In this document: piece after piece, positions 1-64,000 of the stretch
Numbering within the stretch: position 1 is the first letter of the stretch
How the letters are laid out: every line of letters starts with the position of its first letter
NCBI GenBank assembly: GCA_038063895.1
Contig: JBBTUG010000006.1
Location: 6,701-70,700 of the forward strand
Length of the DNA: 64,000 nt
Source: Patescibacteria group bacterium
Lineage (GTDB): Bacteria > Patescibacteriota > WWE3 > JAMCXX01 > JBBTUG01
Reading direction: 5' to 3'
Translations under genes and position numbers: made by a program
Notes under the pieces: model-generated
What the model was told of the DNA's origin: nothing
What the model saw: the letters and a program-made list of their open reading frames with translations, nothing else
The model's database searches: none

Positions 1-33
1 GCCTTAAAACGCGGTTGGTTAATTCTCCTCATT

Positions 34-1470
34 TTGGGCGCCGTTTATTTCCTGACTTTTTCGGCGCTCTCAGTCCTGAAACACCGTTCTTTCCATTCGA
101 CCTATCTTGATTTGGGATTGGAAGCTCAATCGGTTTGGAATACGAGCCAAGGGCGGCCTTTACGGGTTTCGTTCGGTGAAAATGGAGAGGAAATATCCGC
201 GCTTTCGTACCATGTCAGCCCCGTTGTTGCTTTCCTGGCGCCTTTATACCGAGTTTGGCCGACTGTTGAGTTGCTGTTAATTATTCAGACCTTAATCCTT
301 ACTTTGGGCGCCGTTCCTCTGTATCTGCTGGCTAAGGACCTTTTGAAATCCCGGTTATTGCCCCTCATTGTGGTGATTTCCTATTTTCTTAGTCCGTCTC
401 TGCAGTGGTCGAACCTAAATGATTTCCACCCCCAAACTCTGGCCACTACCCCACTCCTGTTTCTTTTTTGGTTTTACTACAGAAAAAAATGGTTCTGGTT
501 CTTTCTGATGTTAGTTTTGTCGCTTCTCATCAAAGAAAATATCGCCTTAGTCACGGCCGTTTTCGGACTGTTGATTATATTTTCGAAAATTAAGCCATCC
601 TTTGAGAAACGGGAAACGCTTATTGGTCTGGCAGTTTTTATCCTCTCTTTATTCTGGTTCCTTAGCGCCGTTTATTTAATTATGCCGTTTTTTTCCGGCG
701 GAGCGATGGGGGCTTTGGGACGGTACGAATACTTGGGCCGCACCCCGGGGGAAATTATTTTCCGTCTGGCGACTGACTGGAATTTGGATTTAAAAATTCT
801 ACTGGTGCCGGCTAAAATTAAATATCTGTTTCATCTCCTCGTCTCCGCCGGCTTTTTTTCCCTACTAAGTCCTTTTTATCTGTTGCCCGCCGCGACTGAG
901 CTTATTCTGAACCTCTTTTCCGCCTATAATCCTCAATGGCAGGTAAAGTTCCATTACACGGCCGCGATTACCCCTTTTATCTATATTTCCGCCATTTATG
1001 GGATGAAACGATGCCGAACGTTTCTGGCAAAGAAATCTTTTGTAGCGCCCGTTTCCGAGATCATTATTGCATTTTATCTGGTAGCTATTTCGCTGTTGTG
1101 GAACTACGCGCACAGCCCCTCGCCCCTCGCGAAAGATTTTGATTCCTCTATCTACAAGGTTGCAGACAACGATGTGCAGCGGGAACGGGTTTTGCGAAGT
1201 CTACCGGTTTCGGCTTCCGTCTCCGCGATGAACAATCTTGGGGCGCACCTGGCCAACCGCCGTTACCTTTGGCGGTTCCCGATCGGGATTGAAAAGTCTG
1301 ATTTCATCGTCGTTGATCCGACCCTTCCCGGAACAAACTTTGATCTTTCCCAAATAGGTGCGGGCGAGTTTGATAAGATCTGGGGTCCACTGTTGACCGA
1401 CCAAAGATACGAAATATTTTTCCAGTCAAAGAACCTGTTTATCTTAAAAAGAAACTCTTTGCTAAACTAA
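34..1470 (+). CDS. Polytopic integral membrane protein, DUF2079-like (putative glycosyltransferase-associated); reading frame is open to the window start, so the 5' end may be truncated
   Basis: 478-aa ORF with many hydrophobic helices and an N-terminal 'HRSFHSTYLDLGLEAQSVWN' motif. It sits next to GT4 and GT2 genes. There is no stop codon between position 1 and the first candidate start (TTG at 34). Confidence 0.45.
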   Translation: MGAVYFLTFSALSVLKHRSFHSTYLDLGLEAQSVWNTSQGRPLRVSFGENGEEISALSYHVSPVVAFLAPLYRVWPTVELLLIIQTLILTLGAVPLYLLAKDLLKSRLLPLIVVISYFLSPSLQWSNLNDFHPQTLATTPLLFLFWFYYRKKWFWFFLMLVLSLLIKENIALVTAVFGLLIIFSKIKPSFEKRETLIGLAVFILSLFWFLSAVYLIMPFFSGGAMGALGRYEYLGRTPGEIIFRLATDWNLDLKILLVPAKIKYLFHLLVSAGFFSLLSPFYLLPAATELILNLFSAYNPQWQVKFHYTAAITPFIYISAIYGMKRCRTFLAKKSFVAPVSEIIIAFYLVAISLLWNYAHSPSPLAKDFDSSIYKVADNDVQRERVLRSLPVSASVSAMNNLGAHLANRRYLWRFPIGIEKSDFIVVDPTLPGTNFDLSQIGAGEFDKIWGPLLTDQRYEIFFQSKNLFILKRNSLLN

Positions 1471-1480
1471 GAGACGAAAA

Positions 1481-2683
1481 ATGAAAATAATTTTTATAAC
1501 TTACGATCTGCCTTATCCGTTATCCTCCGGGGGGAAGATTAGGGCTTTCCAGATGCTCAAAGCCCTGTCTGCCCGGTATGAGATTACCCTTTATTCCTAC
1601 GTACGGACGGATCCCGACCCCGGACACCTGACGGAATTGCGGAAATACTGTCGGGAGATTCGGCTTTATCAACGGCAAAAAGTCTGGTCATTGGGCCATT
1701 TTCTCCGGGCAGGTTTCTCGGCGTTGCCGGGAACTATCGCTCACTACGTTTGTCCTAAACTTAAGCAGGATTTACTGACGGAGTTGACTACCGGAGGCTA
1801 CCTGGCAGTTCATTTCGAATCCTATTATTCGAGTCTGTATTTACCGGAGGTAAAGGCGCTTGGGATAAATACCATCCTTGGAACGGAAAATATCGAATAT
1901 GATCTTTATCGTAAATTTGTCCTTAGCCTTCCGTTTATAGCCTTGCCGCTCAAGGCCTTCCTTTATTTTGATCTTGGCAAGATGCGCCGTTTTGAAGAGA
2001 ACTCGTGGCGGTTGGCGGACTCCGTTCTCGCCGTTTCGGAGGAAGAGGCTGCCGTTATCTCAAAGGCGGCCGGAAGAGAGGTTCAAGTAGTCGCCAATGG
2101 GGTGGACATACGCCAGTTTGCCGCTGTTGCCAGAAAAGCCTCCGGGCCCCCGACGGTTATTTTTGTCGGTAACCTAAAATACCTCCAAAACGACCGGGGG
2201 ATTAAAAAATTTCTCTCCGTGACTTTGCCGATAATAAGAAAAGAATGTCCGGACTTAGTAGTTAAAATCGTCAGCAGCCACCGGCCCGCCTGGATTAACG
2301 ATTATCTGTCCGGGATTGAACTGATTATCGATAGTCAAACGCCTTTTTCCGAATTTGCGCCCCGAGCCGACGTGCTGATTAATCCGGTCGAAGTCAAAGG
2401 GGGCACCCGGATAAAATTGCTGGAAGGATTAGCCGCCGGGTTGCCGGTTGTTACTTATAGCTCAAGTCTTTCGGGGTTTGACCGGCTGGTACCGGGACGA
2501 GATTTACTGGTCGCGGAAACGCCGGAAAGTTTTGCGGCCTCGGTTGTCCGGCTTTTGGGTGACGCCGCCTTGCGTGATAAGATAGGCGCGGGTGGCCGGG
2601 AAGTGGCGGTCGGGAATTACAGTTGGGATAAAAGCATGGCTCGCCTTTTGAATATTTACCAAAAACTGATTATCGATGAATAA
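1481..2683 (+). CDS. Glycosyltransferase family 4 (GT-B, 'group 1')
   Basis: 400 aa. C-terminal 'RADVLINPVEVKGGTRIKLLEGLAAGLPVVT' matches the GT4 EX7E/nucleotide-sugar binding region. Embedded in a polysaccharide locus. Confidence 0.7.
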   Translation: MKIIFITYDLPYPLSSGGKIRAFQMLKALSARYEITLYSYVRTDPDPGHLTELRKYCREIRLYQRQKVWSLGHFLRAGFSALPGTIAHYVCPKLKQDLLTELTTGGYLAVHFESYYSSLYLPEVKALGINTILGTENIEYDLYRKFVLSLPFIALPLKAFLYFDLGKMRRFEENSWRLADSVLAVSEEEAAVISKAAGREVQVVANGVDIRQFAAVARKASGPPTVIFVGNLKYLQNDRGIKKFLSVTLPIIRKECPDLVVKIVSSHRPAWINDYLSGIELIIDSQTPFSEFAPRADVLINPVEVKGGTRIKLLEGLAAGLPVVTYSSSLSGFDRLVPGRDLLVAETPESFAASVVRLLGDAALRDKIGAGGREVAVGNYSWDKSMARLLNIYQKLIIDE

Positions 2684-5237
2684 AATATTCTTTAAAATAT
2701 ATCAGTTCGGTTTGGTTATTCTGGTGTTGCTTTTTCCTCTCGCCAACAGCGATCTTTATTATTTTGTTAATCCCAAGCTCTATCCTGCCCGGGCTTTTCT
2801 GGTAGTTTTAATATTATTTTCCGGGTTGGCGCTTATGGCTAATTTACTTAGGAAGAAGAGCGCCGGTTTTATCATCAACGAAATAAAATCCGACCAGTTC
2901 TTAAAGATAGTTTTGGCGCTTTTTGTCGTCCGGGCGGTATCGATTAACATGAGCCGAAATTACCAGGCTAGTTTTCTTCTTCTGGCATTTTTTGCCTCAA
3001 TGATCGCCCTTTATCTGATGCTAAAATATGTTTTTTCACGGGATGGTAAATTTCTATTTAATCTTTATTTAGTTCATCTCCTTGCCGTCGCCCTGATCGG
3101 TTTTTACGGAATAGCCCAAGCCTTGCTTCTGCTCATAGATATTAAACTGCCGGGAGTTTTGCTGGGGGGAACATTCCTCCGAGTCCCGGCGACTTTTTAC
3201 GATGCCAACCATCTGCCGGCTTACTTACTGACTGGTCTGCCGTTTATCCTGGTTTTTGGATGGATGCAGAGAAATAAGATTCTCGGAAGGCTCCTATTGG
3301 GGCTGACCGGACTTTTAGGGGTTGTCGTCCTCTTATCTTTTTCCCGGAGCGGGTTTGCCGGATTTTTTCTCAGTTTTGTCATTATATTCCTGAGTATTGT
3401 CCGTTTCGGTTACTGGCAAAAAGCCGCCCAGTTATTTTCCATCGTTGTGATTATCGCTTTCGTTATCTTTCTCTCCGGCCGGACTCAGTTTTCTTTGGTC
3501 AACCGACTTTTCGGTTCCTTCACTTCGGCAGAGAAGTCAACGGTCGCCCACGTGGCGCTGCTTTACGGCGAGTTTAAAATATTCCTCGACCATCCGGTTT
3601 TGGGTGTCGGGTACGGCAGTTTCAGTGAGTATTTCCGCAGCTCGGAAATCGGGCGGGAGCACGCCGTTGTCGATCCGGCGACCCAGGTTAGGATTCCGCC
3701 GCACAGTCTTTGGCTGGAGGCACTCAGCGAGACGGGGATCGTCGGCTTTTCGCTGTACTTATCACTTTTGCTGCTTATTTTTGAGTCATTGGTGAAAGCG
3801 TTGAGAAAGGTTAGTGGCAAAAAAGACCGCCTATATCTGACGGGATTACTGGCCGGATTTTTAGGTCTGAACCTGGCCAGCATCTTTTATTCTTTCAATC
3901 TCGAATTCTTTTGGTTCTATCTGATTTATTGCTATCTTTACAGCCGGAAAGTTTATCAGACGAAAGAGGCGCTACCGACACCGGCCGCTTTGGAGGAGAG
4001 CGAAAAACTGCCGTGGCGGGAAATCGGCGCAATGTTATTCACCGCGTTATTTTCCGGAATATTTATTTTTTGGGGTTTGGGTTGGGGACACCTACTCAGC
4101 GAGGAAGAGGGGTTAAATGCTTATCTCTCGAAATGGATGTTGCGCCGCTACGAAATGGGCTGGCCAGATTTTTGGATAACGCAGCTTCAGGCTTCCGGCT
4201 GGTTCCAAAAGACGCCGTTTGCCTATTGGCTGGGAACGGTAATGATGTTTCTCTACTACATCACGACTTTTTCGGCTAAATTCTTTCCCGCCTTTTTTGG
4301 CTGGCTGGCAACATTACTGGTTTACCTGCTCGGACGGCGTTTCTTCGGCCGAGGGGTGGCGATTCTTGCCGGGATGATCCTTGTGGCGCTGCCTCTCTTT
4401 TTGTTAAATGTCCGCACAGGCGCGGTTTATCCGATCCTGCTCTTCTACCTGTTGACCTTAGTATTAGCCGCTTCCCGGCTGCGGACTCAACCGACATTGT
4501 GGCTGGCGGCGGGAATCATCCAACTGCTGTTTTTCTTTACCGACCAGCAATTGGCGTGGTGGCCGTTTACGATTTTGAGCCTTTACGGAATCTTTCTTCT
4601 TTTCCGGGCCGGGAAAGCCATTCGCAAACGGGCCTATTTTCCGCTGCTTTGTTTTCTAAGTTACTTAGTCCTGGCGATAGTACCTTTTAGTTTTTGGTAC
4701 CAATCGATGGCCGCCAAATTCGGGGAAGCATTTATCCAAGGATTTCCCCTGACACCGGTGTTAATTTATAGTCCGTTGCTTCTTTTAGTTTTATTATCTT
4801 TAAGTTCCCTCATTCTGGCTTATTGGCTTACGCGCCGTCTCCATTTGTTTAACAGCGTCCGCTCCCGGCTGGTACTCGTTGTTTTCTTAGCCATTTTGGC
4901 TGGAACCGGGAATCTTCAAACGCGGCAGATTTCGCCGGACTACCGGCAACTAAAGCTGGCGGCCGCCAGATATAATGATAATGGCGACGGGAACATGCCC
5001 TTATTGGTGGATCATACCCCTTCCTGGGTCCTTACTTACTACAGCGAAATTCCGATTTGGTGGCGGACCGGACGGACGGACATGGAAAAATCTTTTCTTG
5101 ATGGTAAACTGAATAGCTTCTACGCGATTTTGCCGGGAGCCGACTTCCGGGTAATCCGGCGGCAGTTGGTCGGTCGTCAGATTGGGATTAAGATTGTTGC
5201 CGCGGCCGAAGACTGGGTTTTGGTCAAAAAGTGGTAA
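2676..5237 (+). CDS. Large polytopic membrane protein: N-terminal O-antigen ligase/Wzy_C-like domain fused to a C-terminal GT39/ArnT/PMT-like glycosyltransferase-like domain
   Basis: 853 aa with about 20 predicted TM segments. The central region 'HVALLYGEFKIFLDHPVLGVGYGSF...HSLWLEALSETGIVGF' is typical of the Wzy_C/O-antigen ligase family. The C-terminal half 'FFGRGVAILAGMILVALPLFLL' resembles GT39/GT83. Confidence 0.5.
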   Translation: MNKIFFKIYQFGLVILVLLFPLANSDLYYFVNPKLYPARAFLVVLILFSGLALMANLLRKKSAGFIINEIKSDQFLKIVLALFVVRAVSINMSRNYQASFLLLAFFASMIALYLMLKYVFSRDGKFLFNLYLVHLLAVALIGFYGIAQALLLLIDIKLPGVLLGGTFLRVPATFYDANHLPAYLLTGLPFILVFGWMQRNKILGRLLLGLTGLLGVVVLLSFSRSGFAGFFLSFVIIFLSIVRFGYWQKAAQLFSIVVIIAFVIFLSGRTQFSLVNRLFGSFTSAEKSTVAHVALLYGEFKIFLDHPVLGVGYGSFSEYFRSSEIGREHAVVDPATQVRIPPHSLWLEALSETGIVGFSLYLSLLLLIFESLVKALRKVSGKKDRLYLTGLLAGFLGLNLASIFYSFNLEFFWFYLIYCYLYSRKVYQTKEALPTPAALEESEKLPWREIGAMLFTALFSGIFIFWGLGWGHLLSEEEGLNAYLSKWMLRRYEMGWPDFWITQLQASGWFQKTPFAYWLGTVMMFLYYITTFSAKFFPAFFGWLATLLVYLLGRRFFGRGVAILAGMILVALPLFLLNVRTGAVYPILLFYLLTLVLAASRLRTQPTLWLAAGIIQLLFFFTDQQLAWWPFTILSLYGIFLLFRAGKAIRKRAYFPLLCFLSYLVLAIVPFSFWYQSMAAKFGEAFIQGFPLTPVLIYSPLLLLVLLSLSSLILAYWLTRRLHLFNSVRSRLVLVVFLAILAGTGNLQTRQISPDYRQLKLAAARYNDNGDGNMPLLVDHTPSWVLTYYSEIPIWWRTGRTDMEKSFLDGKLNSFYAILPGADFRVIRRQLVGRQIGIKIVAAAEDWVLVKKW

Positions 5238-5239
5238 GT

Positions 5240-5941
5240 ATGAATAAACTGAAAGAACTATCTGTCTTTTTCCCGATATATAACGAGGAGAAAAATATCC
5301 GTACGACATTCGCGAAAACGTTAGCGGTTTTGCCGACTGTCGCCGAGAAGTTTGAAATTCTCCTGGTTAATGACGGTTCCAGTGACCGGACCGGTAAAGT
5401 TCTCGAAGAACTCGCGGCGGGCAACCCCCTTGTCAGAGTTATTACCCATCCCGTTAACCGCGGCTACGGCGCGGCTTTAAAAAGCGGTTTGTACGGAGCG
5501 GCCTACGAGTGGGTGGCCTTTACCGATTCGGACGGGCAGTTTGATTTTTCGGAAATCACCCGCTTTATCGAAACCCAGGCTAAAACCGGCGCCGATATGG
5601 TTATTGGCTATTATCTTCACCGGGCCGTTCCTTTCTACCGGAAAGTTAATTCTTTCCTTTGGCAATTTACCGTGCTCCTTTTTTTCGGCCTTTCCGTCCG
5701 GGACATTGATTGCGGTTTTAAGCTCTTCCGAAAAAAAGTAATTGAAACCATTCCACCCTTGGAGTCGGAACGCGGAGCGTTTATCAGCACCGAGTTCCTA
5801 ATTAAAGCGAAGAAATCAGGGTTTAAAATGGTCGAAATCGGTGTCCACCATTATCCCGCCACCCGGCCGGGGACAGGGGCGAATCTGAACGTGATTCTCA
5901 AAAGCTTTTCCGACCTGTTCAAACTTCGGCGGCGTTTATGA
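5240..5941 (+). CDS. GT2 polyprenyl-phosphate glycosyltransferase (DPM1/GtrB-like)
   Basis: 'SVFFPIYNEEKNI...LLVNDGSSDRT...AFTDSDGQFD' are GT-A DxD-type motifs. The length (about 233 aa) matches dolichol/undecaprenyl-phosphate sugar synthases. Confidence 0.7.
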   Translation: MNKLKELSVFFPIYNEEKNIRTTFAKTLAVLPTVAEKFEILLVNDGSSDRTGKVLEELAAGNPLVRVITHPVNRGYGAALKSGLYGAAYEWVAFTDSDGQFDFSEITRFIETQAKTGADMVIGYYLHRAVPFYRKVNSFLWQFTVLLFFGLSVRDIDCGFKLFRKKVIETIPPLESERGAFISTEFLIKAKKSGFKMVEIGVHHYPATRPGTGANLNVILKSFSDLFKLRRRL

Positions 5942-7206
5942 ATATCGGGATTATTGGCGGGGGATTAACGGGGCTGACGGCAGCCCTAAGACTGGCGCAG
6001 AAAGGCGAATCCGTAACCGTTTTCGAAAGCTCGGATAGTTGGGGCGGCCTGGCCTCGGCTTATGAAATTATTCCCGGCGTTTTAATCGAGCGTTTTTACC
6101 ACCATATTTTTACCAATGATCGGGATATTCTCTCTCTCTGCGCGGAGCTTAAGATTTCCGGGAAACTGAAAGTTCTTGACGGGAAAACCTCGCATCTTTA
6201 TCAAGGCAAAATTTATCCCCTCGATACTCCGTTGACGGTTTTAAAATTTTCGCCCTTAAGTTTTTTCGACCGGATCCGTTTTGGCCTTGTTACCCTTTAC
6301 CTAAAATTAAAAACCAGTCCGGGATACTTCGACCGGGTAACCGCCGTGGCTTGGCTTGAAAAATGGTACGGGAAAAGGGCCTACGGGATTGTCTGGCAGC
6401 CTTTGCTGCGGGGAAAGTTTGCCGCGGACTACGACAAAATCTCGATGACCTGGTTTTGGGCCCGGGTGAAAAAAAGAACATCGAAGCTGATATATCCGGA
6501 CGGCAGCTTTCAGGTGTTAATTACTGCCTTAACCGAGGAGATTCTCCGGCTTCGCGGAAGTCTCCGGCTGGGGGTTAATTTGGAGAGTGTGATGCCCGAA
6601 GGAAACGGCTGGAAAGTTACTGTAGGGGGTTTTCCCCTGTATTTCGATAAATTGATTACCACGACTTCCCTGCCGACTTTTTTGCGGATGTTTCCGGCCC
6701 TGCCCGTGCTTTACCGGAGTCAGCTCGCTTCGATCAAATATCTGACGGCCCAGGTAATGGTTTTGGTTTTAAAAAACCGTTTAAGCGCCAACTACTGGAT
6801 GAACGTTGGGGAGACGGATTTTCCGTTTCTGGTGGTCGGGGAGCAAAGCAACCTGTTCGGGACGGAGTATTATAAGGGCCGCTCCGTGGTGTATTTAGGC
6901 AACTATCTGATGGATACCGAGGCGCGACTGAAAATGGATGAAAAAGAATTACTGGCTCTTTACGAACCATACTTAAAGAAGATTAATCCGCGATTTGAAA
7001 CAGACTGGGTCGAGAAAGTAGCAAATTTCGTCGGACCTTTCGCCCAGCCGGTCGTTGATTTAGCTTATCGTGATAAGATCCCACCGCTTCCGGTTCCGGG
7101 CTACAGTAACTTATTTCTGGCGACAATGGCTCAAGTTTATCCTTGGGACCGGGGAACCAATTACAGCGTGAAGCTCGCTAATGAGCTGGTCGCGCAATTT
7201 TTTTAA
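5938..7206 (+). CDS. FAD/NAD(P)-binding oxidoreductase (UDP-galactopyranose mutase / protoporphyrinogen-oxidase-like fold)
   Basis: N-terminal dinucleotide-binding motif 'IGIIGGGLTGLTAALRLAQKGESVTVFE' followed by 'GGLASAYE' and 'RFYHHIFTNDRDI'. These resemble UGM/amine-oxidase superfamily motifs. The gene sits between glycosyltransferases. Confidence 0.5.
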   Translation: MNIGIIGGGLTGLTAALRLAQKGESVTVFESSDSWGGLASAYEIIPGVLIERFYHHIFTNDRDILSLCAELKISGKLKVLDGKTSHLYQGKIYPLDTPLTVLKFSPLSFFDRIRFGLVTLYLKLKTSPGYFDRVTAVAWLEKWYGKRAYGIVWQPLLRGKFAADYDKISMTWFWARVKKRTSKLIYPDGSFQVLITALTEEILRLRGSLRLGVNLESVMPEGNGWKVTVGGFPLYFDKLITTTSLPTFLRMFPALPVLYRSQLASIKYLTAQVMVLVLKNRLSANYWMNVGETDFPFLVVGEQSNLFGTEYYKGRSVVYLGNYLMDTEARLKMDEKELLALYEPYLKKINPRFETDWVEKVANFVGPFAQPVVDLAYRDKIPPLPVPGYSNLFLATMAQVYPWDRGTNYSVKLANELVAQFF

Positions 7207-7210
7207 ACAG

Positions 7211-8344
7211 ATGAAAATCGGAATTGATGCCCGTTTTTACAATGAGGCCGGACCGGGCCGTTATGTTAAGAACTTAATTTCCGAACTGGAAAAAATTGAT
7301 TCCGATAATACTTATTTTATTTTTTTAAAAAAATCCAATTACGACAGCTATATTCCGATTAACCCTAAGTTTAAAAAAATCTCCGCCCCCTACCAGTGGT
7401 ATAGCCTCAGTGAGCAGCTTTTGTTTCCTTTTAAAATTCTTTTGAGCGGAGTTGACCTGATGCACTTTACCCAATTCAATATTCCGGTCTTTTGGCCCGG
7501 CCCCTTTATCGTGACCATCCACGACATGATTATGCACGAATACTCCACCGAGAGGGACACCACCCGTTTTCCTTTTATCTATTGTCTGAAAAAAACTATC
7601 TACCTTATTGTTTTCCGGCTTGCCTGTTCCCGGGCCCGGCATATCCTGGTTCCCAGCCTTGCCACCCGCGACGATTTGGTGAATAAACTGAAAATACATA
7701 AAGAGAAAATTACCGTGACTTACGAAGGCGTGGGGGTGGAACCGGTTCAAGCTGAGGATGAGCCCGGAATCTTAGAAAAGTATGGAGTCCGCAGCCCGTA
7801 TCTACTGTACGTCGGGAGCATGTATCCGCACAAAAACTTAGAGCGGCTGATTTCCGCTTTTCAGTTGCTCTTGGGTAAGTTTCATTATCCCGGGAAGTTG
7901 GTGATTATCGGGAAGGAGAGCGATTTTTCCCGGCGTCTGCGCAGTTTAGTGGTCGGATTGGGTTTGGAAAAAGACGTGATCTTTCCCGGGGCGCAGTCTT
8001 CCGATGGTTACCTATCCGACCGGGAAGTTGCCGCTTTTTACCGGCAGGCGCAGTTGTATGTCTTCCCATCGTTAAAAGAAGGTTTCGGTTTGCCGACTCT
8101 GGAAGCGATGCGTTTTGGAATTCCAGTCGCGGCTTCGCGGGTCAGTTGCATTCCGGAGATTTGCGCACAGGCAGCGGTTTACTTCGACCCGGGTTCTCCC
8201 GAAGATATGGCGGAGAAAATCAACGGATTACTTACTGATGAAGATTTACGGAAAAGGCTGATTACGGCCGGCTATTCCCGGGCTGCTGAATTTTCCTGGA
8301 AAACGATGGCGGAGATGACTTTGTCGGCTTACCTCCGTTTGTGA
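7211..8344 (+). CDS. Glycosyltransferase family 4
   Basis: 'MKIGIDARF...' N-terminus and C-terminal 'FPSLKEGFGLPTLEAMRFGIPVAASRVSCIPEI' (the GT4 E-x7-E region). A likely real start at 7211 lies inside the ORF-track ORF 7181..8344. Confidence 0.7.
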   Translation: MKIGIDARFYNEAGPGRYVKNLISELEKIDSDNTYFIFLKKSNYDSYIPINPKFKKISAPYQWYSLSEQLLFPFKILLSGVDLMHFTQFNIPVFWPGPFIVTIHDMIMHEYSTERDTTRFPFIYCLKKTIYLIVFRLACSRARHILVPSLATRDDLVNKLKIHKEKITVTYEGVGVEPVQAEDEPGILEKYGVRSPYLLYVGSMYPHKNLERLISAFQLLLGKFHYPGKLVIIGKESDFSRRLRSLVVGLGLEKDVIFPGAQSSDGYLSDREVAAFYRQAQLYVFPSLKEGFGLPTLEAMRFGIPVAASRVSCIPEICAQAAVYFDPGSPEDMAEKINGLLTDEDLRKRLITAGYSRAAEFSWKTMAEMTLSAYLRL

Positions 8345-8369
8345 TATCCTTCTGTCAGTTGCTTCAACG

Positions 8370-9002
8370 ATGCTTATGATCGGGCGTAGTTACGAAATTG
8401 CTAAGCGGGTGACGGACATTATTATTTCTTTAATATGTTTTCTGTTACTTTCTCCGCTGTTCCTGGTTGTTAGTGTTTTAATTAAGCTGGACGACGGCGG
8501 TAAAGTGATTTATTTCCACGACCGCTGCGGCCGGGGACGGAAAACTTTCCGTCTTTATAAATTCCGTTCAATGGTTGAAAATGCCGATGATCTTCTTTTT
8601 TCGGATCCGAAGTTTCTGGAGCAGCTCCGTAGCGGGGTCCACAAAATTCCGAACGATCCGCGGATTACCCGGATCGGTAAGTTCATCCGGAAATACAGTA
8701 TTGATGAGCTGCCGCAGTTCATCAACGTTTTAAAGGGGGATATGAGCGTGGTCGGACCCCGGGCCTATCGGCCGGACGAGATGCAGAAGTTCGAGCAGGA
8801 CTGCCCCCAGATGGCGGGGGAAATTAACGATATTATGTCAGTCAAGCCGGGGATTACCGGTCTGTGGCAGGTCAGCGGCCGTTCAAAAATACCTTTCGAA
8901 AAGCGGGTCGTAATGGAAGCTTTCTACGCCCGGAAGAAATCGTTGGTCTTAGATTGGATTATAATGTTGAGAACGCCCCTGGCGATTATTGAAGGAGTCT
9001 AG
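8370..9002 (+). CDS. Small monotopic phosphoglycosyl transferase (bacterial sugar transferase, PglC/WbaP C-terminal-domain type); initiating enzyme
   Basis: 'KRVTDIIISLICFLLLSPLFLVVSVLIKLDDGGKVIYFHDRCGRGRKTFRLYKFRSM...DELPQFINVLKGDMSVVGPR' are hallmark motifs of polyprenyl-phosphate hexose-1-P transferases. Confidence 0.7.
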   Translation: MLMIGRSYEIAKRVTDIIISLICFLLLSPLFLVVSVLIKLDDGGKVIYFHDRCGRGRKTFRLYKFRSMVENADDLLFSDPKFLEQLRSGVHKIPNDPRITRIGKFIRKYSIDELPQFINVLKGDMSVVGPRAYRPDEMQKFEQDCPQMAGEINDIMSVKPGITGLWQVSGRSKIPFEKRVVMEAFYARKKSLVLDWIIMLRTPLAIIEGV

Positions 9003-9004
9003 CG

Positions 9005-10849
9005 ATGATTTTAACGGAAACAAAAAAGGGAAACAAAGTAAACAAAAGGAAACTGAAAATGGTATCGGTTATCATAGGTCTCTTGGCCGTTTTCGGCTAT
9101 TTTTTCGCTCTCAGTCCGGTTTTGGCAACGTTACATACCGCAAAACTGCTAACAGCCGATTTCAAATACTTTAAGGACGGAATTATTCTGCAAAATCTTC
9201 CCCAAATGAAAAATGCCATCACCGCCGCCGAAAAAGATGCGAAATCTCTAAAAAATAACTCCCAGCTGCTGGTGTGGCTAAATGTCGTTCCGGTGCTTAA
9301 CGGTTACTACAGTGACCTGGTCAACGGGTCGGAGGCACTTCTGCACGGGGTCCGCGCAGTGGGGTTGGTTCTGGATGCGGCTACGCCTGAGGCCGCCAGT
9401 TTGGGTTTTTCCCCTTCGGGGGCTAAGATTCCGATTTCCGGCCAGGATAGAATTTCCGGCTTGGTTAAAATCGCCCCCCTGCTTAGCGGTCAGTATGAAG
9501 AAATCGCGGCGGAGCTTACGCAAATTCAGAATAGTTTTAACCGGATTGACCCGAATAGATACCCGGAAACCTATTCCGGAAAGCCCCTTCGGGGAATTCT
9601 TACAAGCGTTAGGGATGCTTTGGAAACCGTTGGCGGAAACTCTACCGATCTGAAGGCTTTTCTTGACGCTGTCCCCGAAGTCCTCGGCGCCACCGAGGCT
9701 AAGACTTACTTGGTTCTTTTCCAGAATGATAAGGAGTTGCGTCCGACCGGCGGCTTTTGGACAGCTTACGCGCTCCTTCGGATGGAAAAAGGAAAGATTG
9801 TCAGTATTCAGGCCGGTGATATTTATTTTTTGGATATCGACAACCGTGTGGCTTTTTACCCGACCCCGCCGGCGGTTATCCAAAAATACTTAAAGCTTGA
9901 TAAGTGGTATATCCGAGATACAAATATGTCCCCCGATTTCCGGAAATCGATTGAGCTGTTTAACGAGTTTTGGGCCCGGGTTCCGGGGGTTCCGAAAACG
10001 GACGGCATTTTCGCTATTGATACCGCCTTTGTTCAGGGACTGTTAACGGTTTTAGGAGATATTAAAATACCGAATTACGAAACGTTTACCAGCGAGAATG
10101 TGGTTTATCAGTTGGAGCTGGTGGCAAACGTTTTGGGCAGTCGGGAGGAGAAACGCGGAGGCCGCAAGGATATCATCGGGGTTTTGATGCGGGAGATGAT
10201 GTCGAAAGCTTTCGCCCTCCCGTCCAATCAATACGATAAGATTATCGGGAAAGTAATGGATATGGCCGTGAAGAAACACCTGCTTTTGTATTTTAATAAT
10301 CCTGAAGCCCAGGCGCTGGCGGAGAAATATAATCTGGCCGGGCGGATTAATGATTTCGACGGCGATTATCTTCACGTGAACGATGCGAATTTAGGCGGAC
10401 GGAAAGCGAATATGTATATGAAGGAAGATATAAGCAAAGAGATAAAAATGTTGGGCGGCGGCAAAGAGGTTTTAAGCACGGTGACCGTTGATTATGAAAA
10501 TACCGGCAGTTACAACGCCGATTGGAATACCGGCTATCGGGATTACGTCCGGGTTTATGTTCCGAAAGGCTCCGAGCTGATTTCCGGTTCGGGTTCTTTG
10601 GAAACGATTACCAGCGGCGAAGACTTAGGCCGAACCTACTTCGATGCCTATATGGCCGTCAATCCGTTACAAAAAGCAAAGCTGACTTTAACTTACCGGT
10701 TGCCTTCGGGTCTGATAAAGAACGGACAGCCGTACCAATTGCTTATCCAGAAGCAGCCCGGAACCGACGGGCAGAACTACACGGTTTCTGTTGGAAACAA
10801 GAAAGAAAGTTTTGTTTTAGAGACCGACCGGATTGTGGAAATTAAATAG
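9005..10849 (+). CDS. DUF4012 domain membrane-anchored protein
   Basis: One N-terminal TM helix plus 'FQNDKELRPTGGFWTAYALL', the characteristic DUF4012 E(L)RPTGGF motif. The gene typically neighbours a priming sugar transferase, as it does here. Confidence 0.55.
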   Translation: MILTETKKGNKVNKRKLKMVSVIIGLLAVFGYFFALSPVLATLHTAKLLTADFKYFKDGIILQNLPQMKNAITAAEKDAKSLKNNSQLLVWLNVVPVLNGYYSDLVNGSEALLHGVRAVGLVLDAATPEAASLGFSPSGAKIPISGQDRISGLVKIAPLLSGQYEEIAAELTQIQNSFNRIDPNRYPETYSGKPLRGILTSVRDALETVGGNSTDLKAFLDAVPEVLGATEAKTYLVLFQNDKELRPTGGFWTAYALLRMEKGKIVSIQAGDIYFLDIDNRVAFYPTPPAVIQKYLKLDKWYIRDTNMSPDFRKSIELFNEFWARVPGVPKTDGIFAIDTAFVQGLLTVLGDIKIPNYETFTSENVVYQLELVANVLGSREEKRGGRKDIIGVLMREMMSKAFALPSNQYDKIIGKVMDMAVKKHLLLYFNNPEAQALAEKYNLAGRINDFDGDYLHVNDANLGGRKANMYMKEDISKEIKMLGGGKEVLSTVTVDYENTGSYNADWNTGYRDYVRVYVPKGSELISGSGSLETITSGEDLGRTYFDAYMAVNPLQKAKLTLTYRLPSGLIKNGQPYQLLIQKQPGTDGQNYTVSVGNKKESFVLETDRIVEIK

Positions 10850-10893
10850 TTACCCCGTTTCCGTTTTCTTCCCGCTGTTATACTTAGTTTATT

Positions 10894-11445
10894 ATGCCCT
10901 CATTTCAAGCTGACGGAATCATCGTGAAAAGAATTAATTTCGGCGAGAAAGATAAGATTCTCACTGTGATTACGCGCGATAGTGGAAAAATAAAGACGTT
11001 GGCTAAAGGAATCAGGCGGATTAACAGCCGCCGGGCGGGTAACGTCGAGCTATTTAATTTTGCCCGGCTGCATCTGGCTGTCGGGCGGACTTTTAATATT
11101 TTAACCGAAGCCAAGTTGCTGGAGACTTTCCCGTCGTTTCGGAGTGACCTTAAGAAATCAGCGGCAGCTTTTTATTTTTCCGAATTAGCCGACCGCTTTG
11201 TTCCGGAAGATCAGGAAAACCGGGAGTTATTTTTCATCCTGCTTGCCGCATTCCGGAAGTTAGAGAGCACCCAAAGTATCCAGATGGAGTTTATCCGTGA
11301 GTTTGAGGGCCGATTGCTGGAGCACACCGGTTTTGGCCATGACCGGGAATTTGAGCCCGAAAAACCCTATTTGATGCTGGAGAAAGTGCTGGGAAGGAAC
11401 CTACCTTCCCGCCTTTTTCTAGACCGGGTCTGGGGTATGGAATAA
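10894..11445 (+). CDS. recO: DNA repair protein RecO (short form)
   Basis: N-terminal OB-fold motif 'GIIVKRINFGEKDKILTVITRDSGKIKTLAKGIRR'. 183 aa. Confidence 0.6.
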   Translation: MPSFQADGIIVKRINFGEKDKILTVITRDSGKIKTLAKGIRRINSRRAGNVELFNFARLHLAVGRTFNILTEAKLLETFPSFRSDLKKSAAAFYFSELADRFVPEDQENRELFFILLAAFRKLESTQSIQMEFIREFEGRLLEHTGFGHDREFEPEKPYLMLEKVLGRNLPSRLFLDRVWGME

Positions 11446-11493
11446 ATGGATTAAATAAGCCTGTGCGTATCTTTAACGAATAGCAAACGATCG

Positions 11494-11522
11494 TTGAAAA
11501 AAGTTTAAAGATTAATTATACT
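11494..11522 (+). promoter_or_regulatory. Candidate sigma70-type promoter (TTGAAA-17-TATACT) upstream of the PaaX-like gene
   Basis: 'ttgaaa' at 11494-11499, a 17-nt spacer, then 'tatact' at 11517-11522. Confidence 0.35.
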
Positions 11523-11570
11523 GAGAGCGTAGCAAAGTTATCTTGCGAGAGCAAAGATACTTTAATTGAG

Positions 11571-12167
11571 ATGCCACACTCCATTCTACTAAGTAACTTA
11601 CCGCCTAGCGGCGGGTCTTTAACCCTTCGGGACAAAATTCTTTTGAGTCTTTTGTGTGTTGGGGCGATGGTTGAGACTACTTTAGCTGAAGCGTCTACGC
11701 CACAGACTATTGAATATGCTCTAAGTTCCTTGGAGCGGAAGGAGTTTATTCGAAAGAAGCGAGGTTCGATTAAGAGTACAATTTCTTACCTACTGGCCGA
11801 AAAACTTCTTCGGGCCAGCGGGTCGTATCGCAAGAGATCATTTCAGCTGACCGAGGAAGGGTTGAATACTCTTTTTTCCAAGTTTCCCACCCTTAAGTAT
11901 CGGAAGTTTAATTGGGACGGTCGTTGGCGTGTTGTGATTTATGATATCCGTGAACAGGATCACCGTCTCAGAGACCGGTTAAGAACAAGGCTTAAATCCC
12001 TCGGTTTTAAGTTTATGCAAAAAAGTGTTTGGATCTCGCCATATCCGATGGAAGCGGATCTGGAGGATTTTCTCCGAAAAGAAAATCTTTGGGGAAGAAT
12101 CTTCGTCTTTTCGGCGACTTTGCCGAAAAAGGAAAATCTAAAAATAATCCGATTATTTAATCTTTAA
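11571..12167 (+). CDS. PaaX-like family protein (winged-helix plus PaaX_C-like domain), paralog 1
   Basis: 'WDGRWRVVIYDIREQDHRLRDRLRTRLKSLGFKFMQKSVWISPYP' matches the PaaX C-terminal domain signature (W.G.W..V.Y.IPE..R..R..L...GFG.LQ...WISP). Confidence 0.5.
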   Translation: MPHSILLSNLPPSGGSLTLRDKILLSLLCVGAMVETTLAEASTPQTIEYALSSLERKEFIRKKRGSIKSTISYLLAEKLLRASGSYRKRSFQLTEEGLNTLFSKFPTLKYRKFNWDGRWRVVIYDIREQDHRLRDRLRTRLKSLGFKFMQKSVWISPYPMEADLEDFLRKENLWGRIFVFSATLPKKENLKIIRLFNL

Positions 12168-12249
12168 GGAAACACATACGATCGTGCGGCAAATATTAAG
12201 GGTTAAGAGTGGGAATTAAGGTAGTTAAGTATTGAGTGAAACAAATCAG

Positions 12250-12279
12250 TTGACAGTCGAGAGCCCCTCAGCCTATTAT
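12250..12279 (+). promoter_or_regulatory. Candidate promoter (TTGACA-18-TATTAT) driving the T-box leader
   Basis: 'ttgaca' at 12250-12255 and 'tattat' at 12274-12279. Confidence 0.35.
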
Positions 12280-12284
12280 GTCTT

Positions 12285-12425
12285 TGAAACTTAATATCGG
12301 TGATGAGGGGGTTGGCAGCCCGGAGCCGGAACGATAAAGAGTCTCGCTTCGGTCAGATGAGGCGGGGAACTAGGGTGGAACCGCCCAAGGATGGGTCCCT
12401 ATGCGTAAAAGCATGGGGTTTTTCG
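12285..12425 (+). promoter_or_regulatory. T-box riboswitch leader, glycine-type (T-box sequence plus intrinsic terminator)
   Basis: A canonical T-box motif 'AACTAGGGTGGAACCGCC' lies at 12368-12385. The 'UGGA' bulge fits discriminator U73 of tRNA-Gly. A candidate GGC specifier sits at 12313-12315 in 'uuGGCa'. A terminator hairpin 'ccctatgc/gcatgggg' followed by TTTTT lies at 12397-12423. glyS is downstream. Confidence 0.6.
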
Positions 12426-12469
12426 TTTTGGGGTGGACACTTAAAATTGGAAAGGAGGTGAGAAAAATG

Positions 12470-12688
12470 GGTAATCAAGCGGGTAACCAAGTTGGTGGTC
12501 CATTGGGTGATCGCTGGCTGAATTTCTTCTGGTACCTGGTTATGATTCTGGGGGTTGGTTCTTTAGTGGTATCTGGGTTTAACCAGGAGTTGGGCATGGT
12601 TGGTGTTGGGCTGACCTGTCTTAGCGTTGTTGTCTTCGCCGTCGTAGCTGCAGTCGGACTGGCAACAATAGGACCAATTGAGAAGTAA
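12470..12688 (+). CDS. Small (73 aa) two-TM membrane peptide with a strong SD, located between the T-box terminator and glyS
   Basis: 'ggaaAGGAGGTGagaaaaATG' is a near-perfect RBS. The product has two hydrophobic helices. The ORF-track version (12401..12688) begins inside the T-box terminator, so the start is trimmed to 12470. Confidence 0.4.
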   Translation, partial: GNQAGNQVGGPLGDRWLNFFWYLVMILGVGSLVVSGFNQELGMVGVGLTCLSVVVFAVVAAVGLATIGPIEK

Positions 12689-12707
12689 GAGGTTGAGAGA
12701 CAGCGAG

Positions 12708-12755
12708 GGGATGAAAGGATCTTGTGAAATCGTATGTCATCCCCTCGCTAGAAAC
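12708..12755 (+). other. 13-bp-stem perfect hairpin ('agcgaggggatga'...'tcatcccctcgct') immediately 5' of glyS
   Basis: Inverted repeat seen directly, with a 22-nt loop. It lies between the small ORF stop (12688) and the glyS start. Confidence 0.5.
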
Positions 12756-12792
12756 TATATCATTGGGTTTTTTTAGTGTAAAATTTAACTGT

Positions 12793-14115
12793 ATGGACGA
12801 ACAGACTGATTTAATGAAAAAAATTATTAGCCTGTGTAAACGCCGGGGATTTATCTATCCCGGCAGTGAAATTTACGGGGGGTTGGCCGGGACGTGGGAT
12901 TACGGGCCGCTGGGCACGGAGCTGAAACGCAATATTAAAAATGTGTGGTGGGAAGACGTGGTCCAAAAGCGGGAGGATATGGTAGGGCTCGATGCCGCAA
13001 TTATGATGAACCCGAAAGCCTGGGAGGCTTCAGGGCATGTCGAGGCCTTTACCGACCCGCTCGTCGAATGCAAGGTGTGCAATCAGCGTTTCCGGTCCGA
13101 TAAGCCGAAAGAAATTGAGGCGCACCAGACCGGTCACGAAAAGAAAAAGGAAAAGGTCGACTGGACGCAGCCGCAAAAGTTTAATCTTTTGGTTAAGGCG
13201 TATTTAGGCGTTATTGAAGGTAAGCAGTCCGAGATTTTCCTGCGCGGGGAGATTACCAACGGGGTTCAGGTTAATTTTAAAAATGTTGTTGATTCCACCC
13301 GCGTGAAAATACCTTTCGGCGTGGCCCAGATTGGGAAAGCTTTCCGGAACGAAATTACCCCCGGCAACTTTACCTTCCGCTCCCGGGAATTTGAACAGAT
13401 GGAAACCCAGTTTTACATTAAACCGGAAGCCGGGGAAGCGGAAAAGTGGTTTAACTATTGGAAAGAAGAACGAATGGGCTGGTATCAGCGGCTCGGAATT
13501 AATAAAGATAACCTCCGTTTCCGAGATCACGAACCGGACGAGCGGGCCCATTACGCGACGATGGCCACGGATGTAGAATACAAAGCGCCTTGGGGGTGGG
13601 ACGAGTTTATGGGAATCCACTACCGGGGGGAGTGGGATTTGTCCCGTCACCAGAAGTATTCCGGAGTGAGTTTGACTTATCGGGACCAGGAAACCGGGCA
13701 GACTTTTATTCCGCATGACGTTGAAACCTCCGCCGGGATTGACCGCTCCCTGCTTTTTTTCCTTCTTGACGCTTTTACGGAGGAGGAGAAACGGGTGGTC
13801 CTTAAACTCCATCCCAAACTGGCGCCTTTTAAAGCCGCGGTTTTTCCTCTAGTGGCGAACAAGGAAGACTTGGTTGCCAAAGCCAAAGACGTTTACCACG
13901 CCCTGCAAAGGAAATTTATGGTCGCCTGGGATGCCCGGGGCAATATCGGCAAACGGTACTTTTCCCAGGATGAGATCGGAACCCCCTGGTGTATTACGGT
14001 GGACTATCAGACCTTGCAGGATAACAGTGTAACCATCCGCGACCGGGATACTACCGGACAGGAAAGAGTGAACGCGGACGAATTAAGTACCCTTATCGGT
14101 TCCCGCCTTGAGTAA
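12793..14115 (+). CDS. glyS: Glycine--tRNA ligase (alpha2, single-chain type)
   Basis: 'KRRGFIYPGSEIYGGLAGTWDYGPLGTELKRNIKNVWW' is the class II GlyRS N-terminal signature. Likely start at 12793 or 12814. The ORF-track start at 12724 falls inside the hairpin. Confidence 0.85.
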   Translation: MDEQTDLMKKIISLCKRRGFIYPGSEIYGGLAGTWDYGPLGTELKRNIKNVWWEDVVQKREDMVGLDAAIMMNPKAWEASGHVEAFTDPLVECKVCNQRFRSDKPKEIEAHQTGHEKKKEKVDWTQPQKFNLLVKAYLGVIEGKQSEIFLRGEITNGVQVNFKNVVDSTRVKIPFGVAQIGKAFRNEITPGNFTFRSREFEQMETQFYIKPEAGEAEKWFNYWKEERMGWYQRLGINKDNLRFRDHEPDERAHYATMATDVEYKAPWGWDEFMGIHYRGEWDLSRHQKYSGVSLTYRDQETGQTFIPHDVETSAGIDRSLLFFLLDAFTEEEKRVVLKLHPKLAPFKAAVFPLVANKEDLVAKAKDVYHALQRKFMVAWDARGNIGKRYFSQDEIGTPWCITVDYQTLQDNSVTIRDRDTTGQERVNADELSTLIGSRLE

Positions 14116-14197
14116 CAGGCCATCACCTTAAAATCAGGCTTTTTCCAATATTCAGGTCAGAGTATAAAAGTCCATTTTCATATGGGCTAAATCCCTA

Positions 14198-14226
14198 TTG
14201 ACATCCGGCAATCGTAGGTTTTAAAT
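14198..14226 (+). promoter_or_regulatory. Candidate mraZ (Pmra) promoter TTGACA-17-TTAAAT
   Basis: 'ttgaca' at 14198-14203, a 17-nt spacer, then 'ttaaat'. Confidence 0.3.
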
Positions 14227-14257
14227 GGTAAAGAAGGGTGTAAAAAGGTGAAAAACG

Positions 14258-14680
14258 ATGAAAATGCTTTTGGGGGAGTACCGCCACAGTTTAGTCGAAG
14301 GTAAAAGGATTTCTTTGCCCAAAAAGATCCGGGAAAAGATCGCGGGTGACGCGGTAATCCTATCGAAGGGTTTCGAAAGTTACGTAGCGGGATTTGATTC
14401 TGAACAATGGGAAAAAACGGCGGAAGCCCCTTTAAACATTCCGCTTTATGATGAGCGGGGGCGGACATTGCGACGGCAGTTTTTCGCTTCGGCGGTGTCC
14501 TCCGAAATAGACGAACAGGGGCGGATCCTTCTTCCGGAGAGTCTATTATCTGCGGCTAATATAAAAGGCGGAGAGGTTATAGTCATCGGCGCGGGGGACC
14601 ACTTTGAAATTTGGGATCCGGCGTTGTGGCAGGAACAATCGGAAAAAGTCAGTAAAGAAGTTGTGAGCGGGAATCGGTAA
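14258..14680 (+). CDS. mraZ: Transcriptional regulator MraZ
   Basis: 'MLLGEYRHSLVEGKRISLPKKIREKI' is the MraZ signature. It is the first gene of the dcw cluster. Confidence 0.85.
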   Translation: MKMLLGEYRHSLVEGKRISLPKKIREKIAGDAVILSKGFESYVAGFDSEQWEKTAEAPLNIPLYDERGRTLRRQFFASAVSSEIDEQGRILLPESLLSAANIKGGEVIVIGAGDHFEIWDPALWQEQSEKVSKEVVSGNR

Positions 14681-15564
14681 TGGCCGGGACGTACCACACC
14701 CCAGTTCTTTTAAATGAGGTGCTGAATTTTTTCCGGCCTGGCTTGGAGAAAAAATATATCGATGCCACCTTCGGCTTTGGCGGACATAGTAACGCAATTG
14801 CGGAAAAGGGCGGAACGGTTCTTGGGATTGAAGCCGACGGCGCGGAGATGGGTGTGGTCGGAAAAACCACCGCGGTTAATCCGTCGGTTACCCTGGCCGA
14901 GGGAAATTTTAGAGATATCGGTAGGATTGCGAAAGAGAACGGATTTTTGAGCGTGGCGGGAATTCTTTTCGATCTGGGGCTATCGAGTTGGCAGTTGGAA
15001 ATGTCGGAGCGGGGATTTTCTTTTCAAAGGAATGAGCCTTTAGATATGCGGTTAAATGGTAAGTCGGGGGTTACCGCCGCCGATTTAGTTAACGGTCTGT
15101 ATGAAAATGAGCTTGCAGAACTTTTTAATAAATTTGGGCAGGAGCCTCGAGCTCGACGATTTGCTCGTGTTATTGCTCAGCGACGCCAGATAGAGCCTTT
15201 TAGAAGTGCCGTGGATTTGGCGGGGGTCGTTGAAAAGGCGTCGGGAACAGGAAGAGGAAGGATTCATCCGGCTACCCGGGTGTTTCAAGCGCTTCGGATT
15301 GCGGTTAATCAGGAACTGGAGAATATTTCAACCGCGCTGCCCCAGGCACTTGAACTCTTGGGTAGCGGTGGACGACTGGCTGTTATCAGCTTCCACTCGC
15401 TGGAGGACCGGATTGTTAAGCTTGCCTTTAAAGAGTGGTCTGGCCGGTTTGGGGATGGTGTCCGGATATTGACGCCAAAGCCAATTGTGCCCGGCAGTGC
15501 TGAAATTAGCCGGAACCCGAGATCCCGGAGCGCGAAACTCAGAGTTATGGAGCGAATAATATGA
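14680..15564 (+). CDS. rsmH: 16S rRNA (cytosine1402-N4)-methyltransferase RsmH/MraW
   Basis: 'YHTPVLLNEVLNFF...DATFGFGGHS' and 'FHSLEDRIVK'. Confidence 0.85.
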   Translation: MAGTYHTPVLLNEVLNFFRPGLEKKYIDATFGFGGHSNAIAEKGGTVLGIEADGAEMGVVGKTTAVNPSVTLAEGNFRDIGRIAKENGFLSVAGILFDLGLSSWQLEMSERGFSFQRNEPLDMRLNGKSGVTAADLVNGLYENELAELFNKFGQEPRARRFARVIAQRRQIEPFRSAVDLAGVVEKASGTGRGRIHPATRVFQALRIAVNQELENISTALPQALELLGSGGRLAVISFHSLEDRIVKLAFKEWSGRFGDGVRILTPKPIVPGSAEISRNPRSRSAKLRVMERII

Positions 15565-15944
15565 GCCGACAAAAACGCGAACTGCTACCTTATCAGAAAA
15601 GGGAAAAAATCGCTCCCGGTTCGTCCGGGAGAAACGGGCAGTTTATCACCGTCGGTCTCGTCGTTATATTTATCTGTCTCCAGGTGGTAATTACAAATCT
15701 ATTTTCGGGGAACGGGAGCGAGCTCCGGGATTTGGAGTCAAAAAAATTGAGCCTGGAAAAAACAAATGAGCAGTTTCGGGGGGAGTTGGCGGCGCTTGGC
15801 TCCTTAACTCGGATTCAATCCGCGGCTGTTAACAATTTAAAGATGACTACCAGTACCGACAGATTAGATTACCTCGTTCCTTCGCAATATAGCGCCGCGT
15901 CCGGAAAGGTGCCAACTCCGGCGACGATCGCCGTCCGTCAGTAA
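15561..15944 (+). CDS. ftsL: FtsL/DivIC-like cell-division protein
   Basis: Small bitopic protein with one TM helix followed by a coiled coil, positioned between rsmH and ftsI. Confidence 0.5.
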   Translation: MSRQKRELLPYQKREKIAPGSSGRNGQFITVGLVVIFICLQVVITNLFSGNGSELRDLESKKLSLEKTNEQFRGELAALGSLTRIQSAAVNNLKMTTSTDRLDYLVPSQYSAASGKVPTPATIAVRQ

Positions 15945-15959
15945 GGTCCTACTTCAACC

Positions 15960-17720
15960 GTGTCCAGCTTCCGCTACCAACTATTTAAACTCCTTTTAAC
16001 TGCCGGCGCCTTATTCGTTATTTCCCGGCTTTTTTACATCCAGGTCGCCAGAAACCAATACTACCGTGCGATGGCTGAGAGGGAACATAGTACGACGACA
16101 GAAATTGCTAACCGCCGCGGCCCGGTCTTTACCAGTGATAATTTTCCCTTAGTTCTTGACCGTCCTTCCTACGTCCTTTTTGCTGAACCAAAAAAAGTCA
16201 TCGAAAAAAGAAAAACTGCAGTTTTATTAGCGGAAGTTCTTTCTTTACCGGAGAGCAGTCAAAGCAGCCAAGGCAGCCAAGGCAGCCGGAGTATTGACCC
16301 GAAAGCGCTTGAGGCTACTCTTGAGTTAGATCTGGATTGGGTGGCTTTGGCGAAACGGTTGTCACTGCTGACGAAGGCGGCGATAAATAAACTTGCCCTT
16401 CCCGGGATCGGTTTTGACGAGGAGTACATCCGTTATTATCCGGAAGGGGTAATGGCCTCGTATGTTTTAGGTTTCTCCGGCTTTAATGACCGGGGCGAAC
16501 AGCAGGGTTACTACGGTCTTGAGGGTTACTATAACGGTGAGTTAAGGGGCCGGGTCGGGCGGGTGACTGAGGAAACAGCCGCTTCAGGCCGTCCAATCGT
16601 GATTGGGGACTACCGGTGGACTTCCGCCCAAGACGGGGCCACTCTTCAACTGACGGTGAGCCGGGGACTGCAATTTTTATTGGAAACGAAGATGGCTGAA
16701 GGTGTAGCCAGATACGGAGCCCGGTCGGCTACGGCGATCTTACTTGATTCCGGCAGCGGCGCCGTACTGGGAATGGCTTCAGCCCCTAATTACAATCCGG
16801 ATAACTACGGAGATGTTTTTAAAAAATCGGCCGAAACTCCGGAGGGGTCTATTTCCGATCCAATAGGTTTCCATAATCCGGCGATTGCGGAAACTTACGA
16901 GCCCGGCTCGGTCATTAAGGGTTTAACGATGTCGGCGGCGATTGAAACGGAAACGGTAAAGCCGAGTACTACTTTTGAGGACAAAGGGCCGGTTTTGGTG
17001 GCGGGGCACTCCGTTAACAATTGGGACGGAAAACATCACGGAACGCAGACAATGATCGAGTTGCTCCAAAAGTCGAATAATATCGGCGCAGCCACGGTCG
17101 GGCAGTGGTTAGGAACCAAAGTGCTACGCGAATATTTTCTTAAATTCGGCCTTGGGGCATTGACCGGAATCGATCTCGAAGGAGAAGCCCTCGGTATTTT
17201 AAAAGAAGAAAAAGATTGGGGAGAAATTGACCTGGTCACGGCGGCTTTCGGTCAGGGATTATCGGCAACTCCTTTGCAGGTAGTTAATGCCTACGCGGCC
17301 ATCGCCAACGGGGGCAGCCTGCTCAAACCGTTTATCGTTTCCCGGATTAGTGACAAGGAAGGGGTTCACACGTTAAAATCTACAAAGATACGGCGGGTGT
17401 TAAGTACGGAAACGGCGGTGACGATGCGGGAGATGCTGACCGCGGCGGCGGAAGGTGGGGAAGCCAAGTTCGCAATCCTGAAGAAATATAAAGTGGCCGG
17501 AAAAACCGGCACGGCGCAAATTCCTGTTCAAGGCCGTTACGACGCTAACCGGACTAACGCCACTTTTGTCGGCTTTTTAACCAACAGCCCGCAATACGTT
17601 CTTTTGGTTAAAATTACCGAGCCGACCACTTCTGTTTACGCCGCGGAAACCGCCGCGCCGCTTTGGATGGAGGTCATGCGGGATCTGGCTGTGATTGAGA
17701 AGATCCCGCCGGACAGGTAA
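15960..17720 (+). CDS. ftsI: Peptidoglycan D,D-transpeptidase (class B PBP, FtsI-like)
   Basis: SXXK 'GSVIKG', SXN 'KSNNIGA' and KTG 'KTGTAQ' motifs. Confidence 0.85.
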   Translation: MSSFRYQLFKLLLTAGALFVISRLFYIQVARNQYYRAMAEREHSTTTEIANRRGPVFTSDNFPLVLDRPSYVLFAEPKKVIEKRKTAVLLAEVLSLPESSQSSQGSQGSRSIDPKALEATLELDLDWVALAKRLSLLTKAAINKLALPGIGFDEEYIRYYPEGVMASYVLGFSGFNDRGEQQGYYGLEGYYNGELRGRVGRVTEETAASGRPIVIGDYRWTSAQDGATLQLTVSRGLQFLLETKMAEGVARYGARSATAILLDSGSGAVLGMASAPNYNPDNYGDVFKKSAETPEGSISDPIGFHNPAIAETYEPGSVIKGLTMSAAIETETVKPSTTFEDKGPVLVAGHSVNNWDGKHHGTQTMIELLQKSNNIGAATVGQWLGTKVLREYFLKFGLGALTGIDLEGEALGILKEEKDWGEIDLVTAAFGQGLSATPLQVVNAYAAIANGGSLLKPFIVSRISDKEGVHTLKSTKIRRVLSTETAVTMREMLTAAAEGGEAKFAILKKYKVAGKTGTAQIPVQGRYDANRTNATFVGFLTNSPQYVLLVKITEPTTSVYAAETAAPLWMEVMRDLAVIEKIPPDR

Positions 17721-17729
17721 AGAATAGAT

Positions 17730-19061
17730 ATGAAATTCATTGCTGAAGGCGGTCTCCCGCTTAAAGGAAATATTTCAATTTCCGGATCGAAAAATGCCGT
17801 GATCAAGATGATCGCAGCGTCTTTGCTGACGGAGGAGGAAGTCGTATTAAACAATGTCCCGGAGATCAAAGACGTTGATTTAATAAAAACTATTGCCGCC
17901 AATTTAGGGGTAAAAATCGACAACTCCGCTCCCCACCGGTTGAAACTCAGAGCGGATAATATTCCGACGACCGTCGTTCCCCAAACTTTGGGTTTACCCT
18001 CCCGGTCAAGTGTTATATTCCTCGGTCCTCTTTTGGCCCGTTTCGGGAAAGTGACATTTCCGGAGCCCGGCGGAGACCTCATCGGAAAACGGCCGATCAA
18101 TTGGCACTTATCCTCTCTTTCCCAACTCGGAGCCAAAGTCTCGTATGAAAACGGTATCTACCAGGCCGAAGCCGCGAAATTAACCGGAAGTACAATTGTT
18201 TTTAAGCGGAATACGGTGATGGGAACGGAAAATTGCCTTTTAGGCGCAACCCTGGCTGAAGGCGAGACTATTCTTTCTAATGCCGCCCAGGAACCGGAAG
18301 TGGACGATTTAATTGATTTGCTGAATAAGATGGGCGCGAAGATTACCCGGGTTGAAGACCGGACCATCAAAATTGTGGGAGTGCCCCGCCTTTCCGGCGC
18401 TAATCACGAAGTCCTTCCCGACCGCAACGAGACCGTAACTTACGCGGTAGCGGCGGTGGCTACCGCCGGAGATTTAACTTTAGAGAATGTCCGGCCGGGA
18501 AATCTGACCGCTTTTTTGGCCAAATTGGAAAAAATGGGCGCACATTTTGAAGCCGGGAAAGACACCCTCCGGGTTTGGCGCGATCCCGGCGTGGTCTTAA
18601 ATCCCGTCAGCGTGGAAACGTCGCCGCACCCCGGATTTATGACCGACTGGCAGCAGCCGTTTTGTATTTTGCTGACCCAGTGTAACGGCGAAAGTTATAT
18701 TTACGAGACGATTTACGCTAACCGCTTCGAATACGTTAAGGAGCTGAACCGGATGGGCGCCCAGGTCCGGCTGATGACTCCCGAGCAGCTCGGTCTCCCG
18801 TTTAAATTGGATGATGAAAGTTACGACGTGGCCGCCAACGGCCAGCCACCGATTGTGGCTAAGATAACCGGGCCGACCGCTCTCCAGGGAAAACGGGTGA
18901 GCATCAGCGATTTAAGAGCCGGAGCGACATTGGTAATTGCCGCTTTAACCGCGACCGGAAAAAGCGAGATTTTGGGAATCGACCACATCGACCGCGGTTA
19001 CGAATTTTTCGATGAAAAAATGCGCTCTATCGGTGCGAAACTGGAACGGGTTGAGGATTAG
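17730..19061 (+). CDS. murA: UDP-N-acetylglucosamine 1-carboxyvinyltransferase
   Basis: 'MKFIAEGGLPLKGNISISGSKNAVIKMIAASLL' is the MurA N-terminus. About 443 aa. Confidence 0.9.
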   Translation: MKFIAEGGLPLKGNISISGSKNAVIKMIAASLLTEEEVVLNNVPEIKDVDLIKTIAANLGVKIDNSAPHRLKLRADNIPTTVVPQTLGLPSRSSVIFLGPLLARFGKVTFPEPGGDLIGKRPINWHLSSLSQLGAKVSYENGIYQAEAAKLTGSTIVFKRNTVMGTENCLLGATLAEGETILSNAAQEPEVDDLIDLLNKMGAKITRVEDRTIKIVGVPRLSGANHEVLPDRNETVTYAVAAVATAGDLTLENVRPGNLTAFLAKLEKMGAHFEAGKDTLRVWRDPGVVLNPVSVETSPHPGFMTDWQQPFCILLTQCNGESYIYETIYANRFEYVKELNRMGAQVRLMTPEQLGLPFKLDDESYDVAANGQPPIVAKITGPTALQGKRVSISDLRAGATLVIAALTATGKSEILGIDHIDRGYEFFDEKMRSIGAKLERVED

Positions 19062-19624
19062 TTGCCGGAAAAGGCCATCAACTCCCGCAGTTTGGCGATT
19101 GACCGGTAGACGATTGTGGAGACATTGGTTTCGGAAAGACCCAACTGCGCGGCGATAGTTTTGTTCGTTTGTCCCTCGTAAAATTTTAAGTAGATAATTT
19201 CTTTTTCTCTTGCCGGAAGAGTGGCCAAGATTTCATCGATGTCGTTTTTTAGATCCATCTCCAGATAGCTTTCCTCAGGATCCTTAGTTTTATCCGGGAC
19301 AGTTTCCGCCTCCTGAAAAGGAAGCTTCCGGTTTACTTCCCGCGTGTACTGGCGGTAATAATCGATAAGAGTATTGCCGGCGATCCGGTAAAGCCAGGCC
19401 GAGAAGGAAACGCCCTGCCATTTATAATTGTCGAGGCCGGTGAAAGCCTTTTCGAAAACTTTAGCGGTCAGTTCATCCGCCGTTTCCGCCGGGACGTGGC
19501 GGAGAAAATAACTTTTTATATAGGGATAGTAATGCTCAAAGAGGGGTGCGAAATACTTTTTATCCCGGCGGCATTTTTTAATAAGGTCTTCTTCGAGTGC
19601 CGGATTTAAGGAAATTTTTGACAT
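19058..19624 (-). CDS. ECF-type RNA polymerase sigma factor (sigma-70 regions 2 and 4)
   Basis: Region 2 'FSAWLYRIAGNTLIDYYRQ' and region 4 'LSETNVSTIVYRSIAKLRE'. 188 aa. Confidence 0.8.
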   Translation of the reverse strand: MSKISLNPALEEDLIKKCRRDKKYFAPLFEHYYPYIKSYFLRHVPAETADELTAKVFEKAFTGLDNYKWQGVSFSAWLYRIAGNTLIDYYRQYTREVNRKLPFQEAETVPDKTKDPEESYLEMDLKNDIDEILATLPAREKEIIYLKFYEGQTNKTIAAQLGLSETNVSTIVYRSIAKLRELMAFSGN

Positions 19625-19629
19625 CAGAG

Positions 19630-20481
19630 TTATTCCAAAAAAGTCTGTAGCTTTGTCCGGGGACCACGGATAACGATAGTTTTATATTTTTCCAGTACAG
19701 GCTTTGGTTCTGGGGCGAATACCGGATCCTTAATTTGCGGGCCCTCTTTTTTTAGTAGACTCCGCTCAAGTACATAGGCTCGAGGCTCCGGCAAAGCTTC
19801 CGCTACTTCCTGAACTGCCCGGAGTGGGCAAGGGTAGTAATAATAGGAGGCGTCAAGGATAAATTGTTTGCGGAGGTTACGGCGGACGGAAATCCGGCTT
19901 TGGGGTAGCGCGACCATCTTTGGGACATTATTAATATATTCCTCCGGTATCCGGTAGTAGCGGCCCAGTCCGGCAATGGCCGAGGTATAGAGGTCCTGAG
20001 CGTCAAAAGAAACGGCGGGACATTGAATTACGGTTGTCTTTTCGGTGTTAATAATTTTTGGCAGGACGTTTTCCCCACTCAGGATTAGGAATTTCGGTTT
20101 TGTGATTTCCAGCCAGTATGTCAGGCTCTCGAGATTTCCGATGCCCATTTCCAGGATTAGGATATGGAAATAGGCTTTAGTGGTCAGCCATTGGCGGATA
20201 ATTTTGAAAAGCAGAGGCAGCCATTGCCAGTCGGCCGTCGGGTAGGACGGGCTTCCTAGGATGGTTAACGGAACGGAAAATTCGGATTCGGGTGACTCCA
20301 GGTTCCGCCGGGCCGGATATTTTTCGTGCAGGAGAGTATATACGGCTTCCCGGATAATGCCGGTTGGGCCGGTGCCGAGTACCGCAATCACGTCCGGCCG
20401 ATGTTTACTGATTACGGCACGGCTAAGGAATCTCAAGGCAATTCGCAGGGAACGCCGGGCGAACCGATGAATAACATTCAT
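19630..20481 (-). CDS. Mur-ligase-like protein with a degenerate P-loop (putative pseudoenzyme), co-oriented upstream of the ECF sigma factor
   Basis: 'VIAVLGTGPTGIIRE' aligns to the Mur ligase 'VIGVTGTNGKTTTKE' motif, with GKT replaced by PTG (codons at 20359-20376). 'ILEMGIGNLESLTYWLEITKPKFLILSGEN' aligns to 'vlEvg..l...l....kPdiavitNi..dH' but lacks the His. There is no Mur_ligase_C domain. Confidence 0.45.
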   Translation of the reverse strand: MNVIHRFARRSLRIALRFLSRAVISKHRPDVIAVLGTGPTGIIREAVYTLLHEKYPARRNLESPESEFSVPLTILGSPSYPTADWQWLPLLFKIIRQWLTTKAYFHILILEMGIGNLESLTYWLEITKPKFLILSGENVLPKIINTEKTTVIQCPAVSFDAQDLYTSAIAGLGRYYRIPEEYINNVPKMVALPQSRISVRRNLRKQFILDASYYYYPCPLRAVQEVAEALPEPRAYVLERSLLKKEGPQIKDPVFAPEPKPVLEKYKTIVIRGPRTKLQTFLE

Positions 20482-20558
20482 TCTGTAATTATATAACGTT
20501 TCGCCTCCGTTTTTCTGACAGTGGGGATAAGTGACGGGTCGGAGAGTGGTGCGTTACA

Positions 20559-21977
20559 ATGGTTAACATGCCTGAAACTCTTCCCCGAAATCTAAAACAC
20601 ATTCATTTTGTCGGCATTAAGGGCGTCGGATTAGCTAACCTGGCTCTTTACGCCAAGCAACAGGGAATAAAAGTCACCGGGTCGGACGTGGCGGAAGTTT
20701 TCGTAACCGACTCGGTTCTGGCCGAAAACGGAATAGGTTGGAGCGTGGGCTTTTCCAGAGCGAATATTCCTGGAAACCCTGATTTAGTGATAGCCACGGC
20801 CGGTCACGGCGGTATGACTAATCCGGAAGTCGAAGGCGCAAAAGAAGCGGGTCTGAAGGTCTTAACATACGCTCAGGCGTTAGGCCTATTTATGGAAGGA
20901 AGTTACGGCATCTCGGTTTGCGGCGTCGGGGGAAAAGGTTCGACTTCTTCTCTTTTGGCTGAGGTACTGGTTAGTGCCGGGACGGACCCCAGTTACATTA
21001 TTGGCGTGGCCCGGATTAACCCTCTCGGTTTTGGCGCCCACTACGGGTTGGGGCCGCATTTTGTGGCCGAGGCGGATGATTACGTTGCCTGCCCGTTAAC
21101 GGACCGCCAGCCGAAATTTAATTACCAAAAACCCAAGATGATTATTGTGACTAATATTGAGTACGATCATCCCGACGTCTACCCGAATTTTAAAGCCACG
21201 AAAATAGCGTTCGCCAAGTTTTTTAACGCTCTTCCCGAAGACGGGCTACTGGTGGCCAATATTGATAATGCCGGAGTGAGAGAGGTTTTAAAGCAGTATC
21301 ACGGATGTCTGGCGACGTATGGTTTTTCTCCGGAGGCCGAATATCGAATTACCGGCGACAAACTTTCTCCCAATGAGCAGGACTTTAATGTGGCAGGAAT
21401 CGGTAATTTTCAGCTCCATATTCCCGGCCGCTACAACGTCCTGAATGCTGCTGCGGCGGCCGTGGCCGCCAGTAAACTCGGGCTTAGCCCGGAGAAGATT
21501 AAGGCCGGAATCGGCCAATTTCAAGGAATGTCTCGCCGGTTTGAATTCGTTGCCAAGATCAACTCAATCGATCTCTACGATGACTACGCCCACCATCCCC
21601 AAGAAATTGCCGGTCTGATTGACGCCTCCCGGGAATGGTTTCCGAACCGCCGGCTGATCATAATTTTTCAACCGCATACCTTCAGTCGGACCCGCGCGCT
21701 TTTTGAGGAGTTTGCGGCTGCTTTGGGGAAAGCTGATTTAATTCTTCTGCTCGATATCTACGCCTCCGCCCGCGAGCAGCCGGACCCCGGGGTCAGCAGC
21801 GAAACACTTTCCGGGGCAGTTAAAAAATATAATCAGAATGTTCACTACCTCCCGAAGACGGCGGATCTCACCGATTTCTTAAAAAAGAATAAAAAGTCCG
21901 GGGACGTGGTAATTACGGTCGGGGCGGGAGATATATTCCTGTCGCATCCGGTAATAATTAAGGCTTTAGAAAGATGA
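20559..21977 (+). CDS. murC: UDP-N-acetylmuramate--L-alanine ligase
   Basis: N-terminal Rossmann 'IHFVGIKGVGLANLA', a P-loop variant 'GVGGKGSTSS', and 'IIVTNIEYDHPDVY'. Confidence 0.8.
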   Translation: MVNMPETLPRNLKHIHFVGIKGVGLANLALYAKQQGIKVTGSDVAEVFVTDSVLAENGIGWSVGFSRANIPGNPDLVIATAGHGGMTNPEVEGAKEAGLKVLTYAQALGLFMEGSYGISVCGVGGKGSTSSLLAEVLVSAGTDPSYIIGVARINPLGFGAHYGLGPHFVAEADDYVACPLTDRQPKFNYQKPKMIIVTNIEYDHPDVYPNFKATKIAFAKFFNALPEDGLLVANIDNAGVREVLKQYHGCLATYGFSPEAEYRITGDKLSPNEQDFNVAGIGNFQLHIPGRYNVLNAAAAAVAASKLGLSPEKIKAGIGQFQGMSRRFEFVAKINSIDLYDDYAHHPQEIAGLIDASREWFPNRRLIIIFQPHTFSRTRALFEEFAAALGKADLILLLDIYASAREQPDPGVSSETLSGAVKKYNQNVHYLPKTADLTDFLKKNKKSGDVVITVGAGDIFLSHPVIIKALER

Positions 21978-23026
21978 AAACAGAAATGATTAAACAGCAA
22001 TTAGAAAACTTGTTAGGGCTCGGGAGGGTGGAGATAAATGTGCCGATGGCGGGGAAAACTTATTTCCGTCTCGGTGGGAAAGCCGATTTTTATTTCGAAG
22101 CCCGCAGCCGAGAGGACCTGGAAAAGGCCGTCGGGTGGGCGGAAAATGCCGGAATTACTTATTGTGTTTTCGGTCTGGGCGCGAATTTATTGGTCGGGGA
22201 TCGGGGAATAAGGGGAATAGCAATCAAGGTGGCCAATAATGATTTTGAAATTATCGGTCCTTACGAAAGTAGAGAAGTGGGAGGGGTAGCCGGAAGTTCC
22301 CATTATCAATCCTTTGACACCGCGAAATATTTAAAGTTTGATGATCTCGATACTCCCGAGCCGGCGCCGGATACGCTCGTCAGGGTTGGGGCCGGGGTTT
22401 CTCTTTCTCATCTGATTGGCCTCACACTCAAGCTAGGTTTGACCGGATTGCAGTATTTTTCGGGAATCCCTTCGACAGTTGGTGGTTGTGTTTATAATAA
22501 CGTCCATGGCGGTACAAAACTGTTTGAGCAATTTGTTGACCGGGTGGTTCTTTTAAACAAAAACGGCCAGGTAGAGGAGGTCCCGGGAAAAGAGATGGCG
22601 TTCTCTTACGATTACAGCCGGGTGCAAAAAACGGGTGAGATTGTGGTCGAGGTGTATTTAAAACTTAGCCATGGGGATACGGCCCGGGCAAAAGTTGTCC
22701 GAGAAGAATGGCTGAAAAGAAAGCTTAAGGTTCAACCGCAAATTAATTGTTCCGGCTGCATTTTTAAAAATCTGACCCCGCAGGAGGCGACGCGGATTGG
22801 CGCCCCGACGGTCTCGGCGGGTTGGGTGCTGGATATTGGTTTAGGGATGAAGGGAACCCGGATTGGAGGAGTAGCAATCTCCGAAAAACATGCTAACTTT
22901 TTCGTGAATACCGGTACCGGCACCGCCGCCGACGTTTTGGCTTTAATTAACTTAGCCAAGAAAAAAACAAAGGAAAAGTTTAATTTGGATCTCCAGGAAG
23001 AAATCCAGAAAGTTGGGGAATTTTAA
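21974..23026 (+). CDS. murB: UDP-N-acetylenolpyruvoylglucosamine reductase
   Basis: FAD-binding PCMH N-terminus 'GGKADFYFEARSREDL' and C-terminus 'RIGGVAISEKHANFFVNTGTGTAADVLALI'. Confidence 0.8.
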   Translation: MKTEMIKQQLENLLGLGRVEINVPMAGKTYFRLGGKADFYFEARSREDLEKAVGWAENAGITYCVFGLGANLLVGDRGIRGIAIKVANNDFEIIGPYESREVGGVAGSSHYQSFDTAKYLKFDDLDTPEPAPDTLVRVGAGVSLSHLIGLTLKLGLTGLQYFSGIPSTVGGCVYNNVHGGTKLFEQFVDRVVLLNKNGQVEEVPGKEMAFSYDYSRVQKTGEIVVEVYLKLSHGDTARAKVVREEWLKRKLKVQPQINCSGCIFKNLTPQEATRIGAPTVSAGWVLDIGLGMKGTRIGGVAISEKHANFFVNTGTGTAADVLALINLAKKKTKEKFNLDLQEEIQKVGEF

Positions 23027-23028
23027 TT

Positions 23029-23871
23029 ATGGAAAAGAGGCAACCGATAATCTGGTACTTAGAAAACAAATTTATCCATTCCACGGATGCGAAAATTCCA
23101 ATCACCGATTTAGGCTTACAGCGGGGGTGGGGAGTCTTTGATTTTTTGCGGACCTACTCTGGTCAGCCTTTCCAGCTATCGGTGCACGTTGCGCGTTTTT
23201 TGCGTTCAACCAAAGGATCCTTGATTAATCTCAACAAATCCGCCGAGGAACTTACTCAATTGGTCAACCGATTGATTGCCCGTAACTCGGTGGTTGGGAG
23301 TGTCGGGATAAAGCTATTCGCCACGGCTGGGAATAGCCGTGATGGGCTGACAGGCGGGAAAAAGCCGACCTTTGGGATTATGCTTTTACCTCTCCATCGC
23401 TACCCCCGGGCAACGTATACTCGGGGAATTAAACTTGGTATTTATCGGGAGTTAAGGACAAATCCGGAGGTTAAATCCACCAACTACGCCGCGGTTCTCG
23501 TTAAAATGGCGGTGGAAAAACGCCGGGGTTTTGATGATATTCTTTACGTCGGGACGAATAATGTTGTTTATGAATCCGCCCGCAGTAATTTTTTTGCGTT
23601 GATTAACGGAACTTGGATAACGCCGAAGGAAGGGGTCTTGCCCGGAATTACCCGGAAGCTGGTGATTGGGTTGTCCCGAAAACGTTATCCGGTGAGGGAA
23701 GGGGTGCTGACTTTGGCGCAACTTAAAAAGGCCGGCGAGGCTTTTATCACTTCAACAGAGCGGGAGGTTATGCCGGTGGTGAAGGTGGGCAGCTTTCGCA
23801 TCGGAAACGGCAGGGTTGGGGATAAGACGAAACAACTAATGGCTGATTTTCACCGGTTTACTCTTCAATAA
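23029..23871 (+). CDS. Class IV (fold-type IV) aminotransferase, likely D-amino-acid transaminase supplying D-Glu
   Basis: 'GLQRGWGVFDFLRTYSGQPFQLSVHVARFLRS' is a Dat/IlvE family signature. The gene sits between murB and murD. Confidence 0.65.
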   Translation: MEKRQPIIWYLENKFIHSTDAKIPITDLGLQRGWGVFDFLRTYSGQPFQLSVHVARFLRSTKGSLINLNKSAEELTQLVNRLIARNSVVGSVGIKLFATAGNSRDGLTGGKKPTFGIMLLPLHRYPRATYTRGIKLGIYRELRTNPEVKSTNYAAVLVKMAVEKRRGFDDILYVGTNNVVYESARSNFFALINGTWITPKEGVLPGITRKLVIGLSRKRYPVREGVLTLAQLKKAGEAFITSTEREVMPVVKVGSFRIGNGRVGDKTKQLMADFHRFTLQ

Positions 23872-25283
23872 TGACCCTCCAGGAACTGAAGGATAAAAAA
23901 ATTGCGATTCTCGGATGCTCGATTGAGGGCCTATCCTCAGCTAGGTTTCTTTTAACTCACGGAATCAGTTTTACGGTTTTGGATAAACAGTGTTTGTCTG
24001 AATTAGGAGAAGAAGCCTTACAGTTATCTGGTAACCAATTAATTAATTGGGAACTTGGCGAAAATCATTTAGACCGCCTCGAAGATTTTGAGGTTATCTT
24101 CCGCACTCCCGGTTTTCCTTTGTGGAATCAACGTTTGCAGGCGGCCCTTGCCGCCGGGGCCGAGGTTACTTCCCAGACTAAATTATTCTTTAGTCTCTGT
24201 CCGTGTCCGGTGATCGGAGTTACCGGAACTAAAGGGAAAGGAACAACAGCCACCCTCATTTCTCTGATGCTTAAAAAATCCGGCCGAGATGTTTACCTGG
24301 GCGGGAATATCGGGACTCCTCCGCTTGATTTTCTAGATAAGTTAAATCCCAGTTCCTTTGCGGTTTTAGAATTAAGTTCGTTTCAGCTCGAGGATCTTAA
24401 GGTCAGTCCAAAAATCGCCGTAGTTTTATTGATCACGGCGGATCACCTAGTCTCGCAGTCTTCGGAAAGTCCCAACTATCACAAGACGGTAAAGGAGTAT
24501 GTCACGGCCAAAAAGAAACTGGTTCAGTTTCAAACAATTTCGGATACGGCGGTTATTAGCGCAGATTGGGAAACCAGTTTAGCGATGGAAAAGGAAACAG
24601 CGGCGGAGGCGTATTTTTTCAGCCGACAGCGCGAGGTTAAGCGGGGAACCTTCGTCCAGGATAAAACGATTATTTTTGTTGAACAAGGCAGGAAGGAAGA
24701 TATTATCTCTGTTTCGGAGTTGCTTCTGCGCGGAGAGCACAACTGGGAGAACGTTTGCGCGGCCGTGACCGTCGCAAAATTGTGCAAGGTGGAAAATACG
24801 GCAATTAGCTCGGTGCTTCGGACTTTTAGAGGTTTAGCGAACCGCCTGGAGTTTGTTGCTAGTGCGGGTGGAGTTAATTATTACAATGACTCTTTTTCCA
24901 CGACTCCGGAAACGGCCGTTGCCGCCCTGCGCGCATTTTCTGAGCCGCTGATTATTATTCTCGGCGGATCGGAAAAAGGGTCTGATTATACAGAGCTTGG
25001 CCGGGAACTTCACGAGGCGAAAAACTTAAAAGCCGTTATTCTGATCGGAAATACGGCCGGTAAAATTGAGTCAGCGGTGGTCCGCGCGGGAGGTTTCCCT
25101 CCGAAAATTGAAGTTATAAAAAATCTGCCGGATATGCCGTCAATTGTTTCCGCGGCAGCGAAAATTTCAGCACCCGGAGATGTTGTTCTTCTCTCGCCCG
25201 CCTGCGCCTCTTTCGATATGTTTAAAAATTATAAGGAACGCGGAAATCAATTTACACTGGGGGCTAAAAAAATATGCGCCTAG
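23871..25283 (+). CDS. murD: UDP-N-acetylmuramoylalanine--D-glutamate ligase
   Basis: 'IAILGCSIEGLSSARFL' and a 'GVTGTKGKGTTATLI' P-loop. Confidence 0.85.
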   Translation: MTLQELKDKKIAILGCSIEGLSSARFLLTHGISFTVLDKQCLSELGEEALQLSGNQLINWELGENHLDRLEDFEVIFRTPGFPLWNQRLQAALAAGAEVTSQTKLFFSLCPCPVIGVTGTKGKGTTATLISLMLKKSGRDVYLGGNIGTPPLDFLDKLNPSSFAVLELSSFQLEDLKVSPKIAVVLLITADHLVSQSSESPNYHKTVKEYVTAKKKLVQFQTISDTAVISADWETSLAMEKETAAEAYFFSRQREVKRGTFVQDKTIIFVEQGRKEDIISVSELLLRGEHNWENVCAAVTVAKLCKVENTAISSVLRTFRGLANRLEFVASAGGVNYYNDSFSTTPETAVAALRAFSEPLIIILGGSEKGSDYTELGRELHEAKNLKAVILIGNTAGKIESAVVRAGGFPPKIEVIKNLPDMPSIVSAAAKISAPGDVVLLSPACASFDMFKNYKERGNQFTLGAKKICA

Positions 25284-26827
25284 ATAAACTTCTTGCCGAC
25301 TTCGGAATTACCGAAACAGATGGCGGACCGGAAATTATCGGGATTACTGACGACTCCCGAAAAGTAAAACCAGGATATTTGTTCGTAGCAGTAAAAGGGT
25401 TGGAGCATGATGGGCACAAATACATCGAACAGGCAATTATGGCGGGAGCGTGTGCGGTTGTGTTCGATGTAAAGTCAAAAGTTTCCGCCCAAGGCGGATC
25501 CGCCGAGGGAGGAAAAAGTCAAAAGTCAAAATTTTCAGGCACTATTTTCGTGGGTGTGAGAGGTTCAAGAAAGGCCCTAGGGCTTCTTTGGGCGGCGTGG
25601 TACGGGTATCCGGCCAAATCGTTAAGAGTCATCGGTGTGACCGGGACGGACGGAAAAACAACGACAGCTAACCTTATCTACCACCTGTTGAAATCGGCCG
25701 GAAAAAAAGTTGGCCTAATCTCGACGATCAACGCTCAAATCGGGAACGATAGTTTTGAGACCGGTTTCCACGTGACCAACCCGGAGCCGGAGTTGCTCCA
25801 AAAGTTTTTAAGATTAATGGTTGATCGGGGCACGGAGTTTGCGGTTTTGGAAGTAACCTCGCACGGAATTGATCAGGAACGGATTGCCGGAATCGGTTTT
25901 GAGATTGCCGTGGTTACGAACGTGGCGCGGGAGCATCTCGATTACCACAAAACGTATGAAAATTATCTAAATACAAAAGGGCGTCTACTCGCTTCCGACA
26001 AGGTAAGTATTCTCAATCGGGACGACAGCTCCTTCTCTTATTTAAAGAGTGTTTCCGGAGGCGAGGTGCTCAGCTACGGCATTCACCAAAAAGCTGATTT
26101 TCAAGCCACCAAGGTTACGCTACTTGGGGAATCCGCCGTATTTACCTTGGAGCCCGGTTCCGTTGAAGTAAAAATTAATCTGCCCGGAGAATACAATATC
26201 GCTAACGCTCTTGCGGCGGCGGCCGCGGCCTTCACTGTTGGGCTGAGTGGGAAGCAAGTCGCTGCAGGGCTTCAAAGTTTCCAGACGCTTCCGGGGAGGT
26301 TTGAGGAGATAAAGACCGGACGGGATTTCCGGGTCGTGGTGGATTTCGCGCATACGCCCAACGCGCTTGAGAGTGTCCTGTCTATTAGCCGTAAAATCCT
26401 GATCATACCCACACCCTTAGGGTCAAGGCTTCCCGACCCTAAGGACGAGAAACCGCAAGAGCCAAAATTAATTGTAGTTTTCGGGTGCGCGGGGGAACGG
26501 GACAGTGGGAAGCGGCCGCTGATGGGTGAGATTGCAGGCCGGTTGGCGGATATCTCGATCCTGACCGCGGAGGATCCCCGGCGCGAGGATGTTAACGGAA
26601 TTATTGAGCAAATTGCTGCGGGATGCCAAAAATCGGGTGAGCATATATTTATTAAAGAACCTGACCGGCGGAAGGCGATCGAATTGGCAATAAATATGGC
26701 CAAGGCCGGCGACTTAATTATTATCACCGGCAAGGGGCACGAGAAATCAATGTGCTTCGGGACAACAGAGTATCCGTGGAGTGATCAGGAAGTAGCAAAG
26801 GGTATTTTAGAAAGGAATAACAAATAA
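25274..26827 (+). CDS. murE: UDP-N-acetylmuramoyl-L-alanyl-D-glutamate--2,6-diaminopimelate (or L-Lys) ligase; carries in-frame repeat insertions
   Basis: 'VIGVTGTDGKTTTANLI' P-loop and 'VTNVAREHLDYH'. An 'EDPRRED' motif retains the Arg typical of DAP-type enzymes. Confidence 0.85.
   Translation: MRLDKLLADFGITETDGGPEIIGITDDSRKVKPGYLFVAVKGLEHDGHKYIEQAIMAGACAVVFDVKSKVSAQGGSAEGGKSQKSKFSGTIFVGVRGSRKALGLLWAAWYGYPAKSLRVIGVTGTDGKTTTANLIYHLLKSAGKKVGLISTINAQIGNDSFETGFHVTNPEPELLQKFLRLMVDRGTEFAVLEVTSHGIDQERIAGIGFEIAVVTNVAREHLDYHKTYENYLNTKGRLLASDKVSILNRDDSSFSYLKSVSGGEVLSYGIHQKADFQATKVTLLGESAVFTLEPGSVEVKINLPGEYNIANALAAAAAAFTVGLSGKQVAAGLQSFQTLPGRFEEIKTGRDFRVVVDFAHTPNALESVLSISRKILIIPTPLGSRLPDPKDEKPQEPKLIVVFGCAGERDSGKRPLMGEIAGRLADISILTAEDPRREDVNGIIEQIAAGCQKSGEHIFIKEPDRRKAIELAINMAKAGDLIIITGKGHEKSMCFGTTEYPWSDQEVAKGILERNNK
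26412..26447 (+). repeat. 36-bp palindromic element, copy A (in-frame inside murE)
   Basis: Arms 'ccttagggtc'/'gaccctaagg' with loop 'aaggcttccc'. It encodes PTPLGSRLPDPK. Confidence 0.8.
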
Positions 26828-26829
26828 TT

Positions 26830-28593
26830 ATGTGCGGAATATTTGGTTACATCGGAAATAGAAAACAAGCCGGACCACTCGTACTTGCGGGTTTGAAAAC
26901 ACTCGAATACCGCGGCTACGATAGTTGGGGAATTGCCTGGCTGGACAACGGTTCAATTAAAGTCATTAAAAAGGTCGGAAAAATCGGTCTGGCAGCGCCG
27001 AAATTCCCCCCGTCCTTTCTGGCCTTGGGCCAAACTCGGTGGGCGACACACGGGGGGGTAACGGTGGCAAACGCTCACCCTCATTTTGACTGTCACCGAC
27101 GGGTGGCGATTGTCCATAACGGGATCGTGGAGAATTACCAGGAGATTACAAAGAGCTTTAAAAAAACCCATCTTATCCGTTCCCAGACGGATACCGAAAT
27201 TATCAGTCATCTAATTGAGGAGGAGTTAGTGATTCGGAATAATTTTACGGTGGCAGTGAGAGCGGCTTTCTTACGCTTAAAAGGGCTTAATGCGGTGGTA
27301 GCTTTGGATAAGGATAACCGGCAGTTGGTCGCCGTTAAAAACGGGTCCCCTTTAGCAGTCGGTTTAGGCAAAGAGGAAAATTATCTGGCCTCCGACGCGC
27401 TGGGGATTGCGGAACACACTAAAAAAATAATTTATCTGGGAGATAACGAGTTGGCTGAAATTAGCGGCAAACGGGTTTCCCTTTACGATGTAAAAACCGG
27501 AAAACCGAAAAAAATAAAGATCAGTAAAATTGACTGGCAGCAAAAGGATGAAGGCTTGGGAAAATATCCCCATTACTTAATTAAGGAGGTTTATGACCAG
27601 CCCCGGGTGCTGGCGCGGATTAATAAAGAAGCGGGTGGCGACATCTCTTACTTGTCCCGGTTAATTGCCCGGAGTTTCGGGACCTATCTAATCGGTTGCG
27701 GTTCGGCCGCTTACGCCGCTTTAACCGGAACCTACTTTTTCAGTGAGATCGCGAAAAAGCACGTGAATTTTTCTATCGGGAGCGAATTTACTTTCCAGGA
27801 GCATTTTATTACGCCGAAAAGTCTGATCATCGCCCTTTCCCAAAGTGGTGAGACGGCGGATATCCTCGAAGCGGTAAAAAAAGCCAAAGCTCGGGGAGGC
27901 AAAATTGGCGCTTTAGTTAATGTTCCGGGCTCTTCTCTTTTCCGTCTGGCCGATTATAAAATTCTCATCGGAGCCGGACAGGAACACGCAGTTCTTTCGA
28001 CCAAAGCCTTCACCGGCCAAATCGCGCTTTTATTGCTAACAGCATACAGTTTAGCCGGTCAGGCGGAGTCGGGCCGCAAGGTACTGGCTCGCGCGGTCCG
28101 CTCGTTAAAAATTGTGTTAAATAACCATACTCAGCGTAGGGTTAAAAAATTAGCCGTTATGCTTAAGAATAAGGACCATGTCTACGTTATCGGGCGGGGT
28201 GTTTCTTATCCGGCGGCGCTCGAGGGCGCTTTAAAAATTAAAGAAGACAGTTATATCCACGCCGAAGGTTTTGCCGCGGGTGAGCTAAAACACGGGGTAA
28301 TTGCGCTGATTGAATCGGGAACACCTTGTTTTGTTATAGCCCCACCTGATGAGACTTTCCCTGCAGCGCTGGCGGGGGCGATGGAGATGAAAGCGCGGGG
28401 CGGAATAATAATCGGCCTGGCCGCTAGGAACAACGAAATCTTTGATTATTTTATTGAAGTGCCCGATTGCGGACAGGCGTCGATTATTCCCAATGTAGCC
28501 GTTTTCCAGACTTTAAGTTATTATTTGGCAGTGCTTCGGGGGGCGGATCCGGATAAGCCGAGAAATCTGGCTAAAAGCGTCACCGTGAAGTAA
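26830..28593 (+). CDS. glmS: Glutamine--fructose-6-phosphate aminotransferase
   Basis: 'MCGIFGYIG' N-terminal Cys and two SIS domains. 587 aa. Confidence 0.9.
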   Translation: MCGIFGYIGNRKQAGPLVLAGLKTLEYRGYDSWGIAWLDNGSIKVIKKVGKIGLAAPKFPPSFLALGQTRWATHGGVTVANAHPHFDCHRRVAIVHNGIVENYQEITKSFKKTHLIRSQTDTEIISHLIEEELVIRNNFTVAVRAAFLRLKGLNAVVALDKDNRQLVAVKNGSPLAVGLGKEENYLASDALGIAEHTKKIIYLGDNELAEISGKRVSLYDVKTGKPKKIKISKIDWQQKDEGLGKYPHYLIKEVYDQPRVLARINKEAGGDISYLSRLIARSFGTYLIGCGSAAYAALTGTYFFSEIAKKHVNFSIGSEFTFQEHFITPKSLIIALSQSGETADILEAVKKAKARGGKIGALVNVPGSSLFRLADYKILIGAGQEHAVLSTKAFTGQIALLLLTAYSLAGQAESGRKVLARAVRSLKIVLNNHTQRRVKKLAVMLKNKDHVYVIGRGVSYPAALEGALKIKEDSYIHAEGFAAGELKHGVIALIESGTPCFVIAPPDETFPAALAGAMEMKARGGIIIGLAARNNEIFDYFIEVPDCGQASIIPNVAVFQTLSYYLAVLRGADPDKPRNLAKSVTVK

Positions 28594-28695
28594 GGTAGTA
28601 ATGCCACTAATCTTCTCCACGAATTAACCACGAATGGGAAGATTATTTGTGGACTATTCGTGAAGGGAATTCGTGGCGTTAATTCCAAAAAAACT

Positions 28696-29679
28696 ATGAA
28701 GAATTTTAAAATTACCGTCATTGGTGGGGGCACCGGAACGTTTGTGGTGCTGCGCGGATTAAAAAATTATCCGGTCGACTTAACGGCTATTATTACCGTA
28801 ACCGACAGCGGCGGTTCGACCGGCCGTCTTCGGTCTGAGTTCGGATTTTTACCGGTGGGGGATTTGCGCCAATGCTTAGCGGCTCTGGCCGACGACGACA
28901 ATGAAGCCTTAATAAAGCTTTTAACCTACCGCTTCAATAAGGGAAGGGGAATTAAAGGGCATAATCTCGGCAATCTTATTTTAACAGGGCTGCGCGATAT
29001 TTTCGGCTCAGAGCCGAAAGCGCTGGAGCACGCCGCTTCTCTTTTCCGGATAAACGGAAATGTTCTACCGGTCTCTCTGTCCCAAGCAACGCTTGGCGCT
29101 GTTTATGAAAATGGGAAAAAGCTTATCGGCGAGCACGAGATTGATCAGCCGAGTTTTGGCGGAGGGCTGCGGGTCCGCCGGATTTTTCTCAGACCGGAAA
29201 TAAGCCTTTACGCTAAGGCGGCCAAAGCGATTGAGGATTCGGATTTGATAGTTCTCGGCCCCGGAGATATTTACACCAGTACCTCCCCCTGCCTTCTCGT
29301 CAACGGGATGAGAGAAGCGTTAAATAAATCCCGGGGACAGTTGGTTTACATCGTAAATTTAATGAACCGATATTCCCAAACCCACAATTTTAAAGTTTCC
29401 GATTATATTAGCGAAATTGAAAAGTACGCCTGTCGGCCGGTAGATGTTGCCGTTGTGAATACCGGAAAAATCCCGGCAAAATTTCTTAAGTTTTACCTTA
29501 AAGAACGGGCAACGATACCTCTTGATGATTTAGCGGAGAACGAAAAGGTGCACGTCATCCGTGGGGATTTCGCCCGCCGGCAGTTAATTGAAAAGGTGGC
29601 GGGGGATAAACTTCAGCGGAGTTACTTGCGTCACGACGAGGATAAACTGGCGCGGGCGCTGATTAAGATACTGCTGTAA
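28696..29679 (+). CDS. YvcK/GlmR-like (UPF0052/CofD family) gluconeogenesis factor-like protein
   Basis: 'MKNFKITVIGGGTGTFVVLRGLK' and 'TVTDSGGSTGRLRSEFG' are family signatures. A likely real start at 28696 lies inside the ORF-track ORF 28660..29679. Confidence 0.7.
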   Translation: MKNFKITVIGGGTGTFVVLRGLKNYPVDLTAIITVTDSGGSTGRLRSEFGFLPVGDLRQCLAALADDDNEALIKLLTYRFNKGRGIKGHNLGNLILTGLRDIFGSEPKALEHAASLFRINGNVLPVSLSQATLGAVYENGKKLIGEHEIDQPSFGGGLRVRRIFLRPEISLYAKAAKAIEDSDLIVLGPGDIYTSTSPCLLVNGMREALNKSRGQLVYIVNLMNRYSQTHNFKVSDYISEIEKYACRPVDVAVVNTGKIPAKFLKFYLKERATIPLDDLAENEKVHVIRGDFARRQLIEKVAGDKLQRSYLRHDEDKLARALIKILL

Positions 29680-29680
29680 A

Positions 29681-30835
29681 ATGAAAGAAATGGAAAACGA
29701 AAAGAAAAACATCGGAGTAATATTTGGCGGAATGAGCGCCGAATGCGAGGTATCTTTAGCAACGGGGAGATACGTTTACTCGCTGCTAAATAATAAAAAA
29801 TTTACCGGAACGCCATTTTATTTGGATAAAAAAGGCACTCTTTGGCAGGTTCCAGACAAACTGGTAATCCAAAATACGACGACGGATATCGAGCAGCGCC
29901 TGGAGAAGGACGCGAGCCGGGTAAATTTCGAGGACCTTCCCGGGAAAGTCAGCTGTGTTTTTAATGCGCTGTTGGGCAAGTACGGCGAGGATGGCTGTTT
30001 TCAGGCGATCTTGGAATTGTTGAAAATTCCTTACACCGGTTCAGGAATTCTCGCTTCCGCGTTGGGGATGGATAAAAAAGTCCACAAGAAAATGCTCTCC
30101 GGGGCGGGGTTTTTAGTGGCCAAAGATCTATTAATTCGTAATTCGGAATTCGATATTCGGAAAGTTACGGAAAAAGTTTCCAGGGAAATCGGTTTCCCCT
30201 GCGTTGTGAAGCCGACCCGGGAAGGTTCAAGTATGGGAGTGTCGGTGGTTAAAGAAGAAAAGGGTTTGGAAACAGCGTTCGAGTACGCCTTTAAGTATGA
30301 TCAGGAGGTTCTTGTCGAAGAGTATCTGAAAGGGATGGAGTTTACCTGCGTGGTTTGGGGCAACGACGATCCGAAAGCTATGCTCCCTACCGAAGTCGTG
30401 TTCGAGGGCGATTTTTTTACGTATGAAGGTAAATACATGCCGGGAAAAACCCAGACGATTACGCCCGCCCGGCTTTCGGAAGAGGGCTTGGCCGAGATAC
30501 AGCGCCAATCCGTGGCGATTTATCAGCTGATTGGTTGCCAGGGCTATGGCCGGGTTGACGGCTTTGTCGTTCCTAAGACCCTAAAGGTCGGGGAGCCCAG
30601 ACCTTTAGGGTCTTTGAGTTTGTCTGATATCTCAATTTACATCGCTGAGCCGCACACGGGAACAATTATGGTTCCTTCGTCTTTCGTTTTTCAACAGGCG
30701 GCGAAGTTCCGGATTGATCTGTCCACAGAATTCCATGGAAAAAAAGGTTCGATTCCGATGACCCCGCGCATTTTGGTAACAAAAATTATTGAGTTAGCCT
30801 TCGAAGCGTTTAGCAATAAGAAAGGATTATTATGA
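29681..30835 (+). CDS. ddl: D-alanine--D-alanine ligase (paralog 1; Lys-Tyr retained at the K215/Y216-equivalent position)
   Basis: ATP-grasp motifs 'FPCVVKPTREGSSMGVS' and 'FFTYEGKYMPG' (K at 30431-33, Y at 30434-36). The C-terminus is extended by a repeat insertion. Confidence 0.8.
   Translation: MKEMENEKKNIGVIFGGMSAECEVSLATGRYVYSLLNNKKFTGTPFYLDKKGTLWQVPDKLVIQNTTTDIEQRLEKDASRVNFEDLPGKVSCVFNALLGKYGEDGCFQAILELLKIPYTGSGILASALGMDKKVHKKMLSGAGFLVAKDLLIRNSEFDIRKVTEKVSREIGFPCVVKPTREGSSMGVSVVKEEKGLETAFEYAFKYDQEVLVEEYLKGMEFTCVVWGNDDPKAMLPTEVVFEGDFFTYEGKYMPGKTQTITPARLSEEGLAEIQRQSVAIYQLIGCQGYGRVDGFVVPKTLKVGEPRPLGSLSLSDISIYIAEPHTGTIMVPSSFVFQQAAKFRIDLSTEFHGKKGSIPMTPRILVTKIIELAFEAFSNKKGLL
30577..30612 (+). 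repeat. 36-bp palindromic element, copy B (in-frame inside ddl paralog 1)
   Basis: Perfect 13-bp arms 'gaccctaaaggtc'/'gacctttagggtc' with loop 'ggggagccca'. It encodes KTLKVGEPRPLG. Confidence 0.85.
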
Positions 30836-31884
30836 GCGGCATATTAAGAATTGGTTTATTTATCGGCGGGCTGTCTTCGGAAAAGGAAATCTCTTTGGAA
30901 TCAGGGCGTCACGTCTACAACAGTCTTGACCGGGAAAAGTATGAAGTTCTTCCGATCTTTGTCGATAATGAAGCCCATCTTTGGGAGATTGAGGAGGGGT
31001 TGCTGTGGAAAAATACCACCACAGATCTTAAAGATGCCCTCGGTAGCGGGGGAAGCCGGGTTTACTACGAAGATTTAAGAAATAAGATTGATTTTGCTTT
31101 TATTTGCCTCCACGGAAAATACGGCGAGGACGCCTTCCCGGGACTTTTTGAGATACTGGGAATTCCCAACAACGGCGCCTCCGTTTTGGGAGGAGCATTG
31201 TCAATGGACAAATACCGCCAAAGGATGGTTTTGCAGGCGGCTGGGATCGATACTCCAAAGTATTTTCCAATCGAAAATTCCAAGTTCCAAATTCCAAATT
31301 CCAAAATATTTGATGAAGTAGAAGCTGTGTTAAGTTACCCGGTAATGGTGAAGCCGTCGCGGGAGGGAAGTTCAACCGCACTGCATAAGGTGAATAACCG
31401 GGGAGAACTTGAAGCCGCACTTTCCGATGCCTTTATTTACGATAAAGTCGCCTTGGTCGAGGAAGTTTTGGTCGGAACGGAGTTAACGACATTGGTTTAT
31501 GGCGAAGGCGAAAATATTAAAGCCCTGCCGCCATCGGAACTTCTCCGGGGAGGGGATTTCCTTACCGCCCAGGAAAAATTTCTGCCGGGTGGGGCGCAGA
31601 TGATAACCCCGCCGCGGCTACCTGTGGAAGTAGTTGAGGAGGTAAAGAGAGCAGCGGTGAATACGTTTCAGGCGTTAAGTCTTAAGGTCTATAGCCGGAT
31701 CGATTCATTTTACGTTCCGGGTCGGGGAGTGGTAATTTTGGAGCCGAATAACCCGCCGGCGATGACGCCCTCGACGGCTTTGTGGCTTGAGGCTGCCGAA
31801 GAAAACCTTAACGCTTCCCAATTGTTAGATGATCTGATCCGTATCTCCCTTGTCCTCCACGCCGCCAAACTCGGCCCACTTTAA
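30832..31884 (+). CDS. D-alanine--D-X ligase (Ddl paralog 2; Phe replaces Tyr at the Y216-equivalent position)
   Basis: 'YPVMVKPSREGSSTA' and 'FLTAQEKFLPG' (F codon at 31579-31581). About 350 aa. Confidence 0.75.
   Translation: MSGILRIGLFIGGLSSEKEISLESGRHVYNSLDREKYEVLPIFVDNEAHLWEIEEGLLWKNTTTDLKDALGSGGSRVYYEDLRNKIDFAFICLHGKYGEDAFPGLFEILGIPNNGASVLGGALSMDKYRQRMVLQAAGIDTPKYFPIENSKFQIPNSKIFDEVEAVLSYPVMVKPSREGSSTALHKVNNRGELEAALSDAFIYDKVALVEEVLVGTELTTLVYGEGENIKALPPSELLRGGDFLTAQEKFLPGGAQMITPPRLPVEVVEEVKRAAVNTFQALSLKVYSRIDSFYVPGRGVVILEPNNPPAMTPSTALWLEAAEENLNASQLLDDLIRISLVLHAAKLGPL
31278..31306 (+). repeat. Heptanucleotide tandem repeat (ttccaag/ttccaaa x4) inside the ddl paralog 2 coding sequence
   Basis: Seen directly. 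It encodes 'KFQIPNSKIF'. The unit length is not a multiple of 3. Confidence 0.7.
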
Positions 31885-31885
31885 G

Positions 31886-31914
31886 TTGACAAATTGCCTA
31901 TAGTGTGGTATAAT
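31886..31914 (+). promoter_or_regulatory. Perfect consensus sigma70 promoter: TTGACA - 17 nt - TG-n-TATAAT
   Basis: 'ttgaca' at 31886-31891, the 17-nt spacer 'aattgcctatagtgtgg', and 'tataat' at 31909-31914 with an upstream TGg extended -10. Confidence 0.6.
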
Positions 31915-31919
31915 AAACT

Positions 31920-32420
31920 CAGAGTCTTGAAAAAAGATTCCAAATCCCGAAAGGAGGTGCCATTCGATTATCTTTTTGGCGCTTTATTTGGGAATCCCCA
32001 ATCGGCAAGGGGATTTTGGGAGGTAAGTAACTCCCTAAGACGACGGCCACATTGATGGAACGCCCGTCGCCGAGACAGAAGGAAGCTGCCTTTACGGTCC
32101 GAACTGACTATCAGAGGCATCTGGTGGTTGGTTTGGGAGCACAGAGTTACGAGGATAACTCTGCGGTTAACCGGAAAGGATGGGTCGGATGAGGAAAGCA
32201 TCCCACCTGCTTCTGTCTTGAAGGAAATGGAGAAAGTTCCCGGCTAACAACCCCGTCTCCTAGCCAAGGTTGTTGTTCATTCTAACGTTGGAGAGCCTAG
32301 CGTCCTCGCGCAAAGCTCTATGCACCTTGTATGTTGCCACGATGAATACCGGTAAGGGAGAGAACCGAACGTTGGTCCCAACCCGTGATCCCACAGGGAT
32401 CACCATTCGCAATCGAGGAG
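31920..32420 (+). ncRNA. Candidate about 500-nt structured non-coding RNA or long leader (family unidentified), GC-rich
   Basis: There is no + strand ORF of 60 aa or more between the consensus promoter and the small ORF at 32427. GC content is elevated. Long-range complementary segments are present, for example 'agacagaag' at about 32073 with 'cttctgtct' at about 32207, plus local hairpins such as 'ggaatcccc/ggggatttt'. Confidence 0.35.
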
Positions 32421-32426
32421 GTTGCA

Positions 32427-32768
32427 ATGGGTAACAATTTCGTGGCACGGATCGCCTGGCGTCTGACCAAGGAGCTCGGGCTGACGCTCGAGATTCTTGA
32501 GACAGAAGTCATGCGGTCAGGCGAAGGCCCGGTTTGGAACGCGATTTACGTCCGGGTGAAGCGTATGAATCCCAGTACGTTGGGAATCATCGTTGCCACC
32601 GGTCGTGAGTTCGGTTCCAAATACCCGACCCTTTATCACGTACACTGCGGTACGTACGTGAATAAGTACTGGTCGGGGCGTCATACTCTGCGGGTTCTCG
32701 CCACCACAGCGCTCATATGCAAGATGTATGAGTTGCTGAAGGAGGAGGAGCTGCAGGCGCTGACGTAA
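32427..32768 (+). CDS. Hypothetical 113-aa protein with a strong SD ('gaggagg'), within the GC-rich module
   Basis: 'atcGAGGAGGttgcaATGggt'. The ORF is GC-rich and is followed by an intrinsic terminator. Confidence 0.4.
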   Translation: MGNNFVARIAWRLTKELGLTLEILETEVMRSGEGPVWNAIYVRVKRMNPSTLGIIVATGREFGSKYPTLYHVHCGTYVNKYWSGRHTLRVLATTALICKMYELLKEEELQALT

Positions 32769-32785
32769 CCGTGCTCGCGCCAAAG

Positions 32786-32827
32786 TGCCATGTTGGGGTA
32801 ACCTAACGTGGCATTTTCTTTTTTTAA
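32786..32827 (+). terminator. Rho-independent terminator
   Basis: Stem 'tgccatgttgggg'/'cctaacgtggca' followed by 'ttttcttttttt'. Confidence 0.55.
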
Positions 32828-32958
32828 TAGTAAATTTTCAATCGATTCATCTCATTTATTTTTGTTCGGTACTACTGATCTATTTTCCCCGGTTTTATAA
32901 ACATTTATCTACCAATATATACTTGCTATAGCAGTATGTTTTCGTCATAATCAAAGGG

Positions 32959-33840
32959 ATGAAGATAAGAAAGTGTAAATTAGAAGGTGACTCTAGGGAG
33001 TCCTGCCGCGAGCTCTTCTTAGTTGCCGGCTGGGATATAAAGACTACCAACTCCTTTTCCCGGTTTCTGGCCGAATTGGATGCAACCCCGGCCTCCAAGA
33101 TATTCATCGATTCAATGATCAAGTTTAAAGAAATGTATCCGCCGCTTCGAACCGGTCCCCGTCAGGTTGACTATTTAGGGCTCCTTCGCGGCGAAAATGA
33201 GTATAGGGCAATGAAACGGGCTCAATTTTACCTCAATAAGAAAGACCTTGTGAAGGTTTCCGGTGGACTAGGCGGCAAAAGATTAGTTTTGACAACCCGG
33301 GCCCACCGTATTTTTTACGAAGACTACCCTTTGGCCAAACTACGTCGGGAAAAGTGGAATGGGCTGTGGACAATAGTGATGTATGACTTACCGGAGAAAG
33401 AAAAAAGCTTTCGGGAGTATTTAAGACTAAAGTTAAAAGGACTTGGTTTCGGCAGTCCGCAGGAAAGTGTTCTAATTTCGCCATTGCCAATTGCCGCTCC
33501 GACCCAGGCGTTAATAGAGGGGGAGCAAGCTGAAAGATACGTTTGGGTGGTTTCGGCTCAACGGGTTTTAGGTTTGGACAATCGCGAGGTGGCGGAGAGA
33601 GCGTGGAAACTTGATGAACTTAACATGCTTTATAAATGTCTCTTAAAAGTTTCTCCGGTCGTTAAGGGGAAGAATGATAAGAGTCTTCTCGATGCGTGGC
33701 GCCGCTGCTTTTTAGCGCTGGACAATGTTGACCCGTATCTGCCGCTTGAACTTCTTCCTAAAGATTGGCAAGGAGAGAACTGCCGAAAAGTGGCTGAATC
33801 GTCAGGGTTCGCCGGGTTAATAAAGTCAATTTTTCAGTAA
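32959..33840 (+). CDS. PaaX-like family protein, paralog 2
   Basis: 'WNGLWTIVMYDLPEKEKSFREYLRLKLKGLGFGSPQESVLISPLP' is the same PaaX_C-like signature as the gene at 11571. Confidence 0.5.
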   Translation: MKIRKCKLEGDSRESCRELFLVAGWDIKTTNSFSRFLAELDATPASKIFIDSMIKFKEMYPPLRTGPRQVDYLGLLRGENEYRAMKRAQFYLNKKDLVKVSGGLGGKRLVLTTRAHRIFYEDYPLAKLRREKWNGLWTIVMYDLPEKEKSFREYLRLKLKGLGFGSPQESVLISPLPIAAPTQALIEGEQAERYVWVVSAQRVLGLDNREVAERAWKLDELNMLYKCLLKVSPVVKGKNDKSLLDAWRRCFLALDNVDPYLPLELLPKDWQGENCRKVAESSGFAGLIKSIFQ

Positions 33841-33913
33841 ACCCCATTTTTTTCTACTGCGAATTACTACAATTTCACCTTGCTATAGCTAGTAATATTT
33901 GTAGTAGATATAT

Positions 33914-35383
33914 TTATCTATAAATATCAGGGAGGTCGTTTTCGAAGAGGATCAGAGAGTTGGGTTTGACTAATTGCGGGATTATCTCTTTGGTTGCCTG
34001 ATCGAGGGAGTCAGTGATGAATAATCTCTGACCTATTGTTCCGTTGTTCCATTGTTTCATTGCTGTGGCGTTGCTCCAGCCGCCTTCTCTAATTCCTTGC
34101 AGAAGGGCTGCACGGTTGGTTTTGTTGACGATCACGGCGTAATCAAAATTTTCGGCAATCAGTTCTCCTAACTTTTTATTCTCTTCGAACTGCTGTTTTC
34201 CCAATTCCACTATTCCCGGAGTCACTATTATTTTTGGGTAGTTGGGTAAACGGGTAATCAGTTTTATTGCGGCCCGGGCGCCCTCCGGGTTGCTGCTGTA
34301 GGCGTCATCAATTATTAACGAGTTTTCGGGGCCGTGGATTAGTTGTAAGCGGTGTTCCGGTGGGCTGACCTTGAATAGGCCGTGCCTTATTTCCTCTTCA
34401 GTTAAGCCTAAATATGTTCCTACAGCAATAGCCGCCAGGGCATTGCTGACGTTGTGGTCTGCCGGGAGGTTGAGGGTGTAAGTGTCTTGTTTTACCCTGA
34501 ACTCGGAGGATTCGGGAGAGGATGAAATAATTTCCGCCTGAAGATCGGCTTCAACTCCGTGCGGTTTGCTAATCCGGGAGTAACCTACTTTATTTATTAT
34601 AGTTTTTAGATAGAGTTCTACGCATGGTTGGGAGTACAGATTGAAAACCGCCAAGCCCTCCTCCGGAAGGGATTGAATCAATTCCGATTTAGCTTCCACG
34701 ATATTTTCCAAACTCCCGAACCGCTCCAGGTGCTGATTAGTTATTCCGGTGATAATCCCGATTTTAGGTCGAACCATCCGGCAGAGTTCCGCAATCTCGC
34801 CTTTTTTGTAGGCGCCCATTTCGACGATAAAGACTTCGTGCTCCGGCTTTAATTTCATATTGATGATACCGGCTATGCCGAAAAGCGTATTGTAGCTTTT
34901 TGGAGTCGCCAAAACTTCGTACTTCGTTGCGAGAACAGTTGCTAGGATTTCCTTCACCGTGGTTTTGCCGTAACTGCCGGTAATTCCGATGACCAATAGG
35001 TTTTTGTGTTCCGTGATAATTTTTTGGGCACGGAGAACCGTCCGGCGGCGGTTGATGATTTCGTATGGCCGGAGAACTAGTAAAGATATTAGAAGTAACG
35101 GCTGGGGGAACAGCTGAAGAAGAATAACGATAATTACACCCTTAAGGTCAAGGCTCCCCGACCTTAAGGGTGTGGCCCAGGGCTGAAATAGAAATATGGG
35201 AGCTAGGCTGAGGGCAGTGGCGCATATGAAAAGAAACCTGGCCTTCGAAGTCCACACCAGCGCCTTTTTCTTTTCCAGTCCTAAACGGAACAAATTTTGA
35301 ACGGTCCATTTAATGAAGCGGACTAGGTCGTATTCCAAAACCTGCAGGGCGTAAAGCTGGTTGTAAAGCGGGATGTACCTCAT
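33914..35383 (-). CDS. murF: UDP-N-acetylmuramoyl-tripeptide--D-alanyl-D-alanine ligase, with an N-terminal hydrophobic extension containing a repeat insert
   Basis: 'LLVIGITGSYGKTTVKEIL' P-loop and 'IGIITGITNQHLERFGS'. The start is set at Met 'MRYIPLYNQL' (35383) because the longer ORF overlaps the upstream hydrolase gene. The two genes overlap in an ATGA arrangement. Confidence 0.85.
   Translation of the reverse strand: MRYIPLYNQLYALQVLEYDLVRFIKWTVQNLFRLGLEKKKALVWTSKARFLFICATALSLAPIFLFQPWATPLRSGSLDLKGVIIVILLQLFPQPLLLISLLVLRPYEIINRRRTVLRAQKIITEHKNLLVIGITGSYGKTTVKEILATVLATKYEVLATPKSYNTLFGIAGIINMKLKPEHEVFIVEMGAYKKGEIAELCRMVRPKIGIITGITNQHLERFGSLENIVEAKSELIQSLPEEGLAVFNLYSQPCVELYLKTIINKVGYSRISKPHGVEADLQAEIISSSPESSEFRVKQDTYTLNLPADHNVSNALAAIAVGTYLGLTEEEIRHGLFKVSPPEHRLQLIHGPENSLIIDDAYSSNPEGARAAIKLITRLPNYPKIIVTPGIVELGKQQFEENKKLGELIAENFDYAVIVNKTNRAALLQGIREGGWSNATAMKQWNNGTIGQRLFITDSLDQATKEIIPQLVKPNSLILFENDLPDIYR
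35137..35172 (+). repeat. 36-bp palindromic element, copy C (in-frame inside the murF N-terminal region)
   Basis: Perfect arms 'cacccttaaggtc'/'gaccttaagggtg' with loop 'aaggctcccc'. It encodes PLRSGSLDLKGV in murF. Confidence 0.85.
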
Positions 35384-36105
35384 AAAATAAATTCCGAGAT
35401 TAATTTTGCGACCAGAGCCGGTTGTTCTATAAACGGGAAATGGCCGCACTGCGGGATAATTTTTAAGACCGAGTTTTTTATTCCCCTTTTCATAATCGCC
35501 GCGTCGCGGATGGGAGTTTCGGGATCTTCCTCGCCCCAAATAAGTAACGTTGGAGCCGCAATATTGCTCAACTTAGTCCGAAGGTCCTCTTCCACAATTA
35601 TAGCCATTGTCGCCTTCATCGGACCGGCGGCGCGGTAATCTTCCGATTGGAAGGATTTTGCCAGAGGTTTTTTAATAAATTCGGGAGAATTCGAAAAAGC
35701 TTTCGACATTAGAAGTTTCGTTTGGGTGAGGATGTCGCGGCGGCGGATTCCCGCGCTGTCAATCAAAATCATTTTCTTTACTCCGTTATATTCCAGCGCG
35801 TAGGCGAGTGCAATTTTCCCGCCAACCGAGTGTCCCAATAAAATGGGTGATTCGATTTCCAGTTCCTTAAAAAATTGATTTAATAAGGCGGCGTAATCGC
35901 GGCTGGAAAAAGGGGTTGCCGGAACCGAGCTTTCTCCGAAACCGGGCAGGTCCAAAAAGATCATTTGGAAAGGGAGCGCCGCGAGGTAAGGTTTTAAACT
36001 TTCCCAAATCTGCAGATTAGCTCCCCACCCGTGCAAAAAAACAATTTGTTCTCCGCGCCCGTAAACCTCGAAGTTGATATTCAGTCCCTTGATTGAGATG
36101 TTCAT
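35380..36105 (-). CDS. Alpha/beta-hydrolase fold protein
   Basis: 'VFLHGWGANLQIWE' and the nucleophile elbow 'GHSVGG'. 241 aa. Confidence 0.7.
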   Translation of the reverse strand: MNISIKGLNINFEVYGRGEQIVFLHGWGANLQIWESLKPYLAALPFQMIFLDLPGFGESSVPATPFSSRDYAALLNQFFKELEIESPILLGHSVGGKIALAYALEYNGVKKMILIDSAGIRRRDILTQTKLLMSKAFSNSPEFIKKPLAKSFQSEDYRAAGPMKATMAIIVEEDLRTKLSNIAAPTLLIWGEEDPETPIRDAAIMKRGIKNSVLKIIPQCGHFPFIEQPALVAKLISEFIL

Positions 36106-36119
36106 GAGTCGTCGCCGCT

Positions 36120-36155
36120 CACCTTAAAGATCATGGCTCTTCGACCTTTAAGGTG
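36120..36155 (+). repeat. 36-bp palindromic element, copy D (intergenic, in the 5' UTR of the hydrolase-murF operon)
   Basis: Arms 'caccttaaagatc'/'gacctttaaggtg' with one mismatch, and loop 'atggctcttc'. Confidence 0.8.
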
Positions 36156-36314
36156 TACGTATCTATTCTACCGTTTCCGCCGCCCTTCTGTCACAACGGT
36201 ACGTTTAGGGGAAGAGGTATAAACACGTCGAGGAATCACGTGACGCAATAAGTTAAAAATAAACTCTACAAATTTAACCGCTGATCGGCTGAATATTTTG
36301 TAGAGTCGATGCTC

Positions 36315-36764
36315 CTATAAAGGCATGTTTTTATTACGCCACTTTTCGGCCTGTTCTAAAATCTCGGGAAGATTAATAATTGTTCCCGCCTGAGCCTCTA
36401 ATATGTCGAGTCTTTCCTTAGTTACGAAAGTTTCGGGGTTTGGGCTTTCGATCGTCTCTTGAGTTTGGACATCCACAATTGACCAATGAAGAAGTTGTGC
36501 CAGGCGGGCGATATTGCGCAAGATTCTTTGATAAATCTCTTTATCATAGTCGTAGACATTGATGATGTATTCGCCGTTTTTCAGAAGCGTAAATTCCAGC
36601 GGATCTCTTTCATCACCATGCTTTAGAGAAAACGAACTGATTTCTCCTTTATCTTCCTGGTGTTGAAGGATCTCAAATTCGGGGGAAAGAGCAGCTTGGA
36701 GGTTGCTGTAGGTTAGTCTTCCGCTTGTTTTATCTTTAGTTTGAAGACAATAATCAAGACTCAT
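36315..36764 (-). CDS. Hypothetical cytoplasmic protein (149 aa)
   Basis: ORF with a downstream hairpin-plus-T-run terminator on the minus strand ('actctacaaa'/'tttgtagagt'). No recognisable family. Confidence 0.4.
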   Translation of the reverse strand: MSLDYCLQTKDKTSGRLTYSNLQAALSPEFEILQHQEDKGEISSFSLKHGDERDPLEFTLLKNGEYIINVYDYDKEIYQRILRNIARLAQLLHWSIVDVQTQETIESPNPETFVTKERLDILEAQAGTIINLPEILEQAEKWRNKNMPL

Positions 36765-36850
36765 ACGCCTAAACTAGCTTCTCAAATATTTATTAAAAAA
36801 ACAAGGTGGCAAAAGCTGTAAGCTGTTGCCACCTCGCTAAGACGAACTAT

Positions 36851-37465
36851 TCAATTGTCAAAAACGTCGCACCGAAGGGGATCGGCGTTGGGACGAAGGT
36901 TTTTGTCGAGACTCCAGATCCCTATCAAGAACGAACCACCAGCCTCGCCCTGCAAATCCTGCACCACGAATCTCGATCCGGCACCGTTCTTGGCGAGGTA
37001 TTGTCTAATTTCTTTTTGGCACCCCGCTGATGTCGTTTCATACGACCGAATCGCCGCAAATCCCGTTTGATCTTGCTGGCCGGCATAGAAACGTCCCTTC
37101 AGGACGATTTCCGTGCCGTTGTCATTCGCAAACACCTGCTCCACCAACCAGTAGTCATAGAAAGCGTTCAGGCCACTTTCGATCACTGGCTTGGTAGGTC
37201 GCGACTCGCGGTTCAAATTCACGACGAGTCCTGTTCCTTTGGTGCTCTTCAACTCGGGTTTAGTGGTACTCGTACCAGTGGTCTCTCCTTGAGACTCAGC
37301 TGGCAAAAGCGATGAATAGATCATCGCGACTTCCCTCTTGACCACAACGAGGTCCCAGTCGCCGGTCTTCCAACCGTAGACGGGAAGCGCGATCAGAGTT
37401 GCTACCACTAAAATCGCGAGCCAGATCATGAACACCGTTCCGAGTACGTTCAGAAACTTTTTCAC
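36851..37465 (-). CDS. Hypothetical membrane-anchored extracytoplasmic protein (204 aa)
   Basis: N-terminal signal-anchor 'MKKFLNVLGTVFMIWLAILVVATLIALPV'. No recognisable family. Confidence 0.4.
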   Translation of the reverse strand: MKKFLNVLGTVFMIWLAILVVATLIALPVYGWKTGDWDLVVVKREVAMIYSSLLPAESQGETTGTSTTKPELKSTKGTGLVVNLNRESRPTKPVIESGLNAFYDYWLVEQVFANDNGTEIVLKGRFYAGQQDQTGFAAIRSYETTSAGCQKEIRQYLAKNGAGSRFVVQDLQGEAGGSFLIGIWSLDKNLRPNADPLRCDVFDN

Positions 37466-37731
37466 TTTGCCTCCTCAGGCGTATTCCGTTCTTTGGGCGG
37501 AACACATTTGAATTTGGTTTGTGCGATAAACAATAAAGCCGTTGTTTCAGACTTTGGAGAGGGGCAATTCTTCAGAACCTTGTAACAGCGGCCATTGTTT
37601 CTCTCTCCTCTTATTCGGTTATTAATTTGCTTACCATTATATCATTATACCATAAATAAGGCTTATAGTCAATTGGTAGTTTTAGCTAATAAGTCGGTGA
37701 AGCATGGGGCTGTGAGCTTTTGGGTTGAAGA

Positions 37732-38847
37732 ATGTTATACTTTCCTGGAATGATTCAATTTATCGCCCTCACCCTGTTTTCCTTTATTACCGCGTTTTTA
37801 ATGGCCGGAAAAATTATCGATACCCTTTACCGGTTTAATGTCCGGAAACGTTTAAAAATAGATCTCGATACAATATTGGAAACCCATAAAGCAAAAGTCG
37901 GGGTGCCGTTGATGGGCGGAATTATCGTTATTTTACCGGTTTTGATGATCAACCCGGTTTTTAATTCTGACCGGAACGTCCTGATTCTTTTGACCCTAAT
38001 CTTATTTGCGGGCATTATCGGACTGACTGACGATTTACTGACGGTCTTCGGACACGAGCGGTTGACATTTAGAGTCCGGGAGACCGTAAATCCTCTGGTT
38101 TCTTTTTCGGAATTAAGCTGGCTTTTTTACCGATTGCTTTTAAAACCCTGGCGGATGATAAAAGAATTTTTTCTGGGAATGGGCAGCCAGGCGAGCGGGC
38201 TCCGGGCGCATGAGAAATTTATTTTGGAATTAATAATTGCCGGATCGGCCGCCGCTTTTCTGTACTTTCGGATGGGTTTGAGTTCCGTCTGGCTTCCGGG
38301 CCTCGGTCCAATTAATATCGGAATCGTCTACATTTTATGGGCAACTCTGTTGATGGTCGGTTACGCCAGTGCTTTTGGTTTAACTGACGGGCTGGACGGG
38401 CTTTCCGCCGGAACGCATACCCTAGCTTTTCTGGCATTCGGTATTATTGCCTTCGCCTCCGGTTTATTCCCTTTGGCCTTCTTTTGCGCGACGGTGGTCG
38501 GGGCGGAGCTGGCTTTTTTGTATTTTAATATTTACCCGGCCCGGGTGGAGATGTCTGATGTCGGCACGGTGCCATTAGGGATGGCTTTCGCGCTAGTCGG
38601 TATATTAACCGGCCGGGAAATCCTTTTGCCCGTAATCGGCCTGGTTTTCACGCTGGAGATTCTTTCTAGTTTTTTGCAGGTCGTAGGGGTTAAACATTTT
38701 AAAAGAAAACTGTTTTTAATGGCCCCTCTGCACCACCACTTCGAAAAGTTGGGTTGGCCGGAGACGAAAGTGACAATGCGGCTTTGGTGGCTGGGTGCAA
38801 TCTCTGGCTTAACGGGAATAGTGCTGGCTTTCGCATTTAACCGATGA
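37732..38847 (+). CDS. mraY: Phospho-N-acetylmuramoyl-pentapeptide transferase
   Basis: 'GLTDDL' and 'MAPLHHHFEKLGWPETKVTMRLW'. The start may be at 37750 (MIQFIAL), and the mRNA may be leaderless. Confidence 0.8.
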   Translation: MLYFPGMIQFIALTLFSFITAFLMAGKIIDTLYRFNVRKRLKIDLDTILETHKAKVGVPLMGGIIVILPVLMINPVFNSDRNVLILLTLILFAGIIGLTDDLLTVFGHERLTFRVRETVNPLVSFSELSWLFYRLLLKPWRMIKEFFLGMGSQASGLRAHEKFILELIIAGSAAAFLYFRMGLSSVWLPGLGPINIGIVYILWATLLMVGYASAFGLTDGLDGLSAGTHTLAFLAFGIIAFASGLFPLAFFCATVVGAELAFLYFNIYPARVEMSDVGTVPLGMAFALVGILTGREILLPVIGLVFTLEILSSFLQVVGVKHFKRKLFLMAPLHHHFEKLGWPETKVTMRLWWLGAISGLTGIVLAFAFNR

Positions 38848-40103
38848 CGCTAAAAAAGATTAAGTCCTACCCGAAAAATAATTCGCGCCCGGATTATCCG
38901 CTGTTTTTTCTCCTTTGCCTCCTGCTCATCTTCGGGGTTTTAATGGTTTATAACGCCTCCGTCGTTTACAGCACTAACGTTTTCGGCGGAAAGTACTATT
39001 TTTTGCTTCTCCAGGGACTTTGGGTTTTGCTGGGACTGGTGGCTTTAACGGTCGCGGCGAACTTTGATTATCACCACTATCTTTCCCTCGCGAAGCCTCT
39101 AGCTATCCTGACTTTTATTCTGCTTATTTTTTTAGCTTGGCCAAATTTCCCGGTATTAAACCGGTTCGCGCCTACTCCGCTTTATCATTTATTAACGCCG
39201 CAAACCACGGAATTGCGGGTTTACCGCTGGATTATTGTTAATCCCTCCCCGTTGCCGCCGTTGCCCTTTCTCGGCCGCTTTAATTTTCAACCGACCGATA
39301 TGGCGAAGATTACACTGGTTATTTTCCTGGCGGCCTGGTTGTCACGATTGAAGGGTGATTTGCAATACCGGCGGGGAAAAAGAGACTGGCATACCTTTAA
39401 AATCTTTCTGAAGTTTTTTATTTTTTTTGGAGTCACGGCGCTGCTGACGGTGCTGGAACCGGATTTCGGCACGGCGGTTATTCTTTCGTCCTGTCTATTG
39501 CTGGTTTACTTTTTCGCTGAGTCGCCCCTGTGGTCGTTATTCCTCACTGTCGGTCTTTCCTTCCTTTCCGGAATATTTTTTATTTTAACCTCCGAGTACC
39601 GCCGGGAAAGACTAATGACTTATCTCAGTCACAGCGGTTCGGATCCGCTCTCAACCGGCTATCACCTGCAGCAAGTTCTCATCGCCCTGGGATCCGGCGG
39701 CTTGACCGGGTTGGGGCTTGGCCAGTCACGTCAGAAGTATGAGTATTTGCCGGAAGTCGCGACGGATTCTATTTTTGCGGTGGTTGGGGAAGAGCTGGGG
39801 CTGCTCGGGACCGTCGCCGTAATTCTTATTTTTGTCGGTTTAATCTACCGGTGCATTGATGTTTCTAAAAAAGCTCCGGATGAGTTCGGCCGTCTGCTGT
39901 CAGGCGGTCTGACTGCTTGGCTGGCAATTCAGTTTTTTGTGAATATCGCGGCAATGACCGGCATTTTACCCTTGACCGGAGTCCCGCTACCGTTTATCAG
40001 TTACGGCGGTTCCTCGATGGTGACCAGTTTAATCTCGGTCGGTATTATCCTGAATATCAGTCGCCAGGCCGTCCGTCCAACTTCCCCGGACATCCGGCGC
40101 TAA
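38844..40103 (+). CDS. ftsW: SEDS-family peptidoglycan glycosyltransferase FtsW
   Basis: 'PDFGTAVIL' and 'GLGQSRQKYEYLPEVATDSIFAVVGEELG'. Positioned between mraY and murG. Confidence 0.75.
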   Translation: MTLKKIKSYPKNNSRPDYPLFFLLCLLLIFGVLMVYNASVVYSTNVFGGKYYFLLLQGLWVLLGLVALTVAANFDYHHYLSLAKPLAILTFILLIFLAWPNFPVLNRFAPTPLYHLLTPQTTELRVYRWIIVNPSPLPPLPFLGRFNFQPTDMAKITLVIFLAAWLSRLKGDLQYRRGKRDWHTFKIFLKFFIFFGVTALLTVLEPDFGTAVILSSCLLLVYFFAESPLWSLFLTVGLSFLSGIFFILTSEYRRERLMTYLSHSGSDPLSTGYHLQQVLIALGSGGLTGLGLGQSRQKYEYLPEVATDSIFAVVGEELGLLGTVAVILIFVGLIYRCIDVSKKAPDEFGRLLSGGLTAWLAIQFFVNIAAMTGILPLTGVPLPFISYGGSSMVTSLISVGIILNISRQAVRPTSPDIRR

Positions 40104-40107
40104 TAAT

Positions 40108-41247
40108 ATGGATGACTTAAAAAATCCCCTTAAAATAGTTTTCGTCGGCGGCCACCACACGCCGGCTTTGGCGGTGATGGCCAGTCTTGCGGCGAAACTA
40201 AAGACCGCCGGAAAACCATATAAATTTTATTGGATAGGTCACAAGTATTCGATGTGGGGTGATAAAAAAGAAAGCGCCGAATACCGGGAGGTCACCGCGC
40301 TAAATATTCCTTTCTACGATTTAAAAGCCGGCAAACTTTACCGGACCTACCACCCATTAAAATTACTGCGTCTGCCTTTAGGTTTTCTTCAGGCGCTCCT
40401 TTATATCCGCCGTCTCAGTCCGCAACTAACCGTTTCTTTCGGGGGGTACTTGGCGGTTCCGGTGGCGCTGGTTTCCTGGTTTCGGCGGATTCCGGTATTT
40501 ACCCACGAACAGGCAGTGTCGCCCGGCTTAGCCAACCGTATAATTGCGCACTTTGCCAGAAAAGTCCTGATTTCCTTTCCCGAAAGCCAACAATATTTTC
40601 CGAAAAATAAATCCGTCCTGACGGGCAACCCGCTTCGCAAAGAGATATTTGAAGTTAACCAGCCCATTTCGTTCCCGCTTGATCGGGAAAAATATCCGAC
40701 AATTTATATCACGGGGGGAAAACAGGGGGGACACACAATCAACAGGACCGTCGGCGAAATTCTGCCGGAGCTGCTGAGCCATTTTAATATTATTCACCAA
40801 TGCGGCAGCTCCACCGTGTACGGCGATTTCCAATATTTGGAACTGGAGGCGGGAAAACTTCCCGATTCTTTAAGCGACGGATATATCCTAAAGGATTATT
40901 TTGCTGCTAGTCAAGTCGGATCCGTTTTCGCCAAGGCTGATTTTGTACTCTCCCGGTCCGGGGCAAATATCGTTTCAGAATTGGCGGCACTGGGCAAACC
41001 GGCGGTCTTAATTCCGATTCCGTGGTCCTCTGGCAACGAGCAGGAAAACAATGCAAAGGTTTTGGTTAAAGCCGGCTTGGCCGTTATCCTCCCGCAGACG
41101 GAATTATCCGGAGAGAGACTTTTGAAAACCTGTTTGGAGTTCTCCGGGAGACTAAAGGAATTCATCCCGGAGCGCGCAACGCGGGCACCGGTTGAGCTAA
41201 GCGCGGCCGAAATTATCGCAACCGAGCTTTTTATGGCTATCCGTTAA
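40108..41247 (+). CDS. murG: Undecaprenyldiphospho-muramoylpentapeptide beta-N-acetylglucosaminyltransferase
   Basis: GT28 family; 'IVFVGGHHTPALAV' and C-terminal 'SRSGANIVSELAALGKPAVLIP'. Confidence 0.8.
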   Translation: MDDLKNPLKIVFVGGHHTPALAVMASLAAKLKTAGKPYKFYWIGHKYSMWGDKKESAEYREVTALNIPFYDLKAGKLYRTYHPLKLLRLPLGFLQALLYIRRLSPQLTVSFGGYLAVPVALVSWFRRIPVFTHEQAVSPGLANRIIAHFARKVLISFPESQQYFPKNKSVLTGNPLRKEIFEVNQPISFPLDREKYPTIYITGGKQGGHTINRTVGEILPELLSHFNIIHQCGSSTVYGDFQYLELEAGKLPDSLSDGYILKDYFAASQVGSVFAKADFVLSRSGANIVSELAALGKPAVLIPIPWSSGNEQENNAKVLVKAGLAVILPQTELSGERLLKTCLEFSGRLKEFIPERATRAPVELSAAEIIATELFMAIR

Positions 41248-41255
41248 TTGTCTCT

Positions 41256-42098
41256 ATGACCAAAGCGCTTTTAAATGCCGGAAAACTCTCCCCGCGTTTT
41301 TCTCCCCGACGCCGTTTTGCGCGGCGGGCAGGGCCGGGAAAAGGCCGTAACCGAATAAAATATTTGCTGCTTGGTATTATCGTTCTGGTTCTCTTAATCG
41401 GTGCTTTGATTATTTTAGTCAGCACAAAAAACTTATTGCCGGTCGGAAAAGTAAACTGTAGAGGGGGTTGGGAAGTTACGGAAGCGCAACGCGGAGAGTG
41501 GTGCGCTTTTATTGAAGAAAATATTATTGGCAGGAGCCTGATTTTTTTGGATGAAGCCAAACTTAGAAGCTTAATGAAAACCGCTTTTCCGGCTGTCTCG
41601 AAAATCAGTTTCGAAAAGAACTTCCCGGCGGCGGTTTCTGTAATGATCGCTAAGAGGTTACCGGTATTTTCCGTTTTTGCCGAAGGGGAAGCGACCACCT
41701 CCGCAACAGCGTCCGGTTTCTTTTGGGTTGACGAGACCGGGGCTTTATTTTCGGAAGTGGAGAATCCGGAAATAGTTCCCGCTCTTTATTTCCCCGAGGC
41801 CACAGGATCATCAAACTTCAAGGTGGGCGGGACATTGGATTCCGGATTCTTACGCTTTACCGCTGAAGTGCTCTCAAAACTTAAAGCTGAAGGACTGGAA
41901 AGCGTATTATTGCGTCAAGGCACGGACAATTATTTAAACGTCACTTTGGTCGGCGGGGTAGTGGTTCAATTCAGTCCCCGCAAGCCGGTGGATCCGCAGG
42001 TTACAATCTTGCAATTAATGATTGAGAAATATAGAATGGAAGGGAGGGCGCTTAAGAGAGTTGACTTGCGTTTTCAAGACCCGGTAGTTGAGTACTAA
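41256..42098 (+). CDS. ftsQ: FtsQ/DivIB-like cell-division protein (POTRA)
   Basis: Basic N-terminus, one TM helix and a POTRA-like 'IIGRSLIFLDEAKLRSLM...VSVMIAKRLPV'. Confidence 0.6.
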   Translation: MTKALLNAGKLSPRFSPRRRFARRAGPGKGRNRIKYLLLGIIVLVLLIGALIILVSTKNLLPVGKVNCRGGWEVTEAQRGEWCAFIEENIIGRSLIFLDEAKLRSLMKTAFPAVSKISFEKNFPAAVSVMIAKRLPVFSVFAEGEATTSATASGFFWVDETGALFSEVENPEIVPALYFPEATGSSNFKVGGTLDSGFLRFTAEVLSKLKAEGLESVLLRQGTDNYLNVTLVGGVVVQFSPRKPVDPQVTILQLMIEKYRMEGRALKRVDLRFQDPVVEY

Positions 42099-42135
42099 AA
42101 CTACTCTAAAAGGGTCGAGTTAGGTTTACCTGACC

Positions 42136-43440
42136 ATGTCTAGAGAACGAATAATAACCGGTATCGATATTGGCTCTTCAAAGATCTGCACCGTTATTGC
42201 GCAGCTTTCCGGCGAAGATAAAGTTTCCGTCATTGGCGTCTCTTCTACCCCTTCCCGGGGGATAAAGAAAGGCGTTGTTGTCGGTATCGACGAAGCAGTG
42301 GAAGCGATTGCTAAAAGTTTAGAAGCGGCTGAGCGGATGGCCGGTTACGCTGTCAATGGCGCCTTTGTTTTAGTTGACGGTAGCCATATAGCCTCAATGA
42401 ATTCCAAAGGAGTCGTCGCGGTCGCCCATCAGGATACGGAAATTACGCCCGTTGATGTCTCGCGGGCAACCGAAGCCGCCCAGGCGGTCTCCATCCCCTC
42501 CAGTCAGGAAATGATTCACGTTATTCCCCGCGGTTACATCGTTGATTCCCAGGAAGGGATTAAGGATCCACTGGGGATGAGCGGAATACGTCTCGAGGTT
42601 GAAACCAATATTATTTACGGAGCCGCAGCGGTGATGCGGAATCTCGTCCGCTGTGTCCAGCAGGTCGGGGTTGATGTTGAGGATCTGGTTTACTCAGGCA
42701 TCGCCGGAGCCGAATCGGTTCTTAACGACACCGAAAAAGAATTGGGCACGATTTTAGCGGACATCGGCGGCGGTACTGCTTCGGTGACGATTTTCTTAGC
42801 CGGTAGTCCTATTTATTCGTCAGTGCTTCCGATCGGTGGGCAGAATATTACCAACGATTTAGCCATTGGCCTTCGGACCTCGATTGATAATGCCGAAAAA
42901 ATTAAAATCCGTCTTTCCCAGGAAACCGCGCAACACAACTTAATGACGGGAATTAACAGTGATACTGATTTCACCCCCGTGCTGGCTAAACTGGTTTCCC
43001 AGGAAACAGTCCGGAACGATTTATTGGACGTATCCGATTTGGGTTTGGAAACCGGAAAAGTGGAAAAAAGAATTTTAAATGAAATTATTAGAGCCCGTCT
43101 GAATGAAATATTTTCCCTGATTGCGTTGGAGATAAAAAAGAGCGGACTGGCCGGCAGACTGCCTGGGGGAATCGTAATTACCGGCGGGGCAGCGGAAACC
43201 GTGGGAGTGACGGAAGCGGCTAGGAGCATTTTGAAAATGCCGGTACGAATCGGATATCCGAATGGGGCGACGGGATTGATTGAGGAAGTTCGGGGTCCGG
43301 CCTACGCGGCGTCGATCGGGTTAGTTTTGTACGGGGTGAAAAACGTGACCTCCGGCGGCGGACTTTCCGGGTTGTCTAAAGGAAAGTTCGGTAGTGTGCT
43401 TAAAAAAATAATCGGATTCGTTAAATCCTTATTGCCCTAA
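42136..43440 (+). CDS. ftsA: Cell-division protein FtsA
   Basis: Actin-like ATPase; '[18 protein letters not shown]' and '[15 protein letters not shown]'. Confidence 0.85.
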
Positions 43441-43445
43441 ATCCA

Positions 43446-44510
43446 ATGTTTATTAAACCGGAAATCGAAAAATTCGCGAAAATTAAAGTAGTTGGAGTCG
43501 GCGGCGGGGGTGGAAATGCCGTTGCTTCAATGATTAATACCGGTCTCATTCAGGGGGTTGAGTTCGTTACGGTGAATACCGATAAACAGGCGCTGGCGGG
43601 AAATCCCGCCTTGGCAAAGGTTCAGATTGGCGAGGCGTTAACAAAAGGACTGGGGAGCGGCGGACAGCCGGATATCGGGCGAAAAGCGGCCGAGGAGAGC
43701 GCGGAGAAGTTGCAGGAAGTCCTTAAGGGCTGCGATATGGTTTTTATTACCGGCGGGATGGGCGGGGGAACGTGTACCGGGGCGGCCCCGGTTGTCGCCC
43801 GGATTGCGAAAGAGCAAGGAGCACTGACTGTCGGAGTCGTGACTCGTCCGTTTAATTTTGAAATGTCAAAGCGGGCTTCCCAAGCCGAGGAGGGAATTAA
43901 CCAACTGCGGGAAAAAGTCGATGCTTTAATTACAATTCCGAACCAAAAACTCCTGGATTTAGTTGACAAAAAAATGTCGATTATTGAAGCCTTCCGGATG
44001 GCTGATTCGGTTCTTGGCCAGGGAGTGCAGGGGATTTCCGATCTGATTGTTACGCCCGGACTAATAAACGTCGATTTTGCCGATGTCCGGACGATTATGA
44101 CGAATGCCGGCTCCGCATTAATGGGAATTGGAGAGGCCACCGGTGAAAACCGCGCGACTCTAGCCGCTAAAGCTGCTGTTTCTTCCCCGCTGCTGGAAGT
44201 TTCGATTGACGGAGCAACGGGGCTGTTGATAAATATCTTCGGAGGCAAGGATCTGACAATGCACGAAGTCGACGCCGCGGCCCGGATTATTTCCGAAGCC
44301 GCCGATCCGGAGGCGAACGTTATCTTCGGGGCGACGATCGACGAGAGTTTATCGGAAACGATGCGGGTGACCGTCATCGCGACGGGGTTTTCACTCGGAG
44401 CCGCGAAGGCGATTGAAAAGGCCGCACAGGAATCCTCCGACTCTCTGAAGAAAGAAAAAGAAGAAGATGACTTTTTTGAGATCCCGACATTTATCCGGCA
44501 GAAAAGATGA
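43446..44510 (+). CDS. ftsZ: Cell-division GTPase FtsZ
   Basis: '[14 protein letters not shown]' and the tubulin signature '[16 protein letters not shown]'. Confidence 0.9.
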
Positions 44511-45007
44511 ACAGTAAAAGCAGCGAAAAAATAATTTATCTCGGCATCGGCATCCTGTCCCTTTTTGGAATCCTCTTAACCGCTTTTCTAATTTTTAAAG
44601 CCAGCCGCCTTTCCGGTAATTCCGTCCCCGTCGTCGATTTTTCGAGTGAGCGGGTTTCCACGACTTCAGCCGACTCTCTGCAGGAGGCGTCCCTGAGCGC
44701 CCTCCTCACGCTTGATTTCGGGACCGCTTCAAAGGAAGCGGAAAGGCTGTCGACTTACAGCGGGATAATTGACAATAAGACGACGGCTCTGGACTTTTTA
44801 GCGCAGATTGCGAAAGAAAATAATTTTACTCTGGAGTGGATTGATCAGCCTTTCGGGGCATTTGTGAAGGCAATTTCCGGGATCGTGAATAAGCGGAGTT
44901 TACTTTGGATTTTTTACTATAACGGCCGCTCTGCCCCCATTTCCCCGGATAAACAAGTTCTCCGGGCGGGCGACAGTGTCGAGTTCCGCTACTCTCCGGC
45001 GAATTAA
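44507..45007 (+). CDS. Signal-anchored hypothetical protein (possible DUF4430-like C-terminal domain)
   Basis: N-terminal TM helix and C-terminal '[46 protein letters not shown]'. Confidence 0.35.
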
Positions 45008-45072
45008 TTACCCTCTGCCTTTTTGTTTTTTCCCGTGCACGTCGGGTTAAGTTTTGTTAATATTAGTCTGTT

Positions 45073-47952
45073 ATGAGCAAAATTGAAGCCGTTCCCGATT
45101 TTCCCCTGAATGAAAGAGAAACTCTTGCGGGTTGGAAAAAAGACGGAGTGGAAAAGAAATATTTAGCCAGAAATGAGTCTTCCCCGAAGCGGTTCCGGTT
45201 TATCGATGGCCCAATTACGGCTAATAACCCGATGGGGGTTCACCACGCCTGGGGCCGGACCTACAAAGATTTTTTCCAGCGTTATAAAAATATGCAGGGC
45301 TTTGCCCAGAGGTTCCAGAACGGTTTTGACTGCCAAGGTCTTTGGCTCGAGGTTGAAGAGGAAAAGAGCCGGGGCTTTAATTCGAAGAAAGACATTGAAA
45401 ATTTCGGCTTGGCTAACTTCAGCCATGCCTGCCGGGCCCGGGTCGAGAAATATTCCGCCATTCAAACTGAACAATCGCAGCGGCTGGGGATGTTTATGGA
45501 TTGGGGAAATTCGTATTATACGATGTCCGAGACGAACAACCTTTATATCTGGCACTTTTTAAAAAAATGCAATGAAAAAGGCTGGTTGTATAAAGGCGTG
45601 AACTCGATGCCCTGGTGCGTCCGCTGCGGCACGGCGATTTCCGCTCACGAACTCTCCGACGAAGGTTATAAAATAGTGGAACACGAATCAGTTTACGTGA
45701 AGTTTCCGTTAGTTTCGGACGATTCCAAATCCACGGCAACAAGTCTTCTAATTTGGACAACGACGCCTTGGACGCTTCTCGCCAATGTGGCCGTGGCCGT
45801 GAATCCCGATTATTCCTACGTTAAAATCAGAACGGAAAGCCGGCCGGAAGAGTTATTAATCGTAGCCGAAAACCGTCTTTCCGTAATCCCGGACGGCTAC
45901 CAGGTGCTTGAAAAAATCGCGGGGAAAGACCTGGTTGGGAAGACTTACCGTGGGCCTTTTGATGAACTAGGGGCGCAAAAAGAAGTGCAGCACCGGGTAA
46001 TTGACTGGCCGGAAGTTTCGGAAACGGAGGGAACGGGACTGGTGCACATCGCTCCCGGCGCCGGCGAGGAGGACTTTATATTAGGGAAAAAATTTAAACT
46101 CCCGGTTTTGGCGCCGCTTGATGAGTTTGGGATTTACTTGCCCGGTTACGGCGAATTTACCGGTAAGGATGCCCGCCGGATTAATGCCGAAGTGTTTGCT
46201 TCTCTGGAAGCGAAAAAATTCCTTTTTAAAACCGAAAAAATAAAACACAGTTATCCGCATTGCTGGCGGTGTAAGGAGCCGTTGGTTTTCCGGGTGACGG
46301 AGGAGTGGTTTATTAAGGTTGACCCGATTCGTCCTCTGCTAAAGCAGCTAACTGAAAAGATTGACTGGCGGCCGGATTACGTCGGGAAAAGGATGCAGGA
46401 TTGGTTGTTGAATATGAACGACTGGCCGATCTCCCGCCGGCGATATTGGGGGCTGGCGCTGCCGTTTTATGAATGTCCGAATAATCACTTAACTGTCGTC
46501 GGTTCGAAAGAAGAACTAAGACAGTTGGCGGTGGAGCCGGAAAAGGTTGACCACTTGCCGGAACTGCACCGGCCGTGGATTGATGAGATAAAAATTAAAT
46601 GTCCGCAGTGCGGGACGACAGTGGCCCGGGTGAGTTACGTCGGTGACTGCTGGCTGGACGCGGGGATCGTTTCCTTTTCGACTTTAAAGTACCTCGAGGA
46701 TAAAAGTTATTGGGAGAAATGGTTTCCGGCGGAAATGGTGACGGAATACGTGGCCCAGGTGAAACTTTGGTTTTACTCCCTACTTTTTATGGCCGCGACT
46801 CTTGAAGAAAGAGCGCCTTTTGAGAAAGTTTTTACCGACGGGTATGTGGTGGATGAAAAAGGGGAAGTGATGCATAAATCGAAAGGGAATGCGATCTGGT
46901 TTGACGAGGCGGTGGAGAAGATGGGGGCGGATATTATGCGCTGGGTTTATATGCGCGCCGATAATGCTAAGGATATAAGGTTCGGTTACGGCATTGGTGA
47001 CGAGGCCCGCCGGCGTTTTTTCCTGATTTTATGGAATAGCCTGAAGTTCGTGCTGGATAACCGGGAGGTTGACGGAGTGCCGGTAGGGAAGTTATCGCAG
47101 GGGGTTGGAAAATCACTGCCGGTCCTCGACCGCTGGATTCTATCCCGCCTCAACAGCACGCTAAAGCTGGTGACAGAGGCGAATGATGATTATCACCCCC
47201 AGCCCGGGGCGTTGGCGATTGAAGGTCTGGTAAATGACTTATCCACCTGGTATATAAGGCGCAGCCGCAACCGGGTCGGACCGGCGGCGGAAAATCAGGA
47301 GGATAAAGAGTCTTTTTACCAAACCGCTAATTCCGTTTTTTCGGTTCTGGTCAGGATGCTCTCTCCGTATACGCCTTTCTGGGTCGAGCGGATTTATAAA
47401 TACTTGGGCGGGGAAAAGCTCTCGGTTCATCTTGAAGACTGGCCGGTTGTAGAGGAACTACGGATTGATGCTGAGCTTGAAAAGGAAATGGCGTTAGTCC
47501 GGCAGATTTGCGAGGCGGGTCACGCGGCGCGGAAAGCCGCTAAAATTAAAGTCCGACAGCCACTTGCTTCGCTCGATGTCAAAGTTTCCACCAAAGGTGG
47601 ATCCGCCTTGGGCGGACAAAATTCAAGATTAATAATTTCTGAAGATATAAAAAAACTTGTACTGGCGGAGCTTAACGTGAAACAGCTGAAGTTTACCGAA
47701 GAGGCGGGTCTGAAAGAGATGACGGTGGAATATGATTTGAATATCACTCCTGAACTGAAAGCTGAGGGCGAGGCGCGGGAGCTGATCCGTTCTATTCAGG
47801 AGCTGCGGAAAGAAAAAGGCTGCCGGCTGACGGACAAGATTGTGGTTTCGGCGTCGGCCTGGCCGGAGGCTTTTGAAGCCCTAATTAAGCGGGAAACTTT
47901 AACGGCAGAACTAAAACAGTCCTCCGATCCTCTTTCCATCACAGTTTTATAA
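45073..47952 (+). CDS. ileS: Isoleucine--tRNA ligase (type 2-like; atypical HIGH region 'GVHHAWG', KMSKS as 'MHKSKGN')
   Basis: 'KDFFQRYKNMQGF', 'FDCQGLWLEVE', 'DWPISRRRYWGLALPFYEC' and a zinc-binding 'CPQCG'. 959 aa. Confidence 0.75.
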   Translation: MSKIEAVPDFPLNERETLAGWKKDGVEKKYLARNESSPKRFRFIDGPITANNPMGVHHAWGRTYKDFFQRYKNMQGFAQRFQNGFDCQGLWLEVEEEKSRGFNSKKDIENFGLANFSHACRARVEKYSAIQTEQSQRLGMFMDWGNSYYTMSETNNLYIWHFLKKCNEKGWLYKGVNSMPWCVRCGTAISAHELSDEGYKIVEHESVYVKFPLVSDDSKSTATSLLIWTTTPWTLLANVAVAVNPDYSYVKIRTESRPEELLIVAENRLSVIPDGYQVLEKIAGKDLVGKTYRGPFDELGAQKEVQHRVIDWPEVSETEGTGLVHIAPGAGEEDFILGKKFKLPVLAPLDEFGIYLPGYGEFTGKDARRINAEVFASLEAKKFLFKTEKIKHSYPHCWRCKEPLVFRVTEEWFIKVDPIRPLLKQLTEKIDWRPDYVGKRMQDWLLNMNDWPISRRRYWGLALPFYECPNNHLTVVGSKEELRQLAVEPEKVDHLPELHRPWIDEIKIKCPQCGTTVARVSYVGDCWLDAGIVSFSTLKYLEDKSYWEKWFPAEMVTEYVAQVKLWFYSLLFMAATLEERAPFEKVFTDGYVVDEKGEVMHKSKGNAIWFDEAVEKMGADIMRWVYMRADNAKDIRFGYGIGDEARRRFFLILWNSLKFVLDNREVDGVPVGKLSQGVGKSLPVLDRWILSRLNSTLKLVTEANDDYHPQPGALAIEGLVNDLSTWYIRRSRNRVGPAAENQEDKESFYQTANSVFSVLVRMLSPYTPFWVERIYKYLGGEKLSVHLEDWPVVEELRIDAELEKEMALVRQICEAGHAARKAAKIKVRQPLASLDVKVSTKGGSALGGQNSRLIISEDIKKLVLAELNVKQLKFTEEAGLKEMTVEYDLNITPELKAEGEARELIRSIQELRKEKGCRLTDKIVVSASAWPEAFEALIKRETLTAELKQSSDPLSITVL

Positions 47953-48213
47953 GCACACACATTTATATAGAGGAAACACTCTCGATTAGACTTACGCTTC
48001 GAGCCGAGGGCGAGAAGTTCTCGGCCTGACGGCCTCGAACGGTAACTTTTGGTCCAATCCAAGCGTGTTATGTGAGTAAGCGTGTTTGTCTTATTAATAT
48101 CAATACCAAAAACACCTTGCTATCGCGTGCGTATTTTGTATTGAACAAAAAAAGAAACGCGCACCTTTTTCGGGGTACGCGTTTGTAGAGATACTGATTC
48201 CCTGTTCACCATG

Positions 48214-48849
48214 TTACGTGGAAAACGGATTGGTGATGTTGAACCAGCCGTCAAAGGGATCATCAAAATCCGCAATGAGTACCGCCAAGCCACCAAATAG
48301 TACATTCCATCCGATTAAAACCACCACTGTGGTAATCGGGGTGAATTGCACCATCGCCACCAGTAGTGACGAAAAAAAATTGGTGGAAAATAAAGCTATC
48401 CACAGTGCGGTCGGAAGGCGCGTCGTCGCGATTGCGACCAGTTTTCGCCACCGGTCGACTAGCTCAAGACGCAACTCCGTCGGAGCATACCGGAAAGCTT
48501 CTTCAAAGCCCAATTCGGCTTCTCTCCGCCGGCCATAGAAAGCCTCGCCGAGGTTCGAAAGGCTCCTGCGCAGAGAGTTATCGTTTTTGACCCAACCCCC
48601 CTTGTCCGGAAGAATCATCGTTATAGCGTAGAACTCTTCCAGCTTTTCTCTCGTCCCCGCATGTTGGGAAAGGACGAGAAAAAGTAGGAGGCCGATGACA
48701 ATGCCGATGGGCGTAGCGACGATCGAAAAGAATCCGACCAGCGCTCCGGTATCGGAGCTAATGTCTACCATCGCCCGTAAAACTAATCCGGCCGCAGTTC
48801 CTCCTACCGTGGAAGCTACCGCCAGGACCTTAAGAGGAATGTCTCTCAT
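48214..48849 (-). CDS. Hypothetical 4-TM membrane protein (possibly DUF4239-like)
   Basis: Two N-terminal and two C-terminal hydrophobic helices with a central soluble region. Confidence 0.35.
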   Translation of the reverse strand: MRDIPLKVLAVASTVGGTAAGLVLRAMVDISSDTGALVGFFSIVATPIGIVIGLLLFLVLSQHAGTREKLEEFYAITMILPDKGGWVKNDNSLRRSLSNLGEAFYGRRREAELGFEEAFRYAPTELRLELVDRWRKLVAIATTRLPTALWIALFSTNFFSSLLVAMVQFTPITTVVVLIGWNVLFGGLAVLIADFDDPFDGWFNITNPFST

Positions 48850-48861
48850 TATTGTGCCTCC

Positions 48862-49146
48862 TTAGGACGGGGTGAAAATAAGCAAGCAGAGAGTGACTGT
48901 ACCGACGATGAGCAGCAGCCACTGCGCCCAGCGTCGACCTTTAATTCGGCTACGTTCCGACAGCCAAAAAGTTCCGGCTGTTATCAACCCGCAAGCAAGC
49001 CGGAAAGTCCAGTCACCCTTAAGTCCGATTGCCTGGATTACCCGTGCCGCAAAAACAGGGAACACAAACCCGGCGGCGACGAAAGCGATAACAAAAATAA
49101 CAGGTGCCACGAGTTCCCCAGCAACGCTCCACATCGATTTGCCCAT
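48862..49146 (-). CDS. Small hypothetical membrane protein (94 aa, 3 TM)
   Basis: Hydrophobic ORF immediately upstream of and co-oriented with 48214..48849. Confidence 0.3.
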   Translation of the reverse strand: MGKSMWSVAGELVAPVIFVIAFVAAGFVFPVFAARVIQAIGLKGDWTFRLACGLITAGTFWLSERSRIKGRRWAQWLLLIVGTVTLCLLIFTPS

Positions 49147-49254
49147 AATGCCTCCTTTAGTTGTTTGGTGCCTCTAATATTAAAACTGTATACATTATAG
49201 GACACTAGGTTCCTTTTGTCAAATGGCGGCTTCCTGTAGAATATATAGAGACAT

Positions 49255-50319
49255 ATGTTTAGTTTTTTAAAACGTTTCGATTGGGGATTATTTTTGGCCG
49301 GGGTGCTGTTGTCGGCTTTTGGTCTATTAGTGATATATTCCCTGTCTCCGGCTACGGCCAAGGAGCAGCTGATCTTTTTCGGAATCGGAATTGTTCTTTA
49401 CTTTTTCGCCGCCCTGCTCGATTACCACTACTTCACCAGTTTTTCCTTAATCCTCTATATTCTGATTTTGATCCTTGTCTCGGCCACTCATTTTTTAGGG
49501 GTTACCGTCTTCGGATCCTCCCGATGGCTTTCTGTAAGTGGAATAAATCTTCAGCCCTCAGAGTTATCAAAGTTAGCGGTGATCTTAGCCCTGGCCTCAT
49601 TTCTTTCCTCAGCCCGTTACCAAGCAAACTCCCTCGTTGCTTACCTTTCCTCCGCGCTAATAGTCCTTTTACCGGCGGCCGTCGTCTTTTTTCAGCCCGA
49701 TTTAGGGACGGCCCTAGTTATTCTGGCGATTTGGGTTGGGATGGTCTTTACCGCCGGCGTCAATTTTAAGTTTATTATGACTTCTCTCGGGTCGTTAGTT
49801 ATCCTCGCCATTCCTTTTTGGCTGGTCCTAAAAGACTATCAACGCAGCCGTTTTTTAACTTTTTTCAGTCCGACTTCCGATCCACTGGGAGCGGGCTATA
49901 ATGTGATTCAATCGATTATTGCTGTCGGGTCGGGGGGAATCTTCGGTCGAGGTTTCGGGCGTGGGACGCAGTCGCACCTTAAATTCCTGCCCGCTAGGCA
50001 CACCGATTTTATTTTCGCCAGCCTGTCGGAAGAGTGGGGTTTAATTGGCGGCTTGATTCTTCTTATCCTGTTTTTATTTTTAGCCTACCGGATAATTAAG
50101 ATTTTAGGCCAGGCGCCGGATAATTTAGGCCTGCTGATCGCCGCTGGGGTTCTCACGATGCTTTTTTTCCAAACGACAGTGAATATCGGGATGAACTTAG
50201 GCTTAATGCCGATTACCGGTATTCCTCTGCCACTTATCTCGTCGGGGGGCAGTTCCTTGGTTATGACCCTTTTTTGCCTGGGCTTAGTGCAGTCTATTGC
50301 TCTCCGAAGAAAGATATAG
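49255..50319 (+). CDS. rodA: SEDS-family protein RodA-like (second SEDS paralog)
   Basis: 'PDLGTALVILAIW' and 'GFGRGTQSHLKFLPARHTDFIFASLSEEWGLIGG'. A candidate promoter TTGTCA...TAGAAT lies at 49216-49242. Confidence 0.7.
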   Translation: MFSFLKRFDWGLFLAGVLLSAFGLLVIYSLSPATAKEQLIFFGIGIVLYFFAALLDYHYFTSFSLILYILILILVSATHFLGVTVFGSSRWLSVSGINLQPSELSKLAVILALASFLSSARYQANSLVAYLSSALIVLLPAAVVFFQPDLGTALVILAIWVGMVFTAGVNFKFIMTSLGSLVILAIPFWLVLKDYQRSRFLTFFSPTSDPLGAGYNVIQSIIAVGSGGIFGRGFGRGTQSHLKFLPARHTDFIFASLSEEWGLIGGLILLILFLFLAYRIIKILGQAPDNLGLLIAAGVLTMLFFQTTVNIGMNLGLMPITGIPLPLISSGGSSLVMTLFCLGLVQSIALRRKI

Positions 50320-50336
50320 TACTATAGCAAGAGCCT

Positions 50337-50741
50337 ATGGTTAAAAAAGCCGTAAAAACAACTAAAACAGTTAAAAAAGAGGTAAGAAAGGCCGTGGTCA
50401 AACTGGTTAAAAAGGCGCCGGCAAAGTCCGCCTGGGCAGTGGTTCCTCTTTCCGGGACGCAATTACGGGTTCACGAGGGCGATGTTTTCACCATCGACCG
50501 GGTCGGCCCGGAAGTTGGAAAGAGCTTTGAAGTAACTAAGGTTTACCTGGTCAACAACGGCACAGAGTTGAAAATCGGCCAGCCGGAAGTTGCGGGAGCG
50601 AAAGTCGTCTTTGAGGTTCTTGGAGACGAGCGGGGTGAAAAAATTGACGTTTTTAAATTTAAAGCCAAGGCTCGATACCGTAAACGCCACGGCCACCGTT
50701 CCGCTCTATCAAAAGTTAAAGTGATTAGTATTAGTGGCTGA
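50337..50741 (+). CDS. rplU: 50S ribosomal protein L21 (with a possible Lys-rich N-terminal extension)
   Basis: Core 'AVVPLSGTQLRVHEGDVFTIDRV...KFKAKARYRKRHGHR'. If the core starts at GTG (about 50430) the extension is absent. Confidence 0.8.
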   Translation: MVKKAVKTTKTVKKEVRKAVVKLVKKAPAKSAWAVVPLSGTQLRVHEGDVFTIDRVGPEVGKSFEVTKVYLVNNGTELKIGQPEVAGAKVVFEVLGDERGEKIDVFKFKAKARYRKRHGHRSALSKVKVISISG

Positions 50742-50754
50742 TTATTTTTAAACT

Positions 50755-51006
50755 ATGGCCCACAAAAAAGCCGGCGGGAGTAAAGCCCGACAAAAAAGTA
50801 ATAAAGAAGGAAAACGTTTAGGCGTAAAGCTTTTCGGCGGTCAGGTGATTAAGACCGGCCAGATAATTTTGCGCCAACACAGTGCGGTTTTTAAAGCCGG
50901 GGAGAATGTTGGGGTCGGCCGCGATTACACCATTTACGCTTTAAAAGACGGTGTTGTTAAGTTTACCCAAATCGCCGATAACCACAGCCGAGTCTCCGTA
51001 GTCTAA
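50755..51006 (+). CDS. rpmA: 50S ribosomal protein L27
   Basis: '[30 protein letters not shown]'. Confidence 0.9.
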
Positions 51007-51032
51007 TTTATCCTTAACATCCGATAAAAAAA

Positions 51033-51068
51033 CACCCTAAAGGTCGGTGGAGGTTGACCTTCAGGGTG
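51033..51068 (+). repeat. 36-bp palindromic element, copy E (intergenic, at the rpmA 3' end; terminator-like)
   Basis: Arms 'caccctaaaggtc'/'gaccttcagggtg' with one mismatch and loop 'ggtggaggtt'. It is followed by 'taaatgttttt'. Confidence 0.75.
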
Positions 51069-51080
51069 TAAATGTTTTTC

Positions 51081-52406
51081 TCAACGATCCTCTCTCGGGC
51101 AGTCATCGAACGCAGGGTTCGAGCATACCGTCATCCGCCTTCCCATCTTCATTGGTGCGTGGCAGAACGGACACTGTCCAAGTCCCGTATTAACTTTCGG
51201 CGTCTTAATTCGTTGGCTGCCGACCGGAACGTAAGGAACCCCAAGATTCCACATCCCCGGCTGTGCAACTGACTTCGGACACAGGTGGTTCGCGAAAGCA
51301 AAGTCGCAGCCAGGGCATTGCCACTCTGAGGGGCGGGCAGGAAAGCCTTCCCGTTGATATTTCTGGTAAGTCGCAATCGCCAATTTCAGGCTGACCAGCG
51401 TTTCTTTCCAGAGCCGTGAATCGAAGGGAATGGGTATCTTTTCGAGGCGCATCGGATTGAGGGTTAGTCGGTGGACCCACAACGAAACGTTCTCCGCTTT
51501 AATCCCAAGTCCGGAAAAAGCCTGCATTGCCCAGCTGGCATACAGCGCTAATTGGAGCTGACAGTCCTGATGGTCCAGCTCGGAGTGGATATCGATGCCG
51601 GTCACTTTGTGGTCGATGATCCGGACCGAATACTGGCCGTCGTGCTCAGTGAGAATAACGAGATCAACGGCTCCGTTTAATCCCCATTTTTCTCCCTCAG
51701 TCATCGTGAGGCCGGTACCGGAAAGCAGCCAGTTGAGGTCAATAACCGGGAGACGCATCTCCGCGTCCCACCAGACCAGCTTCGTACCGCTGCGGGCTAA
51801 GGCTTCTCCGTAGGCTTTGACAGACACCATCTGGTGATGATGCCAAAGGAAACGGATAACCTGCTCCAGGTAGTAACGCATCGTCGGAATTTCCCAATCG
51901 TTTTGGGTGCCTATTCTGTGCCGGAAAAACTTTTCATCCGTAAACTTTCCTAAGATGTTGCTCAACCCCCACCGCGTCCGAAAAAATCCGACTTCGCTTA
52001 GTGACTTTTGTTCGGACAGCTGACGGGCGAGGTGGTAAACGGTACCGAAAGCGTTGCCCGGAGAGCTGGGTTGGCATGGATGTTCTTTCCGCAGCTGGTA
52101 GGCAAGCGGACAACCAAATCCCAGCATCTGAACCGCGAGCGTCGGGGTCATCCGGTTTGCCGGCCGGTGTTTTAATATCACCTCGCTGGTCGGTATGCAG
52201 TTTTCGCAAAGCCGTGATTTCGGCGCTTTCTTCCGAGGCAAGCCCGGTAAACTTTTTCCGGGTAAATAAAGGCGGCCGGTTCGTAAAGAGAAATTCCCAC
52301 AGCGGGCGCAAACCGCCGGGTGGTTCCAATTCCGGGATCTGACTAAAGCCGGCTTACGCATCGCTAAATGCGGCTGCATAAGCACCAGTTGTGTCGCTAA
52401 AGTCAT
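51081..52406 (-). CDS. PD-(D/E)xK (RecB/Cas4-like) nuclease family protein with Fe-S-type cysteine cluster
   Basis: 'GAVDLVILTEHDGQYSVRIIDHKVTG' supplies nuclease motifs II and III. 'QLQLALYA' is the RecB-family QhxxY motif. The N-terminus has 'CARCG' and the C-terminus 'CPGCDFAFANHLC'. Confidence 0.5.
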   Translation of the reverse strand: MTLATQLVLMQPHLAMRKPALVRSRNWNHPAVCARCGNFSLRTGRLYLPGKSLPGLPRKKAPKSRLCENCIPTSEVILKHRPANRMTPTLAVQMLGFGCPLAYQLRKEHPCQPSSPGNAFGTVYHLARQLSEQKSLSEVGFFRTRWGLSNILGKFTDEKFFRHRIGTQNDWEIPTMRYYLEQVIRFLWHHHQMVSVKAYGEALARSGTKLVWWDAEMRLPVIDLNWLLSGTGLTMTEGEKWGLNGAVDLVILTEHDGQYSVRIIDHKVTGIDIHSELDHQDCQLQLALYASWAMQAFSGLGIKAENVSLWVHRLTLNPMRLEKIPIPFDSRLWKETLVSLKLAIATYQKYQREGFPARPSEWQCPGCDFAFANHLCPKSVAQPGMWNLGVPYVPVGSQRIKTPKVNTGLGQCPFCHAPMKMGRRMTVCSNPAFDDCPREDR

Positions 52407-52437
52407 CTCACCTCCTTAACCCTTAAATTGTCGGGTG

Positions 52438-53016
52438 CTAATATTTTGCGTGAGCGATAAATGAAAAACTGTTTGGCGGCCAAAGGCGAACAAGACTGCG
52501 GCCGATAATTTCGCTTTTGGTTACCGCGCCCCATGTTCGGGAATCGGAGCTAACCGCGCGGTTATCACCGAAGACGACGTAGGAGTCCGCCGGGACCGTG
52601 TATTTCGTTTGATTTGGCATTGCGGTTTTACCTTCGGTGACCATTCCTGGTTCGAGATAGTCCTCTTTCAACTGGTAGCCTTGGGGATGGGTGGCATTAT
52701 AGATATAGACTTTTCCGTCACTAATCGTGACGCTCTCTCCCGGCAGACCGATCACTCTTTTAATGTAGTCGCGGTGTGGCGGCTCGGGAGATTTGAAAAT
52801 AATAACGTCGCCGCGTTGCGGATTTCTAAAGCGGTAAGTAACTTTATCGGTCAGGAGATATTCGCCATTTTTAAAATCCGGCAACATCGAGTTGCCGTAG
52901 ACCTCGTGCAACTGGGCAACAAAGACGTTCACGACGATAAAGAGCGCGAACGCCAAAACGACGGTTTCGAGGATATCGCTGATAAAGAGATAAAGGTCGT
53001 GAAATATTTTTTTCAT
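52438..53016 (-). CDS. lepB: Signal peptidase I
   Basis: 'YGNSMLPDF', 'RGDVIIFKSP', 'KRVIGLPGE' and 'VFGDNRAVSSDSR'. The start is trimmed to MKKIF to avoid the tRNA. Confidence 0.8.
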   Translation of the reverse strand: MKKIFHDLYLFISDILETVVLAFALFIVVNVFVAQLHEVYGNSMLPDFKNGEYLLTDKVTYRFRNPQRGDVIIFKSPEPPHRDYIKRVIGLPGESVTISDGKVYIYNATHPQGYQLKEDYLEPGMVTEGKTAMPNQTKYTVPADSYVVFGDNRAVSSDSRTWGAVTKSEIIGRSLVRLWPPNSFSFIAHAKY

Positions 53017-53020
53017 AGGC

Positions 53021-53097
53021 TTGGTGCGCATGCCTGGAATCGAACCAGGGACCTCTACGATGTGAACGTAGCGCTCTAACCATCTGAGCTACATGCG
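53021..53097 (-). tRNA. tRNA-Val (anticodon CAC), CCA encoded
   Basis: Reverse complement folds as a cloverleaf: acceptor GCGCATG/CATGCGC, D-arm GCTC-AGATGGTTA-GAGC, anticodon stem CTACG with loop TTCACAT, T-arm CCTGG-TTCGATT-CCAGG, discriminator A, then CCA. Confidence 0.85.
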
Positions 53098-53117
53098 CTT
53101 AAGAATAAATGGTGTCA

Positions 53118-53140
53118 ATGAAACAATGAAACGATGAAAC
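53118..53140 (+). repeat. Tandem 'ATGAAAC' octamer-spaced repeat (x3) forming overlapping mini-ORFs (MKQ, MKR, MKP...)
   Basis: 'atgaaacaatgaaacgatgaaacc'. Each TGA stop overlaps the next ATG (ATGA). Confidence 0.6.
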
Positions 53141-53224
53141 CATTCTCCCCTGTAGAATTATAATTCCCCTTCCGTATTAACTCAACCCGAAAATCGGCGG
53201 ATTTTGCTATAATTTTGAAGAATA

Positions 53225-54514
53225 ATGAACCTTCGCGTTAAAAAAGTGGCCGGGAATACGTTGTTCCAATTAGCTGGAAAGGCGGTTTCAATCACCTGTT
53301 CGCTGCTGGCGACGGCGTTAATTACCCGCCGGTTTGGTGAGAATGGCTACGGCCTGTTTGCCCTAATGACGACTTTCGCCGCCTATTTCTACCTGGTGGT
53401 GGATTTCGGCATTAATGCCATCGTGATCCGGGCGGTGACGGAAAATAAGGAAAAGATCGCCGATTACTTCCGCAACCTCTACACTTTCCGTTTTTTGTTC
53501 TCTTTAGTTATCTTTTTAGTTGTTCTTTGCCTTCTGCCCCGGATTAATTTTAAAACCTCCGAACTCAGTCTTGTCCGGTGGGGGATTGCGATCAGTTTAT
53601 TTACGGTTATTTCCCAATCCCTTTATATCTCCGCCAACGCGATCTTCCAAAAAATATCCCGCTACGATCTTTCCAACCTCGCCTTAACCGCCGGAAATAT
53701 TCTGGCCCTACTGCTGACCCTTCTCTTCCTTTTCCTAGGCAAAGATTTGCTGTGGATGGTAGGGGCGACGGTAGTGGGAGCCTTTTTGTCCGTGGCTTTT
53801 TCCTTTGCGCTGATCCGGCCTTTCGTGCACTCCCTTCGGCCGTCGTTCGAGACGAAAGTGTGGAAAGAAATATTACTGCCGTCCTTGCCGGTAGGACTGG
53901 GGCTAATCACGATGGTGATTATGGCCAAGACGGATATGTTTTTGCTCTCAACAATTACTTTGCCCTCAGCTTTGGGCTATACTAACGGCCAGGCTTTAGG
54001 CTTCTACGGTCTGGCCTACAAAGTTTTTGAGACCGCCCTGGTTTTCCCGACCTTCTTTATCAACGCCCTCTACCCGTTACTCTTGGAGGATCATTTTTCC
54101 GACCGGGAGAAACTTAAAAACACCGTGAAGAAATCGGCTCTGTTTCTCTTTCTCATCGGGCTGGTGGCAGCTATTGTAGGCATTATTTTCGCCCCCTTTG
54201 CTATTACGGTTCTGGGTGGGAGCCGTTTCTTACCCGCCGTCGCGCCGCTGCAAATTCTCCTGCTGTCGCTGCCGATCTTCTTTCCTTCGGCTCTGTTTGT
54301 CTGGCTGTTAGTTACGCTAGGGCGGGAAAAATATCTGCCCTTAATTTACGCGTTCGGATCCGTATTTAATATCGCCGGCAATCTGTATTTTATTCCCCGT
54401 TACGGTTTTCTCGCTTCCGCGTGGCTGACCGGAATTACGGAAGTAATTGTTACCGTTTTGACGGCCTATTTATCTTTAAAAATACTTTTTGCCAAGGAAG
54501 GTTCCCGTGCTTAA
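53225..54514 (+). CDS. wzx: Polysaccharide flippase (Wzx/MOP superfamily)
   Basis: 429 aa with about 12 TM segments. The N-terminus 'LRVKKVAGNTLFQLAGKAVSITCSLLATALITRRFGENGYGLFAL' is a polysaccharide_synt signature. An extended -10 'TGcTATAAT' at 53205-53213 suggests a leaderless transcript. Confidence 0.7.
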   Translation: MNLRVKKVAGNTLFQLAGKAVSITCSLLATALITRRFGENGYGLFALMTTFAAYFYLVVDFGINAIVIRAVTENKEKIADYFRNLYTFRFLFSLVIFLVVLCLLPRINFKTSELSLVRWGIAISLFTVISQSLYISANAIFQKISRYDLSNLALTAGNILALLLTLLFLFLGKDLLWMVGATVVGAFLSVAFSFALIRPFVHSLRPSFETKVWKEILLPSLPVGLGLITMVIMAKTDMFLLSTITLPSALGYTNGQALGFYGLAYKVFETALVFPTFFINALYPLLLEDHFSDREKLKNTVKKSALFLFLIGLVAAIVGIIFAPFAITVLGGSRFLPAVAPLQILLLSLPIFFPSALFVWLLVTLGREKYLPLIYAFGSVFNIAGNLYFIPRYGFLASAWLTGITEVIVTVLTAYLSLKILFAKEGSRA

Positions 54515-55427
54515 TCCCCTGATATCCATTGTTATTGCCTCAAGCCGAAAAGATAGGAATAAGCTTTCGGCGTGTTTGGATTCCATTTACAAGGGATCTT
54601 TTCCGGCTGCTTCTTTTGAAGTTATTGTTGTCGACAGCGGGGCGGGGGACGAGGCAAAAGATTATCTTTTGGAGACAGCGAAAAGTCGCCCCAACCTTGT
54701 GCCTGCCTTTCCCGGCTTTGGTAATATCGGTCCGGCGCGGGCGCGAAATATTGGGATTAAGCTGGCCAAGTCGTCCTTGGTGGCTTTCACAGATGATGAT
54801 ATTTCGGTTGATCCGCAATGGCTGGAAAAGATTACTAAGGCTTTTCTTGAGCATCCCGAAGTGGCCGCTGTTGGCGGAATGACTTTGCCCCCGGACTCCT
54901 TGAGGCGAAATCCGTTTGCCGAATACGAATCGTCTATCTACCAACGCTATCTGAAAAATGGTTGCGCGGGCAGTTACTTATCAACGACGCGGGACGAGCA
55001 CCCGGTATTTACCGGCAATATTGCTTATCGGAAGGAGGTTTTAGAAAAAGCCGGGGGTTTCAGCGAAAATTTTCCGCCTTTTGTCTATGGGGAAGATGGG
55101 GATTTAAAGGAACGGGTGCTAAAAATGGGCGGCCGGTTTTTGTACATCGACTCGGTAAATTACCACAATACGGAGTACAGTCTCGCCAGCTTTTGGCAAA
55201 AAGAGGAGAAACGGGGGGCGGGGATTTTGCGCTATCGGAAAGACCACTACGGGACGTCTAGGCTTACACCTTTAAGATCGGGGAGCCGTGACCTTAAAGG
55301 TGTTTTGCATATGGTTATGAACTTAATACACCTTAAAGGTGTAAAAAATATTATGGGTATGTTTATTCTGGGTTTGGCGGTTGTCGCCCGACAAGTGGGG
55401 AAAATTCGTTACTATGGAAAAGTCTAA
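54489..55427 (+). CDS. GT2 family glycosyltransferase (3' end altered by palindromic-element insertions)
   Basis: 'ISIVIASSRKDRNKLSACLDSI...FEVIVVDSGAGDE...AFTDDDISVDPQW'. The C-terminal roughly 50 aa are encoded by repeat copies F and G. Confidence 0.6.
   Translation: MPRKVPVLNPLISIVIASSRKDRNKLSACLDSIYKGSFPAASFEVIVVDSGAGDEAKDYLLETAKSRPNLVPAFPGFGNIGPARARNIGIKLAKSSLVAFTDDDISVDPQWLEKITKAFLEHPEVAAVGGMTLPPDSLRRNPFAEYESSIYQRYLKNGCAGSYLSTTRDEHPVFTGNIAYRKEVLEKAGGFSENFPPFVYGEDGDLKERVLKMGGRFLYIDSVNYHNTEYSLASFWQKEEKRGAGILRYRKDHYGTSRLTPLRSGSRDLKGVLHMVMNLIHLKGVKNIMGMFILGLAVVARQVGKIRYYGKV
55267..55342 (+). repeat. 36-bp palindromic element copy F (55267-55302) plus a solo arm G (55329-55341), in the 3' end of the GT2 ORF
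   Basis: Arms 'cacctttaagatc'/'gaccttaaaggtg' with loop 'ggggagccgt'. A solo 'caccttaaaggtg' follows. Together they encode TPLRSGSRDLKGV...HLKGV. Confidence 0.8.
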
Positions 55428-56538
55428 AATTCTTTTTACCGACCATACTCCTTTCGTCGGTGGGGCGCAGCTGGCGCTTCTCCGTCACCTCCGGCACCTG
55501 TCTCGGGATCGGTATACCCCTTTCGTTGCCTGTTCCGACGCGGTTCCTCTGTTTGTTGAAAAGTTACGGGCGGCTGAAACTGCAACCACGATTTTAGCCT
55601 TTCCCAAATTGAAGTTACTCGGTCTCCCGTCAGTAGCTAACCTCATTAAAATCACTTGGGAGCTTTGTATAATAATCCGGAAGGAAAAGATTGACGTTAT
55701 CGTAGCCAATACTGAGCGGGCGGCCTATCCGTCTCTTTTGGCGGCGAAACTAACTGGCCGGCCGTTTATTTTGTGGGTTCGGGATTTTGAGTACGGGCAG
55801 AAGATGTTTGCCTTCTTGGCATTTTTTAGTTCGGACGTGGTTTTCGTTTCCCGGGCCCTGAAAAATTATTATCACAGTGATAAGGGACACGTTGTTTATG
55901 TCGGCACCGAAGTACCGCAATCCACTACAACCGCTGATACAACCCATTACCCCCTGATTCACATCGGCTTCGCTGGTCGGCTGGTCGCCTGGAAAGGCGC
56001 GCAAGTCCTAATTGAGGCGGCCCGGTTGCTGAAAGAGGAGAACTTTCTTCCCGGTGGCTGGCAGATAGTTATTGCCGGCTCGGGGGAAAATCAGGCGGGG
56101 TCGAATGAGATGGAGCTTCACCAAATGGTGGAAAGAGGGGGTTTGCAGACTGTTATTAAATTTTCCGGTTTTAGAGAACAGATGACTGAGTTTTACGAAT
56201 CACTGGACATTTTTGTCCACCCGTCAATTAAGCCCGAACCATTCGCTACGGTAGTCGTGGAGGCGATGGCCTTGGGGCTTCCGGTTGTAGCGAGTAACGC
56301 CGGGGGAACGCCGGAAATAATAAAGGACGGGGAAAACGGCTTCCTCTTTCCGAGCGGAGACGCCCAATCTCTCACGGGACAGCTGAAAATATTATTATTG
56401 GATAAGGAGTTACGGAAAAGAATTGGGGAGAATGCGCGCGAAACTGTGCACTCGGAATTTACGGAAGAGAAGGTGACCGGGCAGATGGAAACTATATATG
56501 GAGAGGTTCTCCCCGCCGGGTGGCGGATCGAACGGTAA
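55414..56538 (+). CDS. Glycosyltransferase family 4
   Basis: 'HPSIKPEPFATVVVEAMALGLPVVASNAGGTPEIIKDGENGFLF' is the GT4 E-x7-E region. The start is set at MEKSKILF. Confidence 0.7.
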   Translation: MEKSKILFTDHTPFVGGAQLALLRHLRHLSRDRYTPFVACSDAVPLFVEKLRAAETATTILAFPKLKLLGLPSVANLIKITWELCIIIRKEKIDVIVANTERAAYPSLLAAKLTGRPFILWVRDFEYGQKMFAFLAFFSSDVVFVSRALKNYYHSDKGHVVYVGTEVPQSTTTADTTHYPLIHIGFAGRLVAWKGAQVLIEAARLLKEENFLPGGWQIVIAGSGENQAGSNEMELHQMVERGGLQTVIKFSGFREQMTEFYESLDIFVHPSIKPEPFATVVVEAMALGLPVVASNAGGTPEIIKDGENGFLFPSGDAQSLTGQLKILLLDKELRKRIGENARETVHSEFTEEKVTGQMETIYGEVLPAGWRIER

Positions 56539-56547
56539 TTAGTGGCT

Positions 56548-56575
56548 ATGAAACAATGAAACAATGAAACCATGA
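56548..56575 (+). repeat. Tandem 'ATGAAAC' repeat (x3) forming three overlapping mini-ORFs (MKQ*, MKQ*, MKP*) whose last TGA overlaps the ATG of the downstream gene
   Basis: 'atgaaacaatgaaacaatgaaaccATGAgaatt'. ATGs at 56548, 56556, 56564 and 56572, with a TGA overlapping each next ATG. Confidence 0.6.
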
Positions 56576-57750
56576 GAATTACTAAGGCATTTCTCTACAT
56601 TTTTATTTTATCGCTGACCCTTGGACAACTGGGCAGTTACCGGTTTGGGGAGGGTGTGGTTTATATCTCGGATTTACTGCTGGCGGCTTTAATCGTCATC
56701 TGGCTGCTGGAAAGTTTTTTGGTTATCCGTTCCTTAAGACTTGAGCGTAAGGGGATTTTTATCTTTTTGTTCGGGGTGGTTTCCCTCCTAACCCTTCTTA
56801 ATGCCACCAGGTTTTTCAGCTCCGCCGAAATTATTACTGGCAGTTTGTACTGGTTCCGTTGGGTCGCTTATGCGCTTGTTTATTTCCTGGTTCGGGATTT
56901 AATCACCAAAGGAGAAAAGATTCGTGAGCCGATCATATTTCTTTTAATTGTTGACGGCCTTTTTCTGGCTCTGTCTGGTTTTATCCAATTGGCGGTTATT
57001 CCGGATTTCCGCCTCCAGGCGGTGGAATCAGGCTGGGACCCACACAAAAACCGTCTGCTTTCGACCTTTTTCGACCCGAATTTTACCGGGGCTTTTTTGT
57101 CTTTAACTTTGAGTTTAGTCATCAGCCGGCTTTTTTCGCCGGGGCGAAAATTGCTCTACGTTGTGGCTTTACCAGTTCTTCTATTAGCCCTTCTCCTAAC
57201 CTTCTCCCGCAGTGCCTGGCTGATGTTCGGCGTGATTATCCTGGTCTTCGGCCTTCTCCGTTCCCGTTGGCTCTTATTGCTCGCCGTTTTTCTCGCTTTC
57301 TCCGCCTACTTTTTCGTGCCCCGGGTGCAGACCCGACTTTCGGGGGTAACGGATCCGGCCGATTCCGCTCACTTTCGGCTCATCTCGTGGAATAATACTT
57401 TGAAAATCGCCGGCGACTATCCGCTCAGTGGCGTCGGGTTTAATCTTTTCCGCTACGCCCAGGCTGATTACGGCTTCTTCGGTTTTCGCGATCCCTCGGG
57501 AGGGCACGCCGGGGCCGGTTCCGATTCCAGCTGGCTTTTGGTTCTCGCTACCACCGGTGTTTTCGGGTTTCTAATTTTCAGTCTGCTATATTTACGTCTT
57601 TTATTGGAAAGCTGGAAGGCTCGAGGCACTGTCGTTGGTTTGGCGCTTCTGGCGGCTTTAGCGGGATTAGTAGTCGAAACCAACTTCATCAATGCTCTTT
57701 TTTATGTGCCCATAATGTCATGGGTCTGGCTTGTGGCAGCGCTTCTATAA
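56572..57750 (+). CDS. O-antigen ligase/polymerase-like (Wzy_C family) membrane protein
   Basis: 392 aa and polytopic. 'LTFSRSAWLMFGVIILVFGLL' and 'YPLSGVGFNLFRYAQADYGFFGFRDPSGGHAGAGSDSSWL' are Wzy_C-like. Confidence 0.6.
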   Translation: MRITKAFLYIFILSLTLGQLGSYRFGEGVVYISDLLLAALIVIWLLESFLVIRSLRLERKGIFIFLFGVVSLLTLLNATRFFSSAEIITGSLYWFRWVAYALVYFLVRDLITKGEKIREPIIFLLIVDGLFLALSGFIQLAVIPDFRLQAVESGWDPHKNRLLSTFFDPNFTGAFLSLTLSLVISRLFSPGRKLLYVVALPVLLLALLLTFSRSAWLMFGVIILVFGLLRSRWLLLLAVFLAFSAYFFVPRVQTRLSGVTDPADSAHFRLISWNNTLKIAGDYPLSGVGFNLFRYAQADYGFFGFRDPSGGHAGAGSDSSWLLVLATTGVFGFLIFSLLYLRLLLESWKARGTVVGLALLAALAGLVVETNFINALFYVPIMSWVWLVAALL

Positions 57751-58233
57751 GTCAAAATTCAAAAATGTCTCCTGTCATCCTGAGGAGTCAACGACGAAGG
57801 ATCTCTGACCTTGTGTCAGGCTTTCAACTGATTCCAATCTCAATAAAATCCGGGTTAGTTTCTTGAATTAGTCTCATCTTTTTTTGTCTGGTCCATCCTT
57901 TTAGTTCTTTCTCTCGCGCTATGGCTTCAAGCGGGTTGTTGTAATTTTCAACGTATATCAGTTTGTTAATGTTGTATCTCTTTGTAAATCCATCAACCTT
58001 TTTATTTTTGTGCTCCCAAATTCTTCGGCTAAGATTACTTGTTATTCCGATGTAAAGTGTTGCGGATAGGTTGGTGAGGATATAGACATAGAACGTTTTG
58101 TCCATTTAGTTAAGTTTAAGCACTAGGACGCCCATTCGGGCGAGATCCTTCCCTTCCTTCGGCCCTTGGCGAAGTCCGGTCAGGATGACTTAAAGTCACT
58201 TTTTAATTTTGAATTGAACTTTTGAATTTTGAC
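57751..58233 (+). mobile_element. Candidate small inserted unit: GIY-YIG gene bounded by compound inverted repeats (14-bp outer 'GTCAAAATTCAAAA', 10-bp inner 'GTCATCCTGA')
   Basis: The outer inverted repeat lies at 57751-57764 and 58220-58233 as its reverse complement. The inner repeat lies at 57774-57783 and 58180-58189. 'TTTTGAC' tandem repeats occur at the right end. Confidence 0.3.
57824..58105 (-). CDS. GIY-YIG nuclease domain protein (93 aa)
   Basis: 'FYVYILTNLSATLYIGITSNLSRRIWEHK' contains the GIY...YIG motif and the conserved Arg/Glu. Confidence 0.7.
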   Translation of the reverse strand: MDKTFYVYILTNLSATLYIGITSNLSRRIWEHKNKKVDGFTKRYNINKLIYVENYNNPLEAIAREKELKGWTRQKKMRLIQETNPDFIEIGIS

Positions 58234-58253
58234 TTTTGACTTTTGAATTAGTC

Positions 58254-59012
58254 TTAAAATGTGCGACTGAAGTACACCGTCCGATACACGTCCGTCTTAT
58301 TGCCGGCGATGTCTTCCGCCTCAATGGTTAACTTATTTTCCCCGTCCTTCAGCGAGTAAAGAATCTTAAAGTTGCCCAGCTCGTCCACCACCGCCTGCAA
58401 CTCGTTAACCCGGATCGTCGTATTCGGATCGGTCTTGCCGGCGACCTTGATCTCGCTTTCTTTCTGGTTAAAGGTTGCCCGGTCGGCGGGTTCCAGCAGG
58501 CTTAAAACCGGGGCCTTCTTCTTGTAAATCACCGTGACTACCCGGGACGGCCTACTCTCCGCCCCGCCTTCAATGGAGGCTTTGACGTAAAACTTATTTT
58601 CCCCGTCGGAAAGCGAAATGCTTTCGAAGGAGAAAGTGCCCTCCTTATCAACAACTCGCTTTTCCAATTGTAGGTCATTCACGAAAAGAGTGACGGTCAC
58701 ACCCGGATCGGCGTAACCGGAAATATTTATCGATTCGGCTTTGGTGGCCGTCGGGAGGCTGGTTAGGCGGGGCGAGGCCGGGGTTATTATTCTACTGCGA
58801 GCCGGTGTTGAGGCGTTGCCGGAGAAGCTGATGGTTTTCCAAAAAGTGTCGATGTTGGAGATTATGGCGAGGCCCCAAAAATACATAGCGGCTAAAACGG
58901 CCAGAACAATTAGGAAGCGGAGGCCGATTTTCCGGAACAGCTCCATTTCGGTCGAGATTTCTTTCTTGGCCGGACTGCTGGGGCGATGGAGGTGATAATT
59001 TCCCGCTTTCAT
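58254..59012 (-). CDS. Membrane-anchored extracellular protein with two Ig-like (Big-like) repeats
   Basis: One TM helix, then the repeated units 'ISGYADPGVTVTLFVNDLQLEKRVVDKEGTFSFE' and 'VAGKTDPNTTIRVNELQAVVDELGNFKI'. Confidence 0.45.
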   Translation of the reverse strand: MKAGNYHLHRPSSPAKKEISTEMELFRKIGLRFLIVLAVLAAMYFWGLAIISNIDTFWKTISFSGNASTPARSRIITPASPRLTSLPTATKAESINISGYADPGVTVTLFVNDLQLEKRVVDKEGTFSFESISLSDGENKFYVKASIEGGAESRPSRVVTVIYKKKAPVLSLLEPADRATFNQKESEIKVAGKTDPNTTIRVNELQAVVDELGNFKILYSLKDGENKLTIEAEDIAGNKTDVYRTVYFSRTF

Positions 59013-59090
59013 TTACACTCTAACTCTACCAAACTCCTCCCCCAACTTCCACAACTTGACATTTATGGCTTAATTCAGTAACATGACAAT

Positions 59091-59690
59091 ATGGTCAAAT
59101 TAGTGAATCAGACAATATTTACTGCTCTATTAAAGGAGAAACAGCTCCTAACCTTTACGGCGGCGGACATCTGCGCTCTTTTCGGAGTCAGCGCGGTGGC
59201 AACAGCAGGGTTACTCAACCGCTACACAAAAAGAGGACTTATTCTCCGGATAAAACGGGGGTTTTACGTGTTGGCCGAGGCTTTACCGCCCGATGTTTAC
59301 CTCGCAAATAAAATTTACAGCCCTTCATATATCTCGCTCGAATTTGCATTGTCGTATCACGGGGTTATTCCCGAGACCGTTTACGAAATTACTTCGGTTA
59401 CGACGAAGGCCACCCGTCGGCTGGAAACCCTGGGAAAGGTATTTTCTTATCGGAGAATTAAGAAGTCTGCGTATACCGGGTATGGGACCGAGAAACAAGG
59501 TACAGCCAGTTTTTTTATCGCCGACGCCGAGAAAGCTTTCGTGGATACAAATTACTTCCGGATAATAAACGCGCAGGAACCCTTATCCCGGTTTCATAAG
59601 GATAAAATCAACCCCGAAAAAGCCTTATACTACGCAAAACTGTTTAATAACCTGAAATTGACCAGCATTATTAAAACAACCCTTCAATGA
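59091..59690 (+). CDS. abiEi: Type IV toxin-antitoxin / abortive-infection AbiEi-family antitoxin (transcriptional regulator)
   Basis: 'RGLILRIKRGFYVL...SPSYISLEFALSYHGVIPE' is an AbiEi_4 signature. The gene overlaps the downstream AbiEii. Confidence 0.7.
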   Translation: MVKLVNQTIFTALLKEKQLLTFTAADICALFGVSAVATAGLLNRYTKRGLILRIKRGFYVLAEALPPDVYLANKIYSPSYISLEFALSYHGVIPETVYEITSVTTKATRRLETLGKVFSYRRIKKSAYTGYGTEKQGTASFFIADAEKAFVDTNYFRIINAQEPLSRFHKDKINPEKALYYAKLFNNLKLTSIIKTTLQ

Positions 59691-60451
59691 TTAATATTGA
59701 AACACTTGAAAAATTAGCGCGGCAGACTCAGACTAGTGTGTTTCCGAACGTTGTTCGTGAGTATTTTCAGCACGTATTTTTGGCCGAGCTTTACAGGTTA
59801 CCGGAGGCGGGGCGAATCCTTTTTAAAGGTGGTACGGCGCTTCGCGTGGTTTATAACAGTCCGCGTTTTTCGGAGGATTTGGATTTTTCCCTTTTTAGTA
59901 CTCCTTTAAAAAAGGTTACCTCTTTCGTTGAGGACTTATTTGTCCAAGTATTAACTGAGATGGAAAATGCCGGAATAAGGGTTGAACTCGGCGATAAACT
60001 CGGATCGACCAGTGGGGGATATTTTGGTCTGGCCACTTTCCGTATGTTTGAATACCCATTGATCAGTGTGGAATTGAATGTATCGGCGCGAAATATCAGG
60101 GACGTAATTGGGGAAATTGACAGCGTAGCGAACAACTTTGTACCCACCTATACAATTATGCATCTGCCGCAAAAAGAGATCGTTGAAGAAAAAGTTTTTG
60201 GGGCGCTTCGGGATCGTAAAAAACCCCGGGATTTCTACGATTTATATTTTATTATGCGCAGTAACCTTCTTTCCCACGACCAAAAAAAACGATTATCCGG
60301 ACTAAAAGAGCAGATAGTTAGGGATGCAAAAGCTATTAATTTTCGCACCGAGCTTGGGGTATTTTTACCGGCGGATCAGCAGGCGATTATCCGTGATTTT
60401 CCCGCAACACTTGCGCGCGAGCTCAATCGACAGTTAAGCACTTTGAGTTGA
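59687..60451 (+). CDS. abiEii: AbiEii/AbiGii-family nucleotidyltransferase toxin (DUF1814)
   Basis: 'LFKGGTALRVVYNSPRFSEDLDFS' is the NTase motif. Confidence 0.75.
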   Translation: MINIETLEKLARQTQTSVFPNVVREYFQHVFLAELYRLPEAGRILFKGGTALRVVYNSPRFSEDLDFSLFSTPLKKVTSFVEDLFVQVLTEMENAGIRVELGDKLGSTSGGYFGLATFRMFEYPLISVELNVSARNIRDVIGEIDSVANNFVPTYTIMHLPQKEIVEEKVFGALRDRKKPRDFYDLYFIMRSNLLSHDQKKRLSGLKEQIVRDAKAINFRTELGVFLPADQQAIIRDFPATLARELNRQLSTLS

Positions 60452-60502
60452 TAATGGCTGTAAATTATTGACAATATATAATAAGTACGTTATAATGTAC
60501 GT

Positions 60503-60865
60503 ATGGATACTAAAACCACCCTCTCGATCTCCCAAGCCCGCAAAGTCATTTTTTCAATCGCCGAAAAAGTCCAAAGGCCTGGCGCTTACTACACTCTGAC
60601 TGAAAAAGGCCGACCGAAGGCTGTCGTTATGTCGGCGCAGGAATTCGAAAATTGGCAAGAGACTCTAGAGGTAATGCAGGAATTTCCGGATTTAAAAAAG
60701 GATATTGTCGAAACGGAATCGGCTGTTAAAAGCGGTGAATACAAAAGCTGGACGACTTTGACGACCCTTTTGGGCCGGGAAGGCTTCGTTGTCGCCGAGA
60801 ATACTCCGAAAAGGTATGCAGTTCCAACTACGACTAAAACCAAGCGCGCAAAAAGAGTTAGATAA
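60503..60865 (+). CDS. Phd/YefM-family type II antitoxin
   Basis: 'ISQARKVIFSIAEKVQRPGAYYTLTEKGRPKAVVMSAQEFENWQETLEVM'. Confidence 0.65.
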   Translation: MDTKTTLSISQARKVIFSIAEKVQRPGAYYTLTEKGRPKAVVMSAQEFENWQETLEVMQEFPDLKKDIVETESAVKSGEYKSWTTLTTLLGREGFVVAENTPKRYAVPTTTKTKRAKRVR

Positions 60866-61067
60866 ACTGGAGAAAACAGCCCGTTATAAGGTTCTGGCGG
60901 CTTTTTCGGAAATCGCTAAGGACCCTTTTGTCGGGAAGAAATTGGAAGGGGAGTTTCGCGGCTGCTACTCTTACCGGGTTTGGCCTTTTAGGATTATTTA
61001 CCTCATCTACAAAAAAGAGCTCCTCGTTCTCGTTATCCGCATCGGTCACCGCCAAGGCGTTTATTGA
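60816..61067 (+). CDS. RelE/ParE-family type II toxin
   Basis: 'FRGCYSYRVWPFRIIYLIYKKELLVLVIRIGHRQ'. The start is set at MQFQ and overlaps the antitoxin 3' end. Confidence 0.65.
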   Translation: MQFQLRLKPSAQKELDKLEKTARYKVLAAFSEIAKDPFVGKKLEGEFRGCYSYRVWPFRIIYLIYKKELLVLVIRIGHRQGVY

Positions 61068-61107
61068 TATATTTTCAGGTCATGCGGTAATATTTAAGAA
61101 CGGAGGT

Positions 61108-61911
61108 ATGACGGAGAACATCTTTGAGAAAATCAAGAATATTAATGAATACGGGCAGGAATTTTGGAGCGCCCGTGATTTGTATAAATTACTTGGTTAC
61201 ACCGAATACGGGAAGTTTCTTCCGGCTATAGAGCGGGCAAAGGAAGCCTGCAAAAACAGTGGGCAGGGTGTAGAGGTGCATTTCGCTCACCTGAGCGATA
61301 TGGTTCCCATTGGCTCCGGAGCCGAAAGGTCTGTTGAAAATTTCTCTCTTTCCCGCTATGCCTGTTACCTTATCGCCCAAAACGGTGATCCGCGGAAAGA
61401 AGAGATTGCCAGGGCGCAGACTTATTTTGCGATCCAAACTAGGCGCCAGGAGGTGCAGGAACTGCAAATTGAGGACAGCAAACGCGTATTTCTGCGGGAT
61501 GAGATGAAGGAACACAATAAGGAATTGGCCCAGGCGGCCAAATCCGCTGGTGTTATTAACCATGCCAATTTTCAGGACTTCGGATACATGGGACTTTACG
61601 GGGGTTTAAGGCAAAAAGACATTCATTCCAAGAAGAAACTTAATAAAACTGATGCAATTTTAGACCATATGGGAAGTGAAGAACTCGCGGCTAATCTATT
61701 CCGGGCCACGCAAGCCGCGGCTAAACTTAAGCGGGAAAATATTTTCGGCCAGAGAAATGCCAGCCTGGCCCACTTTAATGTTGGGAAGAAGGTCCGTCAG
61801 ACAATTAGAGAATTGGGCGGCACGATGCCGGAGCATTTACCAACCCCGGAAAACGTAAAAGAATCTAGAAAGCGCCTTAAAAAATCCCCAGGAAAGTTAT
61901 TGTCAACTTAG
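61108..61911 (+). CDS. DinD-like DNA-damage-inducible protein (BRO-N/KilA-N-type N-terminal domain)
   Basis: 'YGQEFWSARDLYKLLGYTEY...SRYACYLIAQNGDPRKEEIARAQTYFAIQTRRQE' matches the DinD family. A strong RBS 'aacggaggt' precedes the ATG at 61108. Confidence 0.5.
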   Translation: MTENIFEKIKNINEYGQEFWSARDLYKLLGYTEYGKFLPAIERAKEACKNSGQGVEVHFAHLSDMVPIGSGAERSVENFSLSRYACYLIAQNGDPRKEEIARAQTYFAIQTRRQEVQELQIEDSKRVFLRDEMKEHNKELAQAAKSAGVINHANFQDFGYMGLYGGLRQKDIHSKKKLNKTDAILDHMGSEELAANLFRATQAAAKLKRENIFGQRNASLAHFNVGKKVRQTIRELGGTMPEHLPTPENVKESRKRLKKSPGKLLST

Positions 61912-62116
61912 TTAATCTCCCAGCCAATTACCCTAGCAAAGAAACAACCTGCCTCGCTGGTCATCGACTCTGAGGCTCAGACTCGAAGAGCAGGCGGGTG
62001 AAGCAATTCTGCAACCCAACTCGAAATATGAGGGGGAAAGGGGTAGAATTATAATAGGCTTAGGAATTCAAAATCATTTTCAAATGAGGTTGGTATTGTT
62101 AGCATGGTCAACTATA

Positions 62117-64000
62117 TGAATACAATATTTGAACAACTTACAGATTTATTAAAAAAAGACGAGCGCCTTGTTTCGCAAGACGACGTATTGTTGAAAAATC
62201 AAACACAGGAATTGGCGCGCAAGAATGATCCGGCGCTCTTAAAACTTTTACTTTCCGACAAAACGATAAAACAGCACTTCCTTTTTGAGGTAGAAAAAAC
62301 GCTGATTTTTGATAAAGAAAAGTTTGTCCGCTTTATCTCCAACAAACAATTTTTGCCGGATTCTTATACTGCTTTCAAAAACAAAATTGGTTTAACTGCT
62401 GGTGATGAGTATGTGAGCGAAAACAAAGAAGTGGTTTTGGTATGGCCTTACAAAGACTGTGTTTTGGAAGGCGGAATGACAAAAGAAGATCAAAAAAGAG
62501 ATGAGATTTTTTATAACGAAACATTAGCGCCGGACGACATCAATCGCTTGCTTGACGCCAAAGTTTTTACCAATTTTAAGCGGTTAGACAAAAAAGGCGA
62601 ACACAAGCTGGACGGTTTCAAGCGCGATGAAAAAGGCACGATTAAAGATAATTTGATTATTAAAGGCAATAACCTACTCGCGCTCGCTTCGCTCAAAAAA
62701 GAATTCGCCGGAAAAGTTAAACTGATTTATATTGATCCGCCGTATTATTTTTCTGAAAAGAAAGATGGAGATACCTTTGCGTATAATTCAAATTTCATAC
62801 TTTCTACCTGGCTAGTTTTTATGAAAAATCGGTTAGAAATTGCCAAAAAACTTCTAGACAAGGAAGGTTCAATATTCGTGCAGATCTCTGATGATGGGGC
62901 TTCTTATTTAAAATTACTAATGGATCAGGTTTTTGGCGTAGAAAATTTTGTAAATGTTATTAGTGTCAGAATGAAAAATATTGCTGGCGCGAGTGGTGGT
63001 GGTGAAGATAAAAAATTAAAGAAAAACATTGAGTTTATATATATTTATTCTTGCAATGAATCTTATTTCAAACCTTTTAATAATATTTACGATTACAAAG
63101 AATTATATGAAGTGGTACAAGAATACAAAGAAAATGAAGTGAGTTGGAAGTACACCTCTGTTTTGTATGACGAGGGTTCAAAGAAATATATAGCACTAGC
63201 AAAAGATGGCGATGGGAATGATATTAAGATATATAAAAGAGTAAATCCTATTTTTAAATCAGTAAATCAAATATCAAAAGAAGAGAAAATATCAGAAAAG
63301 GATGCATATTATAAGTATTCGGATAAAATATATACAACAGCAATGCCGCAGAGTTCTATTAGATTAAGAGTCATGGATGTTCTAGGAGAAAGGGTTAATG
63401 ATGCTGATTTATTTTCAATTGAATATGTCCCGAGGAGTGGAAGAAATAAAGGTAGACCTTACGAACAATTTTATAAAGGTGAAAAACTCAGACTTTTTTC
63501 TTGGCTACGAGATGTTTCTGTGAAAAAAGATGGATTAATTCTTAAAAAAGAATTACAGGGTACATATTGGGACGGATTTAATTTAAACAATCTATCAAAA
63601 GAAGGGAGAGTCCAATTAGAGAATGGGAAAAAACCAGAAGCTTTGCTCCGGAGAATAATTGATATGGCGACAGAAGAAGGCGAAACTGTTTTGGATTACC
63701 ATATTGGTTCGGGGACAACTTGTGCTGTGGCGCACAAAATGGGAAGAAAATACATTGGAATGGAGCAAATTGACGATCAAATGAATAAATCCATAGAAAG
63801 ACTTCATAATGTAATAAACGGAGATGATAGTGGTATATCAAAATCAGTGGATTGGAAGGGAGGAGGAGATTTTGTATATATGGAACTTGCCAAGTGGAAT
63901 GAAGAGTGGATTGAAAAAATTGAAAAAGCTAAGACCGGAAAAGAACTTGCCAAACTTTGGGATGAGATGAAAGAAACCGCCTTTTTAAGCTACAAAGTAG
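62117..64000 (+). CDS. Beta-class DNA N6-adenine/N4-cytosine methyltransferase (Type III Mod-like), 3' truncated by the window end; AT-rich (horizontally acquired)
   Basis: Motif IV 'KLIYIDPPY' lies upstream of motif I 'VLDYHIGSGTTCAVAHKMGRKYIGME'. The frame is still open at 64000. GC content is markedly lower than in the rest of the window. Confidence 0.65.

Follow-up and report, generated by a model that had tools for sequence, protein, structure and literature searches.

The hairpin insert in murE

The window, that is, the whole 64-kb stretch of DNA that was analysed, comes from a member of the groundwater Patescibacteria, ultra-small CPR bacteria with a densely coding genome. Copies of a short hairpin repeat are found in its murE, in ddl, in a gene for a second, membrane-anchored Mur ligase (mur2) and in a GT2 glycosyltransferase gene, and two more copies lie between genes (Table 1). 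The murE product is 100% identical to a Patescibacteria MAG protein at NCBI. An earlier note on this DNA had reported a perfect palindrome that encodes a part of MurE, and both observations hold: the two arms are fully complementary, and in the murE frame the hairpin encodes residues 379-390 (PTPLGSRLPDPK). The span given there, 26412-26447, corresponds to the palindrome plus three flanking bases on either side. A second murE insert (25484-25513, amino acids 71-85), which had been set apart as a distinct element, does belong to a separate repeat family.

Table 1. Positions of murE, its extra segment and the members of the hairpin family within the window
Feature	Position	Strand	Description and evidence
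murE (UDP-MurNAc-tripeptide synthetase)	25274..26827	+	517 aa; Pfam Mur_ligase, Mur_ligase_M, Mur_ligase_C
Lineage-specific murE segment	26399..26455	+	19 codons, aa 376-394, LIIPTPLGSRLPDPKDEKP; protein and DNA alignments, PDB-chain gap, AF2 coil
Copy A, full 40-nt element	26410..26449	-	covariance model (CM) match, 54.2 bits, E 2e-14
Palindrome of Copy A	26415..26444		perfect 10-bp arms CCTTAGGGTC (26415-26424) and GACCCTAAGG (26435-26444); 10-nt loop AAGGCTTCCC (26425-26434)
Copy in ddl (ORF 29681..30835)	30575..30614	+	perfect 15-bp stem; peptide KTLKVGEPRPLGS; CM
Copy in membrane-anchored Mur-ligase gene (33914..35383, -)	35135..35174	-	perfect 14-bp stem; peptide TPLRSGSLDLKGV; CM
Intergenic copy	36118..36157	-	ends 12 nt 5' of the start codon of an alpha/beta-hydrolase gene, 35380..36105(-); CM
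Intergenic copy	51031..51070	+	between the convergent rplU-rpmA operon and 51081..52406(-); CM
Copy in GT2 glycosyltransferase gene (54489..55427)	55265..55304	+	peptide TPLRSGSRDLKGV; CM
Singlet mini-palindrome in the same GT2 gene	55327..55343		ACACCTTAAAGGTGT, outer stem only; CM

The extra segment in murE goes beyond the 12 codons originally given. It comprises 19 codons at a site where close orthologs have about two, a net gain of 51 nt in the DNA alignment with P0003 and P0002, and the close ortholog P0003 has no hairpin in this alignment. The comparison with orthologs that the earlier note had called for identifies the segment as an insertion, since none of the 24 aligned orthologs, with identities between 85% and about 47%, has it; orthologs that share the segment and lack any repeat family, which the note had named as counter-evidence, were not found among these 24. 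An 8-nt match between the corresponding site of P0003 and the element (AGGGTCAA) lies in a different frame and was treated as a coincidence.

As had been supposed, the insert occupies a loop: the AlphaFold model shows coil at residues 378-398, with a pLDDT below 50 at residues 381-386, and alignment with the MurE chains in the PDB leaves a gap of 16-19 residues. The proposed placement between the central and C-terminal domains, in contrast, needs to be corrected, since in the AlphaFold model the insert lies within the C-terminal domain, following the first strand (353-357) and a helix (362-377) of this domain and preceding a strand (399-406). This position explains why the Pfam Mur_ligase_C match starts only at profile position 37. 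The loop is variable within the clade. A hairpin is also present in the same MurE loop of L009, which is an outgroup to the hairpin-less orthologs P0002 and P0003, and the hairpin of L009 and Copy A therefore represent either independent insertions or one ancient insertion that was lost in some lineages. Overall, MurE gains 17 residues within a flexible C-terminal-domain loop, a change that is probably neutral for catalysis.

By itself, the murE hairpin could be due to chance, since about 1.1 perfect stems of at least 10 bp are expected per 64 kb in dinucleotide shuffles and its 10-mer is not enriched (7 matches versus 4.0 expected). As a member of a repeat family, as which it had been described in the earlier note, Copy A cannot be a chance product: it matches positions 35140-35169 over 30 nt with three mismatches, where no such match is expected, it is recovered by the covariance model with 54 bits, and its fold z-scores on the two strands are -3.7 and -4.3. 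The canonical orientation is the minus strand, on which Copy A reads CTCGTCCTTAGGGTC GGGAAGCCTT GACCCTAAGGGTGTG and is predicted to fold with -24.6 kcal/mol, compared with -18.0 kcal/mol on the plus strand. Its outer stem has partly decayed and contains two G.T wobbles on the minus strand. The same stem variant (CCCTTAGGGTC...GACCCTAAGGG) is found in L011, where the arms have their full length. When this hairpin family is set aside, stems of 7-9 bp occur in the window at chance frequency.

A dispersed family of hairpin doublets

The family consists of dispersed hairpin repeats of 38-40 nt with the consensus TACACCCTTAAGGTC-GGGGAGCCTT-GACCTTAAGGGTGTA. Taken singly, the arms are small quasi-palindromes as well; they share an ACC(C)-TTA-(G)GGT core and contain the sequence ACC(C)TTAAGG(G)T. 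The element is therefore a REPIN in miniature, in which two REP-like units form an inverted doublet. A covariance model finds exactly six full copies and one singlet in the window. Non-overlapping contigs of the same well contribute four further copies, and a related species has two hairpins of related type. Of the ten copies from this well, seven are intragenic, as judged from long ORFs with Pfam domains or conserved downstream sequence, a proportion that refers to about 130 kb of covered genome and includes four copies found by searching for the element itself. The host genes code for MurE, Ddl, the Mur-ligase paralog, the GT2 glycosyltransferase, an aminotransferase and a membrane protein. 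In the GT2 gene, the conserved C-terminal motif RQVGKIRYYGK comes after the copy, which identifies the copy as an internal in-frame insert. There is no orientation bias, with three copies on each strand of the window and four sense and three antisense copies among the intragenic ones. The typical variant is free of stop codons in frame 1 alone, in either orientation, and all seven intragenic copies are read in a stop-free frame.

The stems are conserved as structures. Among 11 aligned copies, 96.8% of the stem cells pair and 13 cells are compensated on both sides, and the covariation score was reached in 0 of 500 shuffles. The fold z-scores of all copies range from -3.3 to -5.8, and the loop sequence is also conserved across copies. 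The 185,579 species-representative genomes contained no match to a pattern with a fixed outer stem and any loop or to a loop-anchored pattern, and in a metagenome scan matching contigs came solely from the same well, Hainich H41. A search of the whole window against Rfam at the gathering threshold returned tRNA-Val only, and one copy searched at a permissive threshold gave only chance matches to miRNA hairpins, far below threshold. Neither target-site duplications nor a shared target motif were seen at the copy junctions. A candidate relic in the clpB-polA spacer of a relative was discarded, the alignment being too diverged for a call.

The ddl and mur2 copies are orthologous to decayed relics in the relative L007. 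They retain their perfect stems of 14-15 bp even though four-fold sites differ at 61.5%, and perfect stems at orthologous sites in the face of saturated neutral divergence point to active maintenance of these two copies.

A RAYT-like transposase with cognate palindromes

No transposase gene was found within the window. The same MAG encodes a single HUH/Tyr (Y1) transposase of 232 amino acids, P0241, which matches Pfam Y1_Tnp with 38 bits (cut-off 23). In NCBIfam it matches only the family of REP-associated tyrosine transposases, with 46 bits under a cut-off of 80. Roughly 6,800 homologs were found, and no variation was seen in the HUH (NHFHLL) and Tyr (RYIHLNP) motifs of 54 homologs. The best fold match of its AF2 model (pLDDT 87.5) is 4er8 (E 1.7e-5), the E. 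coli TnpA-REP bound to a REP hairpin, followed by the IS608 and ISDra2 TnpA proteins. A profile search of the PDB gave weak matches (E 0.05-0.13), and the repeat-protein matches from a single-sequence PDB search were rejected as spurious.

The transposase gene shares contig L015 with a canonical family copy of 62 bits, and in MAG GCA_964357555.1 it lies on contig 34, with the window sequence on contig 1. The gene order LysM - Y1_Tnp - nrdG - nrdD - nrdR is found in both L015 and L019; L022 has Y1_Tnp - nrdG - nrdD - nrdR on a contig that begins just upstream of the transposase gene. On all ten contigs that carry P0241, each from a partial genome, the locus is the same. Judged from this synteny in three related, partial genomes, the transposase gene appears to be single-copy and vertically inherited.

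A singlet of the family palindrome is located 10-12 nt 5' of the transposase start codon and is of the same motif type as the singlet in the GT2 gene. Upstream singlets are present at all five loci compared (TACACCTTTAAGGTGTA, TAGACCCTTAGGGTCTA, TACACCCTAAGGGTGTA, CGAACCCTAAGGGTTCG and AACCCGAAGGGTT), and three of these, L020, L021 and L022, have a 3' flanking palindrome as well. In three related genomes the upstream singlet carries the family stem sequence with compensated changes, and in two distant CPR genomes the homologous gene is flanked by cognate palindromes. In SRR22388139 the singlet matches the arms of the dispersed doublet of the same organism. It is this sequence identity between gene-flanking singlets and repeat arms, at five loci, that links the transposase to the hairpins.

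Origin and maintenance of the repeats

Based on the palindromes beside the transposase gene, we hypothesize that the hairpin family is the cargo of the RAYT-like Y1 transposase and that the two form a miniature, mostly intragenic REPIN-RAYT-like system, a reading that we consider likely. The transposase would recognize the hairpin on single-stranded DNA, as proposed for REPIN-RAYT, and would disperse or maintain the doublets. In a densely coding genome most landings would fall within genes, and a copy would survive only if it is placed in the single stop-free frame of its orientation and if the affected surface loop can accommodate additional residues. Peptides such as TPLGSRLPDPK would result from this filter on frame and loop position. 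The relative GCA_041643115.1 requires an extra assumption, as it keeps an apparently intact Y1 ortholog (43% identity, motifs present) and its ddl and mur2 copies have decayed; for example, the specificity of the enzyme would have shifted, in line with a differing singlet, or its activity would have been lost.

The repeats might instead be selfish palindromic elements of the RPE or MITE type that have no relation to the Y1 gene, are spread by an unseen enzyme or are immobile, and persist as tolerated inserts. Insertion in frame and in both orientations into unrelated housekeeping genes does mirror the Rickettsia palindromic elements (RPEs), the window has no transposase gene and the family has no REP GTAG/CGTC tags. 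However, three related genomes have the family stem, with compensated changes, as a singlet directly 5' of their Y1 gene, and in two distant CPR genomes cognate palindromes surround the homologous gene. No terminal repeats accompanied by target-site duplications were detected, and tolerated junk would be expected to lose its perfect stems at two orthologous sites over the observed four-fold divergence. We therefore regard such an origin as unlikely. An origin as host-functional structures, that is, terminators, mRNA stabilizers or processing or protein-binding sites under selection, with a secondary link to the transposase, seems equally improbable. The strong folding of all copies and the retention of perfect stems and of the loop GGGGAGCC in old orthologous copies despite saturated neutral divergence speak for a function, and with the T7 that follows it on the minus strand, the copy at 51031 resembles an intrinsic terminator. 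On the other hand, T-runs are missing behind most copies, termination within essential genes such as murE and ddl would be harmful, Rfam matches are absent, and the mixture of sense and antisense intragenic copies makes a strand-bound mRNA role unlikely. A host function would, moreover, be compatible with a RAYT-like origin, as co-option of this kind has been suggested for REPs.

That the inserted peptide was selected for a function of its own, such as a new interaction surface on cell-wall enzymes, with the palindrome being incidental, is very improbable. Several hosts are indeed peptidoglycan enzymes (MurE, Ddl and the Mur-ligase paralog) and similar peptides recur, e.g. TPLRSGS.DLKGV, but this recurrence follows from the single stop-free frame. 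Depending on strand and frame, the element encodes different peptides, it also occurs between genes and in unrelated hosts (the aminotransferase, GT2 and membrane protein genes), the insert is predicted to be disordered, and the nucleotide changes that distinguish the stems of individual copies are compensatory and alter the encoded residues. A palindrome that arose by chance, or locally through an event such as template switching at replication, within a variable loop of MurE and without relation to the other loci would fit the variability of this loop within the clade, the roughly one perfect 10-bp stem expected per 64 kb and the 10-mer that is not enriched when taken alone. This origin is effectively refuted by the 30-nt match at a second locus, the E-value of the covariance model, the full-length arms of the same stem variant in L011 and the loop sequence that is kept across copies.

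If the RAYT-like reading is true, REPIN-RAYT-like systems are not confined to intergenic DNA and are able to remodel surface loops in essential enzymes. This would explain in concrete mechanistic terms how some lineage-specific insertions of CPR proteins, so far unexplained, arose. Single copies would remain perfect hairpins over very long divergence, so that maintenance and turnover could be tested against each other at orthologous sites. For annotation, a short low-confidence loop in a CPR enzyme may owe its presence to a repeat and not to a function. We also put forward, as a tentative and rather doubtful extension, that the RAYT-like enzyme of this clade and its doublets form a persistent, mainly intragenic replicator population. 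Jointly, this would entail that copies are kept perfect until synonymous saturation by selection or by enzyme- or repair-mediated arm-to-arm correction, that the family and at least two further small palindrome families are a main source of the lineage-specific loop insertions of CPR proteins, MurE, Ddl and IleRS among them, and that palindromes land preferentially in or beside older palindromes, creating insertion 'hot-spot' loops.

Comparison with known systems

An assignment of the repeats to intrinsic terminators was rejected, as T-runs follow only the copy at 51031 (T7, minus strand) and, weakly, the copy at 55265, and Copy A lies in the middle of a gene without one; this was judged by eye, the scan tool allowing loops of up to 8 nt and the hairpins here having 10-nt loops. 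They also differ from MITEs derived from DDE transposons in that no copy is flanked by a direct repeat and the whole element is a single hairpin. IS200/IS605-family enzymes insert without target-site duplication. The IS200/IS605 elements and their hairpin-ended miniature derivatives share the enzyme fold, and the IS608 and ISDra2 TnpA proteins recognize hairpins at the element ends on single-stranded DNA. However, the transposase gene described here is single-copy, syntenic across species and not mobile, and the repeats are symmetric doublets rather than distinct left and right ends around a gene.

Similar to the repeats described here, RPEs are palindromic in-frame inserts in unrelated housekeeping genes of a reduced genome, encoding surface peptides that are apparently compatible with the fold. 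RPEs are about 100-150 bp long with reported CGTC ends (PMC3733652), whereas the present elements measure 40 nt and have no consistent CGTC tag, and a dedicated transposase is not known for RPEs; sequence similarity of the family to RPEs was not seen. GTAG or CGTC end tags define two described REP super-families, and REPs of the CGTC type apparently have no dedicated transposase (PMC3733652). No consistent GTAG or CGTC tag was found at either end of the aligned copies with their flanks, CGTC being present only in the decayed arm of Copy A. Intragenic GTAG/CGTC REPs of 20-40 bp that lie wholly within ORFs and are translated have been described in several species (Di Nocera et al. 2013, PMC3733652). 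While these form a tagged minority within families that are otherwise extragenic, the copies described here are untagged and in the majority intragenic.

The closest resemblance is to the REP/REPIN-RAYT systems, such as the E. coli REPs with TnpA-REP (PDB 4er8) and the Pseudomonas REPINs. RAYTs occur in one copy per genome, are passed on vertically and accompany palindromic repeats, and when RAYT function is missing, REPINs decay; the pairs have been discussed as rare, vertically inherited and long-lived replicators in bacterial genomes. Shared with them are short palindromes arranged as inverted hairpin doublets in multiple dispersed copies, the additional singlets (in the GT2 gene and beside the transposase gene), a HUH/Tyr transposase gene that is present once per genome, at a conserved chromosomal position and flanked by its cognate palindrome, and long persistence in the lineage with decayed copies in a relative. 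In contrast, the elements are 40 nt long rather than about 100 bp, and seven of the ten copies are intragenic and predicted to be translated, whereas REPINs are described as almost exclusively extragenic, so that an extragenic location does not characterize this family. The transposase also belongs to a divergent clade, with 232 amino acids and a score under the NCBIfam RAYT cut-off, and the host is a Patescibacteria bacterium. The family and its putative enzyme are probably a new REP/REPIN-RAYT-like system, miniature and mainly intragenic, of the kind already known as REP/REPIN-RAYT.

A palindrome within murE and its dispersed relatives

An earlier note had described a palindromic element within murE, and a perfect inverted repeat with 10-bp arms and a 10-nt loop, CCTTAGGGTC-AAGGCTTCCC-GACCCTAAGG, is indeed present at 26415-26444. 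A Patescibacteria MAG at NCBI has an annotated MurE 100% identical to the host ORF, in which residues 379-390 read PTPLGSRLPDPK. Alone, this hairpin (Copy A) is unremarkable: about 1.1 perfect stems of at least 10 bp are expected per window from dinucleotide shuffles of the window, and the 10-mer of its arm shows no enrichment. Its significance comes from its relatives. The 30-mer of Copy A recurs at 35140-35169 with 3 mismatches, against 0 such matches expected, and a repeat search of the window likewise reveals a family around it. A covariance model of six copies aligned in a common orientation (40 positions, 14-bp stem), searched without filters, finds six full copies and no more in the window, as well as a singlet consisting of the outer stem only (see table). 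Among 11 aligned copies, 96.8% of stem cells are paired, 5 of the 14 stem pairs show both-sided changes (13 cells) and the covariation score is reached by none of 500 shuffles. The loop, GGGGAGCC, is nearly invariant across the family, which matches no Rfam family. Copy A is a slightly decayed member whose inner 10 bp are perfect and whose outer stem is reduced to G.T wobbles on the minus strand; its stem variant occurs with full-length arms in contig L011.

No extra copies occur in ~17 kb past the window edges, and the family copies do not differ between independent assemblies of this population. Searching 185,579 species-representative genomes with two patterns gave 0 matches, and a metagenome scan recovered the element only in contigs from one and the same groundwater well, Hainich H41, where contigs not overlapping the window added four distinct copies. 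The analysis covered ~130 kb of the genome, and four of the ten same-population copies came from searching for the element itself.

Hairpin-family copies and other features of the window
Feature	Position	Strand	Context
murE	25274..26827	+	517-aa ORF, all three Mur-ligase domains
Second palindrome family	25484-25513		murE, aa 71-85; encodes VSAQGGSAEGG
Second palindrome family	47587-47616		IleRS ORF 45073..47952; encodes VSTKGGSALGG
Copy A	26410	-	in murE
Family copy	30575	+	in ddl
Family copy	35135	-	in Mur-ligase paralog
Family copy	36118	-	intergenic
Family copy	51031	+	intergenic
Family copy	55265	+	in GT2 glycosyltransferase gene
Outer-stem singlet, 17 nt	55327-55343		
First Ddl paralog	29681-30835		hairpin insert
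Second Ddl paralog	30832-31884		
Heptamer motif x3	53106-53143, 56536-56573		upstream of two polysaccharide-synthesis genes
Heptamer motif x3, inverted	34035-34063		Mur-ligase paralog 3' end
GIY-YIG ORF	57824-58105	-	93 aa
Defence and toxin-antitoxin cluster	59091-60865		window 3' end

The insert in MurE

At aa 376-394 (nt 26399-26455), the window MurE carries 19 residues against ~2 in close orthologs, which lengthens the gene by a net 51 nt, and the segment is absent from all 24 aligned orthologs. Solved MurE structures leave a 16-19-residue alignment gap here, and in the AlphaFold model (mean pLDDT 85.5) the segment is a coil at 378-398, with pLDDT <50 at 381-386, following helix 362-377 and preceding strand 399-406. 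The earlier placement between the central and C-terminal domains does not hold in this model: since the first strand of the C-terminal domain (353-357) lies ahead of the insert, the insert is inside that domain rather than in an interdomain linker, and the Pfam Mur_ligase_C match therefore begins only at profile position 37.

Within the clade, this loop has repeatedly been occupied. The ortholog P0002 (85% identical) carries a different palindrome there, the ortholog P0003 has no hairpin, and in the outgroup L009 a related hairpin with a perfect 17-bp stem occupies the loop in the same frame. Copy A is either a recent arrival or an older insert that its closest relatives have lost. The insert near the murE 5' end is separate from Copy A, as had been stated, and belongs to a second coding palindrome family of tandem mini-palindromes (TCCRCC-NNN-GGYGGA x2) with shared flanks GTCAAAGTT... 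and ...CAAAATTC. In P0002, the loop of Copy A holds a member of this second family. The apparently empty P0003 site (KVKGQNSRL) looks like the family's flanks, so an older palindrome may have stood there before Copy A, which would then have inserted into it or taken its place. A recurrent N-terminal insert, '...SASMIRII..E' (alignment columns 30-45), common to the non-sister MurE orthologs P0002, P0006, P0007, P0009 and P0013 and missing from the window MurE, may be another repeat-derived segment.

Copies inside genes

Seven of the ten same-population copies are intragenic, in long ORFs encoding MurE, Ddl, a Mur-ligase paralog, GT2, a class I/II aminotransferase, a 617-aa membrane protein and one further protein. 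In Ddl, all PDB alignments end at the element and distant orthologs have no insert there; in GT2, the conserved C-terminal motif RQVGKIRYYGK picks up again past it. Four copies are sense and three antisense to their host genes. The common variant has only one stop-free frame of three per orientation, and each of the seven copies is read in a stop-free frame. The recurring peptides (TPLRSGSLDLKGV, TPLGSRLPDPK) are explained by this survivorship filter and give no evidence of peptide-level selection.

The hairpin insert is present in only the first of two adjacent Ddl paralogs, and the second aligns without a break along the full Pfam Dala_Dala_lig_C profile. The same Ddl beta-hairpin loop carries a third small palindrome, CCGACTC-CGG-GAGTCGG (encoding PTPGVG), in ddl of relatives (L008:10001-11200, L009:4280-5542), and variable inserts of 15-45 aa in close relatives, which mark it as an insertion hot spot.

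Elsewhere in the window, the tandem-heptamer motif (C)AATGAAAC x3 could be a regulator binding site. The GIY-YIG ORF, a small nuclease-like gene, is polymorphic in its presence: the window and the MAG contig L006 have it, and the strain contig L005, co-linear in other respects, does not. The terminal cluster (also L005:10144-17052) encodes AbiEi/AbiEii, Phd/YefM (with ParE in L006) and Bro-N proteins, and L005 has a Type III restriction-modification system just past the window. The glmS genes of the window, L001, L007 and L008 share 67-88% mutual identity, but that of L009 (L009:1474-3240) shares only 47-49% with them, which suggests gene replacement in the L009 lineage.

A candidate transposase

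No transposase is encoded in the window. The same-well contig L015 has a canonical copy (L015:3163-3202, 62 bits) and a gene for a 232-aa protein with a Y1_Tnp domain (38 bits, cut-off 23), whose sole NCBIfam match, 'REP-associated tyrosine transposase' (RAYT), scores 46 bits, under the cut-off of 80. Its HUH (NHFHLL) and tyrosine (RYIHLNP) motifs are invariant in 54 homologs, and its predicted structure (pLDDT 87.5) best matches 4er8, the E. coli RAYT with bound REP hairpin (E 1.7e-5), then IS608 and ISDra2 TnpA. The gene is also found on contig 34 of MAG GCA_964357555.1, whose contig 1 holds the window's sequence. The order Y1_Tnp - nrdG - nrdD - nrdR is kept in three related genomes (transposase identity 100%, 61% and 43%), with a LysM gene ahead wherever the contig reaches that far; the transposase thus behaves as a single-copy, vertically inherited gene.

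A singlet of the family stem lies 10-12 nt upstream of the start codon (TACACCTTTAAGGTGTA in the window's genome, TAGACCCTTAGGGTCTA in L019, TACACCCTAAGGGTGTA in L022). The L022 singlet, which matches the arms of a murE doublet from the same sample, also occurs directly past the stop codon and once within the gene. Two distant CPR genomes, WWE3 L020 and L021, each have a palindrome of their own on either side of the homologous gene; it has the family's core, ACCC-NNN-GGGT, and occurs 7 and 5 times where ~0.6 would be expected per 20 kb. Besides flanking copies, such genes also contain their cognate palindrome internally (L020:9951-10741, L021:9036-10725, L022:461-477), encoding NPKG/HPKG-type motifs.

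Age and maintenance

In the related genome GCA_041643115.1, no intact copy is found at the syntenic locus (L007). Its ddl site holds an equal-length segment that shares the AAGACC...TCT ends peculiar to this copy and 11 of the 14 bases of the right arm, its Mur-ligase site keeps GGTCGGGGAG with a degraded right arm, and pairing is lost at both; the segments are orthologous relics. Because 61.5% of four-fold degenerate sites differ between the two genomes (Jukes-Cantor distance ~1.28), a 30-nt stem could not have stayed perfect in the window lineage under neutral evolution. An intact canonical copy in L009, as distant as L007, confirms that the family is old. Hence, relics in L007 and perfect stems in the window indicate that some lineages maintain or repeatedly renew individual copies, and that in others the copies decay.

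Comparison with known systems

The best reading of these sequence comparisons is that the hairpin family and the candidate enzyme form a REPIN-RAYT-like system. The arms would be inverted REP-like units, the 40-nt doublet the dispersed unit and the Y1 enzyme the likely agent of its dispersal or maintenance, and Copy A would be a doublet inserted into a MurE loop that tolerates it. Our literature search turned up no earlier description of one in CPR/Patescibacteria. REPIN populations have been described as kept where a RAYT functions and decaying where it does not, which matches the pattern across lineages; however, the relative with decayed copies keeps an apparently intact enzyme ortholog, an observation that the simple model would not lead one to expect. 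Described REP families are defined by GTAG/CGTC tags (PMC3733652) and by extragenic location. Since the hairpin family lacks the tags and lies mostly within genes, and its candidate enzyme belongs to a divergent clade, we class it as a variant and not as a REP member. Rickettsia palindromic elements share the in-frame habit, but their size is different, and the hairpin family, unlike them, has a candidate enzyme.

Follow-up and report, generated by a model that had tools for sequence, protein, structure and literature searches.

A probably recent 30-nucleotide palindrome within an older heptad array in murE of a Patescibacteria genome

In the stretch of Patescibacteria DNA analysed here (64,000 nucleotides, hereafter the window), two kinds of repeat are superimposed in the murE gene, a tandem array of the heptad GTCAAAA, read in frame, and a GC-rich palindrome of 30 nucleotides that forms a double hairpin. 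We consider it probable that the array is old, that the palindrome was inserted into it recently and that this palindrome belongs to a non-autonomous family mobilised in trans. An initial annotation of this DNA had noticed that 20 nucleotides of murE recur in reverse complement at the end of a small unit with a GIY-YIG nuclease gene, and had proposed that the heptads are an in-frame footprint in an essential gene or that the element targets this sequence. That reading is borne out in part, since the match is not random, murE does contain an in-frame insertion and an element does target such sequences, but it needs correcting, in that the GC hairpin is what was inserted, into heptads that are older. 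The features considered are collected in Table 1.

Table 1. Features of the murE, ileS and GIY-YIG regions, in window positions
Feature	Position	Strand	Evidence or remark
murE (UDP-MurNAc-tripeptide synthetase), 517 aa	25274..26827	+	Pfam Mur_ligase, Mur_ligase_M, Mur_ligase_C
Left part of in-frame heptad array, AAAGTCAAAAGTT, codons K67 S68 K69 V70	25471..25483	+	Same codons in L001, L002, L003
Double-hairpin palindrome, TCCGCCCAAGGCGGA then TCCGCCGAGGGAGGA, encodes S71-G80 (SAQGGSAEGG)	25484..25513	+	Absent from 3 ortholog DNAs
Right part of heptad array (the 20-mer), K81 S82 Q83 K84 S85 K86 F87	25514..25533	+	Kept in orthologs
ileS (isoleucyl-tRNA synthetase), 959 aa	45073..47952	+	100% identical protein is isoleucine--tRNA ligase in a Patescibacteria MAG
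Left flank of ileS copy, GTCAAAGTT, degenerate heptad	47578..47586	+	
Second palindrome copy, TCCACCAAAGGTGGA then TCCGCCTTGGGCGGA, encodes S839-G848 (STKGGSALGG)	47587..47616	+	Absent from orthologs
Right flank of ileS copy, CAAAATTCAAGA, degenerate heptad array	47617..47628	+	
Left terminal heptads, AAGTCAAAATTCAAAAA, directly 3' of the TAA stop of the Wzy_C gene	57749..57765	+	100% inverted repeat with 58220-58235
Left inner inverted-repeat core, GTCATCCTGA...GAAGGATCTC	57774..57805	+	Inverted repeats I4, I5
GIY-YIG nuclease gene, 93 aa	57824..58105	-	Pfam PF01541, E = 2.3e-15
Right inner inverted-repeat core, GAGATCCTTC...TCAGGATGAC	58142..58189	+	Inverted-repeat analysis, homolog flanks
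Right terminal heptad array, TTTTGAA/C, ~7 units, holds 58225-58244	58194..58249	+	Tandem Repeats Finder

Heptad arrays in murE and in the GIY-YIG unit

The murE 20-mer, AAAAGTCAAAAGTCAAAATT (25514-25533, plus strand), is the exact reverse complement of 58225-58244, and a copy with two mismatches is present at 58218-58237. Dinucleotide-preserving shuffles gave a mean of 0.01 such matches (0/100 reached 3), in agreement with the earlier claim that the match is not random. No further exact repeat of at least 16 nt touches either locus in the window, save one 18-mer, and the 18-mer TCCGCCCAAGGCGGATCC at 25484, in the same murE segment, is the reverse complement of 47599-47616 in ileS. The other motifs reported in this segment were also found, namely the GTCAAAAG repeats at 25474 and 25518 and the GC hairpin CCGCCCAAGGCGG at 25485-25497. 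Tandem Repeats Finder resolves 25514-25531 into AAAAGTC x2.6 (period 7, 100% match) and 58200-58249 into TTTTGAA/C x7.3 (period 7), so that head-to-tail copies of one short unit are present at both sites. Since both are 7-nt tandem arrays, the 20-mer is composed of ~18 nt of common array and 2 nt of a Phe codon, and the identity is best read as that of two GTCAAAA arrays matching each other. The heptad family common to coding and non-coding DNA is real, with an origin only partly explained.

The window murE product is matched by the MurE chains of the PDB (E about 1e-83 to 1e-50) and is 100% identical to a protein annotated in a Patescibacteria MAG; across the segment its peptide reads ...DVKSKVSAQGGSAEGGKSQKSKFSG... 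(ORF 25274-26827). In three orthologs from related Patescibacteria (L001, L002 and L003) the corresponding DNA is GAT GTA AAT TCA AAA GTY^AAA AGT/ATT CAA AAR TCA AAA TWY; the window shares these codons and is longer by 30 nt at the caret. Amino acid identity to the window MurE is about 79% for L001 and about 61-62% for L002 and L003, and the L002 gene has four heptad units. Nucleotide identity to L002/L003 amounts to 0.90 in the array versus 0.65 over the remaining murE, and the identity of third positions in codons for the same amino acid is 0.89-1.0 in the array (8-10 codons only) versus 0.46 in the remaining gene. In addition, Ser codons (AGT/TCA) and Lys codons (AAG/AAA) alternate as predicted for one heptad read in three frames and, because such reading gives V-K/S-Q-K/S-K, the DNA repeat would be primary and the K/S-rich peptide secondary. 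By these comparisons the murE array is ancestral and not an insertion, being conserved even at synonymous sites. The residues K-S-Q-K-S-K-F/Y-S-G, whose presence in MurE orthologs had been named beforehand as evidence against a heptad footprint, occur in three orthologs together with the heptad DNA in equal unit number, and the view of the GTCAAAAG heptads as a recent footprint of the GIY-YIG unit has to be abandoned. The MurE loop of this clade is also ~8-10 residues longer than in distant orthologs and solved structures, beyond the 10 residues of the palindrome.

The GIY-YIG protein matches PF01541 over residues 5-76 of 93 (57.1 bits, cutoff 22.6) and consists of the catalytic domain alone; neither a DNA-binding domain nor an extension of that kind is evident. 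Its gene is placed between two convergent genes, and 58225-58244 falls in the interval from the GIY-YIG start codon at 58105 (minus strand) to position 58254, where the neighbouring gene has its stop codon. The inner-core motif flanks nearly all GIY-YIG homologs examined, and the nucleotide homology of the window unit to L128 begins exactly at the left terminal heptads. The unit is mobile. L004 has none at the syntenic site, where 36 nt separate the Wzy_C/Big-domain pair and the spacer holds neither a GIY-YIG gene nor a heptad array, and elsewhere the unit has other contexts: an 82%-identical unit (window 57749-58215) is located between different genes in L128/L214, and in the relatives L216 and L217 the unit adjoins atpC, with A/T-rich heptads at the downstream end of both. 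The heptads thus appear as the outermost inverted termini of this mobile unit. The idea that GIY-YIG units generally carry heptad arrays was rejected, as 0/116 flanks of homologs with 48-68% identity exceeded the 99th percentile of the controls, and terminal arrays are restricted to a sub-lineage at ~78% identity. An intron-encoded homing endonuclease was also rejected, given the location between convergent genes and the lack of Rfam intron matches at 57500-58500, even with E up to 5; at gathering thresholds Rfam identified one tRNA only in the whole window, and with permissive thresholds no credible family of any kind at 57500-58500. Since promoters and terminators predicted in the GIY-YIG region were not in excess over shuffles, the heptads do not constitute an obvious sigma-70 promoter or intrinsic terminator.

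Three independent Hainich groundwater assemblies of the same population are 100% identical over their overlaps (window 1-12683 and 51961-64000), which take in the GIY-YIG region and leave out the murE and ileS sites, for which the sole independent check is that the exact proteins are recorded elsewhere (MurE on 3 contigs, IleRS on 4, from several public sources).

The palindrome and its landing sites

The ortholog alignment places the insertion in MurE at residues 71-80, encoded by the GC-rich double hairpin, and not at residues ~80-100 as had been suggested. The empty sites of L001-L003 read ...AAA GTY^AAA AGT..., and filled and empty sites differ by exactly 30 nt, without duplication and with equal heptad unit number. 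As single-stranded DNA, the murE palindrome folds with -10.9 kcal/mol (z = -3.9). The Pfam N-terminal domain match of MurE ends at residue 71, PDB MurE alignments leave 14-18 query residues unaligned at the insertion and just two segments of the AlphaFold model (mean pLDDT 88.6) fall below 50, residues 71-84 being one of them. What was inserted into murE, an essential gene, is the 30-nt double hairpin, which adds a floppy loop of 10 residues. L001 does not have the window's copy and has one at a second murE site, likewise in a heptad context (TTAAAAGTC-palindrome-AAAAATCAAAAG).

In ileS, S839-G848 are missing from 38/38 aligned IleRS orthologs that cover the region, which corresponds to a gain of 10 codons in the window, and the empty site of L006, GTCAAAACT^CAAAATTCAAAAGTCAAAATT, differs from the filled one by exactly 30 nt. 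The orthologs L006 and L007 have GTCAAAA/TTCAAAA heptads at the palindrome site. The ileS copy folds into two 6-bp hairpins (-11.3 kcal/mol, z = -4.2). In both murE (+30 nt) and ileS (+10 codons) a palindromic repeat is therefore present in frame in a protein gene. Clean empty sites are available for murE site 1 and ileS only, and the absence of duplication is assumed for the other copies.

We identified at least 125 copies of the palindrome in at least 120 genome loci, mostly from Patescibacteria, the others being from genomes with labels of other phyla, which include Omnitrophota, Lentisphaerae, Kiritimatiellae, Planctomycetales and Elusimicrobia; 80 of the loci listed come from at least 73 different assemblies. 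The consensus is TCCGCC-nnn-GGCGGA-TCCGCC-nnn-GGCGGA, with GGATCC at its centre, and the element measures 30 nt, or 34-36 with the T/A flanks counted. It is wholly an inverted repeat, multi-copy and without coding capacity of its own, that is, non-autonomous. Among the matches listed, 59/127 copies (47%) are located in long open frames (stop-free, >=600 nt), and 55 of these 59 are read in the frame S-A-x-G-G-S-A-x-G-G.

The flanks of the copies listed show T at -2 in 100/124 and A at +2 in 101/124, with T-T-Y to the left of the element and A-A-A to its right. TY^MAA is found at 43% of the copies listed versus 1.3% of the background, and AANTY^MAA at 12% versus 0.1%. The palindrome thus combines hairpin ends, a short conserved target and, at its empty sites, no duplication, as in IS200/IS605-like elements. 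Only 8 unoccupied AAAGTY^MAAA sites exist in the window on both strands, and both window palindromes occupy this type of site. A 7-nt direct repeat (at least 5/7) straddles 25/124 copies listed (~20%) versus 1.8% of controls, and lag-7 autocorrelation at the flanks is 0.335 versus 0.255. AAAAGTC flanks surround the palindrome in L080, L079 and L084; in L100 it lies in a DNA-ligase-like ORF, within an (ATCAAAA)n array; in L013, within a terminus-type repeat. It is also found at the terminus of the GIY-YIG unit in L128/L214 (AATTCAAAAGTC-palindrome-AAAGTCATAA, a GTCAAAA-type array) and in L217, after (TAATTTT)3, and unit-terminus hairpins of L135 and L139 have its stem, TCCGCC-nnnn-GGCGGA. Since palindromes sit in them in murE, ileS and related GIY-YIG unit termini, heptad arrays can be regarded as landing pads for the palindrome. 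The earlier proposal that the element targets this sequence accordingly holds when the element is the 30-nt palindrome rather than the GIY-YIG unit.

A purely sequence-specific target does not explain the frequent period of 7, because the array units differ among genomes (GAAGATT, GAGAACC, AAAATTG and others). The 7-nt direct repeats around ~20% of the copies listed resemble target-site duplications, and either the arrays pre-exist, as in murE and ileS, or there are two insertion modes. An origin of the arrays by 7-bp target-site duplication with accumulated footprints was rejected for the coding copies, since the empty sites have equal unit number and +37 nt (30 plus a 7-bp duplication) cannot stay in frame. 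The palindrome was also considered as an internally deleted GIY-YIG unit with two terminus hairpins joined, and this was discarded because its flanks, except in L013, have no GTCAT...ATGAC. Spread by phages is unsupported, since 2.9 million viral contigs yielded just 3 matches. The search for a mobilising gene produced no candidate in the ~80 kb known of this genome or in 825 kb of palindrome loci; the former contain no Y1 transposase and the latter just one, and so no local association. GIY-YIG genes are present in only 5/120 of the palindrome loci listed.

Origin of the array and of the insertion

The explanation that we propose is that this lineage carries an old in-frame GTCAAAA tandem array in a MurE surface loop, and a degenerate version of it in one of IleRS. 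The same heptad also forms the outermost inverted termini of the small mobile unit with the 93-residue GIY-YIG gene. A GC-rich 30-nt double hairpin would recently have been placed precisely at an array unit junction (AAAGTY^MAAA), without target-site duplication or loss of host bases, giving exactly 10 additional codons (S-A-x-G-G-S-A-x-G-G). This palindrome probably belongs to a non-autonomous repeat family that occurs widely in Patescibacteria and in several further phyla, most of them uncultured, with TY^MAA as preferred landing site and runs of 7-nt repeats as hot spots, and its copies in essential genes would survive in the one frame that yields a small flexible Gly/Ser/Ala surface loop. 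We infer that a trans-acting enzyme copied it into place; the best-fitting mechanism would be blunt and free of duplication, for example a hairpin-recognising single-strand transposase, or break repair capturing the duplex.

Other readings of the array have to be weighed. The GTCAAAAG heptads of murE could be an in-frame footprint of GIY-YIG unit insertion or excision, or a solo terminus, in line with the unit's inverted termini being built of the same heptad, with the longer MurE loop of this clade, palindrome excluded, and with an array kept at synonymous sites as a DNA-level feature. We regard this as very unlikely, as orthologs as distant as 61% identity have the identical unit number, MurE orthologs that have no heptads (SNYQLPISKSQET) do not differ in length, no GIY-YIG unit is near any murE locus fetched, no trace of the inner GTCATCCTGA/GAAGGATCTC core exists beside the murE or ileS arrays, and stepwise 7-nt footprints would cause frameshifts in an essential gene. 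A low-complexity coincidence, in which an A/T-rich intergenic repeat happens to look like Lys/Ser surface loops with A-rich codons and the two are biologically unrelated, is equally hard to credit: the 0.01 matches expected from shuffles, the codon alternation fitting a heptad read in three frames, the conserved synonymous sites, the recurrence of the same heptads in ileS orthologs and the fact that one palindrome strikes all array types speak against it, even though short tandem repeats are present at both sites, a long exact match needs just the same 7-mer, and two-unit matches such as GTCAAAATTCAAAA exist elsewhere too (e.g. L211 at 1544).

As to the palindrome, it may have entered murE and ileS jointly with the array, as a composite element in an ancestor, and later have been precisely deleted in relatives. 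Perfect palindromes are known as unstable, and heptad repeats on both sides of ~20% of the copies listed, with units differing by genome, speak for such an element; but it would require precise 30-nt deletions, at least two independent ones in murE and many in ileS, where one gain in the window lineage is enough, the palindrome borders have no direct repeats to drive an exact 30-nt deletion, and the closest relative, L001, without this copy, gained one at another murE site, which points to ongoing gain. We find this history highly improbable. It is quite unlikely, in our judgement, that the palindrome is mobilised indirectly, through a GIY-YIG nuclease that cuts look-alike heptad arrays and break repair that captures the 30-bp palindromic duplex. 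The heptads are the termini of the nuclease's own unit, two related units have palindromes within or next to their terminal arrays, the palindrome's stem recurs in some unit-terminus hairpins (L135, L139), the L013 copy lies within a terminus-type repeat, an exact +30 nt without duplication fits ligation into a blunt break, and 3/125 palindromes listed are within 1 kb of a GIY-YIG gene. Against these points, the protein is a catalytic domain alone with no obvious DNA-binding domain, homologs at 48-68% identity have no terminal arrays and most palindrome loci listed have no GIY-YIG gene nearby. A wider formulation, that a cross-phylum 30-nt double-hairpin palindrome homes to 7-nt-array junctions and becomes fixed in essential genes as in-frame S-A-x-G-G-S-A-x-G-G loops, that the small GIY-YIG unit has such arrays as its termini, and that the GIY-YIG nuclease or another array-reading enzyme makes the breaks by which both unit and palindrome are mobilised, we hold to be unlikely; if true, this would amount to a nuclease-plus-landing-pad system not described before, by which the proteins of ultra-small bacteria are remodelled.

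Significance and relation to known systems

With an old array struck by a recent palindrome as the preferred reading, a far smaller element does in Patescibacteria, in IleRS, in a DNA-ligase-like gene and at two MurE sites of two close relatives, what, to our knowledge, is textbook for Rickettsia only, namely in-frame palindromic insertion in essential genes. Among close relatives in uncultured lineages, the palindrome offers a natural marker that cleanly records very recent changes of the genome, and its defined target, TY^MAA inside 7-nt arrays, makes the insertion mechanism testable. For annotation and phylogenomics, the 10-residue SAxGGSAxGG segments of conserved proteins and the K/S/Q-rich segments encoded by heptads should be taken as DNA-level events and not as protein-level signal. 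In the searchable literature we found descriptions of neither the palindrome GGCGGATCCGCC nor GTCATCCTGAG-type motifs, nor of in-frame palindromes from the Candidate Phyla Radiation; what matched were cloning primers or eukaryotic elements.

The GIY-YIG unit resembles free-standing GIY-YIG homing endonuclease genes and YhbQ-like (COG2827) proteins in its 93-residue catalytic domain and in its presence or absence between relatives and its varied contexts. It differs in having no intron (Rfam) and no DNA-binding extension, and in being bounded by hairpin-containing inverted repeats (tGTCATyC...GGrATC) and sub-lineage heptad arrays; a GIY-YIG unit with terminal inverted repeats of this architecture was not found described in the searchable literature.

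REP/BIME/REPIN sequences, mobilised by RAYT (Y1, HUH) proteins, are short GC-rich hairpin doublets, non-autonomous and dispersed in many copies, and the present palindrome shares all these traits. REPs are extragenic, however, whereas 59/127 copies listed here are inside long open frames, and they have a conserved GTAG-type 5' tetranucleotide by the hairpin, whereas no GTAG adjoins the present copies and no RAYT/Y1 gene exists in the ~80 kb of this genome examined. Single-strand transposition of the IS200/IS605 type involves hairpin-defined ends and a short specific target and leaves no target-site duplication, features to which the exact +30 nt at TY^MAA, the hairpin ends and the lack of duplication correspond. 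In contrast, those elements and their palindrome-associated derivatives are longer by far and have asymmetric ends, and no transposase is linked to the palindrome here; we know of no symmetric 30-nt double hairpin described as an IS200/IS605-type substrate. Palindromic repeats with coding potential, in frame in protein genes, were reportedly described in Methanocaldococcus jannaschii by Suyama, Lathe and Bork in 2005; they are likewise short palindromes in frame in prokaryote protein genes, although in a different domain of life and with a different sequence, and no association of them with heptad arrays is known to us.

Classical bacterial MITEs (Correia/NEMIS, ERIC, BOX and others) are small, non-autonomous, multi-copy, occasionally intragenic elements that contain inverted repeats (PMC10969869). 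The present palindrome is also a small, non-autonomous, multi-copy inverted repeat, but MITEs usually have 50-400 bp, with terminal inverted repeats and target-site duplication, the latter absent from the 2 empty-site cases here. Rickettsia palindromic elements (RPE) are inserted in frame into unrelated, often essential genes, with the added peptide tolerated by the fold (PMC10969869). The present palindrome, likened to them by description, lies in frame in MurE, in IleRS and in a DNA-ligase-like ORF, where it forms loops with AlphaFold pLDDT below 50. RPEs comprise about ten families of ~100-150 bp and occur in Rickettsia only, whereas the element described here has 30 nt, is found in Patescibacteria and other phyla and, unlike RPEs, has a defined landing site in 7-nt arrays.

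Heptad arrays in murE and at the end of the GIY-YIG unit

The exact 20-nt identity between murE and the right end of the GIY-YIG unit (a small mobile unit), reported in the initial annotation, was confirmed: AAAAGTCAAAAGTCAAAATT at 25514-25533 (+) recurs in exact reverse-complement form at 58225-58244, and the match is beyond chance, shuffled sequences giving a mean of 0.01 matches. Tandem arrays of a 7-nt unit, GTCAAAA (the heptad; rotation AAAAGTC, reverse complement TTTTGAC), are found at both positions, namely AAAAGTC repeated 2.6 times at 25514-25531 and TTTTGAA/C repeated 7.3 times at 58200-58249; the identity is a link between two members of one heptad-array family.

We compared MurE with its closest homologs by alignment and, at the DNA level, with three orthologs: L001 (~79% identity to the MurE of the window), L002 and L003 (~61-62%). 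At this site the orthologs have GAT GTA AAT TCA AAA GTY / AAA AGT/ATT CAA AAR TCA AAA TWY, and the window has the ortholog codons plus TCC GCC CAA GGC GGA TCC GCC GAG GGA GGA at the spaced bar, with zero bases duplicated or lost and unambiguous borders relative to all three. Since the orthologs carry identical codons and differ by exactly 30 nt only, the heptad array is ancestral; the proposal that heptads had been inserted in murE does not hold, as K-S-Q-K-S-K-F/Y-S-G was found in the aligned orthologs, an outcome that the initial annotation had itself named as refuting. The recent event in murE is the 30-nt palindrome (a double hairpin), and the heptad array is old. Translation of (GTCAAAA)3 across three frames gives V-K-S-Q-K-S-K, and the array alternates Ser (AGT/TCA) and Lys (AAG/AAA) codons, matching the heptad prediction. 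It is 90% identical to L002/L003, versus 65% for the remainder of the gene, and third positions of same-amino-acid codons are 0.89-1.0 identical versus 0.46, over only 8-10 codons. Given this codon alternation and the identity above that of the rest of the gene, the array, despite being ancestral, is a DNA-level feature.

Features of the window discussed in the text
Feature	Position	Strand	Remarks
murE ORF	25274-26827		encodes MurE
Palindrome in murE	25484-25513		residues 71-80, SAQGGSAEGG; exactly 30 nt more than orthologs
Second-family copy	26411-26444		murE, second site, residues ~380-391, PTPLGSRLPDPK
Second-family copy	30576-30613		ddl ORF 29681-30835
Second-family copy	35136-35173		murF-like ORF 33914-35539, minus strand
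Second-family copies	36119-36156; 51032-51069; 55266-55303
Palindrome in ileS	47587-47616		TCCACCAAAGGTGGA / TCCGCCTTGGGCGGA; STKGGSALGG, IleRS residues 839-848
tRNA gene, single	53025-53098	minus	sole Rfam family match in the window
GIY-YIG domain protein ORF	57824-58105	minus	93 aa
Inverted repeat, outermost	57749-57764 / 58220-58235		AAGTCAAAATTCAAAA; 100% complementary
Inverted repeat, nested	57774 / 58180		GTCATCCTGA
Inverted repeat, nested	57796 / 58142		GAAGGATCTC

Palindrome insertions in murE and ileS

L001, the closest murE ortholog, does not have the murE copy of the window and carries its own double hairpin at a second site of the gene (1667-1696, SAQGGSASSG; context TTAAAAGTC / TCCGCCCAAGGCGGATCCGCCTCTAGTGGA / AAAAATCAAAAG), which the window, L002 and L003 lack; gain of the palindrome is therefore recent and recurrent. 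Two close relatives have thus received independent insertions in one gene. In solved MurE structures, 14-18 residues of the array/insertion segment are left unaligned, and in the AlphaFold model (mean pLDDT 88.6) only residues 71-84 and 381-385 are below 50, both segments coinciding with insertion sites.

A second palindrome family, unrelated to the 30-nt element and presumably the '36-bp palindromes' of the initial annotation, has the consensus ACACCCTTAAGGTC-(about 10 nt)-GACCTTAAGGGTGT and at least six copies in the window, three of them in frame in cell-wall genes; its murE residues are absent in orthologs and have pLDDT <50. At the protein level, different long insertions were observed at the same two MurE loops in the orthologs P0008 and P0031 (loop 1; NSIRENPAIYGGDELNADMSSSFRGSPALLTRRGRHKR in P0031) and P0007 (loop 2; NQSFDRLRIDPERSRTGQN, which looks like a translated GTCAT-type repeat). 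In general, both loops seem prone to repeat insertion.

When all k-mers of the window were compared with one another, one further long match turned up in the murE segment, between TCCGCCCAAGGCGGATCC, from 25484, and the reverse complement of 47599-47616, within ileS. The 10 IleRS residues encoded by this second copy are absent in 38 of the 38 aligned orthologs covering the region, and ortholog DNA has heptads of the murE kind at the palindrome position (AAA GTC AAA ACT ^ CAA AAT TCA AAA GTC AAA ATT in L006, ^ marking the insertion point, and ATCAAAAATAAAAAATCAAAAGTCAAAATT in L007). Thus, both copies lie at AAAGTT^MAAA within a (K)TCAAAA array; only 8 unoccupied AAAGTY^MAAA sites exist in the window, both strands considered. 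As single-stranded DNA the ileS copy forms two 6-bp hairpins, and the murE and ileS copies fold with ~-11 kcal/mol, more stably than shuffles (z = -3.9 and -4.2).

The window belongs to a Patescibacteria (CPR) MAG recovered from Hainich groundwater. Positions 1-12683 and 51961-64000 are 100% identical to three independent assemblies, whose overlaps cover the GIY-YIG region and not the murE and ileS sites; for the latter, proteins identical to the MurE and IleRS of the window, recorded on several contigs from several sources, serve as the cross-check.

Distribution of the palindrome and the GIY-YIG unit

A pattern search in which each GTDB species was represented by a single genome retrieved at least 125 copies of the palindrome in at least 120 loci, with the consensus tT(T/C) / TCCGCC nnn GGCGGA TCCGCC nnn GGCGGA / AAa. 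Among the matches listed, all are in MAGs, for the most part Patescibacteria, other labels being Omnitrophota, Lentisphaerae, Kiritimatiellae, Planctomycetales, Elusimicrobia, Ignavibacteria, Melainabacteria and Chloroflexota; the 80 loci with titles shown represent at least 73 different assemblies, and viral contigs gave only 3 matches. Again among the matches listed, long open frames hold 59 of 127 copies, 55 of these 59 in the frame S-A-x-G-G-S-A-x-G-G. A 7-nt direct repeat (≥5/7) straddles the element in 25 of 124 listed copies versus 1.8% of control positions, at similar rates within and outside ORFs, and with the flanks joined, the lag-7 autocorrelation reaches 0.335 versus 0.255. The listed copies are also enriched in AANTY^MAA (12% versus 0.1% background) and TY^MAA (43% versus 1.3%). 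The straddling unit varies between genomes: AAAAGTC (L080, L079, L084), ATCAAAA (L100), GAAGATT, GAGAACC, AAAATTG and others, the period of the favoured arrays being 7 regardless of sequence. A situation like that of murE occurs in a DNA-ligase-like ORF of L100, ENQKSKI[SAKGGSASGG]KNQKYNLKIKN, over an (ATCAAAA)n array.

The 503-nt spacer that separates the convergent Wzy_C and Big-domain genes of the window contains the GIY-YIG gene; in the syntenic region of L004, a related genome, this spacing is 36 nt, with neither GIY-YIG gene nor heptads. An 82%-identical unit in L128/L214, aligned to window 57749-58215, is flanked by different genes, and its heptads touch the TAA stop codons of the neighbours at both ends; the units of L216 and L217 (~78% identity) adjoin atpC, each with A/T-rich heptads at its downstream end. 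Since these units end in heptads, the heptads form part of the unit termini in this sub-lineage. GIY-YIG homologs at 48-68% identity keep the tGTCATyC...GGrATC hairpin-containing inverted repeat, the arrays being absent. The terminal array of L128/L214 contains a double hairpin, TCGACCAGAGGTCGATCCACCTCTGGTGGA, flanked by AATTCAAAAGTC and AAAGTCATAA, and L217 has another after (TAATTTT)3. GIY-YIG loci (309 kb) and ortholog loci (90 kb) were covered by a generic double-hairpin scan, which gave no credible copy outside heptad-type arrays; the single additional match in the window, at 5383, has an unrelated sequence.

In 80 metagenome loci with GIY-YIG homologs (L128-L207), a hairpin-containing inverted repeat stands on either side of nearly every small GIY-YIG gene of this family (upstream tGTCATyC...GGrATC, downstream GATyCC...GrATGACa), and solo copies of the repeat are dispersed nearby, e.g. 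in L135 and L192; this has the look of a widespread mobile-unit architecture that is apparently undescribed. Immediately beside the unit of the window, 59091-64000 (continuing L213 7308-18850) holds a defence/mobile-looking cluster with AbiEi/AbiEii, PhdYeFM antitoxin, Bro-N proteins, a type III restriction-modification methylase, a D12 methyltransferase, a ResIII helicase and a PD-(D/E)XK protein. In the non-CPR Kiritimatiellae MAG JAQUMN01 (L012 4587 and 6408, L067 7325, L009 4484), the palindrome is within a longer repeated unit, ...cataggaattt / palindrome / caatccgtctttgtTGTCATTCCGAGCG..., one copy preceding a GIY-YIG gene by ~230 nt.

Landing pads, possible mechanisms and known systems

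Heptad arrays are landing pads for the 30-nt palindrome, including those at GIY-YIG unit ends; MurE, IleRS and the GIY-YIG termini have one heptad in common. The initial finding was partly right: its suggestion that the element targets this sequence is correct for the palindrome, which sits in heptad arrays, and is hypothetical for the GIY-YIG unit. A hairpin-recognising single-strand transposase would explain duplication-free insertion at a short target; alternatively, a palindrome duplex might be ligated into a blunt break, likewise without duplication. The insertions are compatible with either hypothetical route. No Y1 transposase was found within the ~80 kb known from the genome of the window, and GIY-YIG genes are close to only a few palindromes. 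Some GIY-YIG terminus hairpins (L135, L139/L140) have the stem of the palindrome, TCCGCC-nnnn-GGCGGA, and in the Elusimicrobia MAG locus L013 (1400-1429 and 1808-1837) the double hairpin is nested within a terminus-type repeat, GTCATTGCG...AGCGAAGCAATCTC, which may point to a link between the two repeat systems.

We found no prior description of the 30-nt palindrome in the searchable literature. Like Rickettsia palindromic elements (RPE), it is inserted in frame in essential genes, in loops (PMC10969869), but it is five times shorter, is spread over several phyla and inserts at a defined target. Its size and host are wrong for RPE, it is not extragenic and has no GTAG as REP/BIME would require, and it makes no target duplication, as opposed to classical MITEs. 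The palindrome resembles RPE in behaviour but differs from REP/BIME, classical MITEs and RPE in the features that define them.

Follow-up and report, generated by a model that had tools for sequence, protein, structure and literature searches.

The stretch of DNA analyzed here, referred to as the window, is 64,000 nt in length and is derived from a genome of Patescibacteria (CPR) from Hainich groundwater. The element under study lies in an ORF at 29681..30835 (384 aa), where positions 30577-30612 read GACCCTAAAGGTC GGGGAGCCCA GACCTTTAGGGTC, i.e., an exact 13-bp inverted repeat with a 10-nt spacer, and the pairing reaches 15 bp when followed outward (AAGACC...GGTCTT, 30575-30614). The element is in frame in this ORF, and its peptide is K-T-L-K-V-G-E-P-R-P-L-G (KTLKVGEPRPLG). 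The original prediction had described a perfect 13/10/13 palindrome inside a Ddl paralogue of 384 aa, had given its peptide, and had regarded the palindrome as "copy B" of a repeat; the palindrome was exact on re-reading, the host gene, its length and the peptide were all correct, and six copies of the family have been found in the window. The following genes and features are used in this description.

29681..30835, plus strand: Ddl1, a D-Ala-D-Ala-ligase-family ATP-grasp enzyme of 384 aa with Pfam N- and C-domains
30575..30614, plus strand: copy B of the hairpin repeat, with the loop GGGGAGCCCA on the plus (sense) strand, translated as KTLKVGEPRPLG(S)
30575..30628, plus strand: 18-residue loop insert of Ddl1 (residues 299-316, KTLKVGEPRPLGSLSLSD), 12 residues of which come from the palindrome
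26412..26447, minus strand: degenerate MurE copy, read in the frame of MurE (25274..26827) within the linker that precedes the C-terminal domain, encoding TPLGSRLPDPKDE
35136..35173, minus strand: MurF copy with a perfect 14-bp stem, in frame, encoding TPLRSGSLDLKGV
36120..36155, minus strand: intergenic copy that precedes the ATG of an alpha/beta-hydrolase gene (start 36105, minus strand) by 14 nt
51032..51069, plus strand: intergenic copy, flanked by two convergent genes, rpmA (end at 51006) and a 441-aa ORF (end at 51081), with the diverged loop GGTGGAGGTT
55266..55303, plus strand: GT2 copy, in frame in a GT2 glycosyltransferase gene (54507..55427), encoding TPLRSGSRDLKGV

The palindrome of copy B is not due to chance. 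Its arm motif, with up to two mismatches allowed, occurs 11 times in the window against 1.7 expected, a number reached in 0 of 100 shuffled sequences, and as RNA the element folds with -29.5 kcal/mol (z = -5.8). Because a protein identical to Ddl1 is on record from three contigs (listed sources, NCBI, Logan, and ENA), copy B is not an assembly artefact. A profile search and an exhaustive covariance-model search both gave exactly six full copies in the window, with cores at 26412-26447 (-), 30577-30612 (+), 35137-35172 (-), 36120-36155 (-), 51033-51068 (+), and 55267-55302 (+); their orientation was assigned from the loop and the identities of the host genes by Pfam. No window hairpin that has a 10-nt loop and pairs at 12 or more of 13 positions falls outside this family. 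The family consensus is (A)CACCYTWAAGGTC GGGGAGCCNN GACCTTWARGGTG(T), a unit of about 36-40 nt with a 14-bp stem and the 10-nt loop GGGGAGCCNN, and folding energies in the family range from -18 to -30 kcal/mol. The copies are solitary, 1-15 kb apart in the window, and the arm of each copy is itself quasi-palindromic (ACC-N5-GGT).

Three further distinct copies are located on contigs other than that of the window, from the same samples of Hainich groundwater, and the nine copies compared in all have a common arm consensus, spacing, and loop GGGGAGCC. When metagenomes were scanned with a loop-based pattern, only three contigs were obtained, all from Hainich H41 0.2 um assemblies, and these three assemblies also contain the window sequence or are sister replicates of assemblies that do. 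In total, only about ten copies have been seen in the window and the other Hainich contigs. Of the six window copies, two are intergenic and four lie within genes, in their reading frame (MurE, Ddl1, MurF, and GT2); a fifth in-frame copy, PPPGRSGLPDLPGV, lies in a loop between hydrophobic segments of a 617-aa membrane protein in L013, and thus five in-frame copies are found in five different proteins. The MurE copy reads ...PTPLGSRLPDPKDE... in its protein context, and the MurF copy, whose gene is on the minus strand, forms a loop between two hydrophobic N-terminal segments.

Ddl1 is matched by PF01820 (4.6e-23) and PF07478 (8.8e-41) in Pfam and by Ddl proteins in PDB (5.7e-48), and both the Pfam and the PDB sequence alignments end at residue 297/298, directly before copy B. 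The original prediction had stated that Ddl1 is longer than typical Ddl proteins, which is the case, and that extra C-terminal sequence starts at the element, possibly as a read-through product; this latter part did not hold. In an alignment of 60 homologues together with the adjacent paralogue Ddl2 and E. coli DdlB, the segment after copy B (EPHTGTIMVPSSFVFQQA...KKGLL, also given as ISIYIAEPHTGTIMVPSSFVFQQAAKFRIDL...KKGLL) is conserved in 60/60 homologues, including those free of an insert. Such an alignment had been named beforehand as the way to decide the matter, and its answer is divided: the sequence downstream is conserved Ddl sequence in insert-free relatives, while the palindrome-encoded segment is not. 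In Ddl1 homologues of up to 62% identity, a two-residue turn (VV-G-E-DIY) stands in place of the 18 residues, and the same short turn is seen in P0019, which is closer (65%). Among the closest relatives (P0001-P0018), most carry an insert at this loop, variable in sequence length (16-50 aa), and therefore the site is an insertion hot spot. A second extra segment of about 20 residues (KFRIDLSTEFHGKKGSIP) is family-wide: most relatives in the alignment have it, whether or not they carry the loop insert. As judged from the alignment, the extra length of Ddl1 is thus from two sources, the 18-residue loop insert and the family-wide insertion of about 20 residues. At the canonical C-terminal Mg/ATP motif E-x-N, Ddl1 and its whole subfamily have E-P-H-T-G, Ddl2 has E-P-N-N, and E. 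coli DdlB has E-A-N-T.

In the AlphaFold model of Ddl1 (pLDDT 87, pTM 0.87), the tip of the beta-hairpin E288-298/E317-325 is where the insert is located, with a mean pLDDT of about 70 for residues 301-310, and Foldseek superposed the model over its full length with solved Ddl structures at a target-normalized TM-score of 0.87-0.91. The family alignment and this predicted structure together indicate that copy B is a tolerated loop insertion in Ddl1. The idea that the insertion created a read-through or a new C-terminal extension draws on the stop of the database alignments just before copy B and on the excess of Ddl1 over canonical Ddl length; against it, the 68 downstream residues are conserved throughout the family whether or not an insert is present, they are modeled as the canonical C-terminal strands and helix of Ddl, and the frame is the same on both sides of copy B. 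A read-through or frameshifted C-terminus is ruled out by the family alignment and the modeled structure, and we give it practically no weight.

The 14-bp helix is 96% paired over the nine copies, and five pairs have changed on both sides (e.g., C-G to U-A, U-A to A-U, and U-A to G-C). The covariation score was matched in 0 of 500 shuffles, and the signal collapses once the register is slid. Four stem variants occur at two unlinked sites each and the fifth (CCCGGAAGG/CCTTCCGGG) occurs once. The presence of a stem variant at two unlinked sites would fit copying from diverged sources, and the compensated changes may therefore come down from diverged source copies; even with such inherited changes, complementarity was preserved as the family diversified. 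For stems with TTAA or TTTAA, TPLRS is the only stop-free frame in each orientation, and it is this frame that the coding copies use; copy B uses the KTLKV frame, and its loop ends in CCCAGA, at a place where a TGA stop is read in most other copies. Orientation bias was found neither in relation to transcription among the in-frame copies (three forward and two reverse) nor in relation to GC skew (3+/3- in the window, throughout which the skew is positive), an observation that speaks against a mobile repeat.

Syntenic loci were compared from the relatives L001 (80% Ddl1 identity), L002, and L004, and an intact family copy was found in none of the three. The MurE copy is absent at five orthologous loci (L001, L002, L004, L022, and L023) and in 15/15 aligned MurE homologues, and by this comparison it is a clean gain. 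In L001, the Ddl1 counterpart is degenerate and of equal length, with 4/13 stem pairs left, and the MurF counterpart is degenerate and one codon shorter, likewise with 4/13 pairs left and with GGGGAG retained. The GT2 counterparts in L020 and L021 are of the same length and degenerate (seven and two stem pairs, respectively), and that of L020 retains 14/14 of the 5' arm, with its loop and 3' arm replaced. Since degenerate counterparts that are equal or almost equal in length occur in relatives, the Ddl1, MurF, and GT2 insertions are old and predate the splits. The window copies keep 12-13/13 stem pairs versus 2-7 in the orthologous copies of relatives; old insertions that keep so many pairs are not predicted for a purely selfish, decaying repeat. 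The net gain of GT2 over distant homologues is only about four residues, and this is not a simple addition of 36 nt. In the GT2 element region, L020 and L021 are identical at 22/36 positions, whereas the window shares only 19/36 and 14/36 with them, and the GT2 genes of the window, L020, and L021 have a near-star relationship (75.5-77.1% identity). This pattern is a hint of replacement in blocks, through conversion or re-insertion, and not of decay by point changes.

Other small palindromes have been found in the window and its relatives, and those located in the window are as follows.

55327..55343: mini-palindrome TACACCTTAAAGGTGTA, 23 nt after the GT2 copy, resembling the outer stem without the inner part
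25484-25513: family 2 copy in the MurE N-domain, a clean 30-nt insertion in comparison with L001, L022, and L023
47587-47616: family 2 copy in a class I aminoacyl-tRNA synthetase gene

The mini-palindrome is identical at 17/17 positions in L020 and L021. Family 2 is a 30-nt in-frame insert in which two 15-nt mini-hairpins are arranged in tandem around GGATCC, and its translation is always S-x-x-G-G-S-A-x-x-G; its third copy is in L022, in the same MurE linker that holds the family-1 copy in the window. All three family 2 copies (3/3) are located directly 3' of AAAGTY, and the motif AAAGTW is already present at the orthologous empty sites (two MurE sites were comparable). At the Ddl1 hot spot, L024, L025, and L002 have CCGACTCCGGGAGTCGG, a 17-nt GACTC/GAGTC palindrome, whose 17/17 identity among them includes five four-fold sites, while gene-wide identity at four-fold sites is only 25% (p ~0.001). 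As far as can be judged from these comparisons, small palindromes in coding loops are recurrent in the clade and are partly conserved at the DNA level.

Taking these results together, we consider that copy B is probably one copy of a lineage-restricted family of miniature non-autonomous palindromic repeats. This reading builds on the family itself, the covarying hairpin, the in-frame use, the location in loops, the absence or degeneracy in relatives, and the native C-terminus of Ddl1, all of which the analysis shows. From these we infer the mobility of the repeat, the dependence of that mobility on the hairpin, and a selective filter. The unit would be non-autonomous DNA, which itself codes for nothing and is copied to new places or between existing copies by a process that depends on the hairpin or at least preserves it. 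As the genome is mostly coding, many copies would land in genes, and copies in essential genes would survive only if one or two stop-free frames are in register and the site is a permissive loop. Candidates for such permissive loops are the tip of the Ddl1 beta-hairpin, the MurE domain linker, the C-terminal region of GT2, and the loops between hydrophobic segments in MurF and the 617-aa membrane protein; at these places the element is simply translated as a stretch of 12-13 residues rich in Pro, Gly, and Ser. A transposase or RAYT-like gene was found neither in the 64-kb window nor in about 20 kb of flanks, and the flanks of the nine copies have no target-site duplication (no shared direct repeat) and no conserved target motif. 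The unknown ORFs near the copies (441 aa at 51081..52406, 149 aa, and 204 aa) gave no Pfam or NCBIfam match. A piggyBac-like TTAA duplication was rejected, because the "flanks" of the TAAAG/CTTTA and GGAA/TTCC variants are inverted rather than direct repeats. The main point that the mobile-repeat reading leaves unexplained is that old copies are perfect in the window yet degenerate in relatives.

It is to this point that a variant of the mobile-repeat reading, and not an alternative to it, is addressed: gene conversion or re-insertion at old sites may keep the copies uniform, copy B being a recently refreshed state of an ancient, otherwise decayed insert. The greater identity between L020 and L021 than to the window in the GT2 element, in genes with a near-star relationship, is in line with such refreshing, as are the fully retained 5' arm of L020 next to a replaced loop and 3' arm and the MurE copy, which looks younger (no counterpart in aligned relatives) yet has degenerated further than the Ddl1 and MurF copies, which are older. 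However, L020 and L021 may simply be sisters, the Ddl1 and MurF loci have no outgroup for polarity, and the sample sizes are tiny, and we therefore regard this variant as possible but rather doubtful. The main rival to the mobile repeat is that the hairpins are cis-acting elements selected by the host, such as DNA cruciforms, protein-binding sites, or RNA stem-loops with roles in RNA processing, pausing, masking of ribosome-binding sites, or termination, and that the protein loops are a tolerated by-product of keeping the signal within genes. A host-selected structure would account for the 12-13/13 stem pairs in window copies against 2-7 in orthologous copies, for the compensated stem changes, for the Ddl1-loop palindrome CCGACTCCGGGAGTCGG identical at 17/17 positions in three lineages whose four-fold sites agree at only 25% (p ~0.001), and for the mini-palindrome TACACCTTAAAGGTGTA with 17/17 in three lineages; positions of a full copy 14 nt before a start codon, of an L011 mini-palindrome 11 nt before another, and of one copy between convergent genes also agree with it. 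These points are countered by the host genes, which are functionally unrelated and include polA-adjacent and membrane-protein sites, by the mixed orientation relative to the mRNA, and by the loss or degeneration of the elements in close relatives that keep the same genes. In addition, an asymmetric conserved loop with covarying arms is a misfit for a dimeric duplex-binding site, and the T-tract signature of a terminator is not present. On balance, host selection of the structure is an unlikely explanation.

Among more specific forms of a cis-acting role, a dimeric-protein operator or a general ACC-N5-GGT site was rejected, since the excess of ACC-N5-GGT in the window is wholly accounted for by the elements and CACC-N5-GGTG occurs once. 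An intrinsic terminator was also rejected, copy B being located mid-gene and the terminator scan giving no call at the copy at 51033. Intrastrand template switching can generate palindromes, and a local origin of copy B (template switching or quasi-palindrome correction), or an assembly artefact, in either case unrelated to the other loci, might be suspected from the hot-spot nature of the Ddl1 loop, where inserts differ between lineages. Against this, nine copies share the arm consensus, the spacing, and the loop GGGGAGCC, and the sequence is recorded from several sources; such an origin is thus highly improbable. Apart from the Hainich contigs, searches of external data gave no counterpart of the family. 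No Rfam family was matched at gathering score, the only hits being generic miRNA-hairpin noise with E of at least 0.003, far below thresholds. A stem-pattern scan of 185,579 representative genomes found only five unrelated hairpins with other loops, and both stem and loop were matched in 0 of these 185,579 genomes. The scan of viral contigs gave 0 matches, and BLAST against phages and plasmids gave chance fragments only.

Comparison with known repeat systems places the mobile repeat proposed here among several precedents. The Rickettsia palindromic elements (RPE; Ogata et al., 2000) are dispersed, and many of their copies are located in frame in unrelated housekeeping genes and translated; they are about 100-150 bp long and add 30-50 residues, with a conserved peptide in a single frame (PMC10969869). 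The Hainich repeat resembles RPE in that a palindromic repeat is in frame in unrelated ORFs at sites compatible with protein fold and function, in a host that has a small genome and is host-dependent, and in that no associated transposase is known. It differs in that its unit of 36-40 nt adds 12-13 residues and is three to four times smaller, has no sequence similarity to RPE, belongs to Patescibacteria rather than Alphaproteobacteria, and uses two frames and both orientations, whereas RPE uses one frame. With REP/REPIN sequences, which are mobilized by RAYT tyrosine transposases, the repeat shares the size class of 20-40 nt and the nature of hairpin-forming imperfect palindromes with diverged subfamilies and preserved complementarity (PMC3116915), and its quasi-palindromic arms make the unit resemble a miniature inverted doublet. 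REPs are, however, extragenic by definition (PMC3116915), whereas 4/6 window copies are intragenic, and neither doublet clusters nor a GTAG-like 5' tetranucleotide nor a RAYT gene was found in about 84 kb.

MITEs are likewise short, non-coding, and dispersed, have terminal inverted repeats, and occasionally give in-frame fusions. Unlike them, the Hainich repeat has no target-site duplication and nothing internal beyond the 10-nt loop and is below the usual size of at least 50 bp; an IS with matching ends that could be its parent is absent from the window. Differences from IS200/IS605-type elements are that the repeat has no fixed flanking tetra- or pentanucleotide and no strand bias (3+/3- on one GC-skew arm); the separate family 2 does lie 3' of a fixed motif, AAAGTY (3/3). 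Small dispersed repeats of heterocystous cyanobacteria, reportedly described by Elhai et al. in 2008, are said to have palindromic units of about 21-27 nt that apparently move as such; they are similarly very small and palindromic, and differ in sequence and host. TIGR arrays, which give tigRNAs, consist of tandem 36-nt units next to a gene for Tas with a Nop domain, and their spacers are not mutually complementary (PMC12045711). A 36-nt unit with a conserved loop is a point of likeness, as is the occurrence of TIGR in parasitic bacteria including CPR (PMC12045711), but the Hainich copies are solitary, their arms are complementary, and no Tas gene is located nearby. A TIGR or CRISPR unit was rejected, because there is no array and the gene lists of the window and flanks include no Tas, Nop, or Cas. 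The repeat is closest to RPE in behavior and to REP/REPIN in size and hairpin nature, and we found no description of such in-frame palindromic elements for Patescibacteria in the literature.

In-frame palindromic elements are best known from Rickettsia (PMC10969869), and a smaller unit does likewise in a Patescibacteria genome, inside the core peptidoglycan enzymes MurE, Ddl, and MurF. This offers a tangible origin, at the level of DNA, for a part of the loop insertions by which these CPR proteins diverge from reference families and which break HMM and PDB alignments, and it is a warning for annotators that such proteins are intact, neither frameshifted nor extended. Hot-spot loops accept different palindromes in different lineages, and the contrast between perfect copies here and decayed ones in relatives makes it testable whether the family is purely selfish, homogenized by conversion, or functional. 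As a more speculative possibility, to which we give a low probability, an active system may be at work in this CPR lineage by which tiny palindromic cassettes of several families are written into permissive loops of essential genes and maintained there. The cassette families concerned would be the 38-nt hairpin, the 30-nt double mini-hairpin located 3' of AAAGTY, and the 17-nt GACTC/GAGTC palindrome at the Ddl1 loop of sister lineages. If this is true, long-term maintenance of perfect palindromes would point to a hairpin-specific copy-and-correct mechanism or to a host function of the DNA or RNA structures, and the protein loops would be the footprint of an element acting at the nucleic-acid level, not a product of protein evolution.

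Palindromic inserts that are read in frame were also observed in a second family, whose unit of 30 nt has the form [TCCRCC-NNN-GGYGGA]x2, i.e., tandem mini-hairpins arranged around GGATCC. The following three copies were found:

25484-25513, N-domain of MurE, translated as SAQGGSAEGG
47587-47616, class I aminoacyl-tRNA synthetase (aaRS), translated as STKGGSALGG
L022 1715-1744, MurE linker of a relative, translated as SAQGGSASSG

Since AAAGTY lies immediately 5' of the insert in all three copies, and AAAGTW is already present in the orthologous empty sites (the two MurE sites), the sequences suggest that this family chooses its target and inserts without target duplication.

The beta-hairpin tip of Ddl1 that carries copy B of the family-1 hairpin repeat is occupied in three sister lineages by a third palindrome, CCGACTCCGGGAGTCGG (L002 10922-10938, and also L024 and L025), which encodes PTPGVG. 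All of its 17 nucleotides, five four-fold sites included, are identical among the three lineages, in genes just 66-68% identical. Mini-palindromes of the form TACACCTT(A/T)AAGGTGTA, resembling the outer stem of the family-1 element without its inner part, were also observed:

55327-55343, in the glycosyltransferase (GT2) gene
L011 8807-8823, with a start codon 11 nt downstream and a TATACT box upstream

The GT2 copy is kept at 17 of 17 positions in two relatives (L020 and L021).

Ddl1 and Ddl2 are adjacent paralogues (29681-31884), and a NUDIX gene separates the two in the relatives L001, L004, and L025. Ddl1 and its entire subfamily have E-P-H-T-G, whereas canonical Ddl and Ddl2 have E-x-N, and the Ddl1 family has an additional beta-hairpin, about 20 aa long (residues ~343-360), that is specific to it. 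Ddl1 may be something other than a standard D-Ala-D-Ala ligase. For MurF (33914-35383, minus strand), the usual N-terminal Mur ligase domain gave no match; an N-terminal region with two hydrophobic segments stands in its place and is kept in the relatives L001, L002, and L004.

The stretch that separates ddl2 from a PaaX-like gene (31885-32958, about 1 kb) contains only short overlapping ORFs, gave no Rfam match even at E <= 1, and is missing from the syntenic loci of relatives. Two PaaX-like genes with a Cas2-like middle domain are present in the window:

11571..12167
32959..33840

The intergenic family-1 copy at 51033 is adjoined by the following gene:

51081-52406, minus strand, Cys-rich ORF of 441 aa

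This ORF matched nothing in Pfam or NCBIfam, and by eye it is a candidate PD-(D/E)xK/Cas4-like protein, on the basis of IIDHK...QLQLALY and C-terminal Cys clusters.

GC content falls to 0.40 at 60-64 kb of the window, and the following genes were found around this end:

59000-64000 region, AbiEi/AbiEii, PhdYeFM antitoxin, and Bro-N genes

Beyond these genes, another assembly has Type III R-M-like methylases and a helicase. The assemblies disagree here: L017 lacks the GIY-YIG gene and the ParE toxin of L018 and L019. This region (59000-64000 of the window; L017 8500-18491; L018) is probably a variable defence island.
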